64,000 nucleotides of DNA from Escherichia coli 042 (GTDB lineage Bacteria > Pseudomonadota > Gammaproteobacteria > Enterobacterales > Enterobacteriaceae): NCBI RefSeq assembly GCF_000027125.1, contig NC_017626.1, one strand, 5' to 3'. The notes beneath the pieces were generated by a model, which made no database searches, was not told the DNA's origin, and was given only the letters and a program-made list of their open reading frames with translations. This document shows positions 1-64,000 of the stretch, one piece after another (within the stretch, counting starts at the first letter, position 1; the number at the start of each line of letters is the position of its first letter). Both the position numbers and the translations under genes were made by a program.

Positions 1-248
1 TCACGCTCAATGGCGTTGACCTGGTCGCATTTTTCCTTCGACAGTTTCATATTGGGAAAAACGGTTTTTCCATCCACCACTGTGGCACCCCGACAGATGG
101 TCCATATGCCAGAACCATCGCGGTATGCCATTGTGTGGTTACCTTCTTTTTCGTCCAGAAACTGGTCAAGTATCTGAGGAGCAGATGCGCCAGCACCAAT
201 CAGCGCCAGAACGGCAGCCGACAGGCCGTATCTGATTTTTGTGTTCAT
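1..248 (-). CDS. rrrQ: Prophage lysozyme (SAR-type endolysin), 5' part only; gene runs off the window
   Basis: Own translation of the minus strand from ATG 248..246 gives MNTKIRYGLSAAVLALIGAGASAPQILDQFLDEKEGNHTMAYRDGSGIWTICRGAT..., recognised as RrrQ. ATGA overlap with the ydfR stop. Confidence 0.8.
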   Translation of the reverse strand, partial: MNTKIRYGLSAAVLALIGAGASAPQILDQFLDEKEGNHTMAYRDGSGIWTICRGATVVDGKTVFPNMKLSKEKCDQVNAIER

Positions 249-556
249 AGATATTTATGATGAGGACGCTCGTGCTTATTGGCAGGATTTTCAATCTTAA
301 AGGAGTACTGATGCTGCAGATAAGACTCAACTTTTTCTGACAATTTTTCTGCTACTTCCAGGAAGACTTGCCGGACGCTCCTTCTGGCTGCTGCCTCATA
401 AAACTCCAGCGCAGCTCCTTCAACACGGTCCATGGCGACATCTAGGTCAAAAATTTCACCGTCAAAGCGTTCTTTGTCCTGTAAGGCTACAGTTACCGTA
501 ACTTTATTCTCAAAATTACGGACTCCTTTCACAACCAGTTCATAGTCTTGAGTCAT
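245..556 (-). CDS. ydfR: Qin prophage protein YdfR (103 aa)
   Basis: ORF-track protein MTQDYELVVKGVRNF... recognised; sits between holin and lysozyme. Confidence 0.8.
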   Translation of the reverse strand: MTQDYELVVKGVRNFENKVTVTVALQDKERFDGEIFDLDVAMDRVEGAALEFYEAAARRSVRQVFLEVAEKLSEKVESYLQHQYSFKIENPANKHERPHHKYL

Positions 557-560
557 TGGA

Positions 561-776
561 TTACTCTCCTCTCGCAGCCTTACGCCTGTCTTCTTTAATC
601 TTGAAATAAAGATTTGTCAGATACGTCAGCAGGCCAAAAACCAGGCTACCCAGCACACCGATTGCAGCCCACTGTGACGGAGTTACTTTATCGAGTAACT
701 GCAATGCCCAGAAACCAGCATTACCCGCCGATGTGCCATAGGCAACACCTGTTGTTAACTTATCCATTGATTTCAT
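561..776 (-). CDS. essQ: Phage 21 S-type holin homologue (71 aa from MKSMDKL)
   Basis: ORF 561..851 trimmed to ATG 776..774. Two hydrophobic segments and a charged C-terminus; lies upstream of ydfR/lysozyme. Confidence 0.8.
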
Positions 777-995
777 ATCCTCACCCCGATGTACACGGAT
801 GGTGCAATATGTTTGAAAAGATCGGAGTCTACGGGGTAGTTTTGACAGCACACGTTGTTCTCAACGGCGCTAAAAAAACATACACATTAAAAATGTGGGT
901 AATTATTTTGAAAGAAAGTCATATATAAAATAATAATACGAGAAATGTTTTCATATTTAGTGTACTGTATACGGCCATTTATACAGGAAAAGCCT

Positions 996-1166
996 ATGTC
1001 AGAACGTAAAAACTCAAAATCACGCCGTAATTATCTCGTTAAATGTTCCTGCCCAAACTGCACCCAAGAGTCAGAACACAGTTTTTCAAGAGTACAAAAA
1101 GGTGCCCTTTTGATCTGCCCTCATTGCAACAAAGTATTCCAGACAAATCTTAAAGCTGTAGCCTGA
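996..1166 (+). CDS. Small zinc-ribbon protein (56 aa, CxxC...CxxC); possibly the K-12 Qin small protein ynfU
   Basis: ORF 945..1166 trimmed to ATG 996 behind AGGAA. Sequence MSERKNSKSRRNYLVKCSCPNCTQ...ICPHCNKVF has two CxxC pairs. Confidence 0.55.
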   Translation: MSERKNSKSRRNYLVKCSCPNCTQESEHSFSRVQKGALLICPHCNKVFQTNLKAVA

Positions 1167-1529
1167 TTGATTTTATTAGTAACAAGTATTTTTTATATTT
1201 TAATAATATATTTAAAGCAGATAATAAAAAACCCGCCTGAGCGGGTTTGAGATTGTGGTGCTTTTTGTGGGAGTCATCCACTTACGCACTTTGTTTTGCC
1301 ATGCCAGCAGTTAGCTTCTGCTGTAAAACTATTCATGCAGCAAACCTGCACTTCACCACAATGGTTAGCATACTTTTCCTGATTAAGATTTTGCCAAATA
1401 TGCTAGCCATTGTTTCATGTATTGGACCTCCTTACTTTTTATTAAAGAGATCCAATATTCACTACTCTGTCCGTATCTCTACTCAGGCATCAGCCTTCTT
1501 CGTTATCGTATACAGACGAGCGATGAATT

Positions 1530-1745
1530 TTAATCAGTAATGATGACATTTGCTGCTGCAGGACCTTTAGCACCACTCTCTATAGAGAAGGTAACCTTTT
1601 GACCTTCAAATAAGGTTCGATAATTATCATTCTGAATCGCAGAAAAATGCACAAACACATCTTTACTACCATCAACAGGAGAAATAAAGCCGAAACCTTT
1701 ATCAGCGTTAAACCATTTTACTAAACCAGTCATTTTATTTGACAT
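1530..1745 (-). CDS. cspB: Cold-shock protein CspB
   Basis: [23 protein letters not shown]... is a full-length CSD protein with the RNP1 motif KGFGFI. Confidence 0.9.
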
Positions 1746-2045
1746 TCTACATTCCTTAACTTGAGCCTTTCGGCATAAATGGTTTGCATAACAGAAACGA
1801 CTTCGTACTTAATTGGAGAGACTCAAAGAAGGAATAAGTGAATAACACCTGAAATGAGAACTGCTTTAGTAAACTACTTCGTATATCGTCTGTTCTTCAA
1901 ACCGACGCAATCATTAACGCATAGTTGAACATATGAAGCAATGTTTATTTTAGACATCCAGCCATCTTCAACCCCATCAAAAAACTATAGCTTTCTTCAG
2001 GAACGTGTGTATAGTGCGCCAAGTTATCAGTATTAAGGAATTTTT

Positions 2046-2258
2046 TTGTCCCGTAAAATGACAGGAATTGTCAAAACCTTTGACGGCAAAAGCGGCAAGG
2101 GTCTTATCACCCCATCCGATGGTCGTATCGATGTCCAGCTTCATGTTTCAGCGCTCAATCTCCGCGATGCAGAAGAAATTACCACCGGATTACGCGTGGA
2201 ATTTTGCCGGATAAATGGTCTGCGTGGCCCTTCAGCTGCCAATGTTTACCTTTCATGA
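2046..2258 (+). CDS. cspF: Cold-shock-like protein (CspF by synteny)
   Basis: [23 protein letters not shown]... is a CSD family member, divergent from cspB as in Qin. Confidence 0.75.
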
Positions 2259-2312
2259 GCTATATTAAAGCTTTAATTTCAGGCCCCATCGGATCACACA
2301 TGGAGAGTTTTT

Positions 2313-2402
2313 ATGAATAACCCCGTCTGTCTTGATGACTGGTTGATTGGCTTTAAAAGCTTATGCTGTACTTTGGCCGTAATAGCTCTGCTAATAATAT
2401 AA
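2313..2402 (+). CDS. Candidate 29-aa hydrophobic peptide
   Basis: GGAGAG RBS 6 nt before ATG 2313. [29 protein letters not shown], stop TAA 2400-2402. Too short for the ORF track. Confidence 0.25.
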
Positions 2403-2679
2403 TAAGCAGACTCATTGTGTTTAGGGACATTGTACTGGAAGAAAACATTTTAAACATCAGGCAAATAACCAAGTCACCAGCTAAATAATAAGTTAACAGA
2501 CATGAGTCCCGGGATGAGATTCAACATTACCATTGCCCCATTTAAAGCACAAAACCCGCTCATCAGCGGGTTTTCTACTTTTTCTTAACGTCGGGTATAC
2601 AAAGCCCATCGTTGAAAAAATTTTATCCATATTTTTTGAAAAATGCAAACATCATGTCGCCATCTTCAGCAAAAATCAT

Positions 2680-3432
2680 TTATCTCGTCACCTTCCTCAA
2701 TTGCGCTTCCGCGTATGCTTCTTCCTGCCAGCACTTTGTTACCAGTTTACCAATGACGTCCGCATACCCCTTATACCACTGATAATCGGTCAGGTCTGGT
2801 ACCAGCTTCTGGACATGACGTCGTGCCAGCGTGGTCGGTAAACGACTAAACCGGTTTCCATTACAACGCCCACAAATCTTATATACCGGTACGCCATGAA
2901 ACCGGGTTCTTTTTTCATCCAGAACAATCCCTTTACCCTTACACCCTCTGCACGCTGTGCTGGCTTCGCCCTTACCATGGCAATGCTGACATAGTTCCTT
3001 CACCCATTCTTCCTTGATTACAGATTCCCCGCGTCTGTAGTGTTTCACCACTTCGCGCAATACATTATAAAATCCCGTACCTGAACAATGCTCACAGCGA
3101 GCCTTACTTGCCGCAGACCTGGAGTAATCAGCAAAGGCAAAACTCACGAGGTAAGGAATAATCTGTAACCGGATTTCTTCACTCAATTTGTTCAATGTCG
3201 GGTTATCCAGTGCCATCGCGTAATTTAGCAGGCCTTCAATCGCAAACTGAGGGTCCTGAACACCAACTTTTGCCAGAAATAAGGCCAACCCAAGTGGTGC
3301 TTTCGACTGCACCATCCCCTGCGCTGCCATTACATCCGTAATTGTTAAACAACCGGTGCCTGTCGCTGGAGCGTCATCGCTCAATTTTGGAGATTTTGGG
3401 GAGTAATATTTTGGTAAGGCTTCAAGGTTCAT
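2680..3432 (-). CDS. quuQ: Late-gene antiterminator Q homologue (250 aa from MNLEALPKYY)
   Basis: ORF 2680..3462 trimmed. Multiple CxxC zinc motifs (CEHCSGTG, CQHCHGKG, CRGCKGKG, CGRCNG) typical of this Q family. Confidence 0.85.
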   Translation of the reverse strand: MNLEALPKYYSPKSPKLSDDAPATGTGCLTITDVMAAQGMVQSKAPLGLALFLAKVGVQDPQFAIEGLLNYAMALDNPTLNKLSEEIRLQIIPYLVSFAFADYSRSAASKARCEHCSGTGFYNVLREVVKHYRRGESVIKEEWVKELCQHCHGKGEASTACRGCKGKGIVLDEKRTRFHGVPVYKICGRCNGNRFSRLPTTLARRHVQKLVPDLTDYQWYKGYADVIGKLVTKCWQEEAYAEAQLRKVTR

Positions 3433-3445
3433 GCTCGTTCTCCAC

Positions 3446-4534
3446 TTACGCCAGTACGCCAATTGCCAGCGCGCGATCGATAAAACGAAATATCAGCTCC
3501 AGTTGGGAGCCATACTTATCTTCAAATGCCACTGTATCCGTATGCAGCTCGTTGTGATGCTTTCTGCACAAAGGCAACACAAAGAGATCATGTGCTTTTG
3601 TTCCCATTCCGCCCTGCCCGTGACCAATCAGATGATGCGGATCGTCGGCTGGCATACCGCAGCAAGCACACGGCTGTGTCTTAACCCAACGTGTGTATTT
3701 CTCCTTAACCCAGCGGCGACGTTTAGGCAGCTTCATGAAAGATTCCGGAGACTCTGGATCAACGGTGATGCTTACCACCGTCTTTTCCTGTGGTGATTTT
3801 TGTTGCTGGTGGGCGTAAGGCAACGGTGCAAGATTTTTTGTGCGTTGTTTCAATATGCTGGTGGCGGTCTGCTCTCCCGGTACGATGTCGCTTTCGCGGT
3901 ACACCGAGCAGATTTTTTCCGCTGGTAATCCCAGCGAACGACGCGATACAGCCTCAGGTAGTGCATCCACCACCTGATTGCAGACCGCCCACCAGGATAA
4001 TTCAGCCAAAGATAATTCCCGCTCCTGCGTACCGCTTATTGCGTGACGGATGACGTCAATCACCCATGCTGTCAGATTTTGTTGAGCAAGCAGCTCCAGT
4101 GATTCCGATGTCTGGTCACGCAGTTGGTTGTCGCAGTGCCAGCACAACACCATTGCGCCGGTACCATAACGGTGAATGACTGTTTCAGTGTGATGGTAAT
4201 CGCCATTAGGCCACTGGCAGGATGTAACATGACGTAATAGCCAGTCGGACAATGCGCCAACGCCGCCAGCAGCACGAATCACCCGTTCGTTACTAAAAAA
4301 CGGCAGCAATGTTTTGTCTTCCGCCAGCGGCTGGCGAACGGCAGGAACGACTCCGGATGGCAGATTACGCATGCTTTTTGGTTCCGGTTCCACCAGCACT
4401 CGAGGATTATGAAATATCTGTATGGATTCACGGCCCGGCTTAAGGACCACCAGCCCAAGCTCAGGCACCAGAACAGGTCTAAGTAATACCCGCACGTTAC
4501 CTCCAGATCCGTTGCTGGAAAGTGCGGGACGCAC
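3446..4534 (-). CDS. ydfU: Qin prophage protein YdfU (DUF968-type, C-terminal HNH-like H..H..C motif); start uncertain
   Basis: ORF-track protein recognised (..LLRPVLVPELGLVVLKPGRESIQIF..). C-terminus CACCGMPADDPHHLIGHG...LCRKHHNELH. Confidence 0.8.
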   Translation of the reverse strand: MRPALSSNGSGGNVRVLLRPVLVPELGLVVLKPGRESIQIFHNPRVLVEPEPKSMRNLPSGVVPAVRQPLAEDKTLLPFFSNERVIRAAGGVGALSDWLLRHVTSCQWPNGDYHHTETVIHRYGTGAMVLCWHCDNQLRDQTSESLELLAQQNLTAWVIDVIRHAISGTQERELSLAELSWWAVCNQVVDALPEAVSRRSLGLPAEKICSVYRESDIVPGEQTATSILKQRTKNLAPLPYAHQQQKSPQEKTVVSITVDPESPESFMKLPKRRRWVKEKYTRWVKTQPCACCGMPADDPHHLIGHGQGGMGTKAHDLFVLPLCRKHHNELHTDTVAFEDKYGSQLELIFRFIDRALAIGVLA

Positions 4535-4775
4535 GTGGTGGGCGTTCGGAATAAGGCAGCCTGACAGAGATTATCCAGTGCCGATAGTCGAGACTGAGAG
4601 CTTTCTTAACCTCGAACCCGCGCCTGCGGTAAGAATGAATCAGCCATTCGGCCTGTTCTGCAGTGCATGGAGGGTGCTGGAACCATTCAGACTTGAATGC
4701 GTGAGAATACCGCCCGTGCGTGCAGGCAAGAACGGGCGAATTATCAGAATTGTAATATTTTGCGTTGCGTGCCAT
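4497..4775 (-). CDS. Hypothetical prophage protein (92-aa ORF, 3' end overlaps the ydfU start region)
   Basis: The N-terminal two thirds (MARNAKYYNSDNSPVLACTHGRYSHAFKSEWFQHPPCTAEQAEWLIHSYRRRGFEVKK) look protein-like. The C-terminal part is out-of-frame overlap. Confidence 0.35.
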   Translation of the reverse strand: MARNAKYYNSDNSPVLACTHGRYSHAFKSEWFQHPPCTAEQAEWLIHSYRRRGFEVKKALSLDYRHWIISVRLPYSERPPRASRTFQQRIWR

Positions 4776-4841
4776 CGGTTTTCTCCGGTGGCACGGTGTT
4801 ACTCAGCGGGAGTTCAGCCCCGCGCAAGATTGTAGATGAGT

Positions 4842-5093
4842 TTATTCTCCTGAAAAAGCAGAAAAGCCAGCTTTTATTCCGATCTCTTTCAATGCCTGTA
4901 ATGAAGTGACAAACTCACCTTCGCGCAAGATAAATCCGTCCGTGACCCGAGCATCCACAAAATTAATTAACGCAGCCCCATTCTTTCGCAAACACATAAT
5001 GCGGTAATGACTAACAAGATTTCCATTTTCAACGCACACAGCATAGAGGCCATCTTCACAAAAAATTTTACGCAGTTCTTCGATGTTCATCAT
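4842..5093 (-). CDS. rem: Qin prophage protein Rem (83 aa)
   Basis: MMNIEELRKIFCEDGLYAVCVENGNLVSHYRIM... recognised; synteny next to hokD. Confidence 0.8.
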   Translation of the reverse strand: MMNIEELRKIFCEDGLYAVCVENGNLVSHYRIMCLRKNGAALINFVDARVTDGFILREGEFVTSLQALKEIGIKAGFSAFSGE

Positions 5094-5309
5094 CAGAATC
5101 CTTCCGGATAATTAGCTCTCCCCTTTAAGGGACCATCCCTCTTATCCCTGCGCGCTACTTAAGTATTTTTGATTCTATTCCGGCACCGTCCAGAACTTCA
5201 AACGCGTTGAAAATAAAAACAAAAACCCGCCGAAGCGGGTTAAGTGCGGGTGCGTTGAGGATGCCTGCCACATCAGAGGTGGCGAGGGATTTCTCCCCCG
5301 CCGGGTCTC

Positions 5310-5465
5310 TTACTCCTCAGGTTCGTAAGCTGTGAAGACAGCGACCTCCGTCTGGCCGGTTCGGATTCGTACCTCGCAGAGGTCTTTCCTCGTTACCAGT
5401 GCCGTCACTATGACGGTTAAACAGATGACGATCAGGGCGATTAACATCGCCTTTTGCTGCTTCAT
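5310..5465 (-). CDS. hokD: Hok-family membrane toxin HokD/RelF (51 aa)
   Basis: Own translation: MKQQKAMLIALIVICLTVIVTALVTRKDLCEVRIRTGQTEVAVFTAYEPEE. Below the ORF-track size cutoff; directly downstream of relE. Confidence 0.9.
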   Translation of the reverse strand: MKQQKAMLIALIVICLTVIVTALVTRKDLCEVRIRTGQTEVAVFTAYEPEE

Positions 5466-5536
5466 AGCCTGCTTCTCCTGTCAACGCAAAGCAGAAGTGT
5501 CACCTTCGGTGCGAAACAGAGATGTCATGCTTTGGT

Positions 5537-5824
5537 TCAGAGAATGCGTTTGACCGCCTCGCTATATACTTCCGAGCGTTCTCTTTTCCCAACAGAAATC
5601 ACGAAAACGACAACTTTCTCGTCTATAACCTGGTATACAAGGCGATAGCCTGAAGACCGGAGCTTAATCTTGTAACAATCAGGCATACCACGGAGCTTGT
5701 TTGCTTCAATCCGGGGTGACTCAAGTACTTCAACCAGCTTCTTTTTCAACTGTTCACGTACCGTCGAGCCCAGCTTTCGCCATTCCTTTAGTGCCCGCTC
5801 GTCAAAATCCAGAAAATACGCCAT
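5537..5824 (-). CDS. relE: mRNA interferase toxin RelE
   Basis: MAYFLDFDERALKEWRKLGSTVREQLKKKL..., 95 aa. Its start overlaps the relB stop. Confidence 0.95.
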   Translation of the reverse strand: MAYFLDFDERALKEWRKLGSTVREQLKKKLVEVLESPRIEANKLRGMPDCYKIKLRSSGYRLVYQVIDEKVVVFVISVGKRERSEVYSEAVKRIL

Positions 5825-6063
5825 CAGAGTTCATCCAGCGTCACACGTACTGGCTTAGGATTACGAAGCCGTTCTTTCACTATCTCCACAAGTTCAGCAT
5901 CTTCATCACTCAGGAGTGTCTGTTTGAACGGCAAGCGTTCATTGTCAGCGATATACTCGAGCATGAGACGAAGCGCTTCAGAAGGAGTTACACCCATTTT
6001 TTCAAGCGCGGCGTAAGAACGCGCTTTAAGTTCATCGTCAATACGCAGGTTAATGCTACCCAT
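5824..6063 (-). CDS. relB: Antitoxin RelB
   Basis: MGSINLRIDDELKARSYAALEKMGVTPSEALRLML..., 79 aa, RHH antitoxin. Confidence 0.95.
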   Translation of the reverse strand: MGSINLRIDDELKARSYAALEKMGVTPSEALRLMLEYIADNERLPFKQTLLSDEDAELVEIVKERLRNPKPVRVTLDEL

Positions 6064-6087
6064 GTCTTACACCTCTTGTAATTACAA

Positions 6088-6393
6088 ATGTCATTACAAG
6101 TATCGCACTACAACATGCTTAGGGCAAGTCACGAAGGAAGTCAGAAAGTAGTCGTAAGAACGGTGATCACTGTCCGCTTTGTGCCAGGAGCAGCCATTGC
6201 TAAGTCCATCCTGTATTGTGCAGGTCAGCTCGTTTTTAAAGAGTCCGGCCATCATCTTACTGGTACAGACACCATATACTTTGTGACGGTCAGGCTACAT
6301 ATGCACAACTCAACTTATTCATCTATTTTTTGCTTTAGCATGTCAGTGTTGCTTTCTCGTCGGCGGGTGAGCGGTGACCTGACCTGTCGATAA
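6088..6393 (+). CDS. ydfV: Qin prophage protein YdfV (101 aa)
   Basis: MSLQVSHYNMLRASHEGSQKVVVRTVITVRF... recognised; position between relB and flxA. Confidence 0.65.
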   Translation: MSLQVSHYNMLRASHEGSQKVVVRTVITVRFVPGAAIAKSILYCAGQLVFKESGHHLTGTDTIYFVTVRLHMHNSTYSSIFCFSMSVLLSRRRVSGDLTCR

Positions 6394-6595
6394 AGGAACG
6401 TAACACGTTTTATGCAACACCCGCATGCGGCAGAAAATTATTGCCGAACGTTTACCCCTGTCAACAAGCTTTACTTTCTGAGGCGCGCCAGCCCGCGAGG
6501 AAAACAATCTGAACATCAAACAATTAATGACACAAGAAATACGATTAAAGATTTTTTTGTGCATGCCGATAGTGCTTTTTTAAAAGGAGAAATCT

Positions 6596-6928
6596 ATGTC
6601 TGTCACAATTCAGGGAAATACCTCAACCGTTATTTCAAACAACTCCGCCCCGGAAGGAACATCAGAAATAGCCAAAATCACAAGACAAATTCAGGTGCTG
6701 ACTGAAAAGCTTGGGAAAATCTCATCGTAAGAGGGGATGACGACACAGCAGAAAAAAGAAATGGCTGCATTGGTACAGAAGCAAATTGAAAGCCTCTGGG
6801 CTCAACTGGAGCAGTTGTTAAGGCAGCAGGCAGAGAAAAAGAATGAAGACGCGACAGTTCAGCCTGATAAAAAAGAAGAGAAAAAAGACGATACAAATAC
6901 CGCTGGCACCATTGATATTTACGTCTAA
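6596..6928 (+). pseudogene. flxA: flxA interrupted by an in-frame TAA at codon 45
   Basis: AAGGAG RBS, ATG 6596, MSVTIQGNTSTVISNNSAPEGTSEIAKITRQIQVLTEKLGKISS, TAA 6728-6730. The same frame then continues EGMTTQQKKEMAAL... to 6928. Confidence 0.8.
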
Positions 6929-6942
6929 GTGACAGCCGTATT

Positions 6943-6965
6943 GTGGCCCTCATCGGGCCACTTTT
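6943..6965 (+). terminator. Rho-independent terminator after flxA
   Basis: GTGGCCC-TCAT-CGGGCCAC followed by TTTT. Confidence 0.6.
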
Positions 6966-7015
6966 CGCCATCAGCCTTTTCTTTAAAGACATATTATCTT
7001 TGTATCATTTCTGAT

Positions 7016-8864
7016 AGTTAACATTACAAGATATAAGTAATGGACGCACTCCCAATTAGTCTATTTAAATCGCCACGAGTTTAACTGACAACCCATGATC
7101 AATTATGAATTGCAACTATTTCTGTAGTCACTTTTGTGGGGACAGTCCACAAAACTGCCAACTTCCGCTTCTTGCTCTTAGCGGACATTAGCATAGGCTA
7201 TTTACCATAACGCCTCATTACGCGCACCGCCCAGACTGACTCAGCGCGTTTCTGGCATATCCCCGGTAAAACAAGTAACAAACCACCCGAAAATGAACAC
7301 CAGAAACGCGACTTAAGAATCTACCCTATGAATGGATATGCACTCAACCGAATCGATCTTGGTTTCAATCTTTTTTATCGGGATCAGGCTTCTTTTTAGG
7401 TAACTTCGGGGGCTTAACTTGCTGATGACTTTGCGTTCGGCGCGTAAGCCAGGGATGGTCAGCTTTAGGTTTAACATAGTATTTTGAGCGTAAATCAATA
7501 CGGGCATTATCCACTCGTTCATGGACACTCTTTTCATCATCCAGTGGTATAGGCTCCGGGCCATCAACATACTTTTCCCAGCCCAGCGCTTTCCCGTCAT
7601 ACAGAACGTTAATTTCACCGTCAAAGTTCTCGCATACAGTAACAACCGAATGCCTAAGTCGATATCCCCGGCCCTCACTGCGTACCTGAAACGCACTGCT
7701 TTTGTACTGGAAAGTGAGATTTTTAGACAGAACGCGCTTCGCCTGTAGGCTGAAGATATAACCCAGTTCCTCTTCAGAATGGTGCACATCAAGATGAGCA
7801 TTATCAGTAGTACGAGGCGACGTAGCGAACCGGTTGTTATAGGCTTCAATAAAGGTCGGCAACCATGCATTTGCTGTTTCAATATCACTGATATTCTGAA
7901 GCCGCATTTCTTTGACCAGCCTGTCCTGTAGTGTCTGATTGGCGCGCTCTACCCGCCCTTTTGCCTGCGGGCTGTTGGCATGGATTGGCTCGATGCCCAG
8001 TGTCTTTATCGCACGAGTGAACTGGGTCAGCTCACCTTCCCGCTCTGGGTTATTTACCCTGAATATACTGTGTCTATCAGAGTAGAGAGCGAGCGGTACG
8101 CCATGATCATTAAGGTAACCCCGGAGGGTTTCCATGTAAGCCCGGGTTGTTTCAGCAGGCACAAAACGCAACGCCATCAACGCACTGGTGGCATCATCAA
8201 TGAAAACGATCAGTGTACATCTGGGGCCTCGATTTTCAAACCAGTCATGAGGTGAGCCATCAATCTGGATCAGTTCACCGTAAGATGGTCGTCGCATGCG
8301 GCGTTGATATATACGGGCAATTTTACGACGGCGTTCACGCCATAACCCCTCTTCTACCATCCACTTTCTGAGAGTTTCAACGGATAAAGATAAACCGTGT
8401 ATCTCGCGCAATTTTTCGCACGCAAACGTAGGTCCAAAATCAGCGTAACGGCCTTTGAGGAGTGAAATTACTGTTGCTCTGAATTCAGTAGAAAAGGAAT
8501 TATTAGGACGCTTTCCACGTCGGTGGGAAACCAGACCAGAAGGCCCTTCATTTCTATACCGTTGCACCAGACGTTTAACCTGCCGAATAGAAATGCCAAT
8601 GCGTGCCGCAGCTTGTTCCTGAATAATCTGAAGTCGGTGGAGTTCCTTATGACTCATCGTAACAGTCTCTTTGATCATGAAAAATCCCCCAGAGAATTGT
8701 CTGGGGACATTTTAGAATGGTTCAAAGGGGACATTACAGCTTGGTGTTAACAATAGCCTGCTTCTCCGTGCCTTTCGGCACGTAAGAGGCTAACCTACAT
8801 GTGTCTAGCATGAAATTGGCCTCAGATTAATGTTAAGCGTCTTGCAGGACGCGTAATGTTAACT
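7016..8864. mobile_element. Insertion sequence (ISNCY/IS481-like); boundaries tentative
   Basis: Single rve-type transposase gene. The only candidate terminal inverted repeat I could find is AGTTAACATTAC (7016-7027) / GTAATGTTAACT (8853-8864). No target-site duplication seen. Confidence 0.35.
7365..8678 (-). CDS. DDE (integrase-core, rve) transposase, 437 aa, ISNCY-like N-terminal HTH
   Basis: N-terminus MSHKELHRLQIIQE..ISIRQVKRLVQRYRNEGPSGLVSHRRGKRPNN. Central D..D..E core region (IQIDGSPHDW..., LYSDRHSIF..., ...KGRVERANQTLQDRL). Confidence 0.85.
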   Translation of the reverse strand: MIKETVTMSHKELHRLQIIQEQAAARIGISIRQVKRLVQRYRNEGPSGLVSHRRGKRPNNSFSTEFRATVISLLKGRYADFGPTFACEKLREIHGLSLSVETLRKWMVEEGLWRERRRKIARIYQRRMRRPSYGELIQIDGSPHDWFENRGPRCTLIVFIDDATSALMALRFVPAETTRAYMETLRGYLNDHGVPLALYSDRHSIFRVNNPEREGELTQFTRAIKTLGIEPIHANSPQAKGRVERANQTLQDRLVKEMRLQNISDIETANAWLPTFIEAYNNRFATSPRTTDNAHLDVHHSEEELGYIFSLQAKRVLSKNLTFQYKSSAFQVRSEGRGYRLRHSVVTVCENFDGEINVLYDGKALGWEKYVDGPEPIPLDDEKSVHERVDNARIDLRSKYYVKPKADHPWLTRRTQSHQQVKPPKLPKKKPDPDKKD

Positions 8865-9012
8865 GGGGCTTTTCTCTATCTGCCGTTGGTGTCCATGCCC
8901 GAGGCAGATAGCCTCAAGCACCCGCAGTCATTCTACTTAACTAAGATTTCCCCGCAAACCGTTTTTGTCCAGCACAGTAAATATCCAACTAAACCAATGG
9001 AGTTCGCTGTAT

Positions 9013-9192
9013 TTACCGCCAGTATTCAATGCACATGACCGCCATGAACACCCCTAAAAAAAGGGCATTTATATATCCAAATATTAATATCAAAACATCA
9101 ACTTTTTCCATATACCTTGCTGTGAAGATGATGGGCATACATGATGCGAACAACCAGAACGCAACAAACAAAAACTGCAATGCGTTTTTCAT
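9013..9192 (-). CDS. Small two-TM membrane protein (59 aa)
   Basis: ORF 9013..9231 trimmed to ATG 9192 behind a strong AGGAGG RBS. MKNALQFLFVAFWLFASCMPIIFTARYMEKVDVLILIFGYINALFLGVFMAVMCIEYWR. Confidence 0.5.
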   Translation of the reverse strand: MKNALQFLFVAFWLFASCMPIIFTARYMEKVDVLILIFGYINALFLGVFMAVMCIEYWR

Positions 9193-9446
9193 TATTCCTC
9201 CTACAATCAATGTGCAATTACATTTAAACACACCTCAATTTGGCCGGACATATAAATATCTAAACCAGAAAAAATCACTTACATAGCGTTACAAACTCTT
9301 TAGTCTAAAGGTTCATCGTAAAACATTCCCCATACTTATCAGTCCGTTCCGCGCCAGGTAGCTCATTGCCTTATCTGGCAACCTGTAATCAGGTTTCCGC
9401 TTTTTCAGTTGGCTGGTCGTTTAACCGACATAGTTAATCCATTAAT

Positions 9447-9737
9447 CTAGTTGCCGGATGTTGGTGGATTTTCGCGTTTTAGTTGTTCATAAAAGTGCAC
9501 AGCTTTAACCAGTTCTTCTGATGTAACTGGGACTGGTGAGGCAGTGAATAAGGCCTGAATTTGATAGTTCGGCCTGTCGTTACAATCCTCTTTTTTCGGT
9601 ACATATTTCCAGTCACCAGACCACTACTTCCCCTGAAAGTCCGTAACGCCTTTTTTCACGTAGCGATATCGCCATGCCACTGGTTTTGCTTGCCCCGCCG
9701 TTTCATGCCCTTCCTGATAATTAATCTCGCTCATTCA
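9447..9737 (-). pseudogene. Small prophage ORF interrupted by in-frame TAG
   Basis: Own translation: MNERDYYQEGHETAGQAKPVAWRYRYVKKGVTDFQGK, TAG at 9626..9624, then WSGDWKYVPKKEDCNDRPNYQIQALFTASPVPVTSEELVKAVHFYEQLKRENPPTSGN, stop 9449..9447. Confidence 0.35.
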
Positions 9738-9748
9738 TCGCCCCACTC

Positions 9749-9922
9749 ATCACAATATGCTTCGACCGGAGTTTTTCCCGCTTCATAGTCATCACGCTAG
9801 GATTCGACATCAGCAGCACTTCCACCGCGTAACTCACCATAGTCCATTAATAGTTCATCCCGCTCTTCAAAACTGATGTTATATTTAGCTGAACAAAAAT
9901 CAGCCACTTTGTTCTTCCTCAT
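9749..9922 (-). pseudogene. Small prophage ORF interrupted by in-frame TAG
   Basis: Own translation from ATG 9922: MRKNKVADFCSAKYNISFEERDELLMDYGELRGGSAADVES, TAG at 9799..9797. The frame then stays open for 15 more codons. Confidence 0.3.
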
Positions 9923-9971
9923 CGTCTTTTATTTCGTGGTATGAGTAATTGCAGTAGTTAAAGAAAATTTC

Positions 9972-10082
9972 TTATGCTCCGTCATGAATTTCCTCAGGTG
10001 TTGCGTCATCGTCCACTTCGAATACATCCTCAAAATCTCCACCAGCTATTCCCGTTTCAATAATAATTTTGAACTTTCGCAT
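9972..10082 (-). CDS. Candidate 36-aa acidic prophage peptide
   Basis: ATG 10082 after a GC hairpin. MRKFKIIIETGIAGGDFEDVFEVDDDATPEEIHDGA, TAA 9974..9972. Confidence 0.25.
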   Translation of the reverse strand: MRKFKIIIETGIAGGDFEDVFEVDDDATPEEIHDGA

Positions 10083-10254
10083 TTCACTACCGCCCTTTCG
10101 GGCGGCCTCCTGATGTTCTGAGGGTGCAGAAATCCATCCGGTTAAGGATTAAATTTTATTTACAGAACTGAATTTAATTATTCAGATATACGTATCTGTA
10201 GCCTTACGAATCTACTCACTGGATGCCTCTTTCATAAAAATAATCCAGTGGGTT

Positions 10255-10701
10255 TTATCGTTTTTTCCCTGTTCGTTGACAGATAACAGGTTTTCTGTCT
10301 GTCAGTGCCAGAATCTGGCTTACCGGTATTTGCGTTTCATTCCATTAAAAAATCAGAACGCCGTGCGGCCTCAACACCCGAAAGGCTTCTTTAAATCTCT
10401 GTCGCGAATCATCACGCCAGGCATCTTTATTCAGCCGTCCATATTTCTTTCCCATCCAGGCGTTATCACCAACACTCTCAAGATGCGGAGGGTCTAATAC
10501 AACCATCGAAAAAGATGCGTCTGCAAATGATAATGCACGAAAATCTGCGATAATGTCAGGGCTGATAATCAAGCGTCTCCCATTGCGTAATGTGTATCCT
10601 TCTTTTCTGATATCGCTGAATATCGCCCGTTCGTCAGACTTATCGAACCAGAACATGCGGCTGCCACAGCACATATCAAGAATGGTTGCCGGTGCACTCA
10701 C
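10255..10701 (-). pseudogene. SAM-dependent DNA methyltransferase (DPPH motif) with in-frame TAA after residue 118
   Basis: GTG 10701; ILDMCCGSRMFWFD (SAM-binding-like), VVLDPPH (motif IV-like), ...HGVLIF, TAA 10347..10345. The same frame continues WNETQIPVSQILALTDRKPVICQRTGKKR to 10255. Confidence 0.65.
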
Positions 10702-11120
10702 TGCGCCACGTCCTGAAAATTACCCTGATAGAAAGCCAGTATGCGCTGCATAACTTCGCTCTTCCGGCACTCGCGACAGATTATGTTTAGGCGACTGTCG
10801 TAGCGACGTATTTCTCCGTCAGGTGATGACCAGATAAGGTCCGGATCAACCACAGCAGGTTTCTTCACCTTTGCCCTCGAGAGTTTTTTGCGGGCGTTTT
10901 GCCAGTCCTTACGCGCCTGTTCAGAGGGGAATAACCCGTAGCCGGAGTTGTATACATCGCCACTGGCTACCAGCTCTCTGGCAAGAACGCTCATCAGATA
11001 TCTAGTCGCACCTGTTTTAGCTTCCAGTTGCCGTAACGTCTCACGGCCGCTCTGGCGCACGAGTTCCACCACCTGCCATTTAATTTTTTCCCGCTCTTCT
11101 TGTGTAAAAACTTTTGCCAC
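10698..11120 (-). CDS. Hypothetical prophage protein (140 aa), translationally coupled to the methyltransferase gene (GTGA overlap)
   Basis: ORF-track protein MAKVFTQEEREKIKWQVVELVRQSGRETLRQLEAKTGATRYLMSVLARELV... with a possible wHTH at the N-terminus. Confidence 0.6.
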   Translation of the reverse strand: MAKVFTQEEREKIKWQVVELVRQSGRETLRQLEAKTGATRYLMSVLARELVASGDVYNSGYGLFPSEQARKDWQNARKKLSRAKVKKPAVVDPDLIWSSPDGEIRRYDSRLNIICRECRKSEVMQRILAFYQGNFQDVAQ

Positions 11121-11160
11121 AAGTCCCCCTTAAAATTACCTCATGACCTGAAATCAACAC

Positions 11161-12126
11161 TTATCCTCTGAAACCAGGCGGAATTTCTGTATCCGGTTCA
11201 GAAATATGATTAACACAACGCTGTACAGGTGAACGTCCCAGGCGGATGACCAGTTCGTCCCATTTTTCGCGGAGCTTTGACGGGCTCATGATGTTTTTGA
11301 CCCAGAATGGATCTCGCTGAACCCGACCAAACATTTCGCAAATTTGTCTGTGGCTTCTGCCATCCAGCATCCGCATTGTGCGCACGTCATTGGCCCAGGC
11401 AGTCCAGTTAGGCTCTTTTGGTCGCATGATCTCGCCATCATCACTGGCTGCCTGTTCGTAGAGACCCACGATCCGCCCCCAGATCCACTGCGCACACGCC
11501 AAATCCTCCCTGCTACCCCACTGGCGTTTTTTCGCACTAAACACAACCGCGTCGGAGTTCCGGGTTAAAAAATCCTGTTCAGTCGTCTGCGGGTCCGGTT
11601 GCGAAGCTTCCGGACGAAAAGTGTTTTTATTCTCTGTAGTAGTCTCTGTTGTATTCTCTGTAAGATCATCAGGCCATTTTGACCCGATGACATTGGGTCG
11701 TTTTGAACCAATGGAGCGTTTCATTTTGACCTCTTCCATCGTGTCATTTTGACCTGATGGAGCGGCGCATTTTGAACCGATGGATTCGCTCAATTTGCCA
11801 CCATCTAAAAGCTCGCTCCCATAGTTGATCGTGTAGAAATTGGTCATATCGCGCTTTGATTTATTGAGCTTTTCACAACGCAAAAGCCCCAGCGTTTTCA
11901 GACTTGCAAACGCGCGCTTTAACGTTGACTCTGACCAGAATGGGAACTGTTCCAGCCATTGTTCCGTTGTGTTATAAATCCAGCGAACACCATCACATTC
12001 CATGCCGGAGTTGGTATCTCTCAACCAGTAGTGCAGTTGTTGCAAAACAATGGCTTCGTTTAAGCCAATTTTCATTGCCAGCTGCGTGTTTATAACCAGT
12101 GGGCGTTCAGCAAAAAGAAGGCTCAT
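11161..12126 (-). CDS. Lambdoid replication initiator (O-like replisome organiser), 321 aa from MSLLFAERPLVIN
   Basis: ORF 11161..12180 trimmed to ATG 12126. N-terminal wHTH-like region, and an internal repeated peptide IGSK encoded by DNA iterons, as for ori-lambda inside O. Confidence 0.7.
   Translation of the reverse strand: MSLLFAERPLVINTQLAMKIGLNEAIVLQQLHYWLRDTNSGMECDGVRWIYNTTEQWLEQFPFWSESTLKRAFASLKTLGLLRCEKLNKSKRDMTNFYTINYGSELLDGGKLSESIGSKCAAPSGQNDTMEEVKMKRSIGSKRPNVIGSKWPDDLTENTTETTTENKNTFRPEASQPDPQTTEQDFLTRNSDAVVFSAKKRQWGSREDLACAQWIWGRIVGLYEQAASDDGEIMRPKEPNWTAWANDVRTMRMLDGRSHRQICEMFGRVQRDPFWVKNIMSPSKLREKWDELVIRLGRSPVQRCVNHISEPDTEIPPGFRG
11675..11787. repeat. Iteron array (4-5 copies of CATTTTGA(A/C)CnGATGGA, ~23-bp spacing) inside the O-like gene: putative prophage origin
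   Basis: Copies start at 11675, 11699, 11722 (degenerate), 11745 and 11768. Confidence 0.65.
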
Positions 12127-12628
12127 AATTCCATCCAGCTTTTTGTTGGTATTGCTGTCGATACGCAAGTTTGAAAGCAATTGCTTTTTCTATAAGTTCG
12201 TCAGTTTCACGATCCACTACGGCAGGATCAGCAAAAAGCAGTCCGGACTCCACCACATCGCCATATTCTTTGTTTAACCCGGCGATCATGCACGTGATGC
12301 TTTTTCCGTCAGTAATTTCACGATACAACCTGAAATCATTAATCCGGATAGCCTCCATAATTGCAGGCACTAGCGCCGTGAACTTTTCACGCTTATCCCT
12401 GGTGTCGATAGCCTTCCAGCGTTCAAATATCTTCACTCGATTAACGCCAAGCGCTCGCTGATCAATCGCGCCACCTTCATATGTGACACGCTGAACATCG
12501 ATGTTCGGGCGCTCTTTCAAAGCCCAGAATGCTTCAGTGATTAATATCGTCGCCTGCTCCTGTGTCATTCCTGGTCGACATATCCAGGCATCCAGAGCCT
12601 CACGAGCCTGTTCAGGAGTGATTTTCAT
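12107..12628 (-). CDS. Prophage protein, full-length form of the K-12 ydfX remnant (173 aa)
   Basis: MKITPEQAREALDAWICRPGMTQEQATILITEAFWALKERPNIDVQRVTYEGG... Its position between the cro-like dicC and the replication gene is the cII-like slot. Confidence 0.6.
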   Translation of the reverse strand: MKITPEQAREALDAWICRPGMTQEQATILITEAFWALKERPNIDVQRVTYEGGAIDQRALGVNRVKIFERWKAIDTRDKREKFTALVPAIMEAIRINDFRLYREITDGKSITCMIAGLNKEYGDVVESGLLFADPAVVDRETDELIEKAIAFKLAYRQQYQQKAGWNYEPSFC

Positions 12629-12842
12629 TGTTCAACCGCCCCGCCCGCTTCGTCTTACGATATTCATCATAAACTTTGGGATCATACTGAAGCTCCCCGC
12701 CAGATGCCTCCTGTAGACGCATCGCGCGACCTTCGGGAACTAAATCCCCTTTCCAGCTATAAAGCGAAGCCAAACGAATACCTGCTGCTTGTGCAAGTTT
12801 TGTTTTTGAACCGAAATACAAAAGAGCGTCAGTTTTAAGCAT
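12612..12842 (-). CDS. dicC: Cro-like repressor DicC
   Basis: MLKTDALLYFGSKTKLAQAAGIRLASLYSWKGDLVPEGRAMRLQEASGGELQYDP..., 76 aa, divergent from dicA. Confidence 0.9.
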   Translation of the reverse strand: MLKTDALLYFGSKTKLAQAAGIRLASLYSWKGDLVPEGRAMRLQEASGGELQYDPKVYDEYRKTKRAGRLNNENHS

Positions 12843-12856
12843 TTAAAACACCTTTA

Positions 12857-12923
12857 TTGTTAGCCATAACTAACAAGATAGATGTTAACAAAAACATAGT
12901 CAATACGATTTAGCATTAGCTAA
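12857..12923. promoter_or_regulatory. dicC-dicA divergent control region with palindromic operators
   Basis: TTGTTAG-ccataa-CTAACAA (12857-12876) and TTAGC-atta-GCTAA (12910-12923). Related TGTTAGC half-sites recur at 13368-13420. Confidence 0.55.
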
Positions 12924-12925
12924 CT

Positions 12926-13333
12926 ATGGAAACAAAAAATTTAACTATCGGCGAACGCATCAGGTATCGTCGGAAAAACCTCAAACACACCCAAAGGTCT
13001 CTTGCTAAAGCCCTGAAAATCTCCCATGTGTCTGTATCACAATGGGAACGGGGTGATAGTGAACCTACAGGGAAGAACCTTTTTGCCCTCAGCAAAGTAT
13101 TGCAATGCTCACCAACATGGATTCTATTTGGCGATGAAGACAAGCAACCAACACCACCTGTTGAGAAGCCAGTTGCCTTATCCCCCAAAGAACTAGAGCT
13201 CCTTGAGCTGTTTAATGCACTGCCAGAATCAGAACAGGATACCCAGCTCGCCGAAATGCGAGCTCGAGTAAAAAACTTCAATAAACTCTTTGAAGAATTA
13301 CTAAAAGCCCGTCAGCGGACAAATAAAAGATAA
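12926..13333 (+). CDS. dicA: CI-like repressor DicA (HTH_XRE)
   Basis: METKNLTIGERIRYRRKNLKHTQRSLAKALKISHVSVSQWERGDSEP..., 135 aa. Confidence 0.95.
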   Translation: METKNLTIGERIRYRRKNLKHTQRSLAKALKISHVSVSQWERGDSEPTGKNLFALSKVLQCSPTWILFGDEDKQPTPPVEKPVALSPKELELLELFNALPESEQDTQLAEMRARVKNFNKLFEELLKARQRTNKR

Positions 13334-13499
13334 CATCATCAATGAGTTATCTTTTACCACATCAATTATGTTAGCTATAGCATACAAAATCACTTGACCG
13401 ATATGTTAGTCATGGCTAATCTTGTTTGCATCAACACACCGCACGGTGTTCTCAGCAAACAGTTCCGCTACCCCAGCGTTAAGGGGAAATGAGGTCAGC

Positions 13500-13655
13500 A
13501 TGGATACTATCGATCTTGGCAACAACGAATCTCTGGTGTACGGCGTGTTTCCAAACCAGGACGGCACGTTCACCGCAATGACGTATACCAAAAGCAAAAC
13601 GTTTAAAACCGAAAATGGTGCCCGTCGCTGGCTGGAAAGAAACTCAGGTGAGTGA
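13500..13655 (+). CDS. ydfA: Qin prophage protein YdfA (51 aa)
   Basis: ORF 13422..13655 trimmed to ATG 13500 behind GAGG. MDTIDLGNNESLVYGVFPNQDGTFTAMTYTKSKTFKTENGARRWLERNSGE. Confidence 0.75.
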   Translation: MDTIDLGNNESLVYGVFPNQDGTFTAMTYTKSKTFKTENGARRWLERNSGE

Positions 13656-13656
13656 T

Positions 13657-13785
13657 ATGGATTTCGACACAATCATGGAAAAGGCTTACGAAGAATACTT
13701 CGAAGGCCTTGCCGAAGGCGAAGAAGCTCTCAGCTTCAGTGAGTTTAAACAGGCGCTTTCCAGTTCGGCAAAATCTAACGGCTGA
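13657..13785 (+). CDS. ydfB: Qin prophage protein YdfB (42 aa)
   Basis: Own translation: MDFDTIMEKAYEEYFEGLAEGEEALSFSEFKQALSSSAKSNG. Starts 1 nt after the ydfA stop. Confidence 0.7.
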   Translation: MDFDTIMEKAYEEYFEGLAEGEEALSFSEFKQALSSSAKSNG

Positions 13786-13814
13786 TAAGCGAAACAGCAC
13801 CGCGAGGAATCAGT

Positions 13815-14033
13815 ATGCAGAAACGAGAACCCGTCATCATCGCGCCAGACTATACCGATGATGAACTTTATGAGTGGATGCGCCAGAAAATTAATGCAGC
13901 GCAGGATCTGAAATGGGCTAATGAAGCCAGGGCTAAGCAGGCTGAAAATCTGTCCGCTCTGGAGCAGGATATCACCAATCTGGAAAAAGCAGCGGCATTA
14001 AGCATTGCCAGAATGATTACATACCCGCGTTAG
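13815..14033 (+). CDS. ydfC: Qin prophage protein YdfC (72 aa)
   Basis: MQKREPVIIAPDYTDDELYEWMRQKINAAQDLKWANEARAKQ... Confidence 0.8.
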   Translation: MQKREPVIIAPDYTDDELYEWMRQKINAAQDLKWANEARAKQAENLSALEQDITNLEKAAALSIARMITYPR

Positions 14034-14373
14034 TAGCTAATCAACAAAGCTAAGGTTAGTAATTAAGGAGTTCTCCACGGGTGAGGTGGAGTGCGTGCGC
14101 CGGACACGGGTGCGCATCCGGAACTGACAGTTTACTGAAAGGATATTTCCCTGAAAAGTCAGACCATAACGCGAAAGCGCACGGCGAGGTAGCTGGTTCA
14201 TAGATAGCCTGTCGTTAAATTTTCGTCGACCGTGCGCTTCCGGTTGTGGCAACCCGCGAAATGGCGCGGCGGTAAGTATGGCGGGGTTATTCCTTCCCCG
14301 TTGAGGACACCGGGTTGTCAGGTTGACCATACGCTTAAGTGACAACCCCGCTGCAACGCCCTCTGTTATCAAT

Positions 14374-14431
14374 TTTCTGGTGACGTTTGGCGGTATCAGT
14401 TTTACTCCGTGACTGCTCTGCCGCCCTTTTT
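14374..14431 (+). ncRNA. dicF: DicF small RNA (ftsZ-targeting), with its terminator
   Basis: TTTCTGGTGACGTTTGGCGGTATCAGTTTTACTCCGTGACTGCTCTGCCGCCCTTTTT matches the DicF sequence as I recall it. Lies between ydfC and dicB. Confidence 0.85.
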
Positions 14432-14600
14432 AAAGTGAATTTTGTGATGTGGTGAATGCGGCTGAGCGCACGCGGAACAGTTAAAACCAAAAACAGTGTT
14501 ATGGGTGGATTCTCTGTATCCGGCGTTAATTGTTAACTGGTTAACGTCACCTGGAGGCACCAGGCACTGCATCACAAAATTCATTGTTGAGGACGCGATA

Positions 14601-14789
14601 ATGAAAACGTTATTACCAAACGTTAATACGTCTGAAGGTTGTTTTGAAATTGGTGTCACTATCAGTAACCCAGTATTTACTGAAGATGCCATTAACAAGA
14701 GAAAACAAGAACGGGAGCTATTAAATAAAATATGCATTGTTTCAATGCTGGCTCGTTTACGTCTGATGCCAAAAGGATGTGCACAATGA
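14601..14789 (+). CDS. dicB: Cell-division inhibitor DicB (62 aa)
   Basis: ORF 14496..14789 trimmed to ATG 14601. MKTLLPNVNTSEGCFEIGVTISNPVFTEDAINKRKQERELLNKICIVSMLARLRLMPKGCAQ. Confidence 0.9.
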   Translation: MKTLLPNVNTSEGCFEIGVTISNPVFTEDAINKRKQERELLNKICIVSMLARLRLMPKGCAQ

Positions 14790-14977
14790 ATTCAGCATTT
14801 GTGCTTGTTCTGACAGTTTTTCTTGTTTCCGGAGAGCCAGTTGATATTGCAGTCAGTGTTCACAGGACAATGCAGGAGTGTATGACTGCAGCAACCGAAC
14901 AGAAAATTCCCGGTAACTGTTACCCGGTCGATAAAGTTATTCACCAGGATAATATCGAAATCCCGGCAGGTCTTTAA
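14786..14977 (+). CDS. ydfD: Qin prophage lysis-type protein YdfD (63 aa)
   Basis: ORF 14732..14977 trimmed to ATG 14786 (ATGA overlap with dicB). MNSAFVLVLTVFLVSGEPVDIAVSVHRTMQECMTAATEQKIPGNCYPVDKVIHQDNIEIPAGL. Confidence 0.8.
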   Translation: MNSAFVLVLTVFLVSGEPVDIAVSVHRTMQECMTAATEQKIPGNCYPVDKVIHQDNIEIPAGL

Positions 14978-15069
14978 AACAGTTCCGTAATAAATATCCG
15001 GTTTCATTCTTATATGCCAGCAATGGCAGGGATTTGTTCATCCTTAAATCTGTCATGAGGTTAAAACAA

Positions 15070-17541
15070 ATGAGTAAAGTCTTTATTTGCGCCGCTATTC
15101 CTGACGAACTGGCAACAAGGGAAGAAGGCGCTGTGGCTGTAGCCACAGCCATTGAAGCTGGCGACGAACGCCGTGCTCGAGCAAAATTTCACTGGCAATT
15201 CCTGGAACATTATCCGGCTGCTCAGGACTGCGCTTATAAATTTATTGTCTGCGAGGATAAACCTGGCATACCCCGCCCTGCCCTCGATTCATGGGATGCT
15301 GAATATATGCAGGAAAACCGCTGGGATGAGGAGTCTGCTTCTTTTGTCCCGGTTGAGACTGAATCCGATCCGATGAACGTCACTTTTGACAAGCTGGCCC
15401 CTGAAGTACAGAACGCTGTCATGGTTAAGTTCGACACATGTGAAAACATCACCGTTGATATGGTTATTAGCGCACAGGAATTGTTGCAGGAAGACATGGC
15501 AACATTCGACGGACATATCGTTGAAGCGTTGATGAAAATGCCAGAAGTTAACGCCATGTATCCGGAGCTTAAGTTGCACGCCATTGGGTGGGTTAAGCAT
15601 AAATGTATTCCTGGTGCTAAATGGCCCGAAATTCAGGCAGAGATGCGCATCTGGAAAAAACGTCGCGAAGGTGAACGCAAGGAAACCGGAAAATACACGT
15701 CTGTTGTTGATCTCGCCCGCGCCAGAGCCAATCAACAGTACACTGAAAATTCAACAGGAAAAATCAGCCCGGTCATTGCTGCCATTCATCGCGAATACAA
15801 GCAGACATGGAAAACACTGGATGACGAACTGGCCTACGCTCTCTGGCCTAGTGATGTGGATGCCGGAAACATTGACGGCAGCATCCATCGCTGGGCAAAA
15901 AAAGAAGTTATCGACAACGACCGCGAAGACTGGAAGCGTATCTCGGCATCAATGCGCAAACAGCCTGATGCCCTTCGCTACGACCGCCAAACTATTTTTG
16001 GCCTTGTCCGTGAGCGTCCGATCGACATTCACAAAGATCCCGTAGCACTGAACAAATATATCTGCGAATACCTGACGACAAAGGGCGTGTTTGAGAATGA
16101 AGAAACAGACCTGGGCACTGTTGATGTTCTCCAGTCATCAGAAACACAAACTGATGCAGTGGAAACTGAGGTATCTGATATCCCAAAAAATGAAACCGCG
16201 CCGGAAGCTGAACCATCTGTAGAGCGTGAGGGGCCGTTCTATTTCCTCTTCGCAGATAAGGACGGAGAAAAATACGGTCGCGCAAACAAACTCTCTGGTC
16301 TGGATAAGGCACTGGCTGCTGGCGCCACTGAAATCACAAAAGAAGAATATTTTGCCCGAAAAAATGGCACATACACGGGCTTACCGCAAAATGTAGATAC
16401 CGCTGAAGATTCAGAACAACCAGAGCCGATAAAAGTTACCGCTGACGAAGTAAACAAAATTATGCAGGCAGCCAATATCAGCCAGCCTGACGCCGATAAG
16501 TTGCTTGCTGCATCACGTGGTGAATTTGTTGAAGGGATTAGTGACCCGAATGATCCGAAATGGGTTAAGGGGCTCCAGACCCGCGATTCTGTGAACCAGA
16601 ACCAGCATGAATCGGAACGGAACTACCAAAAAGCGGAACAAAACAGTCCAAATGCGTTACAAAACGAGCCAGAAACGAAACAGCCTGAACCAGTAGCGCA
16701 ACAGGAAGTGGAAAAAGTCTGCACCGCCTGCGGTCAGACCGGCGGCGGCAACTGCCCTGATTGTGGCGCGGTGATGGGCGACGCAACATACCAAGAAACA
16801 TTCGATGAAGAGTATCAGGTTGAAGTTCAGGAAGATGATCCGGAGGAAATGGAAGGCGCTGAACATCCACACAAGGAGAACACTGGCGGCAATCAGCATC
16901 ACAATAGCGATAATGAAACTGGCGAGACGGCAGATCACCCAATTAAGGTGAACGGTCATCACGAAATCACATCCACCAGCAGGACGTGTGACCATCTAAT
17001 GATCGACCTTGAAACCATGGGAAAAAATCCTGATGCCCCGATCATCTCAATAGGTGCAATATTTTTCGATCCGCAAACCGGAGATATGGGACCGGAATTT
17101 AGTAAGACTATCGATCTGGAAACTGCTGGCGGAGTCATTGATCGGGACACCATTAAATGGTGGCTTAAGCAATTACGCGAAGCGCAATCTGCCATTATGA
17201 CCGATGAAATCCCGTTAGATGATGCACTGTTACAATTGCGAGAATTTATCGACGAAAACTCCGGTGAATTTTTTGTTCAGGTTTGGGGAAATGGAGCCAA
17301 CTTCGACAACACGATTTTGCGCCGTTCATACGAACGGCAGGGGATCCCCTGCCCGTGGCGTTACTACAACGATCGCGATGTACGCACAATCGTTGAGCTG
17401 GGGAAAGCCATAGACTTCGATGCCAGAACGGCTATTCCATTCGAAGGTGAGCGCCATAATGCACTTGATGACGCCCGTTACCAGGCAAAATACGTTTCAG
17501 TTATCTGGCAAAAACTGATCCCGAGTCAGGCTGATTCTTAA
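15070..17541 (+). CDS. ydfE: Intact YdfE-like protein (~823 aa) with C-terminal DEDD-type 3'-5' exonuclease domain
   Basis: ORF 15034..17541 trimmed to MSKVFICAAIPDE (GAGG RBS). Acidic low-complexity middle, CTACGQTGGGNCPDCG zinc-ribbon-like motif. C-terminal LMIDLETMG...GNGANFDNTIL...HNALDDARYQA resembles exonuclease motifs I-III. Confidence 0.75.
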   Translation: MSKVFICAAIPDELATREEGAVAVATAIEAGDERRARAKFHWQFLEHYPAAQDCAYKFIVCEDKPGIPRPALDSWDAEYMQENRWDEESASFVPVETESDPMNVTFDKLAPEVQNAVMVKFDTCENITVDMVISAQELLQEDMATFDGHIVEALMKMPEVNAMYPELKLHAIGWVKHKCIPGAKWPEIQAEMRIWKKRREGERKETGKYTSVVDLARARANQQYTENSTGKISPVIAAIHREYKQTWKTLDDELAYALWPSDVDAGNIDGSIHRWAKKEVIDNDREDWKRISASMRKQPDALRYDRQTIFGLVRERPIDIHKDPVALNKYICEYLTTKGVFENEETDLGTVDVLQSSETQTDAVETEVSDIPKNETAPEAEPSVEREGPFYFLFADKDGEKYGRANKLSGLDKALAAGATEITKEEYFARKNGTYTGLPQNVDTAEDSEQPEPIKVTADEVNKIMQAANISQPDADKLLAASRGEFVEGISDPNDPKWVKGLQTRDSVNQNQHESERNYQKAEQNSPNALQNEPETKQPEPVAQQEVEKVCTACGQTGGGNCPDCGAVMGDATYQETFDEEYQVEVQEDDPEEMEGAEHPHKENTGGNQHHNSDNETGETADHPIKVNGHHEITSTSRTCDHLMIDLETMGKNPDAPIISIGAIFFDPQTGDMGPEFSKTIDLETAGGVIDRDTIKWWLKQLREAQSAIMTDEIPLDDALLQLREFIDENSGEFFVQVWGNGANFDNTILRRSYERQGIPCPWRYYNDRDVRTIVELGKAIDFDARTAIPFEGERHNALDDARYQAKYVSVIWQKLIPSQADS

Positions 17542-17613
17542 TGTTCAACTGTCGCCGGTTGTGACTGGTATTCTGCAACCGGCGCTCGTCTGATGTAAGA
17601 GATAAAGAAATCG

Positions 17614-17865
17614 ATGAGCGAAGTAATCATGATTGTCTCTCCCGGCAAATGGGTATCCGAAGAGCAGTTAATTGCGCTGAAAGGAATAAAAAAAGGTACG
17701 TTAAAAAAGGCCCGAGAAAAATCGTTTATGGAAGGAAGGGAATATAAGTATGTCGCTCATGACGGTATGCCATGGGATAACAGTCCATGCTTTTACAACC
17801 TGGAAGAAATTGATCGCTGGATTGAGCGCCAGGCATCAGCGAGACCAAGACGTCATCTTACTTGA
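17614..17865 (+). CDS. Excisionase-like protein (83 aa)
   Basis: Small basic protein immediately upstream of the integrase. Sequence ..GKWVSEEQLIALKGIKKGTLKKAREKSFMEGREYKYV.. resembles lambda-type Xis. Confidence 0.55.
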   Translation: MSEVIMIVSPGKWVSEEQLIALKGIKKGTLKKAREKSFMEGREYKYVAHDGMPWDNSPCFYNLEEIDRWIERQASARPRRHLT

Positions 17866-17899
17866 CTAAAAGCCACACTAACTAATGAGAGAAGTTGAA

Positions 17900-19180
17900 A
17901 TGAAATATCCGACAGGCGTGGAAAACCATGGAGGGAAATTACGTATCTGGTTTGTTTATAAAGACGTAAGAGTCAGGGAAAATCTGGGGGTTCCTGACAC
18001 AGCAAAAAACAGGCGCGTTGCAGGTGAACTACGCTCCTCTGTTTGTTACGCAATAAAAACTGGTGTTTTCGACTATGCAAAACAGTTTCCCTCCTCACGC
18101 AATCTGGAAAAATTTGGTGAGGCCCGACAAGATTTAACCATAAAAGAACTGGCTGAAAAATTTCTGGCACTGAAAGAAACTGAAGTCGCCAAAACATCAC
18201 TCAACACATACCGTGCCGTCATCAAAAATATCCTGAGCATAATCGGTGAAAAAAATCTTGCCTCATCGATTAATAAAGAAAAATTACTGGAGGTTCGTAA
18301 AGAGTTACTGACTGGATACCAGATCCCCAAAAGTAACTATATTGTTACACAACCAGGGAGATCGGCTGTAACTGTAAATAATTACATGACAAATCTTAAC
18401 GCCGTGTTCCAGTTTGGTGTTGATAACGGTTACCTGGCAGATAATCCGTTTAAGGGGATCTCGCCATTAAAGGAATCAAGAACCATTCCGGATCCTCTTT
18501 CGCGGGAAGAATTTATCCGTCTTATCGATGCGTGCAGAAATCAGCAAGCAAAAAATTTATGGTGTGTTTCTGTTTATACTGGAGTTCGCCCTGGTGAGCT
18601 GTGTGCACTTGGATGGGAGGACATAGATCTGAAAAATGGAACAATGATGATCAGGAGAAATTTAGCAAAAGACCGTTTCACGGTACCAAAAACACAGGCG
18701 GGAACCAATCGGGTCATTCATCTTATTAAGCCAGCAATCGACGCTCTCCGGAGTCAGATGACATTAACGAGACTGAGCAAAGAGCATATCATTGATGTTC
18801 ACCTCAGAGAGTATGGCAGAACAGAAAAACAAAAATGCACCTTTGTTTTTCAACCTGAAGTGTCAGCGAGAGTAAAAAATTATGGTGACCATTTTACCGT
18901 TGACTCAATAAGGCAGATGTGGGACGCAGCGATAAAACGTGCCGGACTCCGCCATCGAAAATCATATCAGTCGAGACATACTTATGCCTGCTGGTCGCTG
19001 ACAGCTGGTGCTAACCCGGCATTTATAGCAAACCAGATGGGCCATGCAGATGCGCAAATGGTATTTCAGGTATACGGAAAATGGATGTCTGAAAACAATA
19101 ATGCACAGGTAGCTTTGTTAAATACACAGTTAAGCGAGTTTGCCCCAACCATGCCCCATAACGAAGCAATGAAAAATTAA
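17900..19180 (+). CDS. intQ: Lambda-family tyrosine integrase, apparently intact (426 aa from MKYPTGVENHGGKLRIWF)
   Basis: ORF 17885..19180 trimmed. Catalytic-region motifs GVRPGELCAL (R), HRKSYQSRHTYAC (H..R), GHADAQMVFQVYGKW (H..Y). Confidence 0.85.
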   Translation: MKYPTGVENHGGKLRIWFVYKDVRVRENLGVPDTAKNRRVAGELRSSVCYAIKTGVFDYAKQFPSSRNLEKFGEARQDLTIKELAEKFLALKETEVAKTSLNTYRAVIKNILSIIGEKNLASSINKEKLLEVRKELLTGYQIPKSNYIVTQPGRSAVTVNNYMTNLNAVFQFGVDNGYLADNPFKGISPLKESRTIPDPLSREEFIRLIDACRNQQAKNLWCVSVYTGVRPGELCALGWEDIDLKNGTMMIRRNLAKDRFTVPKTQAGTNRVIHLIKPAIDALRSQMTLTRLSKEHIIDVHLREYGRTEKQKCTFVFQPEVSARVKNYGDHFTVDSIRQMWDAAIKRAGLRHRKSYQSRHTYACWSLTAGANPAFIANQMGHADAQMVFQVYGKWMSENNNAQVALLNTQLSEFAPTMPHNEAMKN

Positions 19181-19217
19181 TTTAATATTTATCAAATAGT
19201 TAACACGCATGACTCTT

Positions 19218-19310
19218 GAAATCCATAAATTCAAGCGCAGTGCCCAGCCATCCCGATACTGCTGCTTTCACCAAATCCTTAGTGCTTCTTTCGTGTTTTT
19301 CTATTGTCAT
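19218..19310 (-). pseudogene. ydfJ: 5' fragment (31 codons) of the MFS transporter gene ydfJ, severed by the prophage
   Basis: Own translation from ATG 19310: MTIEKHERSTKDLVKAAVSGWLGTALEFMDF then KSHAC-stop. The LEFMDF motif is the typical MHS/MFS N-terminal signature. Homology ends at the prophage junction. Confidence 0.6.
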
Positions 19311-19367
19311 AATGGTTATCTCTAAAAAAGAGGTAAGATGCGTACTACTTACTCGCCGTTATTGGTA

Positions 19368-20387
19368 TTATTCAGAAAAAGTGAGTAAGACTTTGCAGCA
19401 ATGCTTTTGATCCTGTTCAAATAAACTAATGGCATCAGCAACATGCTGGAAATCAAACGTATGGGTAATTAGTTTTTCTGGTTTAATTAACCCTTTACTT
19501 AACCAGTCGATAACGACCGGGAATTTATTTGCATTTAAGCGTGAAGAGAAAATAGAGAGTTCTTTTCCGGTAATTCCTTGCTGAATCACTTCAGACGGTT
19601 CACTGGAGAAGCCCATCAATACAATACGTGCCGCTGGAGAAGCCAGCGTTACGGCTTCTTTCAGGATTGAAGGATGACAAGCCGCATCGATAATTAATGT
19701 CGGCTTTATGCCTTTTTCAGCGAAAATCTCGCCAAGCGGTGTCTGGCTGTTATTAATCGCCCAGTCTGCCCCGCTCTCTTTCGCTTTTTCCAGTCGTTCA
19801 TCAATGCGATCGGCAACAATCACATTCTTAACGTTATAGACGCCTTTTAATACCTGAACGATCGTCAGGCCGATTGGACCTGCACCGTAAACCAGAACGG
19901 TATCATTTTCAGTCGGTTGCCCATGACCGGTAACGTTAGCCGCAATGGTAAAAGGTTCGATCATCACCGCATATTGATCGGCCACTGCTTCAGGAATTTT
20001 CCACGCATTTTTTGCCGGCACCATGGCATATTCACTGAAACCACCGTCAGCGTGCACACCTAATACAGCCAGTGTCGTACAAACGTTCGGCTTACCTATA
20101 GAGCACGGATAGCAATGCCCACAGCTGACCACCGGATCGACAGCAACGCGTTCACCGACTCTGGCGCTTTCCACGCCTTCACCCACTGCATCAATGACGC
20201 CAAAGAATTCATGACCAATGACGCGCGGATATTTCGCAAAAGGATTATGCCCACGATAAATATGGCTATCTGAACCACAAATTCCGGCAAGTTTCACTTT
20301 TACTCGTACTTCACCCGCTGACGGGGTGGGTATTTCACGTTCGATAATTGCCAGTTGATTCGGTTTTTCAATTAAAATGCTTTTCAT
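19368..20387 (-). CDS. rspB: Zn-dependent dehydrogenase RspB (starvation-sensing protein B)
   Basis: ORF 19368..20411 trimmed to MKSILIEKPNQLAIIEREIP; GHE and GxGxxG motifs. Confidence 0.9.
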   Translation of the reverse strand: MKSILIEKPNQLAIIEREIPTPSAGEVRVKVKLAGICGSDSHIYRGHNPFAKYPRVIGHEFFGVIDAVGEGVESARVGERVAVDPVVSCGHCYPCSIGKPNVCTTLAVLGVHADGGFSEYAMVPAKNAWKIPEAVADQYAVMIEPFTIAANVTGHGQPTENDTVLVYGAGPIGLTIVQVLKGVYNVKNVIVADRIDERLEKAKESGADWAINNSQTPLGEIFAEKGIKPTLIIDAACHPSILKEAVTLASPAARIVLMGFSSEPSEVIQQGITGKELSIFSSRLNANKFPVVIDWLSKGLIKPEKLITHTFDFQHVADAISLFEQDQKHCCKVLLTFSE

Positions 20388-20398
20388 TATCTTACTCC

Positions 20399-21613
20399 TT
20401 ACCAGTTCCACAGCGTGCCATCTTCCAGACGTGCGACTGGCAGATAAGCAGGTTCATAGGGATATTTCGCCGCCAGCTTTTCATCGAATTCGATGCCAAG
20501 ACCCGGTTTGTCTCCCGGATGCATATAGCCGTTATCGAAAGTCCAGTTGTGCGGGAAGACTTCGAGCATTTGTTCGGAATAACCCATGTATTCCTGGACA
20601 CCGAAATTGGGGACCCACAGATCAAAGTGCAGCGCCGCAGCCATGCAGACTGGTGACAAATCGGAAGGACCGTGTGAGCCAGTACGTACCTGATACAACG
20701 AAGCAAAATCGGCAATCCGGCGCATACCGGTAATTCCGCCTGCATGGGTCAGCGTGGTGCGGATATAATCGATAAGTTGCTCTTCAATCAGTTGCTTGCA
20801 GTCCCAGATGCTGTTGAAGACTTCACCCACCGCGATGGGTGTGACGGTATGTTGGCGAATGAGACGGAAGCATTCCTGGTTTTCCGCAGGCGTCGGGTCT
20901 TCCATCCAGAACATGCGATAATCTTCAATGCTTTTACCAAAGCGCGCCGCTTCAATAGGCGTTAAGCGATGGTGCATGTCATGCAGCAAATGTTCATTAA
21001 AACCAAACTTGTTACGTACCGCGTCAAACAATTTCGGCATGAAATCGAGGTATTTCTCCGTCGACCACAGCTGCTCTTCCGGCCACTGTCCTTTGGTTGC
21101 GGGTTCATAAGCCAGACCTTTACCTTTCGACATGCCGTAGGTGGTTTTCATACCAGGGATTCCGCACTGCACGCGGATGGCTTTGAATCCCAGCTCCTGA
21201 TGACGGGCATAATCATCCAGAGCTTCATCAATACTGTGACCGGTGGTATGGCAATAAACCATCACCCCTTCACGAGACGCGCCGCCGAGTAACTGGTAAA
21301 GCGGCATGTTGGCAGCTTTGGCTTTAATATCCCACAGCGCCATATCAACCGCTGAAATGGCCGACATCGTCACCGGGCCGCGACGCCAGTAAGCTCCTTT
21401 ATAGAAAAACTGCCAGATATCTTCGATACGGTGTGCATCGCGACCAATAAGCTGCGGACAAAGGTGATCCTGCAAATAAGAGGCCACGGAAAGCTCACGT
21501 CCATTGAGGGTGGCATCCCCAAGGCCCGTAATACCGTCCTCAGTGGTGATTTTTAATGTGACGAAATTACGCCCCGGACAGGTAACAAAAACTTCAGCCT
21601 TTACGATCTTCAT
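20399..21613 (-). CDS. rspA: Mannonate dehydratase-family enolase-superfamily protein RspA
   Basis: ORF 20399..21646 trimmed to [38 protein letters not shown]. Confidence 0.9.
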
Positions 21614-21818
21614 GTTCGATTCCTTGCATCGCTTGTCGTGATGCATGAAATCTACGCAACTGAGCTACTACCATACAAGTATGAAAATCGAAAAAAGCCG
21701 GAGTGATCACAAAAAAAGGCGTATATTTGCGCCGTGAATGGTTGACAAAAGATGAAATAGAATACCTTTTGTCAGCTGACACTTCCTTGTATCTTATTGA
21801 TAAAATGGATTTATGTCC

Positions 21819-22145
21819 TTACGCGCGCCCCCAGCCCGCAACAATGATCAACATGCCGCAAAGCGCAATCAACGCCCCCGTCCAGTCATAAAGACTCAGT
21901 TTCACGCCATCCACAACGCGCAGCCAAATCAATGCCGTGCAGACATAAACGCCACCATAAGCCGCGTAAACACGCCCACTCGCCGCAGGATGCAACGTTA
22001 ACAACCAGACAAACAGTGCCAGAGAAATCCCCGCCGGAAGCAACAGCCAGATACTGGCGTTTCGTTTTAACCACAACCAGGGCAGAAAGCATCCAATAAT
22101 TTCACACAGCGCAGTAGCAAAAAATAGTAACGTTGTTTTAATCAT
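21819..22145 (-). CDS. ynfA: UPF0060 inner-membrane protein YnfA
   Basis: [33 protein letters not shown]..., 108 aa from ATG 22145. Confidence 0.85.
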
Positions 22146-22279
22146 CTTTGTCACTTATTGACATCATGTATAGTTATAGGACGACATAATATCATCAATA
22201 TAAACATCCTCCTGGTACGTTTTGCGTTCGCAGTGGATGGTGTAGAATCACCTTTAATCATTCATACAGGGAATGAATT

Positions 22280-22621
22280 ATGAAAATTACTCTCAGCAAA
22301 CGAATTGGCCTGCTCGCTTTTCTGCTGCCTTGCGCAATGGCATTGAGCACAACTGTTCATGCCGAAACTAACAAACTGGTGATTGAGTCTGGCGACAGTG
22401 CACAAAGCCGCCAGCACGCCGCTATGGAAAAAGAGCAATGGAATGAAACGCGCAATCTGCGCCAGAAAGTGAATAAACGCACTGAAAAAGAGTGGGATAA
22501 AGCCGACGCCGCTTTTGATAACCGCGATAAATGTGAGCAAAGCGCCAACATCAATGCCTACTGGGAGCCAAATACTTTGCGCTGCCTGGACCGTCGAACT
22601 GGCCGCGTTATTACCCCCTAA
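22280..22621 (+). CDS. ynfB: UPF0482 secreted protein YnfB
   Basis: [45 protein letters not shown]... with a signal peptide. Confidence 0.85.
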
Positions 22622-22655
22622 CCTGTTATTGATTTAAGGAATGTAAGGACACGTT

Positions 22656-23216
22656 ATGCCAAGCGCCCACAGTGTTAAGCTACGCCCGCTGGAGCGTGAA
22701 GATTTACGCTATGTACATCAACTCGACAATAACGCCAGTGTGATGCGTTACTGGTTTGAGGAACCCTACGAAGCCTTTGTTGAACTCTCTGATCTGTATG
22801 ATAAGCATATTCACGATCAGAGCGAACGGCGCTTTGTGGTGGAATGTGACGGCGAAAAAGCCGGTCTGGTGGAGCTGGTGGAAATTAACCATGTTCATCG
22901 CCGCGCAGAATTTCAGATAATTATCTCCCCGGAGTATCAAGGGAAAGGTCTGGCAACCCGTGCCGCCAAATTAGCAATGGACTATGGCTTCACCGTTCTC
23001 AATCTCTATAAGCTGTATCTGATCGTTGATAAAGAGAATGAAAAAGCGATTCACATTTACCGCAAGCTTGGCTTTACGGTTGAAGGTGAATTGATGCATG
23101 AGTTTTTTATTAATGGTCAATATCGTAATGCTATTCGCATGTGTATATTCCAGCATCAGTATCTGGCAGAGCACAAAACACCGGGTCAGACTCTCCTGAA
23201 GCCGACCGCACAATAG
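22656..23216 (+). CDS. speG: Spermidine N1-acetyltransferase
   Basis: [41 protein letters not shown]..., 186 aa GNAT. Confidence 0.95.
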
Positions 23217-23218
23217 CA

Positions 23219-23929
23219 TTAATAATAATCGATAGTATTTTTGATGGTGTAAACCCGTTCGACGGCGGGTTTTACTCCTTCATCAACAATGATTAGCTGA
23301 CAGTCCACCGGATTGGCGTGACTGTCATATTCACAGCTCTGTTTTACATTACCAACCCTTTGATTATTCAGTAAAGTAACCGCTGTGTAATCTAATTTTT
23401 TGATCGGATCCGTTGATGGCGTGGCGCTGACAGATAATGTTTTGTCGTTACTTTTCGTGGTTTTACCCAGCGGATACCCCTGATCATCATAGCGATATTC
23501 CATCTGCATCTGTTTGCTGCTGGCTTTAATCACAAAGCCATTATCATCGGTTTCCCAACTCACCCCGGCAGAAGGTAATTCTGCTAGCTGGCATTTTCCC
23601 TGCAAACGAACTCTTTTCTCCAGTGTCTGGGCATCACGGTAATAATTGGCGTCCAGTACCAGGGCAACCACGGTATTATTTTCCAGATCCAGTAATTCGA
23701 GTGAATCAAAACAGCCTTCTTCCGACAAAGTCCCCGAAACACGTTTCGTCACTTCACCTTGCTCATCCATTAATGTCTGAGTGAAATCTTTTACCGGACC
23801 ACGCAGCGGATCAAAATCGAATTCATTAGAGAAACTGGCCATCTCAGGGGTAAAGGAAAGTGTTACCTCTGTGCGGTCACATCCTGTGAGGAATATCGCG
23901 AGTAAGCATGGCAGTAATTTGTATTTCAC
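23219..23929 (-). CDS. ynfC: Lipoprotein YnfC (GTG start, lipobox LTGC)
   Basis: ORF 23219..23965 trimmed to GTG 23929: (M)KYKLLPCLLAIFLTGCDRTEVTLSF..., 236 aa. Confidence 0.8.
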   Translation of the reverse strand: MKYKLLPCLLAIFLTGCDRTEVTLSFTPEMASFSNEFDFDPLRGPVKDFTQTLMDEQGEVTKRVSGTLSEEGCFDSLELLDLENNTVVALVLDANYYRDAQTLEKRVRLQGKCQLAELPSAGVSWETDDNGFVIKASSKQMQMEYRYDDQGYPLGKTTKSNDKTLSVSATPSTDPIKKLDYTAVTLLNNQRVGNVKQSCEYDSHANPVDCQLIIVDEGVKPAVERVYTIKNTIDYY

Positions 23930-24033
23930 AACAGTCACCAGAGAGTAGAGATGATTCTCAATCATAGTAGCAAATACAGTACTTTACACGTTAAATGCTA
24001 TGCTTAAAGAAGTTATCTTCGCGTAAGGAGCTT

Positions 24034-24342
24034 ATGATGAAACTCTCAACCTGCTGTGCCGCGCTTCTGCTCGCCCTCGCCTCACCCGCGGTACTCGCCG
24101 CGCCGGGATCCTGTGAGCGCATACAGAGCGATATATCACAGCGCATTATCAATAATGGCGTACCCGAAAGCAGCTTCACGTTAAGTATTGTACCCAATGA
24201 CCAGGTTGATCAGCCTGATTCCCAGGTCGTCGGGCATTGCGCTAATGATACGCATAAAATTCTCTACACCCGCACCACCAGCGGTAACGTCTCTGCTCCC
24301 GCGCAGTCTACCCAGGATGGCGCGCCTGCCGAACCGCAGTAA
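24034..24342 (+). CDS. ynfD: Secreted DUF1161 protein YnfD
   Basis: ORF 23995..24342 trimmed to MMKLSTCCAALLLALASPAVLAAPGSCERIQ.. behind an AAGGAG RBS. Confidence 0.85.
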   Translation: MMKLSTCCAALLLALASPAVLAAPGSCERIQSDISQRIINNGVPESSFTLSIVPNDQVDQPDSQVVGHCANDTHKILYTRTTSGNVSAPAQSTQDGAPAEPQ

Positions 24343-24540
24343 CACATTATCGACTGAACGCCGGATACGACACATCCGGCGATTTGAACATACAACATAA
24401 TCCCACCTTATTACTCATACCCTTCTATTGATATGGATTAATAATTCTTAACCCAAAATAGGTAGACTTCCTCTATTGTTAGCGCGCTAAATATTCAATA
24501 TATAAACTTTTATATAACGATAAAGAACAGGGAGTGAGTT

Positions 24541-26967
24541 ATGTCCAAAAATGAACAAATGGTGGGCATCAGCCGCAGAACACTCGTTAAATCTACCGCG
24601 ATAGGTTCTCTGGCGCTGGCTGCAGGCGGTTTTTCTTTACCGTTCACCCTGCGCAGTGCAGCGGCAGCGGTACAACAGGCCAGCGAGAAAGTGGTCTGGG
24701 GTGCCTGTTCCGTCAACTGTGGTAGCCGCTGTGCACTTCGTCTGCATGTTAAAGATAATGAAGTGACCTGGGTGGAAACTGACAACACCGGCAGCGATGA
24801 GTATGGCAATCATCAAGTACGTGCCTGTTTGCGCGGTCGCTCCATCCGTCGGCGTATTAATCATCCCGATCGCTTGAATTACCCAATGAAACGCGTGGGC
24901 AAACGCGGCGAAGGCAAATTCGAACGGATTAGCTGGGATGAAGCCCTGGATACTATCGCCAGTAGCCTGAAAAAAACCGTCGAACAATATGGCAATGAGG
25001 CTGTATATATTCAGTACTCTTCGGGGATTGTTGGCGGCAATATGACCCGCTCTTCACCATCAGCCTCGGCGGTCAAACGCCTGATGAACTGCTACGGCGG
25101 TTCACTCAATCAGTATGGCTCCTACAGCACCGCGCAAATTTCCTGTGCCATGCCCTACACCTACGGCAGTAATGATGGCAACAGCACCACGGATATTGAA
25201 AACAGCAAGCTGGTCGTGATGTTTGGTAACAACCCGGCAGAAACCCGCATGAGCGGCGGTGGCATCACTTATCTTCTTGAAAAAGCGCGCGAGAAATCGA
25301 ACGCCAAAATGATTGTTATCGATCCGCGATATACCGATACAGCTGCTGGTCGTGAAGACGAATGGCTACCTATTCGCCCGGGCACCGATGCCGCGCTGGT
25401 TGCGGGTATTGCCTGGGTATTGATTAACGAAAATCTCGTTGATCAACCTTTTCTCGATAAATACTGCGTCGGCTATGACGAAAAAACCTTACCCGCAGAT
25501 GCACCAAAAAATGGTCACTATGAAGCCTATATTCTTGGTGAAGGTGACGATAAAACAGCGAAAACGCCGCAGTGGGCTTCGCAAATTACCGGTATCCCGG
25601 TGGAGCGTATCATCAAACTGGCGCGTGAAATTGGCACAGCAAAACCCGCTTATATCTGCCAGGGCTGGGGACCGCAACGCCAGGCAAACGGCGAGCTGAC
25701 TGCACGTGCTATTGCGATGTTGCCTATTCTGACGGGCAATGTCGGCATCAGCGGCGGGAGTAGTGGCGCGCGTGAATCGACCTATACCATTACCATAGAA
25801 CGCCTGCCGGTGCTGGATAATCCGGTCAAAACGTCAATCTCCTGCTTCAGCTGGACGGATGCTATCGATCATGGCCCGCAAATGACGGCAATCCGCGACG
25901 GTGTCCGGGGCAAAGATAAACTGGATGTGCCCATTAAGTTCATCTGGAACTACGCGGGAAATACCCTGGTTAATCAGCATTCTGACATCAACAAAACGCA
26001 TGAAATTCTGCAGGACGAATCGAAATGCGAAATGATTGTGGTCATCGAAAACTTTATGACCTCATCGGCAAAATATGCCGACATTCTGCTGCCAGACCTG
26101 ATGACCGTTGAGCAGGAAGATATTATTCCTAACGACTACGCCGGTAACATGGGATATCTCATTTTCCTTCAGCCAGTCACCAGCGAAAAATTCGAACGCA
26201 AACCGATTTACTGGATCCTGAGTGAGGTCGCGAAACGTCTTGGACCTGACGTCTATCAAAAGTTCACAGAAGGTCGCACGCAGGAACAATGGTTGCAACA
26301 TCTGTACGCCAAAATGCTTGCCAAAGATCCGGCGTTACCGTCTTACGACGAACTGAAAAAAATGGGTATCTATAAGCGTAAAGATCCTAATGGTCATTTT
26401 GTCGCCTACAAAGCATTTCGTGACGACCCCGAGGCAAATCCACTTAAAACGCCTTCCGGTAAGATTGAAATTTATTCCAGCAAGCTGGCGGAAATTGCCC
26501 GTACCTGGGAACTGGAAAAAGATGAAGTGATAAGCCCACTGCCGGTTTATGCCTCAACCTTTGAAGGCTGGGACTCCCCTGAACGTAGTACCTTTCCACT
26601 GCAACTGTTTGGTTTCCATTACAAATCCCGTACTCACTCGACCTACGGCAACATTGATGTCCTGAAGGCTGCCTGCCGTCAGGAGGTGTGGATCAACCCT
26701 ATAGACGCACAGAAACGTGGGATTGCCAACGGCGATATGGTGCGGGTGTATAACCATCGTGGCGAAGTTCGGCTACCAGCCAAAGTGACACCACGCATTC
26801 TCCCTGGGGTTAGCGCTATGGGCCAGGGAGCCTGGCACGAGGCCAATATGTCTGGCGATAAAATCGACCATGGCGGCTGTGTGAATACGCTAACCACTCT
26901 GCGCCCTTCACCACTGGCGAAGGGAAACCCGCAGCACACTAATCTGGTCGAGATCGAAAAAATATAA
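24541..26967 (+). CDS. ynfE: Tat-exported molybdopterin oxidoreductase, DmsA paralogue YnfE (selenate reductase subunit)
   Basis: 808 aa. Twin-arginine leader ISRRTLVKSTAIGSLALAA; CSVNCGSRC 4Fe-4S motif. Confidence 0.95.
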   Translation: MSKNEQMVGISRRTLVKSTAIGSLALAAGGFSLPFTLRSAAAAVQQASEKVVWGACSVNCGSRCALRLHVKDNEVTWVETDNTGSDEYGNHQVRACLRGRSIRRRINHPDRLNYPMKRVGKRGEGKFERISWDEALDTIASSLKKTVEQYGNEAVYIQYSSGIVGGNMTRSSPSASAVKRLMNCYGGSLNQYGSYSTAQISCAMPYTYGSNDGNSTTDIENSKLVVMFGNNPAETRMSGGGITYLLEKAREKSNAKMIVIDPRYTDTAAGREDEWLPIRPGTDAALVAGIAWVLINENLVDQPFLDKYCVGYDEKTLPADAPKNGHYEAYILGEGDDKTAKTPQWASQITGIPVERIIKLAREIGTAKPAYICQGWGPQRQANGELTARAIAMLPILTGNVGISGGSSGARESTYTITIERLPVLDNPVKTSISCFSWTDAIDHGPQMTAIRDGVRGKDKLDVPIKFIWNYAGNTLVNQHSDINKTHEILQDESKCEMIVVIENFMTSSAKYADILLPDLMTVEQEDIIPNDYAGNMGYLIFLQPVTSEKFERKPIYWILSEVAKRLGPDVYQKFTEGRTQEQWLQHLYAKMLAKDPALPSYDELKKMGIYKRKDPNGHFVAYKAFRDDPEANPLKTPSGKIEIYSSKLAEIARTWELEKDEVISPLPVYASTFEGWDSPERSTFPLQLFGFHYKSRTHSTYGNIDVLKAACRQEVWINPIDAQKRGIANGDMVRVYNHRGEVRLPAKVTPRILPGVSAMGQGAWHEANMSGDKIDHGGCVNTLTTLRPSPLAKGNPQHTNLVEIEKI

Positions 26968-27024
26968 CCCACTACAACCATAAATTCTGGCATGACATTT
27001 TGTTTGAAAAGCAATAAGTGAGTA

Positions 27025-29451
27025 ATGATGAAAATCCATACCACAGAGGCGCTCATGAAGGCTGAAATCAGCCGTAGAAGTCTGATGAAAACCTCCGCAC
27101 TTGGCAGTCTCGCGCTGGCAAGCAGTGCTTTCACTCTGCCATTTTCCCAAATGGTCCGAGCGGCAGAGACACCGGTAGAAGAGAAAGCGGTCTGGAGTTC
27201 CTGCACCGTTAACTGCGGGAGCCGCTGTCTGTTACGTTTGCATGTGAAAGATGACACCGTGTACTGGGTGGAGTCTGATACGACAGGAGACGACGTCTAC
27301 GGTAATCATCAGGTTCGAGCGTGTTTACGCGGGCGCTCTATCCGTCGACGGATGAATCATCCTGATAGGTTGAAATATCCCATGAAGCGCGTCGGCAAGC
27401 GCGGTGAAGGTAAATTTGAACGGATAAGTTGGGATGAAGCCCTGGATACCATCAGTGATAATCTTCGGCGGATCCTTAAAGATTACGGCAATGAGGCTGT
27501 ACATGTTCTCTATGGAACAGGCGTAGATGGCGGAAACATCACCAACTCAAACGTCCCGTACCGTCTGATGAACTCTTGCGGTGGTTTTCTCAGTCGCTAT
27601 GGCAGCTACAGTACCGCTCAAATCAGTGCCGCAATGAGTTATATGTTCGGTGCCAATGATGGCAACAGCCCGGATGATATCGCCAATACGAAACTGGTCG
27701 TTATGTTCGGAAATAACCCGGCAGAAACGCGGATGAGCGGCGGTGGTGTCACTTACTACGTCGAGCAAGCCCGAGAACGTTCAAACGCACGCATGATCGT
27801 CATCGATCCACGTTATAACGACACTGCTGCCGGGCGTGAAGATGAATGGCTGCCAATTCGCCCAGGCACCGATGGCGCACTGGCCTGTGCGATTGCCTGG
27901 GTACTGATTACTGAAAACATGGTCGATCAGCCATTTCTCGACAAATATTGTGTTGGTTACGATGAAAAAACGCTGCCCGCCAACGCACCACGTAACGCGC
28001 ATTATAAAGCCTATATTCTGGGCGAAGGGCCTGACGGCATAGCTAAAACGCCGGAATGGGCAGCAAAAATCACCAGCATCCCGGCAGAAAAAATTATCCA
28101 GTTGGCACGAGAGATCGGTTCAGCAAAACCTGCTTATATTTGTCAGGGTTGGGGGCCACAACGACACTCCAACGGCGAGCAAACGTCCCGCGCTATTGCC
28201 ATGCTTTCCGTTCTCACCGGTAACGTCGGCATAAACGGCGGCAACTCAGGTGTACGCGAAGGTAGCTGGGATCTGGGGGTAGAATGGTTCCCGATGCTCG
28301 AGAATCCTGTTAAAACGCAGATTTCCGTCTTTACATGGACAGATGCCATCGACCATGGTACGGAAATGACCGCGACCCGTGATGGTGTTCGTGGAAAAGA
28401 AAAACTGGATGTCCCCATCAAGTTTTTATGGTGCTACGCCAGTAACACATTGATCAATCAACATGGCGACATCAATCACACCCATGAGGTGCTTCAGGAT
28501 GACAGCAAGTGCGAGATGATTGTTGGCATTGACCACTTCATGACGGCCTCGGCTAAGTATTGCGATATCCTGTTGCCCGACCTGATGCCAACAGAGCAAG
28601 AAGACCTTATCTCTCATGAATCTGCAGGGAATATGGGCTATGTGATCCTCGCCCAACCCGCAACCTCAGCAAAATTTGAACGCAAACCCATCTACTGGAT
28701 GCTGAGTGAAGTCGCCAAACGCTTAGGACCGGACGTTTATCAAACCTTTACTGAAGGTCGCAGTCAGCATGAATGGATCAAATATCTCCATGCGAAAACG
28801 AAGGAACGTAACCCTGAGATGCCCGACTACGAGGAGATGAAAACGACCGGGATCTTTAAGAAAAAATGCCCGGAAGAACACTACGTCGCTTTCCGCGCAT
28901 TCCGTGAAGATCCACAGGCAAACCCGTTGAAAACACCTTCGGGGAAAATCGAAATTTATTCTGAACGACTGGCGACGATTGCGGATACCTGGGAATTGAA
29001 AAAAGATGAAATTATTCATCCCCTTCCTGCGTATACCCCAGGTTTTGATGGCTGGGACGATCCCCTGCGGAAAACCTATCCACTGCAGTTAACGGGCTTC
29101 CACTACAAAGCGCGTACCCACTCCAGCTACGGCAATATTGATGTGTTACAGCAGGCCTGCCCACAAGAGGTGTGGATCAACCCTATTGATGCTCAGGCAC
29201 GCGGTATCCGTCATGGCGATACCGTGCGGGTATTTAACAATAATGGAGAAATGCTGATTGCCGCAAAAGTGACTCCGCGTATTCTGCCTGGCGTTACCGC
29301 CATCGGGCAAGGTGCGTGGCTTAAAGCGGATATGTTTGGTGACCGGGTCGATCACGGCGGCAGTATCAATATTCTGACCTCTCACCGCCCTTCACCGCTG
29401 GCAAAGGGAAACCCGTCGCACAGCAATCTTGTCCAGATCGAAAAGGTTTAA
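27025..29451 (+). CDS. ynfF: Tat-exported molybdopterin oxidoreductase, DmsA paralogue YnfF
   Basis: 808 aa. ISRRSLMKTSALGSLALAS leader; CTVNCGSRC motif. Tandem paralogue of ynfE. Confidence 0.95.
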   Translation: MMKIHTTEALMKAEISRRSLMKTSALGSLALASSAFTLPFSQMVRAAETPVEEKAVWSSCTVNCGSRCLLRLHVKDDTVYWVESDTTGDDVYGNHQVRACLRGRSIRRRMNHPDRLKYPMKRVGKRGEGKFERISWDEALDTISDNLRRILKDYGNEAVHVLYGTGVDGGNITNSNVPYRLMNSCGGFLSRYGSYSTAQISAAMSYMFGANDGNSPDDIANTKLVVMFGNNPAETRMSGGGVTYYVEQARERSNARMIVIDPRYNDTAAGREDEWLPIRPGTDGALACAIAWVLITENMVDQPFLDKYCVGYDEKTLPANAPRNAHYKAYILGEGPDGIAKTPEWAAKITSIPAEKIIQLAREIGSAKPAYICQGWGPQRHSNGEQTSRAIAMLSVLTGNVGINGGNSGVREGSWDLGVEWFPMLENPVKTQISVFTWTDAIDHGTEMTATRDGVRGKEKLDVPIKFLWCYASNTLINQHGDINHTHEVLQDDSKCEMIVGIDHFMTASAKYCDILLPDLMPTEQEDLISHESAGNMGYVILAQPATSAKFERKPIYWMLSEVAKRLGPDVYQTFTEGRSQHEWIKYLHAKTKERNPEMPDYEEMKTTGIFKKKCPEEHYVAFRAFREDPQANPLKTPSGKIEIYSERLATIADTWELKKDEIIHPLPAYTPGFDGWDDPLRKTYPLQLTGFHYKARTHSSYGNIDVLQQACPQEVWINPIDAQARGIRHGDTVRVFNNNGEMLIAAKVTPRILPGVTAIGQGAWLKADMFGDRVDHGGSINILTSHRPSPLAKGNPSHSNLVQIEKV

Positions 29452-29461
29452 GGAGTAGCCC

Positions 29462-30079
29462 ATGACCACACAATATGGATTTTTTATCGATTCCAGCCGC
29501 TGTACTGGCTGTAAAACCTGCGAACTGGCGTGCAAAGATTTTAAAGATCTTGGCCCGGAAGTCAGTTTCCGCCGTATTTATGAATATGCTGGCGGCGACT
29601 GGCAGGAAGATAATGGCGTCTGGCACCAGAACGTGTTCGCTTATTATCTCTCCATCTCCTGTAACCATTGCGATGACCCCGCATGTACAAAAGTCTGCCC
29701 CAGCGGCGCAATGCATAAGCGTGAAGATGGCTTTGTGGTGGTTGATGAAAATGTTTGTATCGGCTGCCGCTACTGCCACATGGCTTGTCCGTACGGCGCG
29801 CCACAGTACAATGCTGAAAAAGGGCACATGACGAAGTGCGATGGTTGTTATTCGCGCGTCGCCGAGGGGAAACAACCCATATGTGTCGAATCCTGCCCGC
29901 TGCGTACACTTGAGTTCGGTCCAATTGAAGAGCTGCGCCAGAAGCACGGCACTCTTGCTGCCGTCGCGCCACTGCCGCGCGCGCATTTCACAAAACCCAA
30001 TATCGTTATCAAACCTAACGCCAACAGCCGCCCGACCGGCGATACCACTGGTTATCTGGCTAATCCGGAGGAAGTGTAA
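29462..30079 (+). CDS. ynfG: 4Fe-4S ferredoxin subunit, DmsB paralogue YnfG
   Basis: MTTQYGFFIDSSRCTGCKTCELACKDFKDLG..., four Cys clusters, 205 aa. Confidence 0.95.
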   Translation: MTTQYGFFIDSSRCTGCKTCELACKDFKDLGPEVSFRRIYEYAGGDWQEDNGVWHQNVFAYYLSISCNHCDDPACTKVCPSGAMHKREDGFVVVDENVCIGCRYCHMACPYGAPQYNAEKGHMTKCDGCYSRVAEGKQPICVESCPLRTLEFGPIEELRQKHGTLAAVAPLPRAHFTKPNIVIKPNANSRPTGDTTGYLANPEEV

Positions 30080-30080
30080 A

Positions 30081-30935
30081 ATGGGAAATGGATGGCATGA
30101 ATGGCCACTGGTTATCTTTACCGTATTGGGTCAATGCGTAGTAGGCGCGCTGATTGTTAGCGGAATTGGCTGGTTCGCCGCCAAAAATGACGCAGACCGT
30201 CAGCACATTGTTCGTGGCATGTTTTTCCTCTGGCTGTTGATGGGCATCGGGTTTATTGCCTCTGTCATGCACCTGGGATCGCCACTGCGGGCGTTTAACT
30301 CGCTGAATCGAATCGGAGCTTCTGGTCTGAGTAACGAGATTGCTGCCGGTTCAATATTTTTTGCCGTAGGCGGATTATGGTGGCTGGTGGCGGTCATCGG
30401 TAAAATGCCGCAAGCGTTGGGGAAACTCTGGTTACTTGTCAGCATGGCGCTCGGCGTCATTTTCGTCTGGATGATGACCTGCGTGTATCAAATCGACACA
30501 GTGCCAACCTGGCATAACGGTTACACTACGCTGGCTTTCTTCCTGACAGTATTGTTGAGCGGTCCAATACTTGCTGCCGCAATTCTGCGGGCAGCCCGCG
30601 TTACATTTAATACCACACCATTTGCCATCATTAGCGTTCTGGCGCTGATCGCTTGTGCCGGGGTGATTGTGCTGCAAGGTTTGTCTCTGGCGTCTATTCA
30701 CTCATCCGTACAACAAGCCAGCGCACTGGTACCAGATTACGCCTCCTTACAGGTCTGGCGTGTGGTATTGTTATGCACAGGTCTAGGATGCTGGCTTTGT
30801 CCGCTCATTCGTCGCCGTGAACCTCACGTTGCCGGACTTATTCTGGGGCTAATCCTCATACTTGGCGGTGAGATGATCGGGCGTGTGCTCTTTTATGGCC
30901 TGCACATGACGGTAGGAATGGCCATTGCAGGTTAA
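30081..30935 (+). CDS. ynfH: Membrane anchor subunit, DmsC paralogue YnfH
   Basis: ORF 29841..30935 trimmed to ATG 30081 (MGNGWHEWPLVIFTVLGQCVVGALIV), 284 aa polytopic. Confidence 0.9.
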   Translation: MGNGWHEWPLVIFTVLGQCVVGALIVSGIGWFAAKNDADRQHIVRGMFFLWLLMGIGFIASVMHLGSPLRAFNSLNRIGASGLSNEIAAGSIFFAVGGLWWLVAVIGKMPQALGKLWLLVSMALGVIFVWMMTCVYQIDTVPTWHNGYTTLAFFLTVLLSGPILAAAILRAARVTFNTTPFAIISVLALIACAGVIVLQGLSLASIHSSVQQASALVPDYASLQVWRVVLLCTGLGCWLCPLIRRREPHVAGLILGLILILGGEMIGRVLFYGLHMTVGMAIAG

Positions 30936-30977
30936 CAAATTGGTGCGGGGCAACCCGCACATTTCAGGATGTTAGGA

Positions 30978-31592
30978 ATGACCCATTTTTCACAGCAAGA
31001 TAATTTTTCTGTCGCGGCGCGCGTGTTGGGCGCGCTGTTTTATTACGCTCCAGAGAGTGCGGAAGCCGCACCACTGGTTGCGGTACTCACCAGTGACGGC
31101 TGGGAAACTCAGTGGCCTCTACCAGAAGCGTCATTAGCGCCGCTGGTGACGGCTTTTCAGGCACAGAGTGAAGAGACTCGCGCCCAGGCCTGGCAACGTT
31201 TGTTTGTCGGTCCGTGGGCTCTGCCATCACCGCCGTGGGGGTCGGTCTGGCTGGATCGCGAATCTGTGCTGTTTGGCGATTCAACATTGGCACTTCGTCA
31301 GTGGATGCGCGAGAAAGGCATTCAGTTTGAAATGCAGCAAAACGAACCGGAAGATCATTTTGGTTCACTGCTGTTGATGGCTGCGTGGTTGGCGGAGAAT
31401 GGTCGCCAGACAGAATGCGAAGAATTGCTGGCATGGCACCTTTTTCCGTGGTCAACACGTTTTCTTGACGTTTTTATCGAAAAAGCAGAACACCCTTTCT
31501 ACCGTGCACTGGGTGAACTGGCTCGCTTAACGCTGGCGCAATGGCAATCACAACTGTTAATTCCTGTCGCGGTTAAACCACTCTTTCGATAG
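30978..31592 (+). CDS. dmsD: Tat proofreading chaperone DmsD
   Basis: ORF 30969..31592 trimmed to MTHFSQQDNFSVAARVLGALFYYAPES, 204 aa. Confidence 0.9.
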   Translation: MTHFSQQDNFSVAARVLGALFYYAPESAEAAPLVAVLTSDGWETQWPLPEASLAPLVTAFQAQSEETRAQAWQRLFVGPWALPSPPWGSVWLDRESVLFGDSTLALRQWMREKGIQFEMQQNEPEDHFGSLLLMAAWLAENGRQTECEELLAWHLFPWSTRFLDVFIEKAEHPFYRALGELARLTLAQWQSQLLIPVAVKPLFR

Positions 31593-31785
31593 GATCACCG
31601 TAATATTGCCGGATGGTGGCGATTACGCGCAATTCGGCAATAATAGGTTACAGTGTCACGTTTTTTATCTCTTAAAGCACGCACTGCTTTTGCGTCTGGC
31701 TTCTTTTGCCGCAAAATAGTCGCCCGTGTTTCATTGCCCATTTCTGCTCATGCATCATCTACACATCTATCCGGATCTGCGCACT

Positions 31786-33042
31786 ATGTTCCGCCGTCTG
31801 CTTATCGCAACAGCTGTCGGTATTCTCGCGGCCTTTGCCGTTGCCGGGTTTCGTCATGCGATGCTGCTACTGGAGTGGTTGTTCCTCAATAATGACTCGG
31901 GCAGTCTGGTCAATGCAGCGACAAATCTTTCCCCGTGGCGACGGCTTCTAACTCCGGCGCTCGGCGGACTGGCGGCGGGTTTGTTGTTGATGGGCTGGCA
32001 GAAATTTACCCAGCAACGCCCTCATGCGCCGACCGATTACATGGAAGCGTTGCAAACCGATGGGCAGTTTGATTACGCAGCAAGCCTGGTTAAATCCCTT
32101 GCCTCTCTGCTGGTAGTAACCAGCGGCAGTGCAATTGGTCGCGAAGGTGCGATGATTCTTTTAGCTGCCCTTGCTGCCTCCTATTTTGCGCAACGTTTTA
32201 CGCCACGCCAGGAGTGGAAATTTTGGATCGCCTGTGGAGCTGCGGCGGGAATGGCTGCGGCCTATCGTGCCCCGCTTGCTGGCAGTTTATTTATAGCCGA
32301 AGTGCTGTTTGGCACTATGATGTTGGCCTCTCTCGGCCCGGTGATTATTTCCGCCGTCGTGGCGTTGCTGGTTAGCAATCTGATTAATCATAGCGACGCG
32401 TTACTCTACAGCGTACAACTCTCAGTGACGGTTCAGGCTCGTGACTATGCGCTGATTATCAGTACAGGTGTGCTGGCAGGTCTGTGCGGACCACTGTTGT
32501 TAACGTTGATGAACGCCTGTCATCGTGGATTTGTAAGTCTCAAGCTTGCGCCGCCCTGGCAACTGGCACTGGGCGGGTTGATCGTGGGTCTGCTTTCCCT
32601 GTTCACACCTGCAGTGTGGGGCAACGGCTATAGCACCGTACAATCCTTTTTAACCGCTCCGCCACTGTTAATGATCATTGCCGGGATCTTCCTCTGTAAA
32701 CTGTTTGCCGTGCTGGCGAGTAGTGGTTCTGGCGCGCCCGGTGGTGTCTTTACACCGACGCTATTTATCGGTCTTGCCATTGGCATGTTGTATGGTCGTA
32801 GCCTGGGATTATGGTTCCCTGATGGCGAAGAAATGACGCTTTTACTCGGATTGACCGGGATGGCGACACTGTTGGCGGCAACCACGCACGCGCCGATTAT
32901 GTCGACGTTGATGATATGTGAAATGACCGGGGAATATCAGCTACTCCCCGGTTTATTGATTGCCTGCGTAATTGCGTCGGTAATTTCGCGGACGTTACAC
33001 CGTGACTCTATCTACCGCCAGCACACTGCGCAGCATAGCTAA
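31786..33042 (+). CDS. clcB: Voltage-gated ClC-type chloride channel ClcB
   Basis: ORF 31726..33042 trimmed to [40 protein letters not shown] and GxFxP motifs, 418 aa. Confidence 0.9.
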
Positions 33043-33690
33043 GCGGATGTATTGCCCCAGTTCACGCTGTTCGGCGCGCGGCAGATAAGGCAGTTCACCA
33101 ATGAGCGGTGCCGGAAGTTTTTTACCCAGCACATCAATGATTTCCGCATAATGCGCCAGTCCTGGATTGATTCGGTTAGCCACCCAGCCAATGAGCGGCA
33201 GCCCGTCGTTGGCAATCGCCTGAGCTGTTAGTAGTGCATGGTTAATGCAACCTTCCTGAATACCGACAACCATCAATACCGGCAGTTGTTCCTGCACCAC
33301 CCATTCAGAGAGTGGACGCAAATCATTCATCAGACTGCGCCAGCCGCCAGTCCCTTCTACCACGACATGATCGACTTTTTCGGTCAGGTTTGCCAGGCCG
33401 TTTGAAATGAGGGTGTAATTGATTGGGCAACTGTGCGCCACGCTACTTTCTTCTTCGCTTAACGCGATAGGATTAACTGCTTCATAAGGCAGTTCGATGG
33501 TTGAAACACTCTGCAACACCAGGGCATCTTTATTACGCAGCCCTTCGGGTGTCTCTTTGCTCCCCTTCGCTACGGGTTTATATCCCGCAACCGTTTTTCC
33601 CTGGGAGGCTAACGCTTGTAGCAATGCGCGGGAAACCACCGTTTTCCCTACAGAAGTGTCTGTACCGGTAATAAAGAAACGCTTCAGCAT
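32995..33690 (-). CDS. ynfK: Dethiobiotin synthetase paralogue YnfK (BioD2)
   Basis: ORF trimmed to [28 protein letters not shown] (P-loop GTDTSVGKT). Its 3' end overlaps clcB convergently. Confidence 0.9.
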
Positions 33691-33814
33691 CACTAACTCC
33701 ACCGTTATGCTTCACAAATATAAACTAGGAAAATAATTAACTTTGAAAGTCTAAGTTATGCTTTCCTGGCCCAAATTGAGATAGCGCAAATTTTGGTAGA
33801 ACAGTTAAAAAATG

Positions 33815-35035
33815 TTAACCCTGCAACAGACGAATCAACAAAGAACCGTTATACATCGCGTCTTTTACCAGCGCAGCCCCTGCCATCGTACCCTGGTTAG
33901 AAAACTGAGTACTCTCAACGCTAATGTGCTGACTATACGCAGGAAGGGCCTGCTGACGGATGCTGTCCGAGATGACCGGGAAGAGGATATCTGCCGCTTT
34001 ACTTAACGGTGAGCCAATCAGTATTTTTTGTGGGTTAAATAAATTCACCATGATGGCAAGAATGCGCCCGACATGCGCGCCCACCCCGGTAATGATGTCT
34101 TTTGCCAGCAGATCGCCGCGCAATGCCGCCTGACACAATGAGTCCACGGTTAACGGCTGTCCATGTAACATCGAGCTCATGGATTGATTGAGACGCAGCT
34201 GTGCCAGCTCAAGAATACTGTCCACACTGGCGATGGTTTCGAGGCAGCCGTGATTCCCGCAATAACAACGTTTCCCATACGGGTCGACCTGTGTGTGGCC
34301 TATTTCCACGAGACTACTGCTGCCTGCGTGTAGCAGATGACCATCGGTAATGACGCCCGCCCCCACGTTGTGATCGATAACCACCTGAATCACATCGCGC
34401 GCCCCGCGTGAGGCACCAAACAAGGCCTCAGCCATCGTCCATGCGCTGATATCATGCTGAATATAAACCGGTACGCCGGTATGCTGCTCCAGCGCCTCGC
34501 CGAGCGGCATCTCTTTTACATCCTCGTAGAACGGCATGCGATGTACAATACCATTTTCCGTATCAATAATTCCCGGCAAGGTAATGGCAATCGAAGTCAG
34601 ACGCTCAAGTTTTTTCTGATGGCGGATAAAAAACTGATCGATATGGGAAATAATACGATCCAGCAATGGCAAGTCATCTTTTAACGCCAGTTCCTGCGAC
34701 TCTTCCACCACCAGTTTGCTGCTCAGATCGCGCAGAGCAAGGAAAATCTCCCCGCGACTAATGCGCAGAGAAAGATAGTGCCAGGCTTCAGTTTCAACCA
34801 CCAGCCCCACCGCCGGACGGCCACGGTTCCCCGCTTCTTTGATTTCCAGCTCTTGCACCAGGTGTGCTTCGAGCATCTCACGGACAATTTTAGTGATACT
34901 GGCAGGAGCCAGTTGCGCCAGACGGGAAAGATCGATACGCGAGACTGGACCAAGCTGATCAATCAGGCGATAAACCGCGCCCGCGTTGGTCTGCTTTATT
35001 TGATCAATGTGCCCAGGCTGGTTTTCAGCAACCAC
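33815..35035 (-). CDS. mlc: ROK-family global repressor Mlc (DgsA), GTG start
   Basis: (M)VAENQPGHIDQIKQTNAGAVYRLIDQLGPVSRIDLSRLAQL..., 406 aa. Confidence 0.95.
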   Translation of the reverse strand: MVAENQPGHIDQIKQTNAGAVYRLIDQLGPVSRIDLSRLAQLAPASITKIVREMLEAHLVQELEIKEAGNRGRPAVGLVVETEAWHYLSLRISRGEIFLALRDLSSKLVVEESQELALKDDLPLLDRIISHIDQFFIRHQKKLERLTSIAITLPGIIDTENGIVHRMPFYEDVKEMPLGEALEQHTGVPVYIQHDISAWTMAEALFGASRGARDVIQVVIDHNVGAGVITDGHLLHAGSSSLVEIGHTQVDPYGKRCYCGNHGCLETIASVDSILELAQLRLNQSMSSMLHGQPLTVDSLCQAALRGDLLAKDIITGVGAHVGRILAIMVNLFNPQKILIGSPLSKAADILFPVISDSIRQQALPAYSQHISVESTQFSNQGTMAGAALVKDAMYNGSLLIRLLQG

Positions 35036-35169
35036 CGCATACTCCCTATATTTTCGCGCTCCGAAATAATCTGTAGGCTATGGTGAAGCACTTCAATACG
35101 TGTCGTCAAATTTTTACTTAGGCATGTGATTAACAGCACATTTTTCGGGCTTTTTCGCTGAAATTTCCC

Positions 35170-36063
35170 TCACCTGAGAGCATTCAGCAGATGAATACGA
35201 AAGTTACGCGCAGCTGGACTTTGTTCATGATGTTTCGGCCAGACCAACCACATTTCAGAAACTGCATCCTCTTCAGCAATCGGCACCCAGCGCATTTCGT
35301 TGAGCTGAACACGTTTAAATGACGCAGGCAAAATTGAAACACCCAGACCGGCGGAAACCAGACCGATGATGGTCATTGCCTCGCCCACCTCCTGAGTGAT
35401 GACGGGCGTCAAATGGTAACGTCGCATCAGTCCGAGAATATCGTCATACAGCCCTGTCCCTACATGCGGATCAAAAAAGACAAAGGGTTCTTTCGCCAGT
35501 TCAGCCAGCGTTACATTCGGGTTATTTGCCAGGGGATGATCGTGCGGGATCATCGCCATAAGCGGTTCATGGACGATGACTGCGTGTTCAAGCGTCTCCG
35601 GTAACGCTGTGTTACGCAGCAATCCCATATCCAGCGTTCCTTCAATGAGCGGGGCGATTTGCTCGCGAGTGTTCATTTCGCGGGTTTGTAAATGGACATC
35701 AGGATAATCACGGCGAAACAGCGATAACGTATCGGACACCGCCCGAATAAAAGGAGCGGACGAAGTAAAACCAATGCGCAACTCCCCCGCTTCGCCCTGA
35801 TGCAGCCTTTCAGCGCGAGCGGCAGCGTCATCCACCATAGACAGGATTTGCCGACTATCTGCAAGAAACTGTTTTCCTGCTGCCGTCAGCAATACACTGC
35901 GATTGGTCCGTGCCAGCAGTCGGGCACCGATTTGTTGCTCCAGTGCCTGAATCTGCTGACTTAGCGGCGGTTGCGAAATATTCAGGCGGGCAGCCGCGCG
36001 CCCAAAATGCAGCTCTTCCGCAACAGCAACAAAGTAACGCAGATGACGAAGTTCAATATTCAT
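35170..36063 (-). CDS. ynfL: LysR-type transcriptional regulator YnfL
   Basis: MNIELRHLRYFVAVAEELHFGRAAARLNISQPPLSQQIQALE..., 297 aa, divergent from ynfM. Confidence 0.9.
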   Translation of the reverse strand: MNIELRHLRYFVAVAEELHFGRAAARLNISQPPLSQQIQALEQQIGARLLARTNRSVLLTAAGKQFLADSRQILSMVDDAAARAERLHQGEAGELRIGFTSSAPFIRAVSDTLSLFRRDYPDVHLQTREMNTREQIAPLIEGTLDMGLLRNTALPETLEHAVIVHEPLMAMIPHDHPLANNPNVTLAELAKEPFVFFDPHVGTGLYDDILGLMRRYHLTPVITQEVGEAMTIIGLVSAGLGVSILPASFKRVQLNEMRWVPIAEEDAVSEMWLVWPKHHEQSPAARNFRIHLLNALR

Positions 36064-36169
36064 ATTTAAAACATCTTATTTGAGATTATTAATATATTAG
36101 ACAGAACAATTCCATTTTCCTACCCTATGTATAAACCTGATCCACAGGCATACTTAGCAAGGATTTCAA

Positions 36170-37423
36170 GTGAGCCGTACTACAACTGTTGATGGCGCTC
36201 CGGCAAGCGACACTGACAAGCAAAGCATTTCTCAGCCAAATCAATTTATTAAACGCGGTACGCCGCAATTTATGCGCGTCACCCTGGCGCTGTTCTCTGC
36301 CGGACTGGCAACCTTCGCACTTCTCTATTGTGTGCAACCTATCCTTCCGGTGCTTTCACAAGAGTTTGGCTTAACGCCTGCTAACAGTAGTATTTCACTG
36401 TCCATTTCAACGGCGATGTTGGCTATCGGTTTGCTGTTTACTGGCCCGCTATCCGATGCCATTGGTCGCAAACCAGTGATGGTCACGGCGCTACTGTTGG
36501 CCTCCATTTGTACGTTACTTTCGACAATGATGACCAGCTGGCACGGCATTTTGATTATGCGCGCCTTGATTGGGCTTTCGTTAAGTGGCGTGGCAGCTGT
36601 TGGCATGACTTATCTTAGCGAGGAAATCCACCCCAGTTTCGTGGCCTTTTCGATGGGGTTGTATATCAGCGGCAACTCAATTGGCGGTATGAGCGGACGC
36701 TTAATTAGCGGTGTCTTCACGGACTTTTTCAACTGGCGAATTGCTTTGGCGGCAATCGGTTGTTTCGCGCTGGCCTCGGCGTTGATGTTCTGGAAAATCC
36801 TCCCGGAATCACGCCATTTTCGCCCGACTTCACTGCGCCCTAAGACGTTATTCATCAACTTTCGTCTGCACTGGCGTGACCGGGGATTACCGTTATTGTT
36901 CGCAGAAGGCTTTTTGCTGATGGGGTCGTTCGTCACGCTGTTTAATTACATCGGCTATCGGTTGATGCTCTCTCCCTGGCATGTCAGCCAGGCCGTGGTT
37001 GGCTTATTATCGCTGGCCTATTTGACCGGTACATGGAGCTCCCCCAAAGCCGGAACCATGACCACCCGCTATGGGCGCGGTCCGGTGATGTTGTTTTCGA
37101 CGGGGGTTATGCTGTTTGGTTTACTGATGACCTTATTTAGCTCGCTGTGGCTGATCTTTGCCGGAATGTTACTCTTCTCAGCCGGATTCTTCGCAGCCCA
37201 CTCAGTAGCCAGCAGCTGGATCGGCCCCCGCGCAAAACGCGCTAAAGGCCAGGCCTCCTCGCTGTATCTGTTCAGTTACTATCTGGGGTCGAGTATTGCC
37301 GGGACGCTGGGTGGTGTTTTCTGGCATAACTATGGCTGGAACGGCGTCGGCGCATTTATTGCTCTGATGCTGGTCATTGCTCTGCTGGTCGGGACGAGTT
37401 TGCATCGTCGTCTGCACGCCTGA
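36170..37423 (+). CDS. ynfM: MFS transporter YnfM (GTG start)
   Basis: (M)SRTTTVDGAPASDTDKQSISQPNQFIKRGTPQFMRVTLALF..., 417 aa, 12-TM pattern. Confidence 0.9.
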   Translation: MSRTTTVDGAPASDTDKQSISQPNQFIKRGTPQFMRVTLALFSAGLATFALLYCVQPILPVLSQEFGLTPANSSISLSISTAMLAIGLLFTGPLSDAIGRKPVMVTALLLASICTLLSTMMTSWHGILIMRALIGLSLSGVAAVGMTYLSEEIHPSFVAFSMGLYISGNSIGGMSGRLISGVFTDFFNWRIALAAIGCFALASALMFWKILPESRHFRPTSLRPKTLFINFRLHWRDRGLPLLFAEGFLLMGSFVTLFNYIGYRLMLSPWHVSQAVVGLLSLAYLTGTWSSPKAGTMTTRYGRGPVMLFSTGVMLFGLLMTLFSSLWLIFAGMLLFSAGFFAAHSVASSWIGPRAKRAKGQASSLYLFSYYLGSSIAGTLGGVFWHNYGWNGVGAFIALMLVIALLVGTSLHRRLHA

Positions 37424-37846
37424 AAAATAAGTCCGGACTGCGGTAAATACCCATCCGGACTTATTGCCTGCTCAAACCAACGTTAATAGCCATCCTAAAA
37501 TAGACGAAGCGCCAGCCAATTCCCGCAGCGCATCTAGCGTCATCAGGATTATAAGTACCCAAATAAACGGATTCATTTTGCTGTGTGTCATTTATTACTG
37601 ATGCGCAGTTATTCTACCGCTTTGTAAGTAGTAAAATAGTTAACCTGATCAAGACTACTATTATTGGTAGCTAAATTTCCCTTAAGTCACAATACGTTAT
37701 TATCAACGCTGTAATTTATTCAGCGTTTGTACATATCGTTACACGCTGAAACCAACCACTCACGGAAGTCTGCCATTCCCAGGGATATAGTTATTTCAAC
37801 GGCCCCGCAGTGGGGTTAAATGAAAAAACAAATTGAGGGTATGACA

Positions 37847-38155
37847 ATGAAAAAAGTATTAGCTCTGGTTGTTGCCGCTGCTATGGGTCTGTCTTCTGCT
37901 GCCTTTGCTGCAGAGACTGCGACCACACCTGCTCCGACTGCGACGACCACCAAAGCAGCGCCGGCGAAAACCACACATCATAAAAAACAGCATAAAGCAG
38001 CACCTGCCCAGAAAGCGCAGGCGGCTAAAAAGCATCATAAAAATGCCAAAGCTGAACAGAAAGCTCCTGAACAAAAAGCGCAGGCAGCGAAGAAACACGC
38101 CAAGAAACACAGCCATCAGCAACCGGCAAAACCTGCTGCACAACCCGCAGCGTAA
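37847..38155 (+). CDS. asr: Acid shock protein Asr (low-complexity K/A/H/Q-rich periplasmic protein)
   Basis: ORF 37820..38155 trimmed to [23 protein letters not shown]..., 102 aa. Confidence 0.9.
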
Positions 38156-38247
38156 GTTATCAATAGTAATGCTGGCGCGCCCCCTCGCGCCTGAAAATTA
38201 CGGTGCTAAGCGGATAACGTTTAGCACCGCCTTTAGCGGAGGGTAGT

Positions 38248-38331
38248 ATGGTGGGCCGTTATCGCTTTGAGTTCATTCTTATCATCCTTATTTTATGCGC
38301 ACTGATTGCCGCCCGTTTTTATCTTTCCTGA
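38248..38331 (+). CDS. ydgU: Small membrane protein YdgU (27 aa)
   Basis: Own translation: MVGRYRFEFILIILILCALIAARFYLS, TGA 38329-38331. Confidence 0.6.
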   Translation: MVGRYRFEFILIILILCALIAARFYLS

Positions 38332-38430
38332 TCGTAGTTATCTGATTTTACTCCCACTTTCATCCCGTCCCGTCTATAGTATTTATGAGGGTTTGCTTTT
38401 AATAATCATAATTACCCACCAGAGTGTGAT

Positions 38431-39252
38431 ATGCGTACAACCATTGCTGTAGTGTTGGGTGCAATTAGTTTGACGTCTGCTTTTGTGTTTGCAGATAAAC
38501 CAGACGTTGCCAAATCGGCAAACGATGAGGTCAGCACCCTGTTTTTTGGTCATGATGATCGTGTGCCAGTGAATGACACGACCCAATCACCGTGGGATGC
38601 GGTTGGCCAACTGGAAACGGCCAGCGGCAATTTATGTACGGCGACGCTGATTGCACCCAATCTGGCATTAACGGCAGGACACTGTTTATTGACGCCGCCA
38701 AAGGGTAAAGCCGATAAAGCGGTAGCGCTGCGTTTCGTGTCAAATAAAGGTCTTTGGCGCTATGAGATCCACGACATAGAAGGCCGCGTTGATCCGACAC
38801 TGGGAAAGCGGTTAAAAGCAGATGGGGATGGCTGGATTGTACCTCCCGCAGCTGCGCCCTGGGATTTCGGTTTGATTGTGCTACGTAATCCCCCTTCTGG
38901 CATTACACCGTTGCCGTTATTTGAGGGAGATAAAGCCGCGCTTACCGCCGCATTAAAAGAGGCAGGTCGTAAAGTGACTCAGGCGGGATACCCTGAAGAT
39001 CATCTCGATACGTTGTACAGTCATCAAAACTGTGAAGTGACTGGCTGGGCGCAAACGTCGGTGATGTCGCATCAGTGCGATACCTTGCCGGGTGACAGCG
39101 GTTCGCCTCTGATGTTGCATACCGATGACGGCTGGCAATTAATTGGGGTGCAAAGTTCGGCTCCTGCCGCGAAAGATCGCTGGCGCGCCGATAACCGGGC
39201 CATTTCTGTTACCGGTTTTCGCGACAGGCTGGATCAACTGTCGCAAAAATAA
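38431..39252 (+). CDS. ydgD: Secreted trypsin-like serine protease YdgD
   Basis: Signal peptide, TAGHC (His), GDSGSPL (Ser) motifs, 273 aa. Confidence 0.9.
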
Positions 39253-39290
39253 TGTTCAAACGCTGCCCGACAGCGCGGGCAGCGTGTTCA

Positions 39291-39620
39291 TCAGGCAAGT
39301 TTCACCATGATCATTCCAGCCAACAGCAAGACCAGGCCAATCCAGCCTTTACGATTTAACCGTTGACCAAACAAGATCCAACCTGCGGCTAACGTGGCGG
39401 CAATACCAAACCCGCCCCACAATGCATAAGCGACAGACAAGTCGATCCCTTTAACGGCCTGAGAAAGCGCACTAAAGGCAGCCAGCACCGCCGACAGGGA
39501 GAGCAAGCCAAATATTTTGCGACGAAAGCCGTCAGAAAATTTCAAAAAGACGTTAGCAACGATTTCCAGCACGATTGCCAATGCCAGCCAGGCGGCGTGA
39601 ACCCATTCAAACTGCGCCAT
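39291..39620 (-). CDS. mdtI: SMR-family spermidine exporter subunit MdtI
   Basis: [35 protein letters not shown]..., 109 aa. Confidence 0.95.
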
Positions 39621-39972
39621 GGTTCACCTCCAGTTCAGGTTTACGCGCTTTACGGGTACCTGATTTGATCAATACAATCCCGGCCACCAGGGTGGTTAAC
39701 CCGGCAATTTTCATCAGCGATAAACTTTCGTCGAATAACAAAACGCTAAACAAGGTAATAAATAAAATACCGATACCTTCCCACAGCGCATAAGCCACGC
39801 CTAAGGCGATTTTTTTAACGGCGAAAGAGAGAAATATATACGACAGAGAAATCATCACCAGCATTAAAATAAAGCCGCCATTTCCCTCACTGACGCTCGC
39901 CCATTTCATGGACAGCGTACCGGTAATTTCTGTAGCAATAGCCAGGCCTAATAAAATCCAATAAATATACAT
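39607..39972 (-). CDS. mdtJ: SMR-family spermidine exporter subunit MdtJ
   Basis: [38 protein letters not shown]..., 121 aa, overlaps the mdtI start. Confidence 0.95.
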
Positions 39973-40383
39973 TGTCCTTCTCCTGCAAGAGAATTATTTT
40001 AATTTTCGCTTAATTCAGCGAAACCAAAGTAAAGTGGTCAAGCCCCGCGCTTAGCGCAAGCTTTGGCAGAAGAAAGGACTAAAGCGCGTTGCGCCAGTGC
40101 TGCTCACCTACGAGCAAGATAGTGGATGAGGTACGAAGATGGGTAAATGTAGAAAATAACGTCCTGAACAAATTGTCCATAATATTACAATTATCCGCAG
40201 TGTTGCTTCTCGTCATCGCGGATGATAATTGTCCTCGGTAGTTGAACACGCCTGATTTGTATCATAGCTTAAGAATTAACTCAAAATATTTTCACTTCTT
40301 TACCTGAGCGGTTTGATTTTCGTTATGATGACGGAGCGAAAAAGACATTATTATTAGCAAAGGAAGAAAAAACGGGGACAAGC

Positions 40384-40530
40384 ATGGCAAAGCCGATCAT
40401 CACGCTCAATGGCCTAAAAATCGTCATTATGTTGGGAATGCTGGTCATTATTCTCTGCGGTATCCGTTTTGCCGCCGAGATCATCGTGCCGTTTATTCTC
40501 GCATTATTTATTGCTGTTATATATAACTAA
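40384..40530 (+). pseudogene. tqsA: tqsA (AI-2 exporter, ydgG) 5' fragment: 46 native codons then 2 element-derived codons and TAA
   Basis: ATG 40384. [46 protein letters not shown] then YN-stop. The reading frame resumes at 51547. Confidence 0.9.
40512..40520 (+). repeat. attL core (TGCTGTTAT; flanking similarity ...TAAC)
   Basis: ATTGCTGTTATaTaTAAC at the left junction versus AATGCTGTTATtCtTAAC at the right junction. Confidence 0.8.
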
Positions 40531-40594
40531 TTTCACTTAACGCATTGATTTAATTAAATGATTTGCACTACAAAAAGTGCCATAAATCGCAAAA

Positions 40595-40616
40595 TGACTA
40601 CACCAGTGACTACACC
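40595..40616 (+). repeat. Tandem TGACTACACC x2 (arm-type integrase site candidate), left arm
   Basis: TGACTACACCAGTGACTACACC is identical to 51396-51417. Similarity continues for ~35 more bp (..TCGgTGCAC.., ..ACAACGTGgAACA..). Confidence 0.6.
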
Positions 40617-40934
40617 GTTCGGTGCACTGTATGAAACAACGTGGAACAAATAGACACAAGAAATATACAGGCGGGTCATCTTTCCAGGGGGAAGCGCGCT
40701 AATTCATGAGGGGCGTTAATGTTGATATGGGGATCCCCATAACGGGGCTACCGGATTTTTTTTCCGGTTAACTGTTAATCAGGCTGGTGGGCTTTACCTG
40801 TTTTGTAGGAGTGGTCATTATGACCATTCAGACAATGACCTTAATCAGAACTTTTCGCTAAAAAATGACGTTGGTCACGTCGTCCGGAAAGCACAAAATC
40901 CCGTCAATTTTTAATTAACGGTTAAACCGTCTTT

Positions 40935-40980
40935 TGTCACGGCGTGTCACTGGTTGTCACTCTCCGTCACGGTATGTCGC
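40935..40980 (+). repeat. Five TGTCAC-type hexamers at exact 10-bp phasing
   Basis: TGTCAC 40935, TGTCAC 40945, TGTCAC 40955, CGTCAC 40965, TGTCGC 40975. Lies directly 3' of the 93-aa gene. Confidence 0.7.
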
Positions 40981-40986
40981 TACTCG

Positions 40987-41268
40987 TTAACGCCGTAACC
41001 GCTCCGGCTTCTTCCAGTGGTACGTAATTTTCTCCGTTTCCCGATACAGTGCCACGCGGCGATTGTAGGCCAGCATTTCAAGAACGCGGATCCGTATGTT
41101 GCGCATATCCACATCATTAAGCTGGATACCATCACGGCGCATCACCTCAGCAACCACACGCGCGTAATTTTCGGCGGTCACGCTGTCCGGCTGCGTGGCC
41201 TGTTCGTCATGCTGCTGGCTGATTCCGGTAACGCGGCGGATTAATCCCAGTAGTTCGGCTTCTGTCAT
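40987..41268 (-). CDS. Hypothetical island protein (93 aa)
   Basis: ORF 40987..41466 trimmed to ATG 41268 behind a GGGGG RBS. The upstream part of the long ORF is just translation of the cos repeat. MTEAELLGLIRRVTGISQQHDEQATQPDSVTAENYARVVAEVMRRDGIQLNDVDMRNIRIRVLEMLAYNRRVALYRETEKITYHWKKPERLRR. Confidence 0.55.
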   Translation of the reverse strand: MTEAELLGLIRRVTGISQQHDEQATQPDSVTAENYARVVAEVMRRDGIQLNDVDMRNIRIRVLEMLAYNRRVALYRETEKITYHWKKPERLRR

Positions 41269-41301
41269 TGTGCCCCCATCGCTCTGATAGTCTGGTGTCG
41301 T

Positions 41302-41365
41302 CGGGTCCTTCCTGGAATTATGGCCCGTTACGGGGCGGCGACCTCGCGCGTTTTCACTATTTATG
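41302..41365 (+). other. Lambda-type cos site, copy 1 (cosN GGGCGGCGACCT at 41333-41344)
   Basis: CGGGTCCTTCCTGGAATTATGGCCCGTTACG|GGGCGGCGACCT|CGCGCGTTTTCACTATTTATG. This closely matches the recalled lambda right end ..GTTACG, the 12-nt cohesive end, and left-end nt 13-33. Confidence 0.8.
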
Positions 41366-41382
41366 AAAATTTTTCGGGATCC

Positions 41383-41479
41383 ATGTCCGGTTTCTCTGCA
41401 AGTTAACCATATGAAAAATATAAAAACATGCTTTCCATGAACCGGACATGCGCAAAAAACAGACACTAAAACCGGACAT
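41383..41479. promoter_or_regulatory. cosB-like array: three copies of ATGTCCGGTT (one forward, two inverted) around an AT-rich spacer
   Basis: ATGTCCGGTT 41383-41392; AACCGGACAT 41440-41449 and 41470-41479. AT-rich 41397-41430 sits between the first and second. Confidence 0.6.
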
Positions 41480-41547
41480 CGAACCAGTTAACCGAAAGTG
41501 TGCACAAATCACATGCATTGCTGCGAGTGATTAACAAGTTATCGGCT

Positions 41548-41982
41548 TTACTGTTCTGTATCGGCTGATTGCTCCATGCTGGCACGGCGAACGCTTATGG
41601 CATGACGCCACCCAGCCAGAAAGCCAGCCATTTTATTTCGTGCCTTGCTCACATCTTCCGGTGAATAGCCGTAAATCTGCAAACCTTCATCAAATCGATG
41701 TTCTGTTTCTTCACTGGAGTACTCGTCACGCTCAGATGAAAGCAGCCTGGCAAACATAATTTTTTCCAGCGCACTGGTTTCTACGTGATATCTGATGGTC
41801 TCAAGACGGCTTTTACCTGAAGACCAAAGCAATGTATGCCCGATGTGATAACCGCCAGACTTTCCGCGATCCGCATTAAGATACGGCATCCCCTGTTTGG
41901 TCCATGCGCGAATAGTGGTTCTGTTAACCTTGAAATGTTCAGCTATTTCCTGCTGACTTACAAAACAAGCTTTATCAATCAT
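41548..41982 (-). CDS. Nu1-like small-terminase-type DNA-binding protein (144 aa): N-terminal winged HTH, unrelated C-terminus
   Basis: FVSQQEIAEHFKVNRTTIRAWTKQGMPYL aligns by eye with lambda Nu1 VNKKQLADIFGASIRTIQNWQEQGMPVL. The gene starts ~70 bp from cos copy 2, as Nu1 follows cos in lambda. Confidence 0.7.
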   Translation of the reverse strand: MIDKACFVSQQEIAEHFKVNRTTIRAWTKQGMPYLNADRGKSGGYHIGHTLLWSSGKSRLETIRYHVETSALEKIMFARLLSSERDEYSSEETEHRFDEGLQIYGYSPEDVSKARNKMAGFLAGWRHAISVRRASMEQSADTEQ

Positions 41983-42050
41983 AATGTTACCTTAACTGCA
42001 TGGTTAAATATTAATCAAGTGGTGGTGGTGTCACCTTCACGGAAAAACGT

Positions 42051-42114
42051 CATAAATAGCGAAAACCCGCGAGGTCGCCGCCCCGTAACGGGCCATAATT
42101 CCAGGAAGGACCCG
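42051..42114 (-). other. Lambda-type cos site, copy 2, inverted (cosN complement AGGTCGCCGCCC at 42072-42083)
   Basis: The reverse complement is identical to copy 1 except 2 positions. Its CGCGGGTTTTCGCTATTTATGA matches the recalled lambda left end exactly. Confidence 0.8.
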
Positions 42115-42115
42115 T

Positions 42116-42138
42116 AAAAAAGCCGGATTTCTCCGGCC
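42116..42138 (-). terminator. Rho-independent terminator of the capsid operon
   Basis: Minus strand GCCGGA-GAAA-TCCGGC followed by TTTTTT. Same module at 44389-44410 and 44751-44773. Confidence 0.7.
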
Positions 42139-42143
42139 TTGTC

Positions 42144-42557
42144 TCAGATGTTTTTCAGTATGCGATCGATGTCGCCGTCATCGCCCTGGTTTCTGCCATC
42201 GTATGCCATGCCAGCTGATACGGCTTGCGGGCTGTGCATGTCCATAAAGTTTTCAAAGGCTGCGGTAAGTTCCGGCGCAACCTTCGGACGTTCCTGCTCT
42301 ATGGTCATGCTAAGGATGCTTTTAGCCGTACCAACATCGATACAAGGCACGTTTGCCATTGCACGCAACAGCGGCTGATAGTCTTTATGCTCATGAAGCG
42401 CCATAATCGCATCAGCGCGCGGCTTGTCCTGCTCTTCCAGTTTGTTTAGTTGATGTACGGCCTCATAGGTTGATAAACCTCTGTCAGCCATTGCCCGCGC
42501 TTCGACTTTAAATTTACTCGCCAGCGGTAGCGTCATGATGCTTTCATTCGTTGCCAT
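42144..42557 (-). CDS. Hypothetical island morphogenesis-operon protein (137 aa)
   Basis: Last gene of the capsid operon. MATNESIMTLPLASKFKVEARAMADRGLSTYEAVHQLNKLEEQDKPRADAIMALHEHKDY... No family recognised. Confidence 0.6.
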   Translation of the reverse strand: MATNESIMTLPLASKFKVEARAMADRGLSTYEAVHQLNKLEEQDKPRADAIMALHEHKDYQPLLRAMANVPCIDVGTAKSILSMTIEQERPKVAPELTAAFENFMDMHSPQAVSAGMAYDGRNQGDDGDIDRILKNI

Positions 42558-42569
42558 CGTTCCCCCTGC

Positions 42570-42905
42570 TTATCGGGCCAGCGGCTGAACGGATACGCCG
42601 GAACCCGCAAAGGCGGCGCATTTTTTCGCATCGGTGTCGACGCTCTCAGGCCAGTTAACGGCGGCAATATTGAATATCCCCGTCTTGTAACACTGTGCTG
42701 ATTTCTGCTTTGACGTGTCCACAGGGTACGAGGTCAGATAAACAGCCTTGCCAGATTCCTGACCATCCCACGGCTTAAACTCGCCATTGTCTGCCAGCAT
42801 CAGCGGGGTAAATTCCTGAATAACGCCAGCATCAGCGGCAAAATGTACCAACGTCGTGGATACCTGCTGACTGCCTGCAAATAACTCAATGTATGGAGTG
42901 TCCAT
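42570..42905 (-). CDS. Head decoration protein, lambda gpD family (111 aa)
   Basis: TPLMLADNGEFKPWDG..., YKTGIFNIAAVNWPE..., KKCAAFAGSGVSVQP parallel lambda gpD TPLMLDTSSRKLVAWDG, YKSGTFRYEDVLWPE, KKRTAFAGTAISIV (recalled). Confidence 0.8.
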   Translation of the reverse strand: MDTPYIELFAGSQQVSTTLVHFAADAGVIQEFTPLMLADNGEFKPWDGQESGKAVYLTSYPVDTSKQKSAQCYKTGIFNIAAVNWPESVDTDAKKCAAFAGSGVSVQPLAR

Positions 42906-42917
42906 AGAATCCCCCCG

Positions 42918-43973
42918 TTAACCAATTTTGACGGTAACAAATTTGCGAATATCTGCCGGTACCGGCTGCGGTGCACTGTGTGTCTGCACGTACTCAATCG
43001 CCGGATCGCCGTCCTCAATCCAGTTTTTCGGGTAAAACATGTTTTGTGTTGCGCCCGTTCTTACCGCTTCCTGATCCATTATCGCACCATAGGCCACCAG
43101 CCCTTTATTGTTGGTGTTACCCAGGACCAGCAAATCAGGCTCAAGGAAATATTTTTCGGTACCATCGCTGTCAGTGTATTTGCCGGAATAGACGATAAGG
43201 GCCAGATCACCAAGATAGCCTTTAAAGCTCACCACTTCGCCCAGGTTTTTACAGGCCAGTTCGGCGGCGGATTCTGAACCACGGGAAAGATCGTACAGCT
43301 CACGGAATTTTTTAAAGCTGCGTAATGTGCGCCATACCTCAGCGCCCATAATCATGACGTTTGCGGGGCAACCAGCCTGATCAGCATAAAGCTCGATGTC
43401 ATAGATTGGGTCGTGCATGTCTTTATCCTGCTCGGACCATTTTTTACCCTTGGCCTGCTCTATGATGCAGTTTTCCGGTATTTTCCAGTCGATTTCATAG
43501 CGTTCTATGCCTTCGCCCTCAATGATGTTTTTTCCGGTCGTTACCGCATTCACCGCCAGCCATTCCACGCGTGCCTTAATGGCGTTTATCTGGCGGCGCA
43601 TGTTGCCAGTAATCAGGCGCATACGGCGATAGGTAGGGTCGTTAAGCTGTGCCGGATCTTCTCCAGCCATGCGCATGATGGTTTTCGTTGGATCGATTTC
43701 GTGCTTTGGCTTCATGTAGCCAGGTTTGATTGTGCTGGTTTCGTACCCTTTATCGCGCTGAACCTGGCTACCCACCATAGGCGAACAAAACGCCGACATG
43801 GTGACTTCTTCAATGTCCAGGGTATCCAGCATGATGTTTTGCGTGCTGAATGTCGCCACGTTCGGGAAAAACAGCGTGGTAAACAGAGGGCTGAATTTAA
43901 AATCCGCAATATCCCCGCGATTCAGGTACATGAAAAGCTGGTTAGTGTTAAGTGCCGTTGCTTTGCCTGCCAT
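42918..43973 (-). CDS. Major capsid protein, lambda gpE family (351 aa)
   Basis: Blocks PGYMKPKHEIDP, DPTYRRMRLI, YSGKYTDSDG..KYFL, LVLGNTNNKGL.AYG, YPKNWIEDGDPA, SAP align with lambda gpE PGYVKPKHEVNP, DPAYRRRRII, YSGQYVENGVKKNFL, MVLGNTQARGLRTYG, YPKNWVTTGDPA, SAP (recalled). Confidence 0.9.
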   Translation of the reverse strand: MAGKATALNTNQLFMYLNRGDIADFKFSPLFTTLFFPNVATFSTQNIMLDTLDIEEVTMSAFCSPMVGSQVQRDKGYETSTIKPGYMKPKHEIDPTKTIMRMAGEDPAQLNDPTYRRMRLITGNMRRQINAIKARVEWLAVNAVTTGKNIIEGEGIERYEIDWKIPENCIIEQAKGKKWSEQDKDMHDPIYDIELYADQAGCPANVMIMGAEVWRTLRSFKKFRELYDLSRGSESAAELACKNLGEVVSFKGYLGDLALIVYSGKYTDSDGTEKYFLEPDLLVLGNTNNKGLVAYGAIMDQEAVRTGATQNMFYPKNWIEDGDPAIEYVQTHSAPQPVPADIRKFVTVKIG

Positions 43974-44179
43974 TATTCACCCCCATAATTTTTATGCATC
44001 CCAAGCGCCGCAAGTAAATAAGAGCGTACAAGTGAACCTATCGACGGCTCCGGCGTCATCAGCGGATCCAGTCCAGCCGCAACGCCAGCTTCATAGTTTT
44101 TTTTGTGGCGCTGCTTGAGCACCTCCACGATTTCGGGGCTTATGTACACCGAAACACCGCCTTTTTTCTCTTCAGCCAT
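43973..44179 (-). CDS. Hypothetical protein, first gene of the capsid operon (68 aa)
   Basis: ORF 43973..44212 trimmed to ATG 44179 (AGGAA RBS); TAATG overlap with the capsid gene. MAEEKKGGVSVYISPEIVEVLKQRHKKNYEAGVAAGLDPLMTPEPSIGSLVRSYLLAALGMHKNYGGE. Confidence 0.55.
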   Translation of the reverse strand: MAEEKKGGVSVYISPEIVEVLKQRHKKNYEAGVAAGLDPLMTPEPSIGSLVRSYLLAALGMHKNYGGE

Positions 44180-44235
44180 AGTAAGAAATTCCTCTTCGAC
44201 TAAAAAAATCATAACTGGATGTTTATCCAGTTATG

Positions 44236-44263
44236 ATTATAATCAGAATTGCATTTTATGCAA
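44236..44263 (-). promoter_or_regulatory. Sigma70-type promoter of the capsid operon (TTGCAT-16 nt-TATAAT)
   Basis: -35 at 44263..44258, -10 at 44241..44236 on the minus strand. The -35 lies inside the palindrome ATTGCAT-TTT-ATGCAAT (44248-44264). Confidence 0.5.
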
Positions 44264-44340
44264 TGATATTGAGTTATGTTGCAAATTATGAAATGATTAT
44301 CCCGATCACGAACGCCAGTGCATCCAAAAACCTCATATGC

Positions 44341-44382
44341 AAAAGCCCGATAAGAACCCTCTGACCTTATCGGGCTTTTTTT
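44341..44382. terminator. Bidirectional terminator hairpin
   Basis: AAAA-GCCCGATAAG-(11 nt)-CTTATCGGGC-TTTTTTT. Confidence 0.6.
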
Positions 44383-44388
44383 GGGCGC

Positions 44389-44410
44389 AAAAAAGCCGGA
44401 TTGCTCCGGC
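44389..44410 (-). terminator. Rho-independent terminator (copy of the GCCGGA..TCCGGC module) after the 74-aa gene
   Basis: Minus strand GCCGGAGCAATCCGGC + TTTTTT. Confidence 0.65.
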
Positions 44411-44430
44411 TATGTGTGCTGTGTGCTGGC

Positions 44431-44655
44431 TCAGTCTCTGATCTCTTTCAGAAATTCTATCAATGCATCTATCTGTTCAGGATTTACCGCCAGCATTTCA
44501 CCGGATAGAGCACATCTCACAAAACCATGCTGATCCTTTTCAATCAGTGCGCCCGTCTCCAGGAATGCGCGGTAATCATTGATGCTCATCGTCTCCATGT
44601 TGTCAGCATGGTATTTATCACGCTGTTTTAATATCTCATCAAATTTCATCGGCAT
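44431..44655 (-). CDS. Hypothetical island protein (74 aa), stand-alone cassette between two terminators
   Basis: GAGGA RBS. MPMKFDEILKQRDKYHADNMETMSINDYRAFLETGALIEKDQHGFVRCALSGEMLAVNPEQIDALIEFLKEIRD. Confidence 0.55.
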   Translation of the reverse strand: MPMKFDEILKQRDKYHADNMETMSINDYRAFLETGALIEKDQHGFVRCALSGEMLAVNPEQIDALIEFLKEIRD

Positions 44656-44750
44656 TGTTTTTTTCCTCTGTTGTGTCTGTTTGTTTCAGATAGTAACTAT
44701 GCCTGACCGTGACGAAAACCCGGTAATGCGCCATACCGTTTCAACTGGTG

Positions 44751-44773
44751 CAAAAAAAGCCGGATTTCTCCGG
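44751..44773 (-). terminator. Rho-independent terminator after the PerC-like gene
   Basis: Minus strand GCCGGAGAAATCCGGC + TTTTTTT. Confidence 0.7.
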
Positions 44774-44781
44774 CTGTTTGA

Positions 44782-45054
44782 TTAGCTGTCCTGGTAATTG
44801 CGCCATATTTCATCACCAGCACCATCTATACCCATTTCGGCATAAGTGCGATCGACTGCCTTTTTCAGGTCTCCGAAATTATCCGGCGGCTCCGGTGCCC
44901 TCTGTGCCTTCCTTGAACATTCCAGCCGTCGCATCGTGATGTGATGCCGTTCCTTGTCTGTCTCCACCAGCTGCATGACTTCACCCCATCGCGCCGCCGC
45001 CCTCCGGTAAAAGCCTTTCGCCTCCAGTTCCTCCGCTATGCGGTCATGTACCAT
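44782..45054 (-). CDS. PerC/Pch-family transcriptional activator (90 aa)
   Basis: ORF 44782..45174 trimmed to ATG 45054 behind GAGGGGG. MVHDRIAEELEAKGFYRRAAARWGEVMQLVETDKERHHITMRRLEC... parallels the PerC/Pch core ..LEEAGLWRRAATRWL.V....TDEERDWI.RRR..C (recalled). Confidence 0.7.
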   Translation of the reverse strand: MVHDRIAEELEAKGFYRRAAARWGEVMQLVETDKERHHITMRRLECSRKAQRAPEPPDNFGDLKKAVDRTYAEMGIDGAGDEIWRNYQDS

Positions 45055-45064
45055 CGTCACCCCC

Positions 45065-45475
45065 TCAGAACGAAATATCATCACCGTAAGGGTCATCGCC
45101 TCCCGCTGGTGGCTGATTACCCTGTGTGCCTGTGGTTTTGCGTCTGTTCCCGCCTGGACGTGCCGCGCGGGCACTGATTACGCTGTCTGCGATAACCTGC
45201 CAGCCCTGCCGCGTTTCTCCGTTCTGTCCGGTCCACTGGCTTACCTGCATCGTGCCGGATACGCTGGCAACATCGCCTTTTTGATGTTTAGCCAGGAAGT
45301 CGGCCTGTTTGCCAAATGCGATGACCGATAACCATAACGTCGCCTGTCCGTCCTGTGCCTGGCTGCATGGCAAAGATACCGCCATACGCGCCAGCGTCAT
45401 CGGTGTGCCCTTGCTGGTCTGTTTTACCTGCGGGTCGTCCACCAGCCGCCCGTAAGCGGCTATCTGTGCCGTCAT
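45065..45475 (-). CDS. ssb: Single-stranded DNA-binding protein (OB fold, Gly/Pro-rich linker, acidic tip DDISF)
   Basis: MTAQIAAYGRLVDDPQVKQTSKGTPMTLARMAV...GNQPPAGGDDPYGDDISF. The C-terminal tip resembles the SSB DDDIPF client-binding tail. Confidence 0.75.
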   Translation of the reverse strand: MTAQIAAYGRLVDDPQVKQTSKGTPMTLARMAVSLPCSQAQDGQATLWLSVIAFGKQADFLAKHQKGDVASVSGTMQVSQWTGQNGETRQGWQVIADSVISARAARPGGNRRKTTGTQGNQPPAGGDDPYGDDISF

Positions 45476-45723
45476 AATTCCACCTCTCCGGTTTTAACGT
45501 TGATGGTTGTTACCTGTTCCGCTTCGGCAATCTCCCGTTCTGTCAGCGTGGCAAAGTTTGCCGCCGCCGTGGTCATGAATGCGCTTATCAGGTCGGGATG
45601 TTCCTTCGCGTATCCTTCCCGCGTGTGGCGGTCTATCGTTCTGATTGCCACCTTTAAGGTGTGCTCAGTCATGTCTAACGCTTTATATTTTGGCTCTGTT
45701 CTGTCTCTGCGTTTTTGGGTCAT
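45472..45723 (-). CDS. Hypothetical island protein (83 aa; start uncertain)
   Basis: ORF 45472..45753 trimmed to ATG 45723 (GAGAGG RBS). ATGA-type overlap with the ssb start. Confidence 0.45.
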   Translation of the reverse strand: MTQKRRDRTEPKYKALDMTEHTLKVAIRTIDRHTREGYAKEHPDLISAFMTTAAANFATLTEREIAEAEQVTTINVKTGEVEL

Positions 45724-45734
45724 TTCTCGCAACC

Positions 45735-45925
45735 TCTCACTTTTTCGCCTCACTTTTTCAAGCGTCTCACTTCGTCGCAGTTGGGATTTTCGGTTTTTCT
45801 ATGTGTGTGTTTCATAAGTATTTTTTTACCCCTCACTTTTGAGGATGTATACAGGTCGAAAAGTGAGGGAGAGCGGGCTAATTTTGGCCCTCTTTCTATC
45901 CCCCTCGCTTTTGCTCCTCACTTTT
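45735..45925. repeat. Iteron cluster CTCACTTTT (6 direct or near-direct copies plus 1 inverted): putative island replication origin
   Basis: Direct copies at 45736, 45749, 45766 (CTCACTTCG), 45832, 45904 (CTCGCTTTT), 45917. Inverted copy at 45858-45869. AT-rich stretch 45781-45830. Directly 3' of the rep gene. Confidence 0.65.
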
Positions 45926-47324
45926 ATAGCGGCGCTACATCATCCCCATCGATACGAATAACCCCATCTTTTTCCAGCTTGTACAGCCAGCGCCGGAAGT
46001 TTTTCATTTCATACCCCAGCTTTTTCATGTCATCACGTAACAGCGGGATCGTGCACTTGTCGCCGTTCTGTGTGCGTGAACGGATGCACCCCCATAGCGC
46101 GGTATGGTTTTCCGTCTTGTTCCCTGCCTCCTCGATGCGCTCCAGTTCAACAGGAGGGCGCGGATCATCCACCACCACCAGCGACGTGATTAATTCACCG
46201 TCAGCGTCGGTAAAAAGCTCCACCACGCGTAAGTCATATGCGGCTTCTTTGAGTTCCTCCGCGTCCTTCATTTTGGTGCATGAGATAACCAGCGCTTCGC
46301 TTCCTGCGTCCTCCCTGCGTATCCGGTATTCAGCATCCAGCGAAGCACGAAATGCACTGGAACCGCGCGCGCCTTTCGTCTCATCCTTGCCGGAATGGTG
46401 AACCACCAGCACCGTGGCCCCTGTGCGTCGTTTCAGTTCGTCACAACCACGGATAAACGCCCCCATATCACGGGAATCATTTTCATCATTCCCACCAAAG
46501 CAACGCGCCAGCGTATCCAGAATAATCATGCGTACAGGTTTACCCGTTTCCCGCTCCACCTGACGGGCAGCGATAACCATTTCATCAACATCAAGCGGGG
46601 CAGCCGGAAAGATGGGGCGGTTTACCAGATACAGATTTTTCACCTGCTCATCGTGCACAACCTCCCAGGCTTTTACACGACGCGGAACACCTATACCGCC
46701 TTCACCAACCACATAGAGAACCGCACCATGTGCAACCCTGCGGCCTCCCCACTGGCGACCAGTGGCAACATGGCACGCCCACGATCCAGCAAGGAATGAT
46801 TTATAGGACCCGCTAGCCCCGTATATGCTGCATAGCGATACCGCCGGAATAATCCCCTTAACCACGTAATCCAGTTGCGTGTCGTATCCGGTAGATCCAA
46901 CGCTCATCGGTAGCGTGGTTTTTCGCTGGTGTTTTTTTTCTTCCGCCGGCTCTTTCCCGCGCACCCGTTCCAGGTATTCGCGCCAGTTCTCCCGCATATG
47001 GCTGTGCATCCCTTCGGGGTAATAATTCGCATCAGTTACACCCGCCGCCGCCAGCTTGTGCGCAATGGCATTAATATTTGATGGCCTGATGTGGCCTGCC
47101 TTGTACAGCCGGACACAATAGCGCCCCTCGTCGATGATTCTCAGGTCTGCCAGTTCATCCAGTTGATCATCAGCCAGCACAACGGGAGGCACATTATCGC
47201 CAGCCAGTCGCCCGTCCTGTTCCTGCCACTGTTTCGCATGTGCCCAGGCATCACTACCCGCAAAAATAATGACTTCGGTCATCTTGTCGTAAGGCTGTTT
47301 TTTTAAGTTCGGTGCGCTTTTCAT
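45924..47324 (-). CDS. Replication initiator ATPase (RecA/RepA-like AAA_25-type core, C-terminal wHTH), 466 aa
   Basis: Walker A GASGSYKS, Walker B MIILDTLARCFGG, VLVVHHSGKDETKGARGSSA sensor region. C-terminal basic wHTH-like tail. Confidence 0.8.
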   Translation of the reverse strand: MKSAPNLKKQPYDKMTEVIIFAGSDAWAHAKQWQEQDGRLAGDNVPPVVLADDQLDELADLRIIDEGRYCVRLYKAGHIRPSNINAIAHKLAAAGVTDANYYPEGMHSHMRENWREYLERVRGKEPAEEKKHQRKTTLPMSVGSTGYDTQLDYVVKGIIPAVSLCSIYGASGSYKSFLAGSWACHVATGRQWGGRRVAHGAVLYVVGEGGIGVPRRVKAWEVVHDEQVKNLYLVNRPIFPAAPLDVDEMVIAARQVERETGKPVRMIILDTLARCFGGNDENDSRDMGAFIRGCDELKRRTGATVLVVHHSGKDETKGARGSSAFRASLDAEYRIRREDAGSEALVISCTKMKDAEELKEAAYDLRVVELFTDADGELITSLVVVDDPRPPVELERIEEAGNKTENHTALWGCIRSRTQNGDKCTIPLLRDDMKKLGYEMKNFRRWLYKLEKDGVIRIDGDDVAPL

Positions 47325-47620
47325 TTCTTGCCCCTGAATCCGTTAACCATGGTTTTCAGCTTCTGGATGTTTGCCCGTGCCCTGGCGTTGCTGGTGGGCA
47401 CGTTATGCGGCGCGGTCTGTACCAGAGAAAAATCACGCCGGAACTGATAAACAGGCATCACGCAATCATATTCGTAACCTTCACGGCGGTAGGTTACGCG
47501 CCGTTCTTCCACGTCCTTAATCATTACCGTGCCGCCGTACTGGTCGCGGTAAATATCACCGCGCGTAAATTTAGGGTGAGTGTTGCCACTGGCAGTTAAG
47601 CCAGAATATTTAAGTTTCAT
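47321..47620 (-). CDS. DUF4222-like small protein (99 aa)
   Basis: ..GDIYRDQYGGTVMIKDVEERRVTYRREGYEYDCVMPVYQFRRDFSLV resembles the DUF4222 pattern as I recall it. ATGA overlap with rep. Confidence 0.5.
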   Translation of the reverse strand: MKLKYSGLTASGNTHPKFTRGDIYRDQYGGTVMIKDVEERRVTYRREGYEYDCVMPVYQFRRDFSLVQTAPHNVPTSNARARANIQKLKTMVNGFRGKK

Positions 47621-47625
47621 TATTT

Positions 47626-47859
47626 TTATTCTCCGGTGTGCTGTTCTTTATATCTGTCGTGCAATAGATCTATTTCTTGCAGTTCCATTATTACAGGCTC
47701 AAGAAGCGTTATTAATGCTGTGGCAATTCTTGATTTTTGTTTGTCGCGTTCATTGTCGCCAAGTGTTTCAAGCCATATGCGCAATATTTCCATCATGTTT
47801 TCACTGTGAGAAAGTGCAAGAAATGCGCGGTCTATTGTTTGGTGGTAAATATCACGCAT
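47626..47859 (-). CDS. Hypothetical island protein (77 aa)
   Basis: MRDIYHQTIDRAFLALSHSENMMEILRIWLETLGDNERDKQKSRIATALITLLEPVIMELQEIDLLHDRYKEQHTGE; helical, overlaps the upstream gene by 8 nt. Confidence 0.5.
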   Translation of the reverse strand: MRDIYHQTIDRAFLALSHSENMMEILRIWLETLGDNERDKQKSRIATALITLLEPVIMELQEIDLLHDRYKEQHTGE

Positions 47860-48319
47860 GGCTTACATCCTCAGGAAATTTTCTTCTATAACGCGCCTCT
47901 GCCACATATTCCGCATAATCGGCGGCGATATTCAGTACATCAAGCCCCGTTGATTTATATTCTCTCGTGGAAAGTAAGAAAAAAGCCGCTCTAATAAGTT
48001 CTGGCATTGACGAAAGCGCATCAGCCGCATCATCAGGAACGCCGGAAAATTCCTGTTTCAGGGAATTAAAACGATCATCACGCATAACCCCCCCCCCATT
48101 TTCACAATCAGCAATCAGGATAGCTTTGGCCTCATTCAGCGCCGTATCAGCACTAAATTGCATGACAGCCAGTGAGTGAGGAACGAAAGCACCGGCATAT
48201 TCTGTTTCGCTGGTGGCGTGCTTATGTGCCCTGTCCGCGATAACAGAAATATCAATCAGCGCGTGCATCAGCGTTTTGATGGCTTCGGCGGCTGCGTCCG
48301 GTGTGGTTTTATTGTGCAT
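47852..48319 (-). CDS. Hypothetical island protein (155 aa)
   Basis: MHNKTTPDAAAEAIKTLMHALIDISVIADRAHKHATSETEYAGAFVPHSLAVMQF... No family recognised; part of the tightly packed early operon. Confidence 0.55.
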   Translation of the reverse strand: MHNKTTPDAAAEAIKTLMHALIDISVIADRAHKHATSETEYAGAFVPHSLAVMQFSADTALNEAKAILIADCENGGGVMRDDRFNSLKQEFSGVPDDAADALSSMPELIRAAFFLLSTREYKSTGLDVLNIAADYAEYVAEARYRRKFPEDVSHA

Positions 48320-48521
48320 AAAGCATCCCCTGAATATTCGTGTTAATCATTCCGGCACGTTTTGTGATTTCCTGTAATGATTCCCTTGTGGCGACAATTG
48401 CTTCATCTGGTAAGTGGTAATTACACACCACGCGACCTTTATCCACATTGACCAGTAGCTGCCCTGTGAATTTCTCACGAAACTGAATGCGGTTAAGGTC
48501 AGTAAGTGACAGATTAATCAT
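48309..48521 (-). CDS. Hypothetical island protein (70 aa)
   Basis: ORF 48309..48563 trimmed to ATG 48521 behind AGGAGG. MINLSLTDLNRIQFREKFTGQLLVNVDKGRVVCNYHLPDEAIVATRESLQEITKRAGMINTNIQGMLYAQ. Confidence 0.5.
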   Translation of the reverse strand: MINLSLTDLNRIQFREKFTGQLLVNVDKGRVVCNYHLPDEAIVATRESLQEITKRAGMINTNIQGMLYAQ

Positions 48522-48711
48522 GGCGCACCTCCTGACGAATACGGGCGGCAAATACAGCAACACAACCGGACGGGCAACGGTTACGCGCTTCGCGTTCCGT
48601 CCAGGCGGTTACGTGGATGATTTGAGATTCTCCGGCACTCAGTGCCAGAAAACGCCACACAAAGGCCGTTTGTGTGTGTACAAGGTGTGGTATATGATTT
48701 ACAGCAACCAT
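48514..48711 (-). CDS. Small protein resembling Icd-like host cell-division inhibitors of P4-type elements (65 aa); tentative
   Basis: ORF 48514..48786 trimmed to ATG 48711 behind AGGAG. ..FVWRFLALSAGESQIIHVTAWTEREARNRCPSGCVAVFAARI fits my recollection of the F.W.F.A....V.A..E.EAR......FAAR pattern. Confidence 0.4.
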   Translation of the reverse strand: MVAVNHIPHLVHTQTAFVWRFLALSAGESQIIHVTAWTEREARNRCPSGCVAVFAARIRQEVRHD

Positions 48712-48784
48712 AACGGCTCCTAGTTTACGTTGTTGGTTAGAAGCCCTGCGAGTGGTAACGACACTTGCGGGGCTTTGTCTTTTC
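48703..48784 (+). ncRNA. Candidate ~80-nt antisense RNA across the RBS/start of the first early gene
   Basis: Extended -10 TGgTATATG (48688-48696) upstream. Then a 14-bp stem (48741-48754 / 48762-48775, two G-U pairs only on the plus-strand RNA) followed by TGTCTTTTC. Confidence 0.3.
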
Positions 48785-48802
48785 ATCGATTACCTTGATA
48801 AA

Positions 48803-48884
48803 GGTGTCAGCCACTATATTAGTAACGGGTGTCAGCCACGTCAATAGTGTTTTTCCGTTTTCTTGTGTGTATACTGTCAGCCAC
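48803..48884. promoter_or_regulatory. Divergent switch region: three GTCAGCCAC operators interleaved with face-to-face promoters
   Basis: GGTGTCAGCCAC at 48803-48814 and 48828-48839; CTGTCAGCCAC at 48874-48884. Minus-strand promoter TTGACG (48844..48839)-17 nt-TAATAT (48821..48816). Plus-strand TATACT at 48870-48875. Confidence 0.6.
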
Positions 48885-48905
48885 CTAATAACGAGGAAAT
48901 CAGAT

Positions 48906-49085
48906 ATGGCAACAAAAGCAGTTAATGCAAAATCCAAAAAGCTTGAGGCTCGAGTACCACACGCAATAGCTGATGCTGTAGAAAATTTAAAGGAAGATGG
49001 CGAAAGTACAGGGCAATTTATCGTTTCGGCACTTGAAGGCGAGATCAAACGCCGCCAGCGCCGCAAGGCCAAAGAATCAGAATAA
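48906..49085 (+). CDS. Ribbon-helix-helix-like small DNA-binding protein (59 aa): candidate island repressor
   Basis: ORF 48765..49085 trimmed to ATG 48906 behind AGGAA. MATKAVNAKSKKLEARVPHAIADAVENLKEDGESTGQFIVSALEGEIKRRQRRKAKESE has a beta-strand/helix/helix pattern typical of Arc/CopG proteins. Confidence 0.55.
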   Translation: MATKAVNAKSKKLEARVPHAIADAVENLKEDGESTGQFIVSALEGEIKRRQRRKAKESE

Positions 49086-49127
49086 TCACTATCAGCGCCG
49101 TGGTGTGAGGTATTACGGCGCATTGCT

Positions 49128-49316
49128 ATGCAGGACAACACAATGACCGATAAAGAATTGACCAAAACATTATCACCGGCACGGAAAAGACGGCGCAGAA
49201 AGATAGAGCATGAATCAGAAAGATTCGCACCATGTGCTTTTGCCCTTGAGCAATTCCTTAAAGAGTACAGGGAAAAGCGCTCATTGCAGGTATGGCAACG
49301 AACTGAACCAGACTGA
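49128..49316 (+). CDS. Possible second small gene of the plus-strand unit (62 aa, basic)
   Basis: ORF-track MQDNTMTDKELTKTLSPARKRRRRKIEHESERFAPCAFALEQFLKEYREKRSLQVWQRTEPD. Weak RBS, so may instead be non-coding. Confidence 0.3.
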   Translation: MQDNTMTDKELTKTLSPARKRRRRKIEHESERFAPCAFALEQFLKEYREKRSLQVWQRTEPD

Positions 49317-49411
49317 TTGCATTGCCCACCAGCCTGATAGCGGCTATCATCCCCGTGCTTATGTTTGGGATCACACACACAAACGGCGCAGCGGGTTATC
49401 TGTTCAGAAAG

Positions 49412-49439
49412 GCGGCTCCATTTCGGGGCCGCTTTTTTT
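49412..49439 (+). terminator. Rho-independent terminator of the plus-strand unit
   Basis: GCGGCTCC-ATTTC-GGGGCCGC followed by TTTTTTT. Confidence 0.65.
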
Positions 49440-49585
49440 ATACCTGAAAAACCCCAATTTTGTTGTTTTTCAGTTTCACCAGGGCGAACGAATCCCCGCC
49501 CACGTTCTGGCGTATATTCAATCTTCATGGTTATAGCTCTGTGTTCAGATGATTGATGTGTGGCGGCTGCGTGCCGCCAGCGTGA

Positions 49586-49774
49586 TTAATGAACTGCCTT
49601 GCAGCTATCCTTCCAGGCCAGAACCTCGGATAAAGACCAGCCAACGGAACGACCGCCAAGTTTACGACGTGATGGGAATTGTCCGGCCTTTTCCAGGCGG
49701 TAGCGACACGTACGGCTAAGGCCGGTTAGTTTTTCGCATTCTTTTTCACGTATAAACCGATCAGTGCTTAACAC
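49586..49774 (-). CDS. alpA: AlpA-family HTH regulator/excisionase (62 aa, GTG start)
   Basis: Strong GGGGGGG RBS. ..DRFIREKECEKLTGLSRTCRYRLEKAGQFPSRRKLGGRSVGWSLSEVLAWKD is the AlpA/MerR-like HTH signature. Confidence 0.85.
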   Translation of the reverse strand: MLSTDRFIREKECEKLTGLSRTCRYRLEKAGQFPSRRKLGGRSVGWSLSEVLAWKDSCKAVH

Positions 49775-50107
49775 TATTGCCCCCCCTTTCGTTTCTTAAA
49801 GAGTCATCAGGTGTCTTATTGTGTCGTATTGTTCCCGCTAGAGTGATGAATGGCAAATATTGAGGATGTATGATTTACAGAAAATGAAACAGTAAGAATA
49901 AAATCTTTTAAATTCATGTTAATACAAAGGCATAAAATATTGTTTCATGCCTTTTTTCTCGCTCTTTAAAGAGTGATTCGCTAGTGTATAAAAAACCAGT
50001 GACACATTAAAAATCAGCCACTTATAAATCTGTATGCTTTTTCGCCTCTTGTTCGTGGTTGTTCCACATTGTTGCTCATTGTTGCACGTTGTATCTGTTC
50101 GCATATA

Positions 50108-50123
50108 CAGTATGCGCATACTG
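50108..50123. promoter_or_regulatory. Perfect 16-bp palindrome CAGTATGCGCATACTG just 3' of int
   Basis: No loop, so more likely a protein-binding site than an RNA hairpin. Adjacent ATTGTTGC direct repeats at 50068-50087. Confidence 0.4.
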
Positions 50124-50140
50124 AAAAAACACGAAAAAAA

Positions 50141-51370
50141 TTATTTTCTTCTGGCTACTGGTAGCGTGGTTACGTTTTCATGTGTTCCCGCCAGTATCCC
50201 TAACCGCTCCGTCCACATATCCAGCGCATTGCGTTTAGCATCCAGATAACGGGAATGATTATAAACTCGCTGCATTCCTGGCATCTGGTGGCCTGTAAGC
50301 TGCTCCACGACATGCGGATCAACGCCTAAATCGTTCAGCATGGTTGTAAAGGTGCGCCGGATGTCATGCAGTGACCAGTGAGGATGATTAAGCCTCCTGT
50401 GCGCTAATCTTCCATACTGCGATACGCTGGCCTCCTGTTTCACTTCCCCCAGCAATAAGCCCGTGTGCCTGTTCTGCTCCACCAGCTGCGTGACGAACGG
50501 CAGGATCGCTTCCGGTATGGGCCGGAATATTGCGACCTTCGTTTTGCTGTGCTCCTTCGGAACGGTCCATAGCATTTCCGTAAAATCCCACTCCCCGATC
50601 TCCGATAACCTCAGTTCTACCGTTCTGGCTCCGAAGACAATCAGGAGGCGGATTAACGCGACGTAGTAAGGGGAGAATATTTTTTTGTCCAGTGCCTGCA
50701 ATAATTCGCCAAGTTCTTTGTTACTTAAGACACGTTCGCTTATATCCGGTTTTTTCCCAACGTCCGCCACGTTCAGATCGTCCAGAACGTTGCTGATTGC
50801 ATAGCGCCGCCTACGGCAGAACTTAAGCGCCTGTTTGCACGCCTGTAGCACGAATCCGGCAGTAACAGGCGTTCGCTTTGCCACCTGGTCAAAACAGGCC
50901 AGCCAGTGCCGTAGCTCGCATTTATCCAGCGGCATAGCACCAATCTGCTGTATTACGTGATTATTAAGTCGCCTTTTCAGGGCGATATAATCCACGCGGT
51001 TTTCCTTTACGTAATACTCAAGCCAGTAGGTGAGCGCATCGCCAACCGTTACCGGCTTTAACGCTTCCTGTACGGTGTAATTAAGCTCATGACGTGGATT
51101 TTTCCCCTCTGCCAGCCATGCGCGACACTGGGCGGCTTTTTCCCTGGCTGATTTCAGGCTCAGATCAGGATAACTTCCCAGCTTAATGCGTTCGGGTCGT
51201 GTCTCCCTTCCCGTTCCGGCCCTGTATGTGAAATACCAGGTCAATTTCCCTGATGTTAAATATTTCACGCTCAGGTTTCCGCCATCACTATAAAACGTGT
51301 TTTTCTCCGCTGGCTTACCATGAAGTTTCCTTAGCAAGGTATCGCTCAGTTTGTTCATTGCTCTGCTCAC
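50141..51370 (-). CDS. int: P4-type tyrosine integrase (DUF4102 arm-binding N-terminus), 409 aa, GTG start behind GAGGGGG
   Basis: N-terminus ..LSDTLLRKLHGKPAEKNTFYSDGGNLSVKYLTSGKLTWYFTYR... Catalytic ARTVELRLSE (R), HDIRRTFTT (H..R), GHQMPGMQRVYNHSRY (H..Y). Confidence 0.9.
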   Translation of the reverse strand: MSRAMNKLSDTLLRKLHGKPAEKNTFYSDGGNLSVKYLTSGKLTWYFTYRAGTGRETRPERIKLGSYPDLSLKSAREKAAQCRAWLAEGKNPRHELNYTVQEALKPVTVGDALTYWLEYYVKENRVDYIALKRRLNNHVIQQIGAMPLDKCELRHWLACFDQVAKRTPVTAGFVLQACKQALKFCRRRRYAISNVLDDLNVADVGKKPDISERVLSNKELGELLQALDKKIFSPYYVALIRLLIVFGARTVELRLSEIGEWDFTEMLWTVPKEHSKTKVAIFRPIPEAILPFVTQLVEQNRHTGLLLGEVKQEASVSQYGRLAHRRLNHPHWSLHDIRRTFTTMLNDLGVDPHVVEQLTGHQMPGMQRVYNHSRYLDAKRNALDMWTERLGILAGTHENVTTLPVARRK

Positions 51371-51395
51371 GTTTTACCCCCTCTTTACGAAAAAG

Positions 51396-51417
51396 TGACT
51401 ACACCAGTGACTACACC
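51396..51417 (+). repeat. Tandem TGACTACACC x2 (arm-type site candidate), right arm, just upstream of int
   Basis: Identical to 40595-40616. Confidence 0.6.
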
Positions 51418-51545
51418 GATCGTTGCACAAAGGGCTACAACGTGAAACAAGCTGGAACAAGGAAAATCACAAATCTGTTGATAATCAAAAACATAATGCA
51501 CAGCCTGAAACATTATGAAACAGCAAAAAACACCAAATGATAAAA

Positions 51546-51554
51546 TGCTGTTAT
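51546..51554 (+). repeat. attR core (TGCTGTTAT)
   Basis: Direct repeat of 40512-40520. The tqsA reading frame resumes as [14 protein letters not shown]. Confidence 0.8.
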
Positions 51555-52452
51555 TCTTAACCCGCTGGTGCAACACATGGTCCGCTGGCGAGTGCCGCGT
51601 GTACTGGCGGTGTCGATTTTGATGACCATCATCGTGATGGCGATGGTGTTGCTGTTAGCTTATCTGGGTTCCGCGCTCAACGAGTTGACGCGGACGTTAC
51701 CGCAATATCGCAACTCTATTATGACGCCGCTGCAAGCGATTGAACCGTTGTTGCAACGCGTAGGGATTGATGTCTCAGTTGACCAACTGGCGCATTACAT
51801 TGATCCGAACGCGGCGATGACGTTGCTCACCAACTTATTGACGCAGTTATCTAATGCCATGTCATCAATATTTTTATTGCTGCTGACGGTGCTGTTTATG
51901 CTGCTCGAAGTGCCACAATTGCCCGGAAAATTTCAGCAAATGATGGCGCGTCCGGTTGAAGGGATGGCGGCGATTCAGCGTGCGATTGACAGTGTTTCTC
52001 ATTATCTGGTGCTGAAAACAGCCATCAGCATCATCACCGGCCTGGTCGCCTGGGCGATGCTCGCCGCACTCGATGTTCGCTTCGCTTTTGTCTGGGGATT
52101 GCTGGCCTTTGCGCTTAATTACATCCCTAATATTGGTTCAGTTCTCGCAGCAATTCCCCCTATCGCTCAGGTACTGGTGTTTAATGGCTTCTACGAAGCG
52201 TTGTTGGTGCTGGCGGGATATCTGCTGATTAATCTGGTCTTCGGCAATATTCTGGAGCCGCGCATCATGGGACGTGGGCTGGGGCTTTCGACATTGGTGG
52301 TATTTTTGTCGTTGATTTTTTGGGGATGGTTGTTAGGACCGGTGGGTATGCTGCTTTCCGTGCCGTTGACAATTATTGTCAAAATTGCGCTTGAACAAAC
52401 AGCGGGAGGTCAAAGCATCGCCGTTCTGTTAAGCGATCTCAATAAAGAGTGA
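51547..52452 (+). pseudogene. tqsA: tqsA 3' portion (codons ~44-344), separated from its start by the island
   Basis: Frame GCT GTT ATT CTT AAC CCG CTG GTG... = [30 protein letters not shown]... through LSDLNKE-stop. Confidence 0.9.
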
Positions 52453-52476
52453 CGGCCTCCGCAGAGGCCGTCAGGG

Positions 52477-53868
<1,392 letters not shown>

Positions 53869-53875
53869 TTACCCC

Positions 53876-55471
<1,596 letters not shown>

Positions 55472-55931
55472 TCATGTACGAGCTAAATGTTACTCCGTTA
55501 AAATAAATTAGTAACAAACGCCCTATAACGTACTGAAAATTATGCCTGTGATCTAGCGCCAAAAATCAGTATTTCGGCGTGAACTCGCAAAATATTAACG
55601 ATTCAGCCGTGATAGTGGGATAAACACCTTAGAACGCCGGATAAAGACTGATAATTGTCTTCGACGGTCGGGTAAAACGTGATATCACCCCGGCACGAAT
55701 CACTACTTAACATTAAATTAACTTATACAATTCAGTTGCTTCAGTAGTATTGATGCTGATACGGCTGTTTTTTAAGCATAGACGGTCATTTGAGCAGGAT
55801 TAAAATTGGCTTAAGGAATGTGATATGAAAAATGACGCAGACAGTTACACCGTTTAAATGCAATAATCAGCCACGTTTCTCGTTAATAACAATACCAGTA
55901 CCTGGTTTGCGCAAGGCGAAGGATTATTTTT

Positions 55932-56876
55932 ATGAAGCTTAAGAACACCCTCCTGGCGTCGGCACTGCTTTCTGCTACGGCATTCTCCGTTAACGCAGCA
56001 ACAGAACTGACACCGGAGCAAGCGGCAGCGGTTAAACCTTTTGACCGTGTAGTGGTTACCGGTCGTTTTAATGCTATTGGCGAAGCGGTGAAAGCCGTTT
56101 CTCGTCGCGCAGATAAAGAAGGTGCCGCCTCTTTTTATGTTGTCGACACTTCTGATTTTGGTAACAGCGGTAACTGGCGTGTGGTCGCTGACCTCTATAA
56201 AGCCGATGCTGAAAAAGCAGAAACTGAAAAGAATCGTGTCTTCAACGGGGTAATTGAACTGCCTAAAGACCAGGCTGTTTTGATCGAACCGTATGACACA
56301 GTTACCGTCCAGGGCTTCTTCCGCAGCCAACCGGAAGTGAACGATGCCATCACCAAAGCGGCAAAAGCGAAAGGTGCCTACTCTTACTACATCGTTCGTC
56401 AAATCGATGCCAACCAGGGCGGCAACCAGCGTATTACTGCATTCATCTATAAAAAAGATGCAAAGAAACGTATCGTCCAGAGCCCGGATGTAATCCCGGC
56501 AGATTCCGAAGCAGGACGTGCAGCTCTGGCTGCCGGTGGCGAAGCCGCGAAGAAAGTTGAGATTCCGGGTGTTGCGACTACCGCATCACCAAGCTCTGAA
56601 GTCGGTCGCTTCTTTGAAACCCAGTCATCAAAAGGCGGGCGTTACACCGTCACGCTCCCGGATGGCACTAAAGTCGAAGAACTGAACAAAGCGACCGCAG
56701 CGATGATGGTCCCGTTCGACAGCATCAAATTCTCTGGCAACTACGGCAACATGACTGAAGTCTCCTATCAGGTTGCGAAACGTGCCGCGAAGAAAGGTGC
56801 TAAGTATTACCACATCACCCGCCAGTGGCAGGAACGTGGTAATAACCTGACCGTCAGCGCAGATCTGTATAAATAA
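55932..56876 (+). CDS. ydgH: Periplasmic DUF1471-repeat protein YdgH
   Basis: MKLKNTLLASALLSATAFSVNAATELTPEQAAAVKPFDRVVVTGRFNAIGEAV..., 314 aa. Confidence 0.9.
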   Translation: MKLKNTLLASALLSATAFSVNAATELTPEQAAAVKPFDRVVVTGRFNAIGEAVKAVSRRADKEGAASFYVVDTSDFGNSGNWRVVADLYKADAEKAETEKNRVFNGVIELPKDQAVLIEPYDTVTVQGFFRSQPEVNDAITKAAKAKGAYSYYIVRQIDANQGGNQRITAFIYKKDAKKRIVQSPDVIPADSEAGRAALAAGGEAAKKVEIPGVATTASPSSEVGRFFETQSSKGGRYTVTLPDGTKVEELNKATAAMMVPFDSIKFSGNYGNMTEVSYQVAKRAAKKGAKYYHITRQWQERGNNLTVSADLYK

Positions 56877-57061
56877 CTATTCAGTTACTCCTATAAGGCG
56901 GCTTGATGCCGCCTTTCGCATTTTTAGTCACAAATTTCCCCGCGACCATTGCATGCAGACACATCTCTTCGTAAAATCCCGCGCTTCAGTGGCAAACTCC
57001 ATTTTTATGCGTTTTGCCCTAATATTTATTCTTCTTATCACGTTTTAATCACTGGATATCG

Positions 57062-58444
57062 ATGGAAAAGAAACTGGGACTGAGCGCACTCACCGCGCTG
57101 GTATTAAGCTCAATGCTGGGCGCGGGTGTTTTCAGTCTGCCGCAAAATATGGCGGCAGTTGCCAGCCCGGCAGCACTGCTCATCGGCTGGGGCATTACTG
57201 GCGCTGGCATTTTATTGCTGGCCTTTGCCATGCTGATCCTCACGCGCATTCGTCCCGAACTTGACGGCGGTATCTTTACCTATGCCCGCGAAGGGTTTGG
57301 CGAGCTAATCGGCTTTTGTTCCGCATGGGGATACTGGCTGTGCGCAGTCATCGCCAACGTCTCCTATCTGGTGATCGTTTTTTCCGCGTTAAGCTTTTTT
57401 ACGGACACGCCGGAATTGCGCCTGTTTGGCGATGGTAATACCTGGCAATCGATCCTCGGTGCATCGGCTTTATTGTGGATTGTTCACTTTTTGATCCTGC
57501 GCGGAGTGCAAACCGCTGCCAGCATTAACCTGGTGGCGACACTGGCAAAATTGTTGCCGCTGGGTCTGTTTGTTGTGCTGGCGATGATGATGTTCAAACT
57601 GGATACCTTCAAGCTCGACTTCACCGGACTTGCACTTGGCGTACCCGTTTGGGAACAGGTGAAAAACACCATGCTGATCACCCTGTGGGTTTTCATTGGT
57701 GTGGAAGGTGCCGTGGTTGTTTCTGCGCGTGCGCGTAATAAACGTGATGTTGGCAAAGCGACACTGCTGGCGGTTCTCTCCGCTCTGGGCGTTTACTTGC
57801 TGGTAACGCTGCTTTCGCTGGGCGTGGTGGCACGTCCTGAACTGGCTGAAATTCGTAACCCGTCAATGGCCGGTCTGATGGTGGAAATGATGGGACCGTG
57901 GGGCGAAATCATCATCGCTGCCGGTTTGATCGTTTCCGTTTGCGGCGCGTACTTAAGCTGGACCATCATGGCGGCAGAAGTTCCGTTCCTGGCTGCCACT
58001 CATAAAGCATTCCCACGCATTTTTGCGCGCCAGAACGCACAAGCTGCGCCATCCGCCTCACTGTGGTTGACCAACATCTGCGTGCAAATTTGTCTGGTAC
58101 TCATCTGGCTGACCGGTTCCGATTACAACACGTTGCTGACCATCGCCTCAGAAATGATTCTGGTGCCCTATTTCCTGGTCGGCGCGTTCTTGCTGAAAAT
58201 CGCAACCCGTCCACTGCATAAAGCGGTAGGTGTCGGTGCCTGCATTTATGGCTTATGGTTATTGTACGCCTCTGGTCCAATGCACTTGCTGTTATCCGTT
58301 GTTCTGTATGCGCCGGGGCTGCTGGTTTTCCTGTATGCGCGTAAAACGCATATACATGATAACGTACTGAACCGTCAGGAAATGGTGCTAATTGGCATGC
58401 TGTTAATTGCCTCAGTTCCGGCGACCTGGATGCTGGTGGGATAA
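57062..58444 (+). CDS. ydgI: APC-family arginine:ornithine antiporter homologue YdgI (ArcD)
   Basis: MEKKLGLSALTALVLSSMLGAGVFSLPQNMAAVASPAALLIGW..., 460 aa. Confidence 0.9.
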   Translation: MEKKLGLSALTALVLSSMLGAGVFSLPQNMAAVASPAALLIGWGITGAGILLLAFAMLILTRIRPELDGGIFTYAREGFGELIGFCSAWGYWLCAVIANVSYLVIVFSALSFFTDTPELRLFGDGNTWQSILGASALLWIVHFLILRGVQTAASINLVATLAKLLPLGLFVVLAMMMFKLDTFKLDFTGLALGVPVWEQVKNTMLITLWVFIGVEGAVVVSARARNKRDVGKATLLAVLSALGVYLLVTLLSLGVVARPELAEIRNPSMAGLMVEMMGPWGEIIIAAGLIVSVCGAYLSWTIMAAEVPFLAATHKAFPRIFARQNAQAAPSASLWLTNICVQICLVLIWLTGSDYNTLLTIASEMILVPYFLVGAFLLKIATRPLHKAVGVGACIYGLWLLYASGPMHLLLSVVLYAPGLLVFLYARKTHIHDNVLNRQEMVLIGMLLIASVPATWMLVG

Positions 58445-58480
58445 CGTTCATCCCATCGTTGGATAGCAAAGGAGATAACG

Positions 58481-59203
58481 ATGGGTAAAGCCCAGCCCTT
58501 GCCAATATTAATTACTGGCGGAGGTCGTCGCATCGGCCTCGCACTCGCCTGGCATTTCATTAATCAAAAGCAACCGGTGATTGTCAGCTATCGGACGCAC
58601 TATCCAGCCATTGATGGACTGATTAAGGCAGGTGCGCAGTGTATTCAAGCTGATTTTTCGACCAACGACGGTGTGATGGCGTTTGCCGATGAAGTACTAA
58701 AAAGTACCCATGGTCTGCGTGCTATTTTGCATAACGCCAGCGCGTGGATGGCGGAAAAACCGGGTGCGCCACTGTCCGACGTGCTGGCTTGCATGATGCA
58801 GATCCACGTTAATACCCCATACCTGCTCAACCATGCGCTAGAAAGATTACTGCGTGGGCACGGACACGCCGCCAGCGATATCATTCACTTTACCGATTAT
58901 GTGGTGGAGCGCGGTAGCGACAAACATATTGCCTATGCTGCAAGCAAAGCGGCACTGGATAATATGACCCGCTCGTTTGCCCGCAAGCTGGCACCGGAAG
59001 TGAAAGTGAATTCTATTGCGCCATCGCTGATCCTGTTTAATGAACATGATGATGCCGAATATCGACAACAGGCGCTGAATAAATCACTGATGAAAACCGC
59101 GCCTGGCGAGAAAGAAGTGATCGACCTGGTCGATTACTTACTTACCAGCTGCTTTGTCACCGGACGCAGTTTCCCTCTTGATGGCGGTCGTCATCTGCGT
59201 TAA
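58481..59203 (+). CDS. folM: Dihydromonapterin/dihydrofolate reductase FolM (SDR)
   Basis: MGKAQPLPILITGGGRRIGLALAWHFINQKQPVIVSYRTHYPAIDGL..., 240 aa. Confidence 0.9.
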   Translation: MGKAQPLPILITGGGRRIGLALAWHFINQKQPVIVSYRTHYPAIDGLIKAGAQCIQADFSTNDGVMAFADEVLKSTHGLRAILHNASAWMAEKPGAPLSDVLACMMQIHVNTPYLLNHALERLLRGHGHAASDIIHFTDYVVERGSDKHIAYAASKAALDNMTRSFARKLAPEVKVNSIAPSLILFNEHDDAEYRQQALNKSLMKTAPGEKEVIDLVDYLLTSCFVTGRSFPLDGGRHLR

Positions 59204-59535
59204 TGCAGCTTAATCCAGCATATAATCAACACCCATACGCTTATCCCCCAGCATGCAACAGAACCAACAAAAGCGGCGGGCAAGCGCATCATTCCGGTGA
59301 AATACCACAGCGACGCCAGGTAAACAAAATAGGGAATAATCGACCACATGCTAAAAATGATGGTTGCGCGTAAGGCTTCAATGCCGCGTTCGCTGGCAAC
59401 AATATAATGCGCGATGAGCGCAAAGGTCGGGAAAAGTGGGATCAGCCCGGCGATATAATAATTTTTCGTTTTTGCTAAAACACCAATCAACAGCACTACC
59501 AGCGCACCGAGCGCGGCTTTGATTACCAGCCCCAT
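59200..59535 (-). CDS. ydgC: GlpM-family inner-membrane protein YdgC
   Basis: MGLVIKAALGALVVLLIGVLAKTKNYYIAGLIPLFPTFALIAHYIV..., 111 aa. Confidence 0.9.
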   Translation of the reverse strand: MGLVIKAALGALVVLLIGVLAKTKNYYIAGLIPLFPTFALIAHYIVASERGIEALRATIIFSMWSIIPYFVYLASLWYFTGMMRLPAAFVGSVACWGISVWVLIICWIKLH

Positions 59536-59663
59536 CTTTTTACCTTAACACTTCCATAACAAGTCATCAGTAGAATACCTGATGAAACCTTGTTTAGAAA
59601 CGATTGATAGTAAGTAAAAACAGCGCGGTGTATTGTGACGTTTTTATATCTACCGTGAATAAT

Positions 59664-60383
59664 ATGAACACTATCGTATTTGTGGAAGATGATGCGGAAG
59701 TCGGTTCACTGATTGCTGCGTACCTGGCAAAACATGATATGCAGGTTAACGTAGAGCCGCGCGGCGACCAGGCCGAAGAAACTATTCTGCGAGAAAATCC
59801 GGATTTGGTGTTACTCGACATCATGCTACCAGGCAAGGATGGCATGACCATTTGTCGTGATTTACGCGCAAAGTGGTCCGGACCGATTGTTCTTCTAACC
59901 TCTCTCGATAGCGATATGAACCACATCCTGGCACTGGAAATGGGTGCCTGCGACTATATTCTCAAAACGACACCCCCTGCTGTATTGTTAGCGCGCTTAC
60001 GTTTGCATTTGCGTCAAAATGAGCAAGCCACACTGAGCAAAGGTCTTCAGGAAACGTCTCTGACGCCCTACAAAGCCCTGCATTTCGGCACGTTGACCAT
60101 CGATCCCATCAACCGCGTAGTCACCCTCGCTAACACTGAAATCTCGCTCTCGACAGCTGATTTCGAATTATTGTGGGAATTAGCTACCCATGCTGGGCAA
60201 ATTATGGACCGCGATGCATTGCTGAAAAATTTACGCGGCGTCAGTTATGACGGACTGGATCGTAGCGTGGACGTGGCTATTTCGCGGTTAAGAAAAAAAC
60301 TGCTCGATAACGCCGCAGAACCTTATCGCATTAAAACTGTGCGTAACAAAGGCTATCTTTTTGCGCCTCATGCATGGGAATAA
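59664..60383 (+). CDS. rstA: OmpR-family response regulator RstA
   Basis: ORF 59604..60383 trimmed to MNTIVFVEDDAEVGSLIAAYLAKHDMQV, 239 aa. Confidence 0.9.
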   Translation: MNTIVFVEDDAEVGSLIAAYLAKHDMQVNVEPRGDQAEETILRENPDLVLLDIMLPGKDGMTICRDLRAKWSGPIVLLTSLDSDMNHILALEMGACDYILKTTPPAVLLARLRLHLRQNEQATLSKGLQETSLTPYKALHFGTLTIDPINRVVTLANTEISLSTADFELLWELATHAGQIMDRDALLKNLRGVSYDGLDRSVDVAISRLRKKLLDNAAEPYRIKTVRNKGYLFAPHAWE

Positions 60384-60386
60384 GCG

Positions 60387-61688
60387 ATGAAAAAACTGTT
60401 TATCCAGTTTTACCTGTTATTGTTTGTCTGCTTCCTTGTGATGTCTCTGCTGGTTGGGCTGGTGTACAAATTTACCGCCGAACGCGCGGGCAAACAGTCG
60501 CTGGATGATTTGATGAACAGTTCGCTGTATCTGATGCGCAGCGAATTGCGTGAGATCCCCCCACACGACTGGGGTAAGACGCTGAAAGAGATGGATTTAA
60601 ATCTCTCTTTCGATCTGCGTGTCGAGCCACTGAGTAAATATCATCTTGATGATATTTCCATGCACCGGCTGCGTGGCGGCGAAATTGTCGCCCTGGACGA
60701 TCAGTACACGTTTTTGCAACGTATCCCGCGCAGCCACTACGTGCTGGCAGTTGGTCCTGTTCCTTATCTTTATTACCTCCATCAGATGCGATTACTGGAT
60801 ATCGCCCTGATCGCTTTTATTGCCATTTCCCTCGCCTTTCCGGTGTTTATCTGGATGCGTCCGCACTGGCAGGATATGTTAAAACTGGAAGCAGCGGCGC
60901 AACGATTTGGCGATGGGCATCTCAATGAGCGTATCCACTTTGATGAGGGTTCGAGCTTTGAACGACTTGGCGTCGCATTTAACCAGATGGCGGACAATAT
61001 CAACGCCTTGATTGCCAGCAAAAAACAGCTTATTGACGGTATCGCTCATGAACTGCGAACACCGTTAGTGCGCCTGCGTTATCGACTGGAGATGAGCGAT
61101 AACCTGAGCGCCGCCGAATCCCAGGCGTTGAATCGCGATATCAGTCAACTTGAAGCTTTAATTGAAGAGCTGCTGACTTATGCCCGACTCGATCGCCCAC
61201 AAAACGAGCTTCATCTTAGCGAACCAGACCTGCCGTTGTGGCTGTCAACGCATCTGGCAGACATTCAGGCAGTAACGCCCGATAAAACGGTACGGATTAA
61301 AACGCTCGCGCAAGGCCATTATGCGGCGTTGGATATGCGCTTAATGGAGCGCGTGCTGGATAATTTGCTCAATAACGCCCTGCGCTACTGTCACTCAACG
61401 GTTGAAACCAGCCTGCTACTGTCGGGGAATAGAGCGACATTAATTGTTGAGGATGATGGCCCAGGGATTGCCCCAGAAAACCGCGAACATATCTTTGAAC
61501 CTTTTGTTCGCCTCGATCCCAGCCGGGATCGCTCAACCGGCGGCTGCGGGCTGGGGCTGGCAATTGTCCACTCTATAGCACTGGCAATGGGCGGTACGGT
61601 TAATTGTGACACCAGCGAACTGGGTGGTGCTCGCTTCTCGTTTAGCTGGCCGTTATGGCATAACATCCCGCAATTTACCTCTGCCTGA
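60387..61688 (+). CDS. rstB: Sensor histidine kinase RstB
   Basis: Two TM segments, HAMP, H-box IAHELRTPL, and N/G boxes; 433 aa. Confidence 0.95.
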   Translation: MKKLFIQFYLLLFVCFLVMSLLVGLVYKFTAERAGKQSLDDLMNSSLYLMRSELREIPPHDWGKTLKEMDLNLSFDLRVEPLSKYHLDDISMHRLRGGEIVALDDQYTFLQRIPRSHYVLAVGPVPYLYYLHQMRLLDIALIAFIAISLAFPVFIWMRPHWQDMLKLEAAAQRFGDGHLNERIHFDEGSSFERLGVAFNQMADNINALIASKKQLIDGIAHELRTPLVRLRYRLEMSDNLSAAESQALNRDISQLEALIEELLTYARLDRPQNELHLSEPDLPLWLSTHLADIQAVTPDKTVRIKTLAQGHYAALDMRLMERVLDNLLNNALRYCHSTVETSLLLSGNRATLIVEDDGPGIAPENREHIFEPFVRLDPSRDRSTGGCGLGLAIVHSIALAMGGTVNCDTSELGGARFSFSWPLWHNIPQFTSA

Positions 61689-61730
61689 CACTACGCGCAC
61701 GATGGTCAAGTCACCACCATTGTGCTATAA

Positions 61731-64000
<2,270 letters not shown>

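Follow-up and report, generated by a model that had tools for sequence, protein, structure and literature searches.

An island of about 11 kb lies inside tqsA (ydgG) in the stretch of DNA analyzed here, which is 64 kb long and is referred to below as the window. The island has the make-up of a PICI resembling EcCICFT073, and its features are collected in Table 1. The same att core, GCTGTTAT, stands at 40513-40520 and again at 51547-51554, and tqsA is split at about codon 46, with its N-terminal 46 codons ending near position 40520 and its reading frame resuming near 51547. The original prediction held that the island carries no large terminase gene. Pfam scans indeed found no terminase family among the main island ORFs, and a tblastn search of the whole window with lambdoid TerL and two TerS sequences found neither terminase genes nor a helper prophage.

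Table 1. Coordinates of the island, its genes and its cos elements within the 64-kb window
Feature	Position	Strand	Description
tqsA (ydgG), two halves	40384-40530 and 51547-52452		Flank the island
PICI	40521-51554		About 11 kb, EcCICFT073-like, inserted in tqsA
93-aa gene	40987-41268	-	PHROG 1561, unknown function; conserved; just past cos2; also in CFT073 (C_RS07030)
cos2	41299-41479	+	Second cos, inverted relative to cos1, 3′ of rppA
cos2 cosQ-like element	41299-41312	+	
cos2 cosN	41333-41344	+	
cos2 R box 1	41382-41392		CATGTCCGGTT; followed by an A/T-rich spacer
cos2 R box 2	41440-41450		AACCGGACATG; inverted
cos2 R box 3	41470-41479		AACCGGACAT
78-nt inverted repeat	41302-41379 and 42037-42114		91% complementary; cosQ-cosN of cos2 and cos1; brackets rppA
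rppA	41548-41982	-	144-aa protein, assigned to Rpp (redirecting phage packaging) by homology
cos1	41983-42118	-	Island cos, predicted to be Rpp-dependent, with PICI-specific cosB; aligns with CFT073 cos1
cos1 R3-PICI	42036-42019	-	AGGTGACACCACCACCAC; bp 48-65, as proposed by Murialdo & Feiss (PMC9026076)
cos1 cosN	42083-42072	-	GGGCGGCGACCT
cos1 cosQ-like element	42118-42104	-	TTTACGGGTCCTTCC
137-aa gene	42144-42557	-	Between the gpD-like gene and cos1; PHROG 1999, unknown function
gpD-like decoration gene	42570-42905	-	Pfam
gpE-like capsid gene	42918-43973	-	Pfam
perC (ORF)	44782-45174	-	Pfam PerC
ssb	45065-45475	-	Pfam SSB
Replication gene	45924-47324	-	466 aa, AAA_25 domain; Pfam
DUF4222 gene	47321-47620	-	Pfam
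alpA-like gene	49586-49774	-	62 aa; assigned by sequence and by position relative to CFT073
int	50141-51370	-	Pfam integrase

Several features of the late region deserve separate mention. The 137-aa ORF also aligns, at E = 5.8e-9, with profile positions 496-567 of phrog_53, the C-terminal end of a head-maturation protease family, and may contain a scaffold-like domain; together with the gpE-like and gpD-like genes it forms a partial head-gene set in the island. Capsid (c1499) and decoration (c1500) homologues have been reported to show no phenotype (PMC6092414). The list of ORFs extends the 93-aa gene to 159 aa by way of an upstream GTG whose reading frame runs through cos2; this GTG is probably not a real start. 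A GC-rich hairpin motif, AAAAAAGCCGGATTTCTCCGGC, occurs three times (42113-42142, 44386-44415 and 44750-44779), each time at a late-region gene end, and the three copies are probably repeated intrinsic terminators.

The 144-aa ORF that lies between the two cos sites opens with an ATG and has an AAGG Shine-Dalgarno sequence about 8 nt 5′ of it. A scan for promoters and terminators around the gene gave no signals above chance. The protein had looked new because RefSeq labels it a 'hypothetical protein' and because neither Pfam nor NCBIfam holds a model of the Rpp family, scans of both returning sub-threshold generic HTH matches only. The original prediction described it as a protein with a Nu1-like N-terminal winged helix-turn-helix (wHTH) and an unrelated C-terminus, and proposed it as a candidate packaging redirector that would be a 'second, different solution' from Rpp.

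We found the first part of this description to be correct, although the similarity is slight. The two wHTH strings that had been aligned by eye are identical at 12 of 28 positions, and in the PHROGs search the sole meaningful match was the TerS family PHROG 57 ('terminase small subunit'), at E = 4.2e-8 and confined to the HTH (residues 7-46 of the ORF). The Phage_Nu1 model of Pfam reaches 14.6 bits over residues 8-40 (E = 0.026), short of its cut-off of 30 bits. Among PDB sequences, two lambda TerS chains show similarity, 6hn7_B with E = 0.057 and 1j9i_A with E = 0.1, and in a three-sequence comparison phage 21 gp1 shares 14 of 36 positions with the ORF (E = 4e-5). The N-terminal resemblance to the lambda Nu1/TerS wHTH is weak and, across these comparisons, reproducible. 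Past about residue 70, no similarity to Nu1 or TerS was found in Pfam, PHROGs, PDB sequences or phage 21 gp1, as expected from the claim that the remainder is unlike Nu1. The ORF scores below the gathering threshold for the Nu1-type small terminases (PF07471) and lacks their oligomerization and TerL-binding domains. The reading of the ORF as a truncated TerS was rejected.

Full-length comparisons place the protein elsewhere. In a phmmer search against PDB sequences, the top match is to the RppC chains of 6hlk and 6hn7 (E = 4.5e-31), over ORF residues 2-125, a span that takes in the wHTH and most of the C-terminal region. Moreover, the ORF is identical at 142 of 144 residues to C_RS07025 of CFT073, which is likewise 144 aa long, is the only ORF of that length at the corresponding position of EcCICFT073, and occupies the position of c1503; c1503 of EcCICFT073 is RppA, 144 residues, AAN79972.1 (Fillol-Salom et al., 2019; PMC6739421). 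Relative to the CFT073 protein, the ORF carries the substitutions A62T and V129I, both conservative. Its residues 1-50, MIDKACFVSQQEIAEHFKVNRTTIRAWTKQGMPYLNADRGKSGGYHIGHT, are the RppA sequence printed in Figure S1 of the supplement to that paper, and the residues mutated there (R21, T22, L51 and F121) are all kept. The recognition helix reads N20-R21-T22-T23-I24-R25-A26-W27-T28-K29 and includes the conserved R21, T22, R25 and K29. The ORF thus combines full-length homology to Rpp with a TerS-like wHTH and a C-terminal domain that bears F121 and L51; its surroundings are also those of an rpp gene, about 100 bp 3′ of a lambda-like cosQ/cosN and a non-phage cosB, with no terS or terL. A single-sequence AlphaFold2 model predicts helices at 71-83, 90-103 and 108-142, with low confidence (mean pLDDT 44, pTM 0.32); their positions roughly parallel the six helices of RppC, in a model that is too poor to give structural support.

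Because it matches RppC, is nearly identical to the CFT073 protein, agrees with the printed RppA sequence and retains the mutated residues, the ORF is almost certainly an rppA allele in a PICI of the EcCICFT073 family, and it would be expected to work by the RppA/RppC mechanism. None of the data speak against this assignment. The protein is an already known one, nearly identical to a protein that was characterized genetically, structurally and mechanistically in work published in 2019. The proposal that it redirects packaging was right, to judge from its 99% identity to RppA and its homology to RppC. The notion of a second, different solution was mistaken, since the protein is Rpp itself, as the RppC E value, the 99% identity to the CFT073 protein and the match to the printed RppA all indicate. 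Similarly, the C-terminus is indeed unrelated to that of Nu1, but it corresponds to the Rpp dimerization and TerS-contact domain (α4-α6) described in PMC6739421. The value of this check is that it keeps a copy of rppA from being reported as a new mechanism.

A redirector unlike Rpp, for example a stand-alone Nu1-like binder that recruits TerL directly or that partners differently with the helper, would also present a Nu1-like wHTH only, with a C-terminus unlike Nu1. These traits do not favor such a protein, because they are exactly the features of Rpp. Both the degree of identity to RppA and the strength of the RppC match argue against it, as does the dependence of RppA island transfer on phage TerS (PMC6092414) and on the TerS-Rpp interaction (PMC6739421), and we regard the chance that the ORF is such a redirector as vanishingly small.

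We also considered whether the ORF might be a generic HTH regulator of the MerR or excisionase type with no role in packaging. Sub-threshold Pfam matches to HTH_17, MerR_1, HTH_28 and similar families (E = 0.002-0.08) and an NCBIfam match to BldC (E = 0.003) could be read this way, and the DNA-binding domain of Rpp does resemble the MerR/BldC fold (PMC6739421). However, all of these HTH matches fall under the curated cut-offs (17.1 bits against 27 for HTH_17, 16.9 against 21.6 for MerR_1, 17.4 against 77 for BldC) and cover only about 25 residues each, whereas the full-length homology is to Rpp. Further, the island already contains an AlpA-type regulator, and the place of the ORF behind cos1 is the published position of rpp (PMC9026076). 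Assignment to an unrelated HTH family such as the excisionases had been named at the outset as the result that would count against a packaging role, and the HTH_17 and MerR_1 scores give no such assignment. We consider a generic regulator extremely improbable, and this reading was rejected on the sub-threshold scores and the full-length homology to Rpp.

By megablast, 82 of 5426 complete E. coli genomes contain the entire segment from 41250 to 42150, which holds cos2, rppA and cos1. The match in CFT073 is 98.8% identical, lies inside EcCICFT073 and adjoins genes annotated as 'major capsid protein' and 'head decoration protein'. This distribution bears on whether the island could be defective and its rppA inactive or in decay, as might be suspected from the interruption of tqsA, from the stretch of about 1.3 kb in the replication-gene region that has no DNA match to EcCICFT073, and from the absence of a visible helper phage in the window. 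Against this stand a full-length ORF that differs by just two conservative substitutions and has every functionally tested residue in place, intact cos1, cos2, int, alpA and replication gene, and the recurrence of near-identical cos2-rppA-cos1 segments in those 82 genomes. We judge decay to be highly improbable, and we treat the gene below as an rppA allele.

The original prediction put a cos site directly upstream of the gene, and cos1 occupies that place. Counted from the start of the cohesive end, which is the packaged left end, the ATG of rppA is at bp 102; bp 102 has also been reported for PICI-C, and this cos-rpp layout was described by Murialdo & Feiss (PMC9026076). The string TTTCCGTGAAGGTGACACCACCACC within the cosB of cos1 is the primer named 'cosB-cos1 EcCICFT073' in the supplement to PMC6739421. 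The cosQ-cosN portions of cos1 and cos2 form the long inverted repeat that brackets rppA. The cosQ side of cos2 in this island is closer to cos1 than to the PhiR12-type phage cos treated below, and in CFT073 the cosQ sides of cos1 and cos2 differ, a pattern that suggests sequence exchange between cos1 and cos2 in the present island copy.

The mechanism that we propose for the ORF is carried over by its 99% identity from a protein family in which the experiments were done on RppA and RppC. Like them, the protein would consist of an N-terminal wHTH DNA-binding domain (approximately residues 1-64) followed by a C-terminal domain for dimerization and TerS contact, and would form a homodimer by way of the C-terminal helix α6; F121 is required for homodimerization, and L51 lies at the TerS interface (PMC6739421). 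The wHTH would mimic the DNA-binding domain of the helper small terminase (a Nu1-type TerS such as those of lambda and phi80) and, by standing in for the second TerS domain, would create a heterotetramer of the form TerS-Rpp2-TerS. This complex would lose recognition of the phage cosB, and phage packaging would be blocked for that reason, which is seen as interference. At the same time, helix α2 (R21, T22 and their neighbors) would allow the complex to read the island-specific cosB of cos1, about 100 bp 5′ of rppA, and recognition of this site would lead to packaging of the island; R21 and T22 are required for cos1 recognition (PMC6739421). According to the published proposal, the free C-terminus of TerS would engage the TerL of the phage for cleavage at the lambda-like cosN, and island concatemers would then enter phage capsids.

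The published basis for this scheme is experimental. The RppA of CFT073 has been shown to bind TerS, to block phage packaging and to support cos1-dependent packaging of the island, and transfer of the RppA island depends on the interaction between TerS and Rpp (PMC6739421). Deletion of the CFT073 rppA allele abolished cos1-dependent transfer and relieved the interference with phage. EcCICFT073 has two cos sites, and its transfer needs cos1 and the TerS of the helper (PMC6092414).

The second cos site has a different likeness. It is the 'EcCICFT073 cos2' printed in Figure S1 of PMC6739421, its cosB is of the classical type with three R boxes, and these boxes (CATGTCCGG) resemble the annotated R boxes of phage 21 (CATGTCGG) with one extra C. 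Over 179 nt, cosQ included, cos2 is 93% identical to the cos of the lambdoid phage PhiR12_1, which lies just 5′ of the small terminase gene of that phage; across the approximately 100 nt of cosB there is one mismatch. Prophages of E. coli likewise match cos2 from cosN through the third R box. In PhiR12_1 and in all six of the prophage copies checked, the match sits about 40-80 nt 5′ of a gene for a 169-aa TerS, either WP_000235436.1 or a relative, with TerL next in order. When cos2 was aligned with seven phage and prophage copies, the three R boxes were invariant and the spacers between them variable.

The 169-aa TerS has C-terminal domains of the Nu1 family, matching PF07471 at profile positions 62-163 (E = 1e-18), and is 40% identical to phage 21 gp1, and its N-terminal 48 residues show no match to the Nu1 DNA-binding domain. 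Given the near-identical cosB and the association with this 169-aa TerS, cos2 looks as if it had been copied directly from the cos of lambdoid phages whose TerS forms a third specificity class. The helpers of cos1 and RppA would be phages with a TerS of the Nu1-DNA-binding-domain type, namely lambda and phi80 and reportedly also the 21-type. Judging from sequence, it is conceivable that the island follows a dual strategy, in which cos1 with RppA would serve helpers of the latter kind and cos2 would serve PhiR12-type helpers independently of Rpp; we put this forward tentatively, as a proposal whose likelihood falls somewhat short of even. If it is true, the cosB of cos2 provides a testable explanation of two-cos islands, a question left open in PMC6739421. 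A search of the literature collection available to us, which is incomplete, yielded no account of where cos2 came from, none that proposes such a dual strategy and no relevant literature on PhiR12 phages, and the cos2 result may be unpublished.

Of the systems with which the ORF can be compared, lambda Nu1 and phage 21 gp1 (PF07471) have the N-terminal wHTH in common with it, at 12/28 to 14/36 identity, but not what follows. Rpp dimerizes by its C-terminus and not by its DNA-binding domain as Nu1 does, and it reads a different cosB. In structure, RppC superimposes on 1J9I with an RMSD of 1.6 Å over 51 Cα atoms (PMC6739421). A functional parallel exists in Gram-positive bacteria, where the SaPI Ppi and the SaPI TerS reach the same outcome, with helper packaging blocked and redirected to the island (PMC6739421). 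The SaPIs, however, use two proteins and headful (pac) packaging, whereas Rpp does both jobs as one protein in a cos system, and there is no sequence relationship between Ppi or the SaPI TerS and Rpp.

RppC of EcCIEC2733.1 (PDB 6HLK; 6HN7 is its complex with residues 1-98 of lambda TerS) is homologous to the ORF over residues 2-125. Both proteins have a wHTH and a helical C-terminal domain, and the recognition-helix motif RTT(I/V)RAWTK is found in both. RppC is 153 residues long and is reported to be about 44% identical to RppA; it binds lambda TerS more strongly than RppA does, and the residues of the dimer interface are poorly conserved between the two, which form no heterodimers (PMC6739421).

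The closest relative of the island as a whole is EcCICFT073. The packaging module at 40986-44429, including the gpE-like, gpD-like and 137-aa genes, is shared with it at 95% DNA identity, and the order cos1-rppA-cos2 is common to both islands. By contrast, DNA at the int end is only about 85% identical, and EcCICFT073 sits between phoQ and roxA, whereas the present island lies inside tqsA. The part of the replication-gene region that has no DNA match to EcCICFT073 (approximately 45634-46969) is flanked by sequence that is 85-95% identical, and EcCICFT073 has a replication protein of 584 aa from the DNA primase family, compared with 466 aa and an AAA_25 domain here; this difference looks like a module swap inside the island family. 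Because it is found in tqsA rather than at the EcCICFT073 site and because part of its replication-gene region is unrelated, the present island is a new copy or a mosaic of a known family and not a new system, and it is an example of modules being exchanged about a cos1-rppA-cos2 cassette that is itself conserved.

Follow-up and report, generated by a model that had tools for sequence, protein, structure and literature searches.

The origins closest to the one described here are those of phage-inducible chromosomal islands (PICIs). The Gram-negative PICIs of one study all share a single origin organization, and four allelic variants of the initiator occur in E. coli (Fillol-Salom et al. 2018, ISME J, PMC6092414). 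The rep-ori region of EcCICFT073 drove plasmid maintenance in pKO3-blue, and it is the only Gram-negative PICI origin so tested (PMC6092414). The SaPI ori lies directly downstream of rep and contains 6 to 12 short iterons, arranged in two sets with a central AT-rich region (PMC9371898). SaPI Rep is a self-loading initiator-helicase whose C-terminal winged helix recognizes these iterons (Ubeda et al. 2007, 2012; Qiao et al. 2022, PMC9371898).

We analyzed a stretch of 64,000 nucleotides of Escherichia coli 042 (the window), in which an earlier note, made from the letters alone, had pointed out a cluster of short repeats beside a rep gene and had called it a putative island origin. The cluster resembles the Gram-negative PICI origins in lying at the same spot 3' of the initiator gene, in having two iteron sets that flank an AT-rich tract and in belonging to the same type of island. 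The note had regarded this layout as the established one for SaPI/PICI origins, and here the literature agrees, for Gram-negative PICIs (PMC6092414) as well as for SaPIs (PMC9371898). The cf-PICI paper on EcCIEDL933, an island different from that of the window, makes no mention of an ori.

Results

The window carries a PICI of about 11.0 kb in tqsA (40512..51554, minus strand). Direct repeats of ATAACAGCA mark both of its ends; they start at 40512 and 51546, lie 11.0 kb apart and are inside tqsA. The same att core is found in the tqsA PICIs EcCI042 and EcCIK1516 (PMC6092414 Table S1). Among the island's genes are int (50141-51370), whose product has integrase Pfam matches, alpA (49586-49774) and perC (44782-45066, minus strand). 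The genes for DUF4222, RepA, SSB, PerC and the capsid-E-like and head-decoration-like proteins are all on the minus strand, and the gene order of the island is that of EcCICFT073 and EcCIRM12579. PICIs are recognized by a size of about 8 to 15 kb together with a specific att site between direct repeats and a terminal gene for a tyrosine integrase; by a unidirectional order of int, alpA, replication and interference/packaging genes without a full phage structural and lysis set; and by a helper cos site. We found each of these in the island.

Between alpA and the small-ORF cluster, RefSeq annotates a truncated pseudogene for an "Icd-like cell division inhibitor" in the near-identical O157 island (L005:17463-18056); the window has a 263-aa ORF in this region (48737-49528, minus strand).

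The rep gene (45924..47324, minus strand) encodes a 466-aa initiator-helicase that RefSeq names "helicase RepA family protein." Its start is overlapped by the end of a DUF4222 gene (47321..47620, minus strand), which forms the conserved left border of a swappable rep-ori cassette. At its other end, the repeat cluster fills the 200-bp gap between the rep stop and the next gene. Searching the window, we found four exact plus-strand copies of CTCACTTTT, at 45736, 45749, 45832 and 45917, exactly where the earlier note had listed direct copies. Its two variants, CTCACTTCG at 45766 and CTCGCTTTT at 45904, are also present, as is its inverted copy, which occupies 45859-45867 or, taken as CCCTCACTTTTC on the minus strand, 45858-45869. 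The note had placed the copies between the rep stop and the next gene, and this is their position, except that the first copy overlaps the stop codon itself (45924-45926). It had further attributed an ORF at 45715..46401 to the repeats. That ORF exists and is 687 nt long, yet the repeats cover only its first ~210 nt, and some 475 nt of it simply run antisense to rep.

The CTCACTTTT 9-mer occurs six times in the 64-kb window against an expectation of 0.52 (standard deviation, 0.73), and none of 100 shuffled windows held six or more copies. The shuffles thus rule out chance or low complexity as the cause of the repeats. Five of the six copies in the window are packed into 190 bp. The 7-mer AAGTGAG has 10 matches in the window, six of which are in the cluster; a search for this 7-mer found none elsewhere in the island. 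Since the genes run on the minus strand, we write the unit in gene sense, as AAAAGTGAG(G). A regular-expression scan returned eight iteron sites, of which one is inverted and the other seven are in gene sense. The 30%-GC tract separates them into four near rep and four beyond it. Two of the eight are GCGAG variants, and the third rep-proximal (left-arm) iteron of the relatives is degenerate in the window.

Reading away from rep, iteron 1 (AAAAGTGAGGA in gene sense; 45915..45925, minus strand) is the site at the stop codon, and the relatives have it at an offset of +2..+6. Iteron 2, the variant AAAAGCGAGGG (45902..45912, minus strand), lies at the conserved offset +15..+19. Iteron 3, which reads AAAAGTGAGGG on the plus strand (45859..45869), is the sole inverted copy, and nearly all relatives have an inverted copy at +55..+59. 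Iteron 4, AAAAGTGAGGG (45830..45840, minus strand; conserved offset, +85..+91), is the last site before the AT-rich tract. Iterons 3 and 4 make up a perfect 11-bp inverted repeat with 18 nt between the arms. Alignments revealed a motif other than the iterons, CCTGTATACA (45846..45855, minus strand), between the inverted copy and the next direct one; as (C)TGTATA(T/C)A it is kept in every iteron class, in genera from Escherichia through to Pectobacterium. The motif, which forms the center of the 11-bp inverted repeat, could be a nucleation point for melting, a -10-like element or a host-factor site.

A putative DNA-unwinding element follows, the AT-rich tract at 45781..45829. The earlier note had the copies surround an AT-rich tract at 45781-45830, and so they do: the GC content is 0.30 at 45780-45829, compared with about 0.55 to 0.62 in the flanking genes. 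Beyond the tract lie iteron 5, the variant CGAAGTGAGAC (45764..45774, minus strand; offset in relatives, about +146..+158), iteron 6, AAAAGTGAGGC (45747..45757, minus strand; conserved offset, about +170..+174), and iteron 7, AAAAGTGAGAG (45734..45744, minus strand; conserved offset, about +183..+187). Iteron 7 overlaps the sequence GAGAGG a few bases upstream of the start of the next gene, which we read as a Shine-Dalgarno-like site. A degenerate eighth site, GGTTGCGAGAA (45724..45734, minus strand), is found at offset +197, where the relatives have GTGAGGA or GTGGGGA.

The next gene (45472..45723, minus strand; ATG at 45723) encodes an 83-aa hypothetical protein and is followed by the SSB gene (45065-45475, minus strand). 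The O157 island and EcCICFT073 have this pair behind their ori too, whereas different genes occupy the place in other relatives. We searched 45690-45940 for DnaA boxes and the IHF consensus, allowing up to one mismatch for each, and for GATC and primase signals, and found none of these. That there is no DnaA box, IHF site or GATC fits a self-sufficient initiator-helicase.

How far is this arrangement shared? Our comparison set comprised three diverged E. coli relatives, 80 Enterobacterales loci (one genome per species) and 12 loci of chosen homologues, with the rep ORFs located by coordinates. The origin layout was kept at fixed offsets from the rep stop in almost all of these loci, about 90 in number, and the genera concerned include Escherichia, Salmonella, Klebsiella, Xenorhabdus, Pectobacterium, Serratia and Morganella. 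The conserved order begins with direct iterons at about +2, +15 and +25, an inverted iteron at about +57, the (C)TGTATA(T/C)A motif and a direct iteron at about +87; it continues with an AT-rich stretch and then three or four direct iterons from +146 to +197. Averaged over all loci, the GC content is 0.30 to 0.35 at +95 to +135 from the rep stop. The columns of the iteron core had a majority fraction of 0.88 in 14 E. coli/Salmonella-type loci, compared with 0.73 in the rest of the gap, and this higher conservation holds despite one core base that switches.

One record in the comparison, CP018459.1 (L100), is a circular molecule of 16,971 bp that was deposited as the Klebsiella plasmid pKp_Goe_795-4. 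It encodes an integrase and capsid, head-tail adaptor, terminase and tape-measure proteins, the genes of a capsid-forming satellite, and it has a RepA of the Ser type described below, together with GTGCGGCA iterons spaced as in the other loci. This RepA gene is the only one in L100 with an annotated role in replication. Because it combines satellite genes, a Ser-type RepA and iterons at these offsets, L100 is probably an excised island and not a plasmid. The same may be true of NZ_CP148328.1 (10,790 bp).

We next describe the protein. Rep is made up of an N-terminal domain (aa 1 to ~125), a RepA/AAA_25 core with a RecA fold (aa 148 to 315) and a predicted C-terminal winged helix (aa ~400 to 466). 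The Pfam AAA_25 match to aa 148 to 315 is strong (E = 2.3e-43; 148.5 bits versus a cut-off of 27), and RSF1010 RepA (1g8y) is both the only related solved structure and the best PDB sequence match to Rep. A Pfam search gave nothing meaningful for either the first 131 aa or the last 72 aa. Foldseek with the full-length Rep model (pLDDT 65.6) gave weak matches only, mostly to RecA-type proteins (RadA, Rad51, KaiC and T7 gp4) along with unrelated proteins, and was uninformative on the C-terminal domain.

For aa 400 to 466 (coding region 45927..46127, minus strand), AF2 models predict three helices followed by a beta-hairpin (H-H-H-beta-beta) with pLDDT values of 83 to 94. Residue N442 (codon AAC, 45999-46001) sits just before helix 3 of this predicted winged helix. 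Submitted alone, the C-terminal domain drew Foldseek matches that were all winged-helix proteins, including PcaR, DtxR/IdeR and the winged-helix domains of MCM4 and MCM8, at TM scores of 0.55 to 0.79 and with E-values that are weak, as expected for 72 residues. The DtxR/IdeR structures among these matches are DNA-bound.

The N-terminal ~125 aa of Rep (46950-47324, minus strand) are 62% identical to the N terminus of the EcCICFT073 Pri-Rep (L004:5493-5870), and DNA matches of 77 to 85% extend to initiators annotated as "DUF927" and "DNA primase family." The domain has no Pfam family, and its predicted alpha/beta fold is a confident one. The EcCICFT073 initiator and the window Rep have only these ~125 aa in common. 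Since this N-domain is common to otherwise unrelated initiators, PICI initiators look like chimeras, in which a shared N-domain is combined with exchangeable motor, DNA-binding and iteron cassettes.

Which part of Rep follows the iterons? The iteron core, GTGNG, differs between lineages, and within one locus all copies change together. We observed that core base 4 tracks the Rep residue just before an F-x-R-W-L-x-K-L segment near the C terminus, which is N442 in the window. Counting loci, many of which are related so that the independent events number perhaps 6 to 10, we found Asn with GTGAG in 32 of 32, Ser with GTGCG in 7 of 7, His with GTGGG in 13 of 14, Lys with GTGGG in 34 of 36 and Gly with (G/A)TGCG in the one locus of its kind. 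The E. coli loci L088 and L002 provide a near-isogenic contrast: the last 72 residues of their Reps differ only by N442H, and their iterons read GTGAGG and GTGGGG, respectively, at every site. There are four such contrasts in E. coli/Salmonella, this pair included, and all agree. The N-terminal domain does not track specificity. That of L002 is near the window's, yet the iterons differ; that of L003 is far from that of L002, yet the iteron core is identical.

Two loci, L094 and L096, combine an Asn-type Rep with mixed GTGAG/GTGGG origins. The rep-proximal arm of L094 (2907-3130) has GTGAGG and most of its distal arm GTGGGGA, while both arms of L096 (2916-3140) are mixed. These origins suggest either recombination inside the origin or relaxed recognition.

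Taken most simply, the co-variation and the modeled fold would mean that the iterons are read by the winged helix, with residue 442 in contact with core base 4. We lean slightly toward the broader proposal that residue 442 sets specificity, that N/H switches yield orthogonal replicons and that the initiators are chimeric. The pattern proposed for base 4, in which Asn would call for A, His or Lys for G and Ser or Gly for C, is part of this proposal and is held with the same slight preference.

Perhaps the sites serve transcription instead? They could be operators in a promoter region for the hypothetical, SSB, PerC and packaging genes, with Rep or another regulator as the transcription factor. 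Such a role would suit a cluster that takes up the 200 bp before the next gene, whose last iteron overlaps the Shine-Dalgarno-like GAGAGG and whose conserved TGTATA(T/C)A resembles a -10 element. However, a consensus scan of both strands of 45300-46300 detected no sigma-70-like promoter, and eight sites spread over 200 bp on either side of an AT-rich tract have the layout of an origin, not of an operator. Moreover, the protein that co-varies with the sites is a helicase, and the analogous region of EcCICFT073 is needed for plasmid maintenance. Hence, we consider it improbable that the cluster is an operator region, although a secondary regulatory role of an origin is possible.

We wondered if the cluster might be the remnant of an origin, decayed or inactive, with repeats that once bound Rep. 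Its two GCGAG variants, the degenerate third left-arm site and the weak eighth site would be in keeping with decay. The rest of the module argues against this: rep is intact, and 366 complete E. coli genomes contain the 2-kb rep-ori segment at an identity of at least 99%, with two integration sites among them. These chromosomal sites are tqsA, as in the window, and phoQ-roxA, and the module is 99.7 to 99.9% identical between them; the phoQ-roxA islands that carry it are those of O157:H7, O55:H7 and strain 95-3192 (L005, L006 and L087 in our comparison). The named PICI EcCIRM12579 (PMC6092414) shares the rep-ori sequence as well. Over rep, the ori and the next gene, it differs from the window by 3 nt in 1853 nt, all of them outside the iterons. 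We conclude that a decayed origin is highly improbable. O157 and O26 genomes have two to four matching places each.

The remainder of the island is less well conserved. Relative to EcCIRM12579, its integrase end is only about 95% identical and its far end about 91%. Given these divergent ends and the occurrence of the module at two sites, the islands are mosaics.

The 11-bp inverted repeat (45830-45840 / 45859-45869) might matter in its own right, as a hairpin in RNA or single-stranded DNA that terminates transcription, is a site of processing or signals single-strand initiation, with the other copies being incidental. Its 11-nt arms are perfectly complementary, and the relatives keep the inverted pair with both arms changing together. 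This joint change is equally well explained if both arms are sites of one protein, however, and a hairpin leaves the six further direct copies unexplained. The stem is not followed by a T-run on either strand, and a scan of the gap for intrinsic terminators detected none on the strand that is transcribed. The single-strand folding energy of the gap is not unusual (z = -1.33), and Rfam returned only sub-threshold noise for the origin region (SprD at 19.8 bits versus a gathering score of 100). A hairpin function of this kind is scarcely credible.

Finally, nothing more than its being a repeat-rich non-coding region speaks for the cluster as the site, cos or pac, from which the island is packaged, and this is excluded by exact copies of the lambda-type cosN 12-mer GGGCGGCGACCT that lie 4 kb away, at 41333-41344 (plus strand) and 42072-42083 (minus strand). 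The two cosN copies are in opposite orientation near the capsid-like end of the island; EcCICFT073 has likewise been described with two cos sites.

Discussion

We conclude that the repeat cluster is very probably the vegetative replication origin (ori) of the phage-inducible chromosomal island in tqsA. It is comparison that supports an origin, through the layout, the co-variation and the genomic context. The enrichment of the repeats, the confidently predicted winged helix, the exchange of the cassette for another helicase and other iterons in EcCICFT073, the near identity to EcCIRM12579 and the circular L100 record speak for it as well. The suggestion of a putative island origin in the earlier note thus gains support from a layout conserved in about 90 loci, from the co-varying residue and from a cosN that lies elsewhere. 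Specific binding of the iterons by the cognate Rep has strong, if indirect, support in the co-variation of residue 442 and the predicted winged helix.

For this origin, we infer Rep binding, melting of the AT-rich tract, self-loading and the source of the primer. Upon induction and excision, Rep, as a hexameric helicase of the RepA/RecA-fold type, would use its C-terminal winged helix to bind the eight iterons, AAAAGTGAG(G), and N442, where the recognition helix begins, would read the A of GTGAG. The duplex would then melt at the ~50-bp AT-rich tract between the two iteron sets. The same Rep would load itself there as the replicative helicase, and the island SSB, encoded two genes downstream, would coat the single strands.

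An origin of this type, and this very rep-ori module, are already known, having been published for the island family in 2018; the finding is therefore an ordinary one. Its parts are now fixed to the base, and a reading of raw sequence had located a satellite origin correctly. Beyond the known biology there are two further leads, both modest: the residue-to-base rule and the chimeric make-up of the initiators. According to this rule, one amino acid of the initiator would predict one base in all iterons, across Enterobacterales. If it is true, an N442H mutant should switch its origin preference, related islands that differ by an N/H switch could coexist in one E. coli cell, and PICIs that share a cell but not an iteron type should replicate independently of one another.

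How does the window origin compare with known systems? The alpha protein of satellite phage P4 is similar in being a satellite-encoded initiator-helicase with a C-terminal DNA-binding domain that acts on short repeats. It differs in combining a primase with an SF3 helicase. The type I iterons of P4 are TGTTCACC, and its repeats are divided between two loci set apart from each other, ori and crr, and are not directly 3' of the gene.

Iteron plasmids such as pPS10, F, RK2 and R6K also use a winged-helix domain to read direct iterons beside an AT-rich unwinding element. Their initiators, however, have no helicase role of their own and require DnaA boxes as well as host DnaB/DnaC, whereas 45690-45940 in the window is without a DnaA box or an IHF site.

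RSF1010 and the IncQ plasmids offer the closest solved relative of the helicase core (1g8y), and they too have direct iterons beside an AT-rich segment. A separate protein, RepC, recognizes the origin of IncQ plasmids, and a dedicated primase, RepB', acts at ssi sites. In the window Rep, by contrast, the winged helix is fused to the helicase, and we found no ssi-like hairpins or primase gene next to rep.

The SaPIs have in common with the window an ori 3' of rep, two iteron sets, an AT-rich center and, as predicted for the window Rep, a C-terminal winged helix. The two iteron sets of a SaPI face opposite ways. Those of the window do not: seven of the eight iterons have one orientation, the one inverted copy is rep-proximal and the distal set is all direct. 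The description of Gram-negative PICIs does not demand opposite directions. The motor of SaPI Rep belongs to AAA+ superfamily 3 and that of the window Rep has a RecA fold related to RSF1010 RepA, so the two motors are not homologous. The window element would thus operate in the manner of SaPI and PICI origins, while its family is that of the Gram-negative PICIs.

EcCICFT073 has an analogous layout at the same place, with a D5_N/DUF5906/Pox_D5 (SF3-type) initiator and GGTAGAC/GGTAGAT iterons; the window, unlike it, has a RepA/AAA_25 RecA-fold motor and AAAAGTGAG(G) iterons. Because the two initiators share only their N-terminal ~125 residues, the EcCICFT073 experiment validates the design and not the window allele. 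With a RecA-fold motor here and SF3-type motors in the SaPIs and EcCICFT073, one origin design serves helicases that are not homologous.

Follow-up and report, generated by a model that had tools for sequence, protein, structure and literature searches.

Is the first early gene of this Escherichia coli satellite island controlled by an RNA made from the strand opposite to its ribosome-binding site? A sequence-only reading of the window (the whole 64,000-nt stretch of E. coli 042 DNA analyzed here) had placed an extended -10 element, a 14-bp stem and an RNA of ~80 nt on the plus strand, antisense to an Icd-like gene that heads the replication operon. All of the elements claimed for the interval 48688-48784 are present in the sequence. 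The comparison of homologous islands described below points to a cis-antisense RNA of ~81 nt (48704-48784) that probably represses the translation of the Icd-like gene at the head of the early operon.

The locus lies in a satellite island of the E. coli chromosome that is inserted at the 5' end of tqsA and adjoins pntBA. Pfam matches in the island were to AlpA, an AAA_25 helicase and DUF4222. A homologous locus (L001) that is 100% identical to the window over the 601 nt compared carries annotations for an integrase, RepA helicase, SSB, PerC, major capsid protein, prohead protease, portal, head closure, connector, HNH and small terminase proteins. Based on the gene annotations in L001, we assign the island to the capsid-forming PICIs (cf-PICIs), which we recognized by the presence of int, alpA, a replication module and their own capsid, protease, portal, connector and small-terminase genes in an island of ~15 kb. 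The early module is also found in EcCIEDL933, the prototype cf-PICI (10.1101/2022.09.08.507074), and the counterpart element in O157 Sakai is named prophage Sp7. The genes and signals surrounding the early region in the window are as follows.

50141-51370, minus strand: integrase gene of the island.
49586-49774, minus strand: AlpA gene (Pfam match).
48906-49085, plus strand: divergent 59-aa gene, putative protein repressor of the early promoter (NCBIfam NF041551, YlcI/YnfO family, E = 1e-16).
48805-48814, 48830-48839 and 48875-48884: three direct repeats TGTCAGCCAC, putative operators (sequence).
48816-48844, minus strand: early (sense) promoter, TTGACG-17-TAATAT (consensus scan, 9/12 matches).
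48711-48514, minus strand: Icd-like gene, 65 aa, heading the early (replication) operon (NCBIfam NF033153, E = 5e-18).
48711-48709, minus strand: start codon ATG of the Icd-like gene (sequence).
Complement of 48718-48722, minus strand: Shine-Dalgarno sequence AGGAG of the Icd-like gene (sequence).

The counterpart of the Icd-like gene in L001 is annotated as 'host cell division inhibitor Icd-like protein'. Its stop codon lies in an 8-nt overlap with the next open reading frame (ORF), and the early operon continues on the minus strand with overlapping small ORFs, DUF4222 and the RepA/AAA_25 helicase. The early promoter is a strong one; it had the top score in the whole window with our own weight matrix and predicts an mRNA start near 48809. 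Thus, the 5' untranslated region of the early mRNA would hold the entire region of the antisense RNA. The TGTCAGCCAC repeats bracket the early and divergent promoters and may serve as operators, a putative role that we assign from their sequence and arrangement. Other islands carry unrelated repeats at this position, and for this reason we regard the repeats and promoter region as a swappable immunity module. The divergent YlcI/YnfO-family protein had no match in Pfam and PDB sequence searches; its putative role as repressor of the early promoter is assigned from its position.

The 3' end of the proposed RNA is marked by a hairpin and a T-rich tract.

48740-48776, plus strand: SL2, a 15-bp terminator hairpin with a 7-nt loop (48740-48754 pairing with 48762-48776; terminator scan and folding).
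48774-48784, plus strand: T-rich tract TTTGTCTTTTC, which completes the intrinsic terminator and forms the module boundary (sequence).

The stem had been described as 14 bp long (48741-48754 with 48762-48775); it is indeed present but extends to 15 bp. Eight of these pairs are G-C and the stem is followed by the tail GTCTTTTCAT, as expected of an intrinsic terminator. G.U pairs occupy two internal positions (48747.48769 and 48750.48766) and one terminal position (G48740.U48776). The claim that the hairpin is better on the antisense RNA held up when both strands were folded: SL2 reached -26.8 kcal/mol on the plus strand (z = -7.7; none of 200 shuffles matched it) versus -16.3 kcal/mol (z = -4.35) for its complement on the minus strand, where two of the G.U pairs become C.A mismatches. 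The same strand bias is conserved among homologous islands: of the 25 distinct hairpin cores compared, 23 were more stable as plus-strand RNA. Across these 25 cores, the plus strand had 44 G.U pairs and no 1x1 A.C mismatch, and the minus strand had 13 and 15, respectively. Compensatory changes replaced A-U by C-G (17 versus 15 sequences) and G-C by C-G (25 versus 8) in the stem. In one island (L228), the position of SL2 is occupied by a hairpin of wholly unrelated sequence. A T-rich tail follows SL2 in all of the variants, with a sequence that varies. Such strand-biased pairing, together with the retention of the T tail through the turnover of the sequence, is the signature of a plus-strand RNA structure and of an intrinsic terminator. 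As read from its sequence, SL2 with its T tract is an intrinsic terminator oriented for the antisense strand.

Upstream of SL2, folding predicted a second hairpin, which we designated SL1.

48704-48784, plus strand: predicted cis-antisense RNA, ~81 nt (5' end predicted to +/-2 nt; 3' end in the U tract).
48706-48738, plus strand: SL1 hairpin (folding).

The region 48704-48784 folds as two hairpins with a free energy of -35.5 kcal/mol (z = -4.67; 0 of 200 shuffles as good), and each of the four leader classes is predicted to adopt this architecture despite differing sequences. The predicted RNA has no AUG and no conserved ORF. SL1 is built around the translation start of the target gene. Its 5' arm includes the complement of the start codon (CAU, 48709-48711), its 12-nt loop (48716-48727) displays the anti-Shine-Dalgarno motif CUCCU (48718-48722), and its 3' arm is the invariant UGGUUAG, which explains why the GGTTAGA motif is invariant among the islands. 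Furthermore, the Shine-Dalgarno sequence and start codon of the target are complementary to the RNA in all four leader classes. In each of the 19 distinct SL1 variants, the plus-strand version was the more stable one, an advantage that it owes to G.U pairs. For example, the closing helix varies by class (AACCA, AGCCA or UAGCUACC against UGGUU or GGUGGUUA) and keeps its pairing via G.U. In the classes tested, the first nucleotide of SL1 lies 1-2 nt past the predicted transcription start.

We aligned 33 distinct plus-strand RNAs with MAFFT and scored the alignment against the two-hairpin structure. The structure was paired in 90.6% of the cells of this 33-RNA alignment, and in 42-45% of them when the partners were slid by 1-3 columns. 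The covariation score of the same alignment was 0.202 versus 0.135 in shuffles, none of which reached 0.202 (0/500), in a set of homologues drawn entirely from closely related, recombining Escherichia/Shigella islands of small phylogenetic depth. Module variants are not equivalent to independent events in such a set because the source islands are closely related and recombine. In the same alignment columns, 78.1% of the minus-strand cells were paired, and G.U cells numbered 90 on the plus strand (in 10 of the 22 pair columns) versus 0 on the minus strand (in none), counts that use the structure of the window's plus strand and are biased to that strand for the window's own pairs.

We also identified a candidate promoter for the RNA within the first codons of the Icd-like gene.

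48670-48675, plus strand: candidate -35 element TTGTGT, with a 17-nt spacer to the -10 box (3/6 consensus bases, weak).
48693-48698, plus strand: conserved -10 box TATGAT, over codons 5-7 of the Icd-like gene (sequence comparison).

The extended -10 element proposed earlier (TGGTATATG) is present at 48688-48696 but is not conserved, as class 1b reads TGGGGTATGAT at this position. The conserved TATGAT sits 2 nt downstream of the TGgTATATG chosen in the sequence-only reading. It predicts a transcription start at ~48704-48706, only 1-3 nt from the earlier placing. Among ~102 distinct modules, the box reads TATGAT in 82, TATGCT in 16, TATAAT in 3 and TATTAT in 1. Changes in the encoded residues are tolerated at the box, yet T-12, A-11 and T-7 are never lost in these modules. 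For example, the TATAAT and TATTAT variants turn the overlapping His codon into Tyr and Asn, respectively, and bring the box nearer to the -10 consensus. The codons flanking the box also swap residues (Asn/Gln/Glu and Ile/Thr/Ser), with T-12 and T-7 retained. This conservation may partly reflect the protein because the promoter overlaps the coding sequence. The distance from the -10 box to the invariant GGTTAGA is 42-43 nt in all four leader classes, and it stays fixed even though the position of the start codon differs by 6 nt from class to class. Islands of class 3 have an extended -10 element (TGnTATGAT) and no TTGTGT -35 element. We scored the region with our own sigma-70 weight matrix, which ranked TTGTGT-17-TATGAT as the best plus-strand candidate in 48500-48740 and within the top 0.03% of the window positions. 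The homologous site was at or near the top in most of the class representatives tested (L184 excepted). The consensus promoter scan did not report TTGTGT-17-TATGAT as an antisense promoter.

The distribution of the module also marks its limits. The region 48500-49100 was matched in 1580 of 5426 complete E. coli genomes, and the core (48640-48800) was matched in 850 of the 5426, including O157:H7 EDL933 and Sakai. BLAST homology stops at 48783-48787, the end of the T tract, in nearly all of the alignments to the 850 genomes, and the same endpoint was found in IMG/VR loci, at least 80 and as many as 160 of them. Beyond the T tract, the islands carry at least a dozen unrelated promoter/operator/repressor modules. 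Hence, the conserved cassette comprises the T tract, the hairpin, the leader and the first codons. This cassette heads Icd-like and 'ash family' genes alike, and the first ~24 codons are common to both. A contig scan for further taxa returned matches in Shigella and E. albertii only. The E. albertii locus, the most distant homologue compared (65% identity), has no such terminator and lacks the module. Plasmid records yielded just three E. coli entries and weak matches in Xylella (76% over 75 nt), which we take as chance. The proposal of an ~80-nt plus-strand RNA across the ribosome-binding site and ATG is supported by the strand bias of the two hairpins, the spacing of the -10 box and this homology endpoint.

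The position of the terminator, exactly at the border of the operon module and the swappable immunity module, would also suit a mere insulator against stray antisense transcription from the early operon that would otherwise run into the early promoter, the operators and the repressor gene, the short RNA being a by-product devoid of regulatory function. The only moderate strength of the antisense promoter agrees with such a role. However, insulation leaves unexplained why SL1 exists at all, favored as it is on the plus strand in every variant and displaying the anti-Shine-Dalgarno motif in its loop. Nor does it account for the fixed 42-43-nt spacing from the -10 box or for the residue changes that improve the box. 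We therefore consider an insulator-only function unlikely.

The tops of the hairpins are the most variable part of the module. The apical 16-20 nt of SL2 are hypervariable between islands with near-identical flanks (for example, GCGAGTGGTAACGACACTTGC in the window versus GTATGTGTTCCCAGCACTGC in L010), and the 7-nt inner loop of SL1 in class 3 likewise differs greatly between islands. SL1, SL2 and the immunity modules occur in freely changing combinations, and a single SL1 can be joined to as many as 6 SL2 types. The module is present twice in many islands, and the two copies always differ in the SL2 top; there is no second copy within the 64-kb window. None of the ~11 pairs of co-resident copies had a common SL2 type, in a set where the sharing expected by chance is just 8.7%. 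By analogy with other antisense RNAs, the hypervariable tops could be kissing-loop 'addresses' that define RNA immunity or incompatibility groups among Gram-negative satellites, an idea that we put forward tentatively and regard as doubtful. In that scheme, newcomers of the resident island's own RNA type would have their early operon silenced, newcomers of other types would be ignored, and recombination at the invariant GGTTAGA junction would yield new specificities.

The same variability, the free shuffling of modules and the differing tops of second copies could be taken to mean that the RNA acts mainly in trans, with the SL2 tops and SL1 loops providing specificity against transcripts of other islands, helper phages or the host. 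Yet the low chance rate of sharing means that co-resident copies are expected to differ anyway, and a terminator stem subject to neutral drift and recombination might show the same diversity. Furthermore, the INPHARED phage collection had no match to 48690-48790 and no record with extended complementarity to the RNA. A main role in trans is, in our judgment, quite improbable.

A further possibility is that the hairpins work in the sense leader only, stabilizing the 5' end, hiding the AUG as a translational operator or binding AlpA or an antiterminator, and that no antisense RNA is made. The complement of SL2 does fold, with the energy and z score given above, and a sense SL1 would pair the AUG region. 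In EDL933, a 247-aa ORF on the sense strand upstream of the target reads through the hairpin, which places it within a sense-strand reading frame. The mismatch pattern argues against this, since, throughout the alignment, the positions that are not Watson-Crick are G.U pairs in the plus-strand RNA but C.A or A.C mismatches in the sense RNA, and the 15 A.C mismatches of the SL2 cores all fall in the sense hairpins. Moreover, no U tract follows the sense hairpin, and the T tract and -10 box would be left without explanation. A function confined to the sense leader is thus very unlikely. We find it extremely improbable that the module is a DNA-level element (a protein-bound palindrome or a recombination hotspot at the junction of exchangeable modules), which would fit the clustering of homology breakpoints at the hairpin but gives no reason for strand-asymmetric G.T versus A.C mismatches, for the one-sided T tract or for pairing kept through sequence turnover.

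Other candidate identities were also rejected. No known RNA family emerged when 9 kb and the 171-nt core were searched against Rfam, the best match being the rnk leader at 18.6 bits versus the 55 bits needed. We also discarded the idea of a plus-strand protein gene ended by the terminator: the candidate, a 78-aa antisense ORF (48487-48723), is interrupted or missing in other classes; as this ORF is not conserved, no plus-strand protein gene ends at the hairpin.

The reading that we favor, a cis-antisense RNA that represses the Icd-like gene, suggests the following sequence of events. We infer that a sigma-70 promoter inside codons 5-7 of the Icd-like gene drives transcription of the plus-strand RNA, which would end at its own Rho-independent terminator (SL2 and the U tract). 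The terminator would halt the RNA ~25 nt before the early promoter and operators and spare that region. Most likely, the RNA pairs with the leader of the Icd-like mRNA and occludes its ribosome-binding site, and the resulting duplex is probably degraded. The Icd-like protein would thereby be kept off in the quiescent island. Since the early ORFs overlap, polarity may carry the repression further down the operon, to the replication genes. This RNA layer would operate on top of the YlcI/YnfO-family protein repressor acting at the early promoter.

If this is true, the island has a dedicated antisense RNA as a post-transcriptional brake on its first early gene. Such a brake may be what lets a quiescent island tolerate leaky transcription of the replication genes and of a cell-division inhibitor that is likely harmful. 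The RNA, if real, would also offer an easily mutated handle on the induction thresholds of satellites. Induction of Gram-negative PICIs and cf-PICIs has been described via proteins only, through AlpA activated by the helper phage (10.1101/2022.09.08.507074), and RNA immunity in PICIs has been noted only as C4/isrK-type matches in some Gram-negative islands (PMC10111431). Our literature search found no report of an antisense RNA at Icd-like genes or in PICIs, and the antisense RNA at this locus appears to be undescribed.

As O157:H7 EDL933 and Sakai carry the module, the prediction can be checked against existing transcriptome data. We mapped the predicted 5' ends of the antisense RNA to positions 1682943-1682945 (minus strand) of EDL933 (NZ_CP008957.1) and 1597505-1597507 (minus strand) of Sakai (NC_002695.2). 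In EDL933, the -10 box corresponds to 1682956-1682951 and the predicted 3' end falls close to 1682865; in Sakai, the predicted 3' end falls close to 1597427. The Cappable-seq study of EDL933 gives a total of 5,967 antisense starts (PMC10469882; reads in PRJNA853291). Its gene-start table, from uninduced cells, includes starts for int, alpA and the capsid gene and has no entry for a start upstream of the Icd-like gene (PMC10469882). The Hfq-CRAC data for O157 Sakai list no small RNA in Sp7, which is weak negative evidence given that Hfq binding is not required of a cis-antisense RNA.

Several known systems share features with the proposed RNA. Like the antisense RNAs of the hok/sok, ldr/rdl and ibs/sib pairs, it would be a small RNA that keeps a small and possibly harmful protein from being translated. 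In type I pairs, the toxin is a short, hydrophobic peptide of the membrane. We rejected a type I toxin-antitoxin pair because the Icd-like protein is not hydrophobic: its maximum 19-aa Kyte-Doolittle window is 0.97, its GRAVY is 0.02 and it has no hydrophobic segment. Unlike the type I toxins, it is also encoded by the first gene of a long operon rather than by a stand-alone toxin gene.

The antisense RNAs of plasmids and transposons offer a structural parallel. CopA of R1, RNA I of ColE1 and RNA-OUT of IS10 are short, structured antisense RNAs with an intrinsic terminator. The loops of such RNAs initiate pairing with the target, and the loop and upper stem define specificity groups. Similarly, both hairpins of the predicted RNA face complementary hairpins in the mRNA and have hypervariable tops. 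CopA, RNA I and RNA-OUT control replication or transposition, whereas the target here would be the early operon of a satellite. Rfam matches to two RNAs of this kind, ctRNA_p42d (14.4 bits) and the R1162 antisense RNA (15.5 bits), were below the gathering thresholds of 50-55 bits.

The immunity RNAs of P1, P7 and P4 are related in purpose. In P1, the C4 RNA directly controls icd at the level of translation, and Icd inhibits cell division. The first gene of the island belongs to a family that we take to be named after P1 icd. C4 of P1/P7 and CI of P4 provide immunity at the RNA level, with the leader of an early or immunity operon as their site of action; the predicted RNA would likewise target the leader of an early operon. 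Both C4 and CI are released from the sense transcript by processing and work at repeated target sites; in P4, the outcome is premature termination (PMC10111431). Unlike C4 and CI, the RNA proposed here lies on the opposite strand and has its own predicted promoter and terminator; the structure, the G.U pattern, the T tract and the -10 box are all opposite to the operon. Rfam models of C4 and isrK had no match on either strand of 43000-52000 at E <= 10 or in a more permissive search of the small region 48660-48830. The analogy with P4 CI drawn in the sequence-only reading is therefore a loose one. The RNA works to a similar end as C4 and CI but is not a member of that family.

The closest functional analogue, judged by the arrangement of its parts, appears to be the sar RNA of the immI region of P22. 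The promoter of this 68-69-nt cis-antisense RNA is at the start of the ant gene; from there, the RNA extends over the ribosome-binding site of ant to an intrinsic terminator located between the cistrons, upstream of ant. The sar RNA represses ant at the level of translation, and the promoter of the operon is also under the control of small protein repressors, with Mnt being divergently transcribed. We found no sequence or Rfam relationship between sar and the predicted RNA. The targets are also different, the antirepressor in the case of sar and the Icd-like gene of a satellite replication operon here, and the anti-Shine-Dalgarno motif of the predicted RNA, unlike that of sar, is in a hairpin loop. 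As in P22, the predicted promoter lies in the first codons of the target gene, the RNA covers the Shine-Dalgarno sequence and AUG, the terminator stands just upstream, and a small putative repressor gene with putative operators is encoded divergently.

The terminator scan called a hairpin on the sense strand inside the Icd-like gene, the 65-aa first gene of the minus-strand early operon. It is listed below with other elements of the window:

48646-48676, minus strand: terminator-like hairpin, CACACAAA-CGGCC-TTTGTGTG then GCGTTTTCTG, in Icd-like codons 12-22
48805-48814, 48830-48839 and 48875-48884: three exact direct repeats, TGTCAGCCAC, around the early and divergent promoters
49405-49441: strong hairpin, GGCGGC...GCCGC, bordered by a stretch of A and by seven consecutive T
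45741-45757, 45824-45840 and 45909-45925: three copies of TTTTnCnCCTCACTTTT, spaced 83-85 nt

Sequence comparison showed that the nucleotides of the intragenic hairpin are nearly invariant in leader classes 1, 2 and 4 (sequence groups of the predicted antisense RNA module), and in class 3 islands the corresponding position is occupied by a different hairpin, CCCGC-CCTT-GCGGG, which is G+C-rich. The intragenic hairpin also overlaps the candidate -35 element of the antisense promoter. It could work as an attenuator that is active when the Icd-like gene is untranslated.

Two of the three TGTCAGCCAC repeats overlap the early promoter, one between its -35 and -10 elements and one just downstream of the -10, and the remaining repeat covers part of the region where the divergent YlcI/YnfO gene, which encodes a putative repressor, starts. 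Other islands have repeats unrelated to TGTCAGCCAC at the same positions. The repeats in the window are probably operators. Further along, the hairpin at 49405-49441 would terminate the YlcI/YnfO-orf62 transcript if read on the plus strand, and its minus-strand position is downstream of alpA. A weak match links this hairpin to the Rfam family STnc50 (22.9 versus 55 bits).

Many related islands contain a second copy of the module, with a -10 box (TATGCT), the hairpins SL1 and SL2, and the T tract:

L001 (the locus identical to the window over the 601 nt compared), 9913-10031: second module copy, also found in loci L033, L047, L056, L068, L078, L080, L115, L120 and L188

The second copy precedes a short ORF that lacks annotation (MAIKEHSLLFIHTQ...) and adjoins a second YlcI/YnfO-like gene, and these islands therefore carry tandem immunity modules. 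The window has a single copy. Comparison of the window (48640-48711) with genes annotated as 'ash family protein' (L084 2234-2572) revealed a common leader and first ~24 codons, followed by divergence. In the islands with ash-family genes, a separate Icd-like gene follows. The leader and first codons common to the two types of gene suggest that the regulatory cassette is portable between first genes.

The TTTTnCnCCTCACTTTT copies, which closely follow the gene for the RepA-type helicase, are iteron-like and may mark the replication origin of the island. Insertion of the island truncated the N-terminus of tqsA (51568-52452), which is annotated in the identical locus L001 as 'AI-2 transporter TqsA, incomplete'. 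Beyond these islands, blastn matched 48711-48802 weakly (76% over 75 nt, E = 2e-3) to Xylella fastidiosa plasmids of ~38 kb (H103-H115), at two places per plasmid in unannotated DNA. This match is probably due to chance.

The counterparts in EDL933 (EcCIEDL933) and Sakai (Sp7) are without the divergent repressor. In the Cappable-seq gene-start table for uninduced EDL933 cells (PMC10469882), the interval from alpA to the capsid gene contains no start. Both islands have an ORF that reads through the terminator hairpin:

L087 (EDL933), 3098-3841, sense strand: 247-aa ORF (ECs_1576), equivalent to the window from 48737 onward

The stop codon of ECs_1576 is the TAA within the invariant TCTAACC.

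Follow-up and report, generated by a model that had tools for sequence, protein, structure and literature searches.

A ribbon-helix-helix protein and three matching repeats at the divergent promoters of an Escherichia coli PICI: a candidate repressor of the early operon

The plus-strand unit, the early operon and the repeat cluster

The window, by which we mean the whole stretch of 64,000 nucleotides analysed here (Escherichia coli 042, contig NC_017626.1), contains at 40595-51418 a 10.8-kb classical PICI with a 23-bp direct repeat at its borders, inserted at tqsA and adjoining pntBA. A capsid-forming PICI was considered as the island type and rejected in favour of the classical type; a 99% identical early region is found in the capsid-forming PICI of strain 14EC001. 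The island carries an integrase gene, alpA, a plus-strand unit and, on the minus strand, an Icd-like gene, small ORFs, a DUF4222 gene and the gene for a RepA-family helicase; its remaining minus-strand genes are those for SSB and PerC and lambda E/D-like capsid genes. The features of the region between the helicase gene and alpA are the following:

45924-48711, minus strand: early operon under the predicted promoter P_early, from the Icd-like gene to the RepA-family helicase gene, in which every gene overlaps or abuts the next
45924-47324, minus strand: RepA-family helicase gene
47321-47620, minus strand: DUF4222 gene
48514-48711, minus strand: Icd-like gene, the first of the early operon, with three small ORFs next
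48804-48814, plus strand: operator O1, GTGTCAGCCAC, located 2-12 nt past the -10 of P_early, where it covers the expected minus-strand early start site
48816-48844, minus strand: P_early, a sigma-70 promoter with TTGACG (48844..48839), a 17-nt spacer and TAATAT (48821..48816), 9 of 12 positions matching the consensus; predicted to drive the early operon
48829-48839, plus strand: operator O2, GTGTCAGCCAC, occupying the first 11 nt of the P_early spacer, its last base common to the -35
48870-48875, plus strand: predicted -10 hexamer TATACT of P_rhh, the promoter of the plus-strand unit
48874-48884, plus strand: operator O3, CTGTCAGCCAC, overlapping the -10 and the expected start site of P_rhh
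48906-49085, plus strand: gene for a 59-aa ribbon-helix-helix (RHH) protein of the YlcI/YnfO family, with a GAGGA Shine-Dalgarno sequence 7 nt upstream
49143-49316, plus strand: ORF2, 57 aa (phrog_21027, E 1.6e-15), downstream of the RHH gene in the same unit
49411-49439, plus strand: intrinsic terminator of the unit, with a stem at 49411-49433 and U7 to 49439 (-22.4 kcal/mol, z = -4.4)
49586-49774, minus strand: alpA (Pfam PF05930, E 5e-17), with a 62-aa product, converging on the plus-strand RHH unit

A consensus scan also recovered the minus-strand promoter proposed in the initial annotation, and the TTGA of its -35 is kept across 20 class representatives. The same annotation had described the two promoters as face to face; the actual arrangement is back to back (divergent). 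For P_rhh no good -35 is recognisable in the sequence of the window; its -10 is conserved in the family and lies within GTATAcTG, the block with the strongest conservation in the intergenic scaffold described below. Where a clean terminator had been placed (49412-49439) we found both a strong fold, which reaches only -14.6 kcal/mol when computed on the minus strand, and the U7 tract; this terminator is also the right-hand border of a block common to an unrelated PICI (the block ends at 49438). ORF2 was annotated by PGAP in CFT073, is missing in many loci, including those of Xenorhabdus, and is unchanged where the operators change; it is variable cargo outside the core module.

The operators stand out in the window. 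The 10-mer TGTCAGCCAC has three exact copies in the whole 64 kb, starting at 48805, 48830 and 48875, and a search with its 9-mer found no further exact copy on either strand of the window; the 12-nt form GGTGTCAGCCAC occurs at 48803-48814 and 48828-48839. These coordinates agree with those first given, as does the placement of two sites in the spacer/-35 and over the start site of the early promoter (O2 and O1, respectively) and of the third in the start region of the plus-strand unit, where O3 overlaps the TATACT hexamer. Only one other 10-mer in the window has three copies within 100 bp, and it belongs to the lambdoid ori iterons at 11675; none of 300 Markov-simulated windows contained a comparable cluster. 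Chance is excluded as the source of the three repeats. Their general form is GTG-N5-CAC, an 11-bp near-palindrome, and the left arm of O3 is weaker than the arms of the other sites. A copy of the 9-mer with one mismatch lies upstream of alpA, at 50013; it has no GTG arm and is also kept in an Arc-type island (see below), so that we ascribe it to chance, and there is no operator near the alpA promoter. A 15-nt perfect inverted repeat (48665-48679 and 49373-49387) and a duplicate of TATGATTTACAG at 49869 are not kept in related islands and are probably coincidental.

The RHH protein and its variation across related loci

The product of the first plus-strand gene, described at the outset as RHH-like, matches the NCBIfam family NF041551 (YlcI/YnfO) over residues 9-50 with 60.6 bits (E 1.1e-16; the curated cut-off of the family HMM is 30 bits), and RefSeq names its homologues as YlcI/YnfO. 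It also matches PHROG 949, labelled 'unknown function', and no Pfam family at E <= 0.1, thus neither DUF3950 nor Arc. The structure check was run: an AlphaFold model (pLDDT 89.7) has an extended N-terminus followed by two helices, that is, the N-terminal beta-strand and two helices (beta-alpha-alpha) of the RHH superfamily, and the G-x-S/T/N turn between the helices is present as G32-E33-S34-T35, with E33 invariant and G32, S34 and T35 at least 90% conserved in 46 sequences. Searches of the PDB, with Foldseek and by sequence, returned nothing significant for the protein. Its fold is that of an RHH protein, and residues 11-15 (KKLEA) form the predicted beta-strand that would recognise DNA. The family is narrow (88 clusters at 90% identity; 95 clusters at 50% among 1.84 billion representatives), and tblastn against 50,697 phage records gave no match to it. 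YlcI (DLP12) and YnfO (Qin) of E. coli K-12 (NF041551; Pfam DUF3950) have the strand-helix-helix sequence pattern in common with the 59-aa protein, but K-12 YlcI is only 20% identical to it, and ylcI adjoins cos/nohD whereas the RHH gene here lies at the divergent early promoter. In a 2026 survey YlcI/YnfO is given no more than the label 'prophage-associated protein' (PMC13612085), and in the literature searched, that on PICIs included, we found no function given to the 59-aa protein and no description of the operators.

For comparison, 67 loci were fetched from species genomes together with several E. coli islands, and the 59 with intact architecture were tabulated; they span the Enterobacterales, from E. 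coli to Xenorhabdus, Pectobacterium, Yersinia and Serratia. In all 59, O2 lies between -78 and -75 relative to the ATG (-77 in almost every case) and directly abuts a conserved TCAA. O3 lies at -32 in nearly all loci, fused to a conserved GTATACTG, and an equivalent of O1, direct or inverted, is found at -98 to -112 in almost all of them. The scaffold reads gTG.....CAc.TCAA ... T-rich ... GTATAcTG.....CAC, in which TCAA is the early-promoter -35 and TATACT the -10 of the RHH promoter. Several operator classes are perfect 11-bp palindromes, and the spacing between O1 and O2 differs between classes, from 22 to 35 bp.

On this scaffold the 5-bp operator cores differ among loci and are the same at all three sites of one locus, and across the 59 loci the core changes in step with residues 11-15 of the protein. 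Part of the classes are given here (residues 11-15, then the operator); more exist:

KKLEA: GTGTCAGCCAC
KRFDV: GTGTCGGACAC
QT[ILV]AA: GTGTTGAACAC
QALKA: GTGTGGCCCAC
QQLNA: GTGAATCGCAC
LQVSV: GTGAACACCAC
QMTTV: GTGAAATACAC
QKLQA: GTGGACTCCAC

Locus pairs with identical residues 11-15 differ on average at 0.45 operator positions (211 pairs), and those with different residues at 3.92 (1500 pairs); all 35 exceptions to the match between residues and operator are conservative changes (K/R, I/L/V or A/V). Within the KKLEA class, proteins of E. coli and Xenorhabdus are 94-100% identical over residues 1-18 and only 57-65% identical over residues 19-55, and the operator of the class is conserved (identical, with one 1-bp variant).

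Three natural cassette swaps in E. coli separate the candidate readers of the repeats. In an O157:H7 island of the EcCIEDL933 type (L069), AlpA and the Icd-like protein are identical to those of the window (identical RefSeq accessions), and in place of the operator/RHH segment the island has two ATGGTAATTACCAT palindromes, located on the promoter just as the operators are here, and the gene for a 57-aa Arc-like RHH protein (phrog_228). Conversely, a different PICI at tRNA-Pro (L070), with an AlpA only 21% identical and a primase in place of RepA, has the identical RHH protein and operators, inside a 98.5% identical block (48628-49438). Lastly, in strain MBT-5 (L071) and in the prototype EcCICFT073, AlpA is near-identical (98% in MBT-5) and ORF2 is identical, and the RHH allele is QALKA, with GTGTGGCCCAC operators. 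In all three swaps only the RHH protein changes with the sites. We therefore exclude as reader of the repeats AlpA (the same AlpA with unrelated repeats in L069, an unrelated AlpA with the same repeats in L070), the Icd-like protein (identical in L069 with unrelated repeats) and ORF2 (identical in L071 and EcCICFT073 with different repeats). Because the gene lies next to its sites, common ancestry might in principle account for the covariation, but the natural swaps, and the fact that the three sites change together, speak against it. As judged from covariation and swaps taken together, the three repeats appear to be the cognate sites of the RHH protein, as the initial annotation had supposed.

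Co-resident copies of the module differ in class in 19 of the 20 pairs within species genomes, compared with a chance expectation of about 17, and X. indica has apparently identical copies (L011, L065 and L066); heteroimmunity of co-resident copies is thus suggestive only.

A candidate antisense RNA left of the operators

The comparison also points to a conserved RNA structure on the plus strand, beside the operators:

48693-48786, plus strand: candidate cis-antisense RNA of ~80 nt, with conserved structure, antisense to the Icd-like translation start
48693-48698, plus strand: candidate -10 TATGAT, at the right distance for a -10, in which T-A-n-n-n-T is invariant in 28 loci
48706-09/48734-37, plus strand: outer helix of the candidate RNA
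48712-15/48728-31, plus strand: stem-loop with the loop CUCC, an anti-Shine-Dalgarno sequence of the Icd-like gene
48740-48776, plus strand: terminator hairpin with a U-rich tail, just left of O1

The hairpin folds with -27.6 kcal/mol on the plus strand against -16.3 kcal/mol on the minus strand, and is found at about -165 in all 27 representatives examined. Compensatory changes occur in 13 of the 23 pairs of the candidate RNA. Paired cells make up 95.3%, against 34-43% in slid controls, a value reached by none of 500 shuffles. G-U cells number 87 for the plus strand and 4 for the minus strand. The structure thus predicts an ~80-nt RNA antisense to the site where translation of the Icd-like gene begins. 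The known immunity RNAs (C4 and IsrK) were rejected as its identity: the Rfam models P1 c4, P4 CI and IsrK gave no match at E <= 10 in 47500-50300 and none at the gathering score window-wide, and the structure is a different one, uncatalogued in Rfam.

Predicted role of the module, its rivals and its relatives

In the best explanation that we can offer, and which we consider likely, the RHH protein represses the early promoter and regulates its own synthesis, and its residues 11-15 form with the 5-bp operator core a matched, exchangeable specificity pair, with at least about 13 functional classes on one scaffold. A dimer would bind each of the three near-palindromic operators; occupancy of O2 and O1 would block RNA polymerase at P_early and keep the satellite replication genes off, and occupancy of the weaker O3, over the gene's own -10 and start site, would result in negative autoregulation. 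With its matched specificities on a single scaffold the module would behave in the manner of a phage immunity region, and the plus-strand antisense RNA, which would cover the ribosome-binding site of the Icd-like gene, would probably add a second, translational lock. Palindromic sites and the occurrence of O1 in either orientation fit one symmetric dimer per site, and cooperative tetramer formation is not implied, because the spacing between O1 and O2 is not constant. The repressor role fits in that the operators sit on core elements of both promoters; as with PICI master repressors of the Stl/Rpr type, the gene is divergent from the replication operon and the predicted sites lie at the divergent promoters. 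Of the autoregulated repressor of the early operon proposed in the initial annotation, then, the placement of the sites stands, while repression itself we infer from this geometry, just as binding, autoregulation, an antisense transcript and the way in which induction proceeds are deduced rather than observed.

A further claim, that the protein is a master switch and the target of a helper-encoded anti-repressor, fares less well. The island's alpA gene is required for induction, and helpers switch on its transcription (PMC6092414; 10.1101/2022.09.08.507074; 10.1101/2025.02.11.637232); over-expression of AlpA alone induces EcCICFT073 and EcCIEDL933 (PMC6092414; 10.1101/2025.02.11.637232). Since EcCICFT073 carries the module, the repressor would be one that AlpA can override and not an insurmountable master lock; for the same reason, and in view of the operator-free alpA promoter, a helper anti-repressor is not favoured. 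The RHH gene is usually the sole plus-strand gene within a minus-strand array, in many cases separated from alpA by a Bro-N-like gene, and transcription from alpA therefore converges on it. Induction would probably proceed in this way, by transcription from the alpA side converging on, and passing through, the RHH gene; such read-through may be what overrides the repressor. An antiterminator activity described for an AlpA of Pseudomonas, an eight-helix, Q-like protein (PMC9371919), was rejected as support for read-through, since that larger protein looks unrelated to the 62-aa PF05930 AlpA. More tentatively, and as an extension that we regard as possible but doubtful, the immunity-like module (RHH repressor, three operators and cis-antisense RNA) may be the real off-switch of many enterobacterial PICIs, EcCICFT073 included, with AlpA-driven convergent transcription silencing the RHH gene and reading into the early operon, and with at least a dozen orthogonal specificities letting satellites coexist without cross-repression.

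Other roles can be envisaged for the protein. It could be an Arc-like shut-off regulator, made only after induction, that lowers both divergent promoters and limits early expression, quiescence being kept otherwise (by lack of AlpA, or by the antisense RNA). The poor -35 of P_rhh in the window, the sufficiency of AlpA for induction (PMC6092414) and the bona fide Arc-like protein in the same slot of EcCIEDL933-type islands would all suit such a regulator; we nevertheless consider it unlikely, as the near-consensus P_early needs something that holds it off in quiescence, and as the RHH gene, a sole plus-strand gene with a promoter and terminator of its own, should be expressible independently of the induced minus-strand transcription. 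An activator is highly improbable. The distance of about 47 bp that separates O2 from the start site of the RHH gene, downstream of it, resembles that of lambda CI at OR2 from PRM, and a weak -35 suits an activated P_rhh; however, for a protein stimulating P_rhh or P_early the sites at P_early, inside the spacer and over +1, are in positions typical of repression, and we retrieved no RHH activator of such geometry. Activation of P_rhh may still accompany repression of P_early.

It is also very unlikely that the protein controls only its own small unit (ORF2 or other cargo, in the manner of an antitoxin), the sites at P_early having no role in the early operon. ORF2 is indeed next in the transcription unit of the RHH gene, but it matches no toxin or defence family, Xenorhabdus loci lack it and have alpA within about 220 bp after the RHH gene, and two of the three sites lie on core elements of P_early, in a placement relative to the -35 that is kept family-wide. 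Toxin-antitoxin or defence cargo was likewise rejected, with no support from Pfam, NCBIfam or PADLOC and no conserved, covarying toxin partner. Least probable by far, in our estimate, is that another factor (AlpA, the Icd-like protein, ORF2 or a host protein) reads the repeats and that the RHH gene is merely adjacent. AlpA is known to activate these islands (PMC6092414), the Icd-like protein matches PHROGs labelled 'transcriptional repressor' and the imperfect 9-mer at 50013 lies upstream of alpA; yet the natural swaps (L069, L070 and L071/EcCICFT073) part all three island proteins from the repeats, a host factor cannot account for about 13 classes of sites, and the copy at 50013, armless on its GTG side, persists where the cassette is of the Arc type. 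A repressor of the early promoter thus remains the reading that we prefer.

RHH repressors at divergent promoters are already well known, from Arc and Mnt of P22, CopG and omega. The immI region of P22 combines the RHH repressors Arc and Mnt, the divergent promoters Pant and Pmnt and the sar antisense RNA. The module resembles it in its small RHH repressor, in operators that extend across two divergent core promoters, in negative autoregulation (predicted here) and in a small cis-encoded RNA antisense to a ribosome-binding site nearby (a candidate here); moreover, EcCIEDL933-type islands hold an Arc-like protein (phrog_228) in the RHH slot. The protein here, however, belongs to another sequence family (YlcI/YnfO, with no Pfam Arc match), has three separate 11-bp sites, each predicted to take a single dimer, in place of one 21-bp tetramer operator, and would govern a satellite replication operon rather than an antirepressor gene, with many interchangeable specificities per scaffold. 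The OR region of lambda has three operators between the divergent promoters PR and PRM, and the likeness extends to graded sites between back-to-back promoters, to repression of the lytic side with autoregulation (both predicted here) and to an exchangeable immunity specificity. Unlike the helix-turn-helix proteins of lambda, the 59-aa RHH protein is without an SOS-cleavable domain, no counterpart of Cro was identified, and the switch would operate through AlpA.

CopG (pMV158) and omega (pSM19035) are likewise RHH dimers that act on short repeats at the promoter of a replication gene, with autoregulation (predicted here), and omega takes direct or inverted repeats (PDB 2bnw, title), as O1 is found in either orientation across loci. 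These are plasmid copy-control proteins, whereas the satellite here is integrated; omega binds long arrays of 7-bp heptads, and CopG binds a 13-bp element within the promoter of its own operon, whereas the module has three 11-bp sites at two divergent promoters. With Stl/Rpr of the SaPIs it has in common a gene that is divergent from the excision/replication operon and is predicted to hold that operon off (for Stl, see PMC6092414). The Stl proteins, however, are much larger, are of the helix-turn-helix type and are relieved by binding a helper protein; the islands considered here need AlpA, which suffices by itself (PMC6092414), and a helper anti-repressor is without evidence.

The view of the initial annotation that Gram-negative PICIs are under AlpA control, with no known repressor, is that of the literature, where it has been stated since 2018 (PMC6092414), and since the module concerns this very gap, it is highly relevant to PICI biology. 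The question of the missing repressor is now testable, with a candidate protein, operators at base-pair resolution in model islands and natural specificity variants. What was overlooked in the PICI literature searched is an exchangeable repressor/operator module, for which an Arc-type cassette substitutes in EcCIEDL933-type islands; it matters for how PICI-based delivery and diagnostic vehicles are designed, and it offers a set of about 13 repressor/operator pairs that are compact, share one scaffold and appear to be orthogonal. In EcCICFT073 the RHH gene is C_RS30120, a high-numbered locus tag that presumably means addition after the original annotation. PGAP sometimes annotates a spurious 263-aa antisense ORF across the plus-strand unit, an annotation problem that the present analysis exposes.

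Shared and alternative cassettes in the slot of the RHH module

A block of 811 bp (48628-49438 in the window, 4849-5659 in the comparison locus L070) is 98.5% identical between two PICIs that are otherwise different, and contains the candidate antisense RNA, the operators, the RHH gene, the downstream ORF2 and the terminator. The block stops exactly at this terminator, so the module is transferred as one unit.

The module is also present in EcCICFT073, the prototype Gram-negative PICI (L073, 7243-8053, from E. coli CFT073), with the YlcI/YnfO gene C_RS30120, the QALKA allele (residues 11-15; KKLEA in the window) and predicted operators GTGTGGCCCAC. The high-numbered locus tag of C_RS30120 suggests that the gene entered the annotation later than the original CFT073 annotation. 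In the EcCIEDL933-type island of E. coli O157:H7 (L069), the slot of the module is occupied by a different cassette (3283-3516), formed by two ATGGTAATTACCAT palindromes and an Arc-like RHH protein of 57 aa; this island and the window have identical AlpA and Icd-like proteins. In the window, the module is bracketed by the arms of a perfect 15-nt inverted repeat:

48665-48679, left arm, GCCGTTTGTGTGTGT
49373-49387, right arm, ACACACACAAACGGC

The repeat is (AC)-rich, is degenerate in L069, L070 and L073, and is possibly a coincidence.

Gene content and copy number in relatives

Many relatives carry a gene coding for 170-300 aa between the RHH gene and alpA, on the alpA strand and convergent with the RHH gene (loci L002, L004, L019, L023, L024, L040, L061-L064, L067 and L068). 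Its product looks like a Bro-N/antirepressor-type protein, judging from the sequence. In Xenorhabdus indica (L011, L065, L066), the RHH gene is cut by the ends of two contigs and is also found on a contig of 755 bp. This suggests that several islands with an identical cassette would reside in one genome, and such an arrangement would be a counter-example to strict heteroimmunity.

Antisense features and signals near the early genes

Three features belong here:

48737-49528, minus strand, 263-aa ORF antisense to the entire plus-strand unit
48693-48786, plus strand, candidate structured RNA that has a putative -10 and a terminator of its own
48693-48704 and 49869-49880, both plus strand, duplicate of TATGATTTACAG, the first copy at the putative promoter of the antisense RNA and the second immediately 5′ of the alpA -35

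The annotation of strain 14EC001 (99% identical) lists the 263-aa ORF as a "hypothetical protein", and that of other genomes lists it as a pseudogene. The ORF is almost certainly spurious, and masks the real genes. The structured RNA is complementary to the translation start of the Icd-like gene (Shine-Dalgarno sequence and start codon); its structure is conserved, with strong covariation and strong strand asymmetry, and it has no counterpart in Rfam. For the duplicate, the TTCTGTAAA core 5′ of the alpA -35 is conserved among related islands and may form part of the AlpA site; the copy of TATGATTTACAG near the early gene shows no conservation in these islands. On the early-operon strand, the opening codons of the Icd-like gene contain a terminator-like hairpin followed by a U-rich stretch (48656-48676, minus strand). 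This hairpin may act as an attenuator, although it is a weak structure of 8 pairs.

Probable island borders and origin, and the neighbouring prophage

The following features were recognized elsewhere in the window:

40595-40617 and 51396-51418, 23-bp direct repeat TGACTACACCAGTGACTACACCG
45741-45925, C-n-C-CTCACTT(TT) in four copies at intervals of ~17 to 85 bp, just 3′ of the RepA helicase gene
41548-41982, minus strand, accessory ORF close to the island's far end
11675-11770, iterons CATTTTGACC(N)GATG within a 339-aa replication-protein-like ORF of a lambdoid (Qin-type) prophage

The direct repeats are probably the att sites of a 10.8-kb island inserted in tqsA, and the C-n-C-CTCACTT(TT) copies are probably the iterons of its replication origin. 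The accessory ORF, with a weak PADLOC match to mad1 (E 5e-5), may be defence cargo. A Qin-like cryptic prophage makes up the left part of the window; there, the iterons at 11675-11770 are an ordinary lambda-style origin, and Rfam matches at gathering score were obtained for the cspA thermoregulator, the sok antitoxin RNA and DicF (1514-1906, 8752-8923 and 14375-14426).
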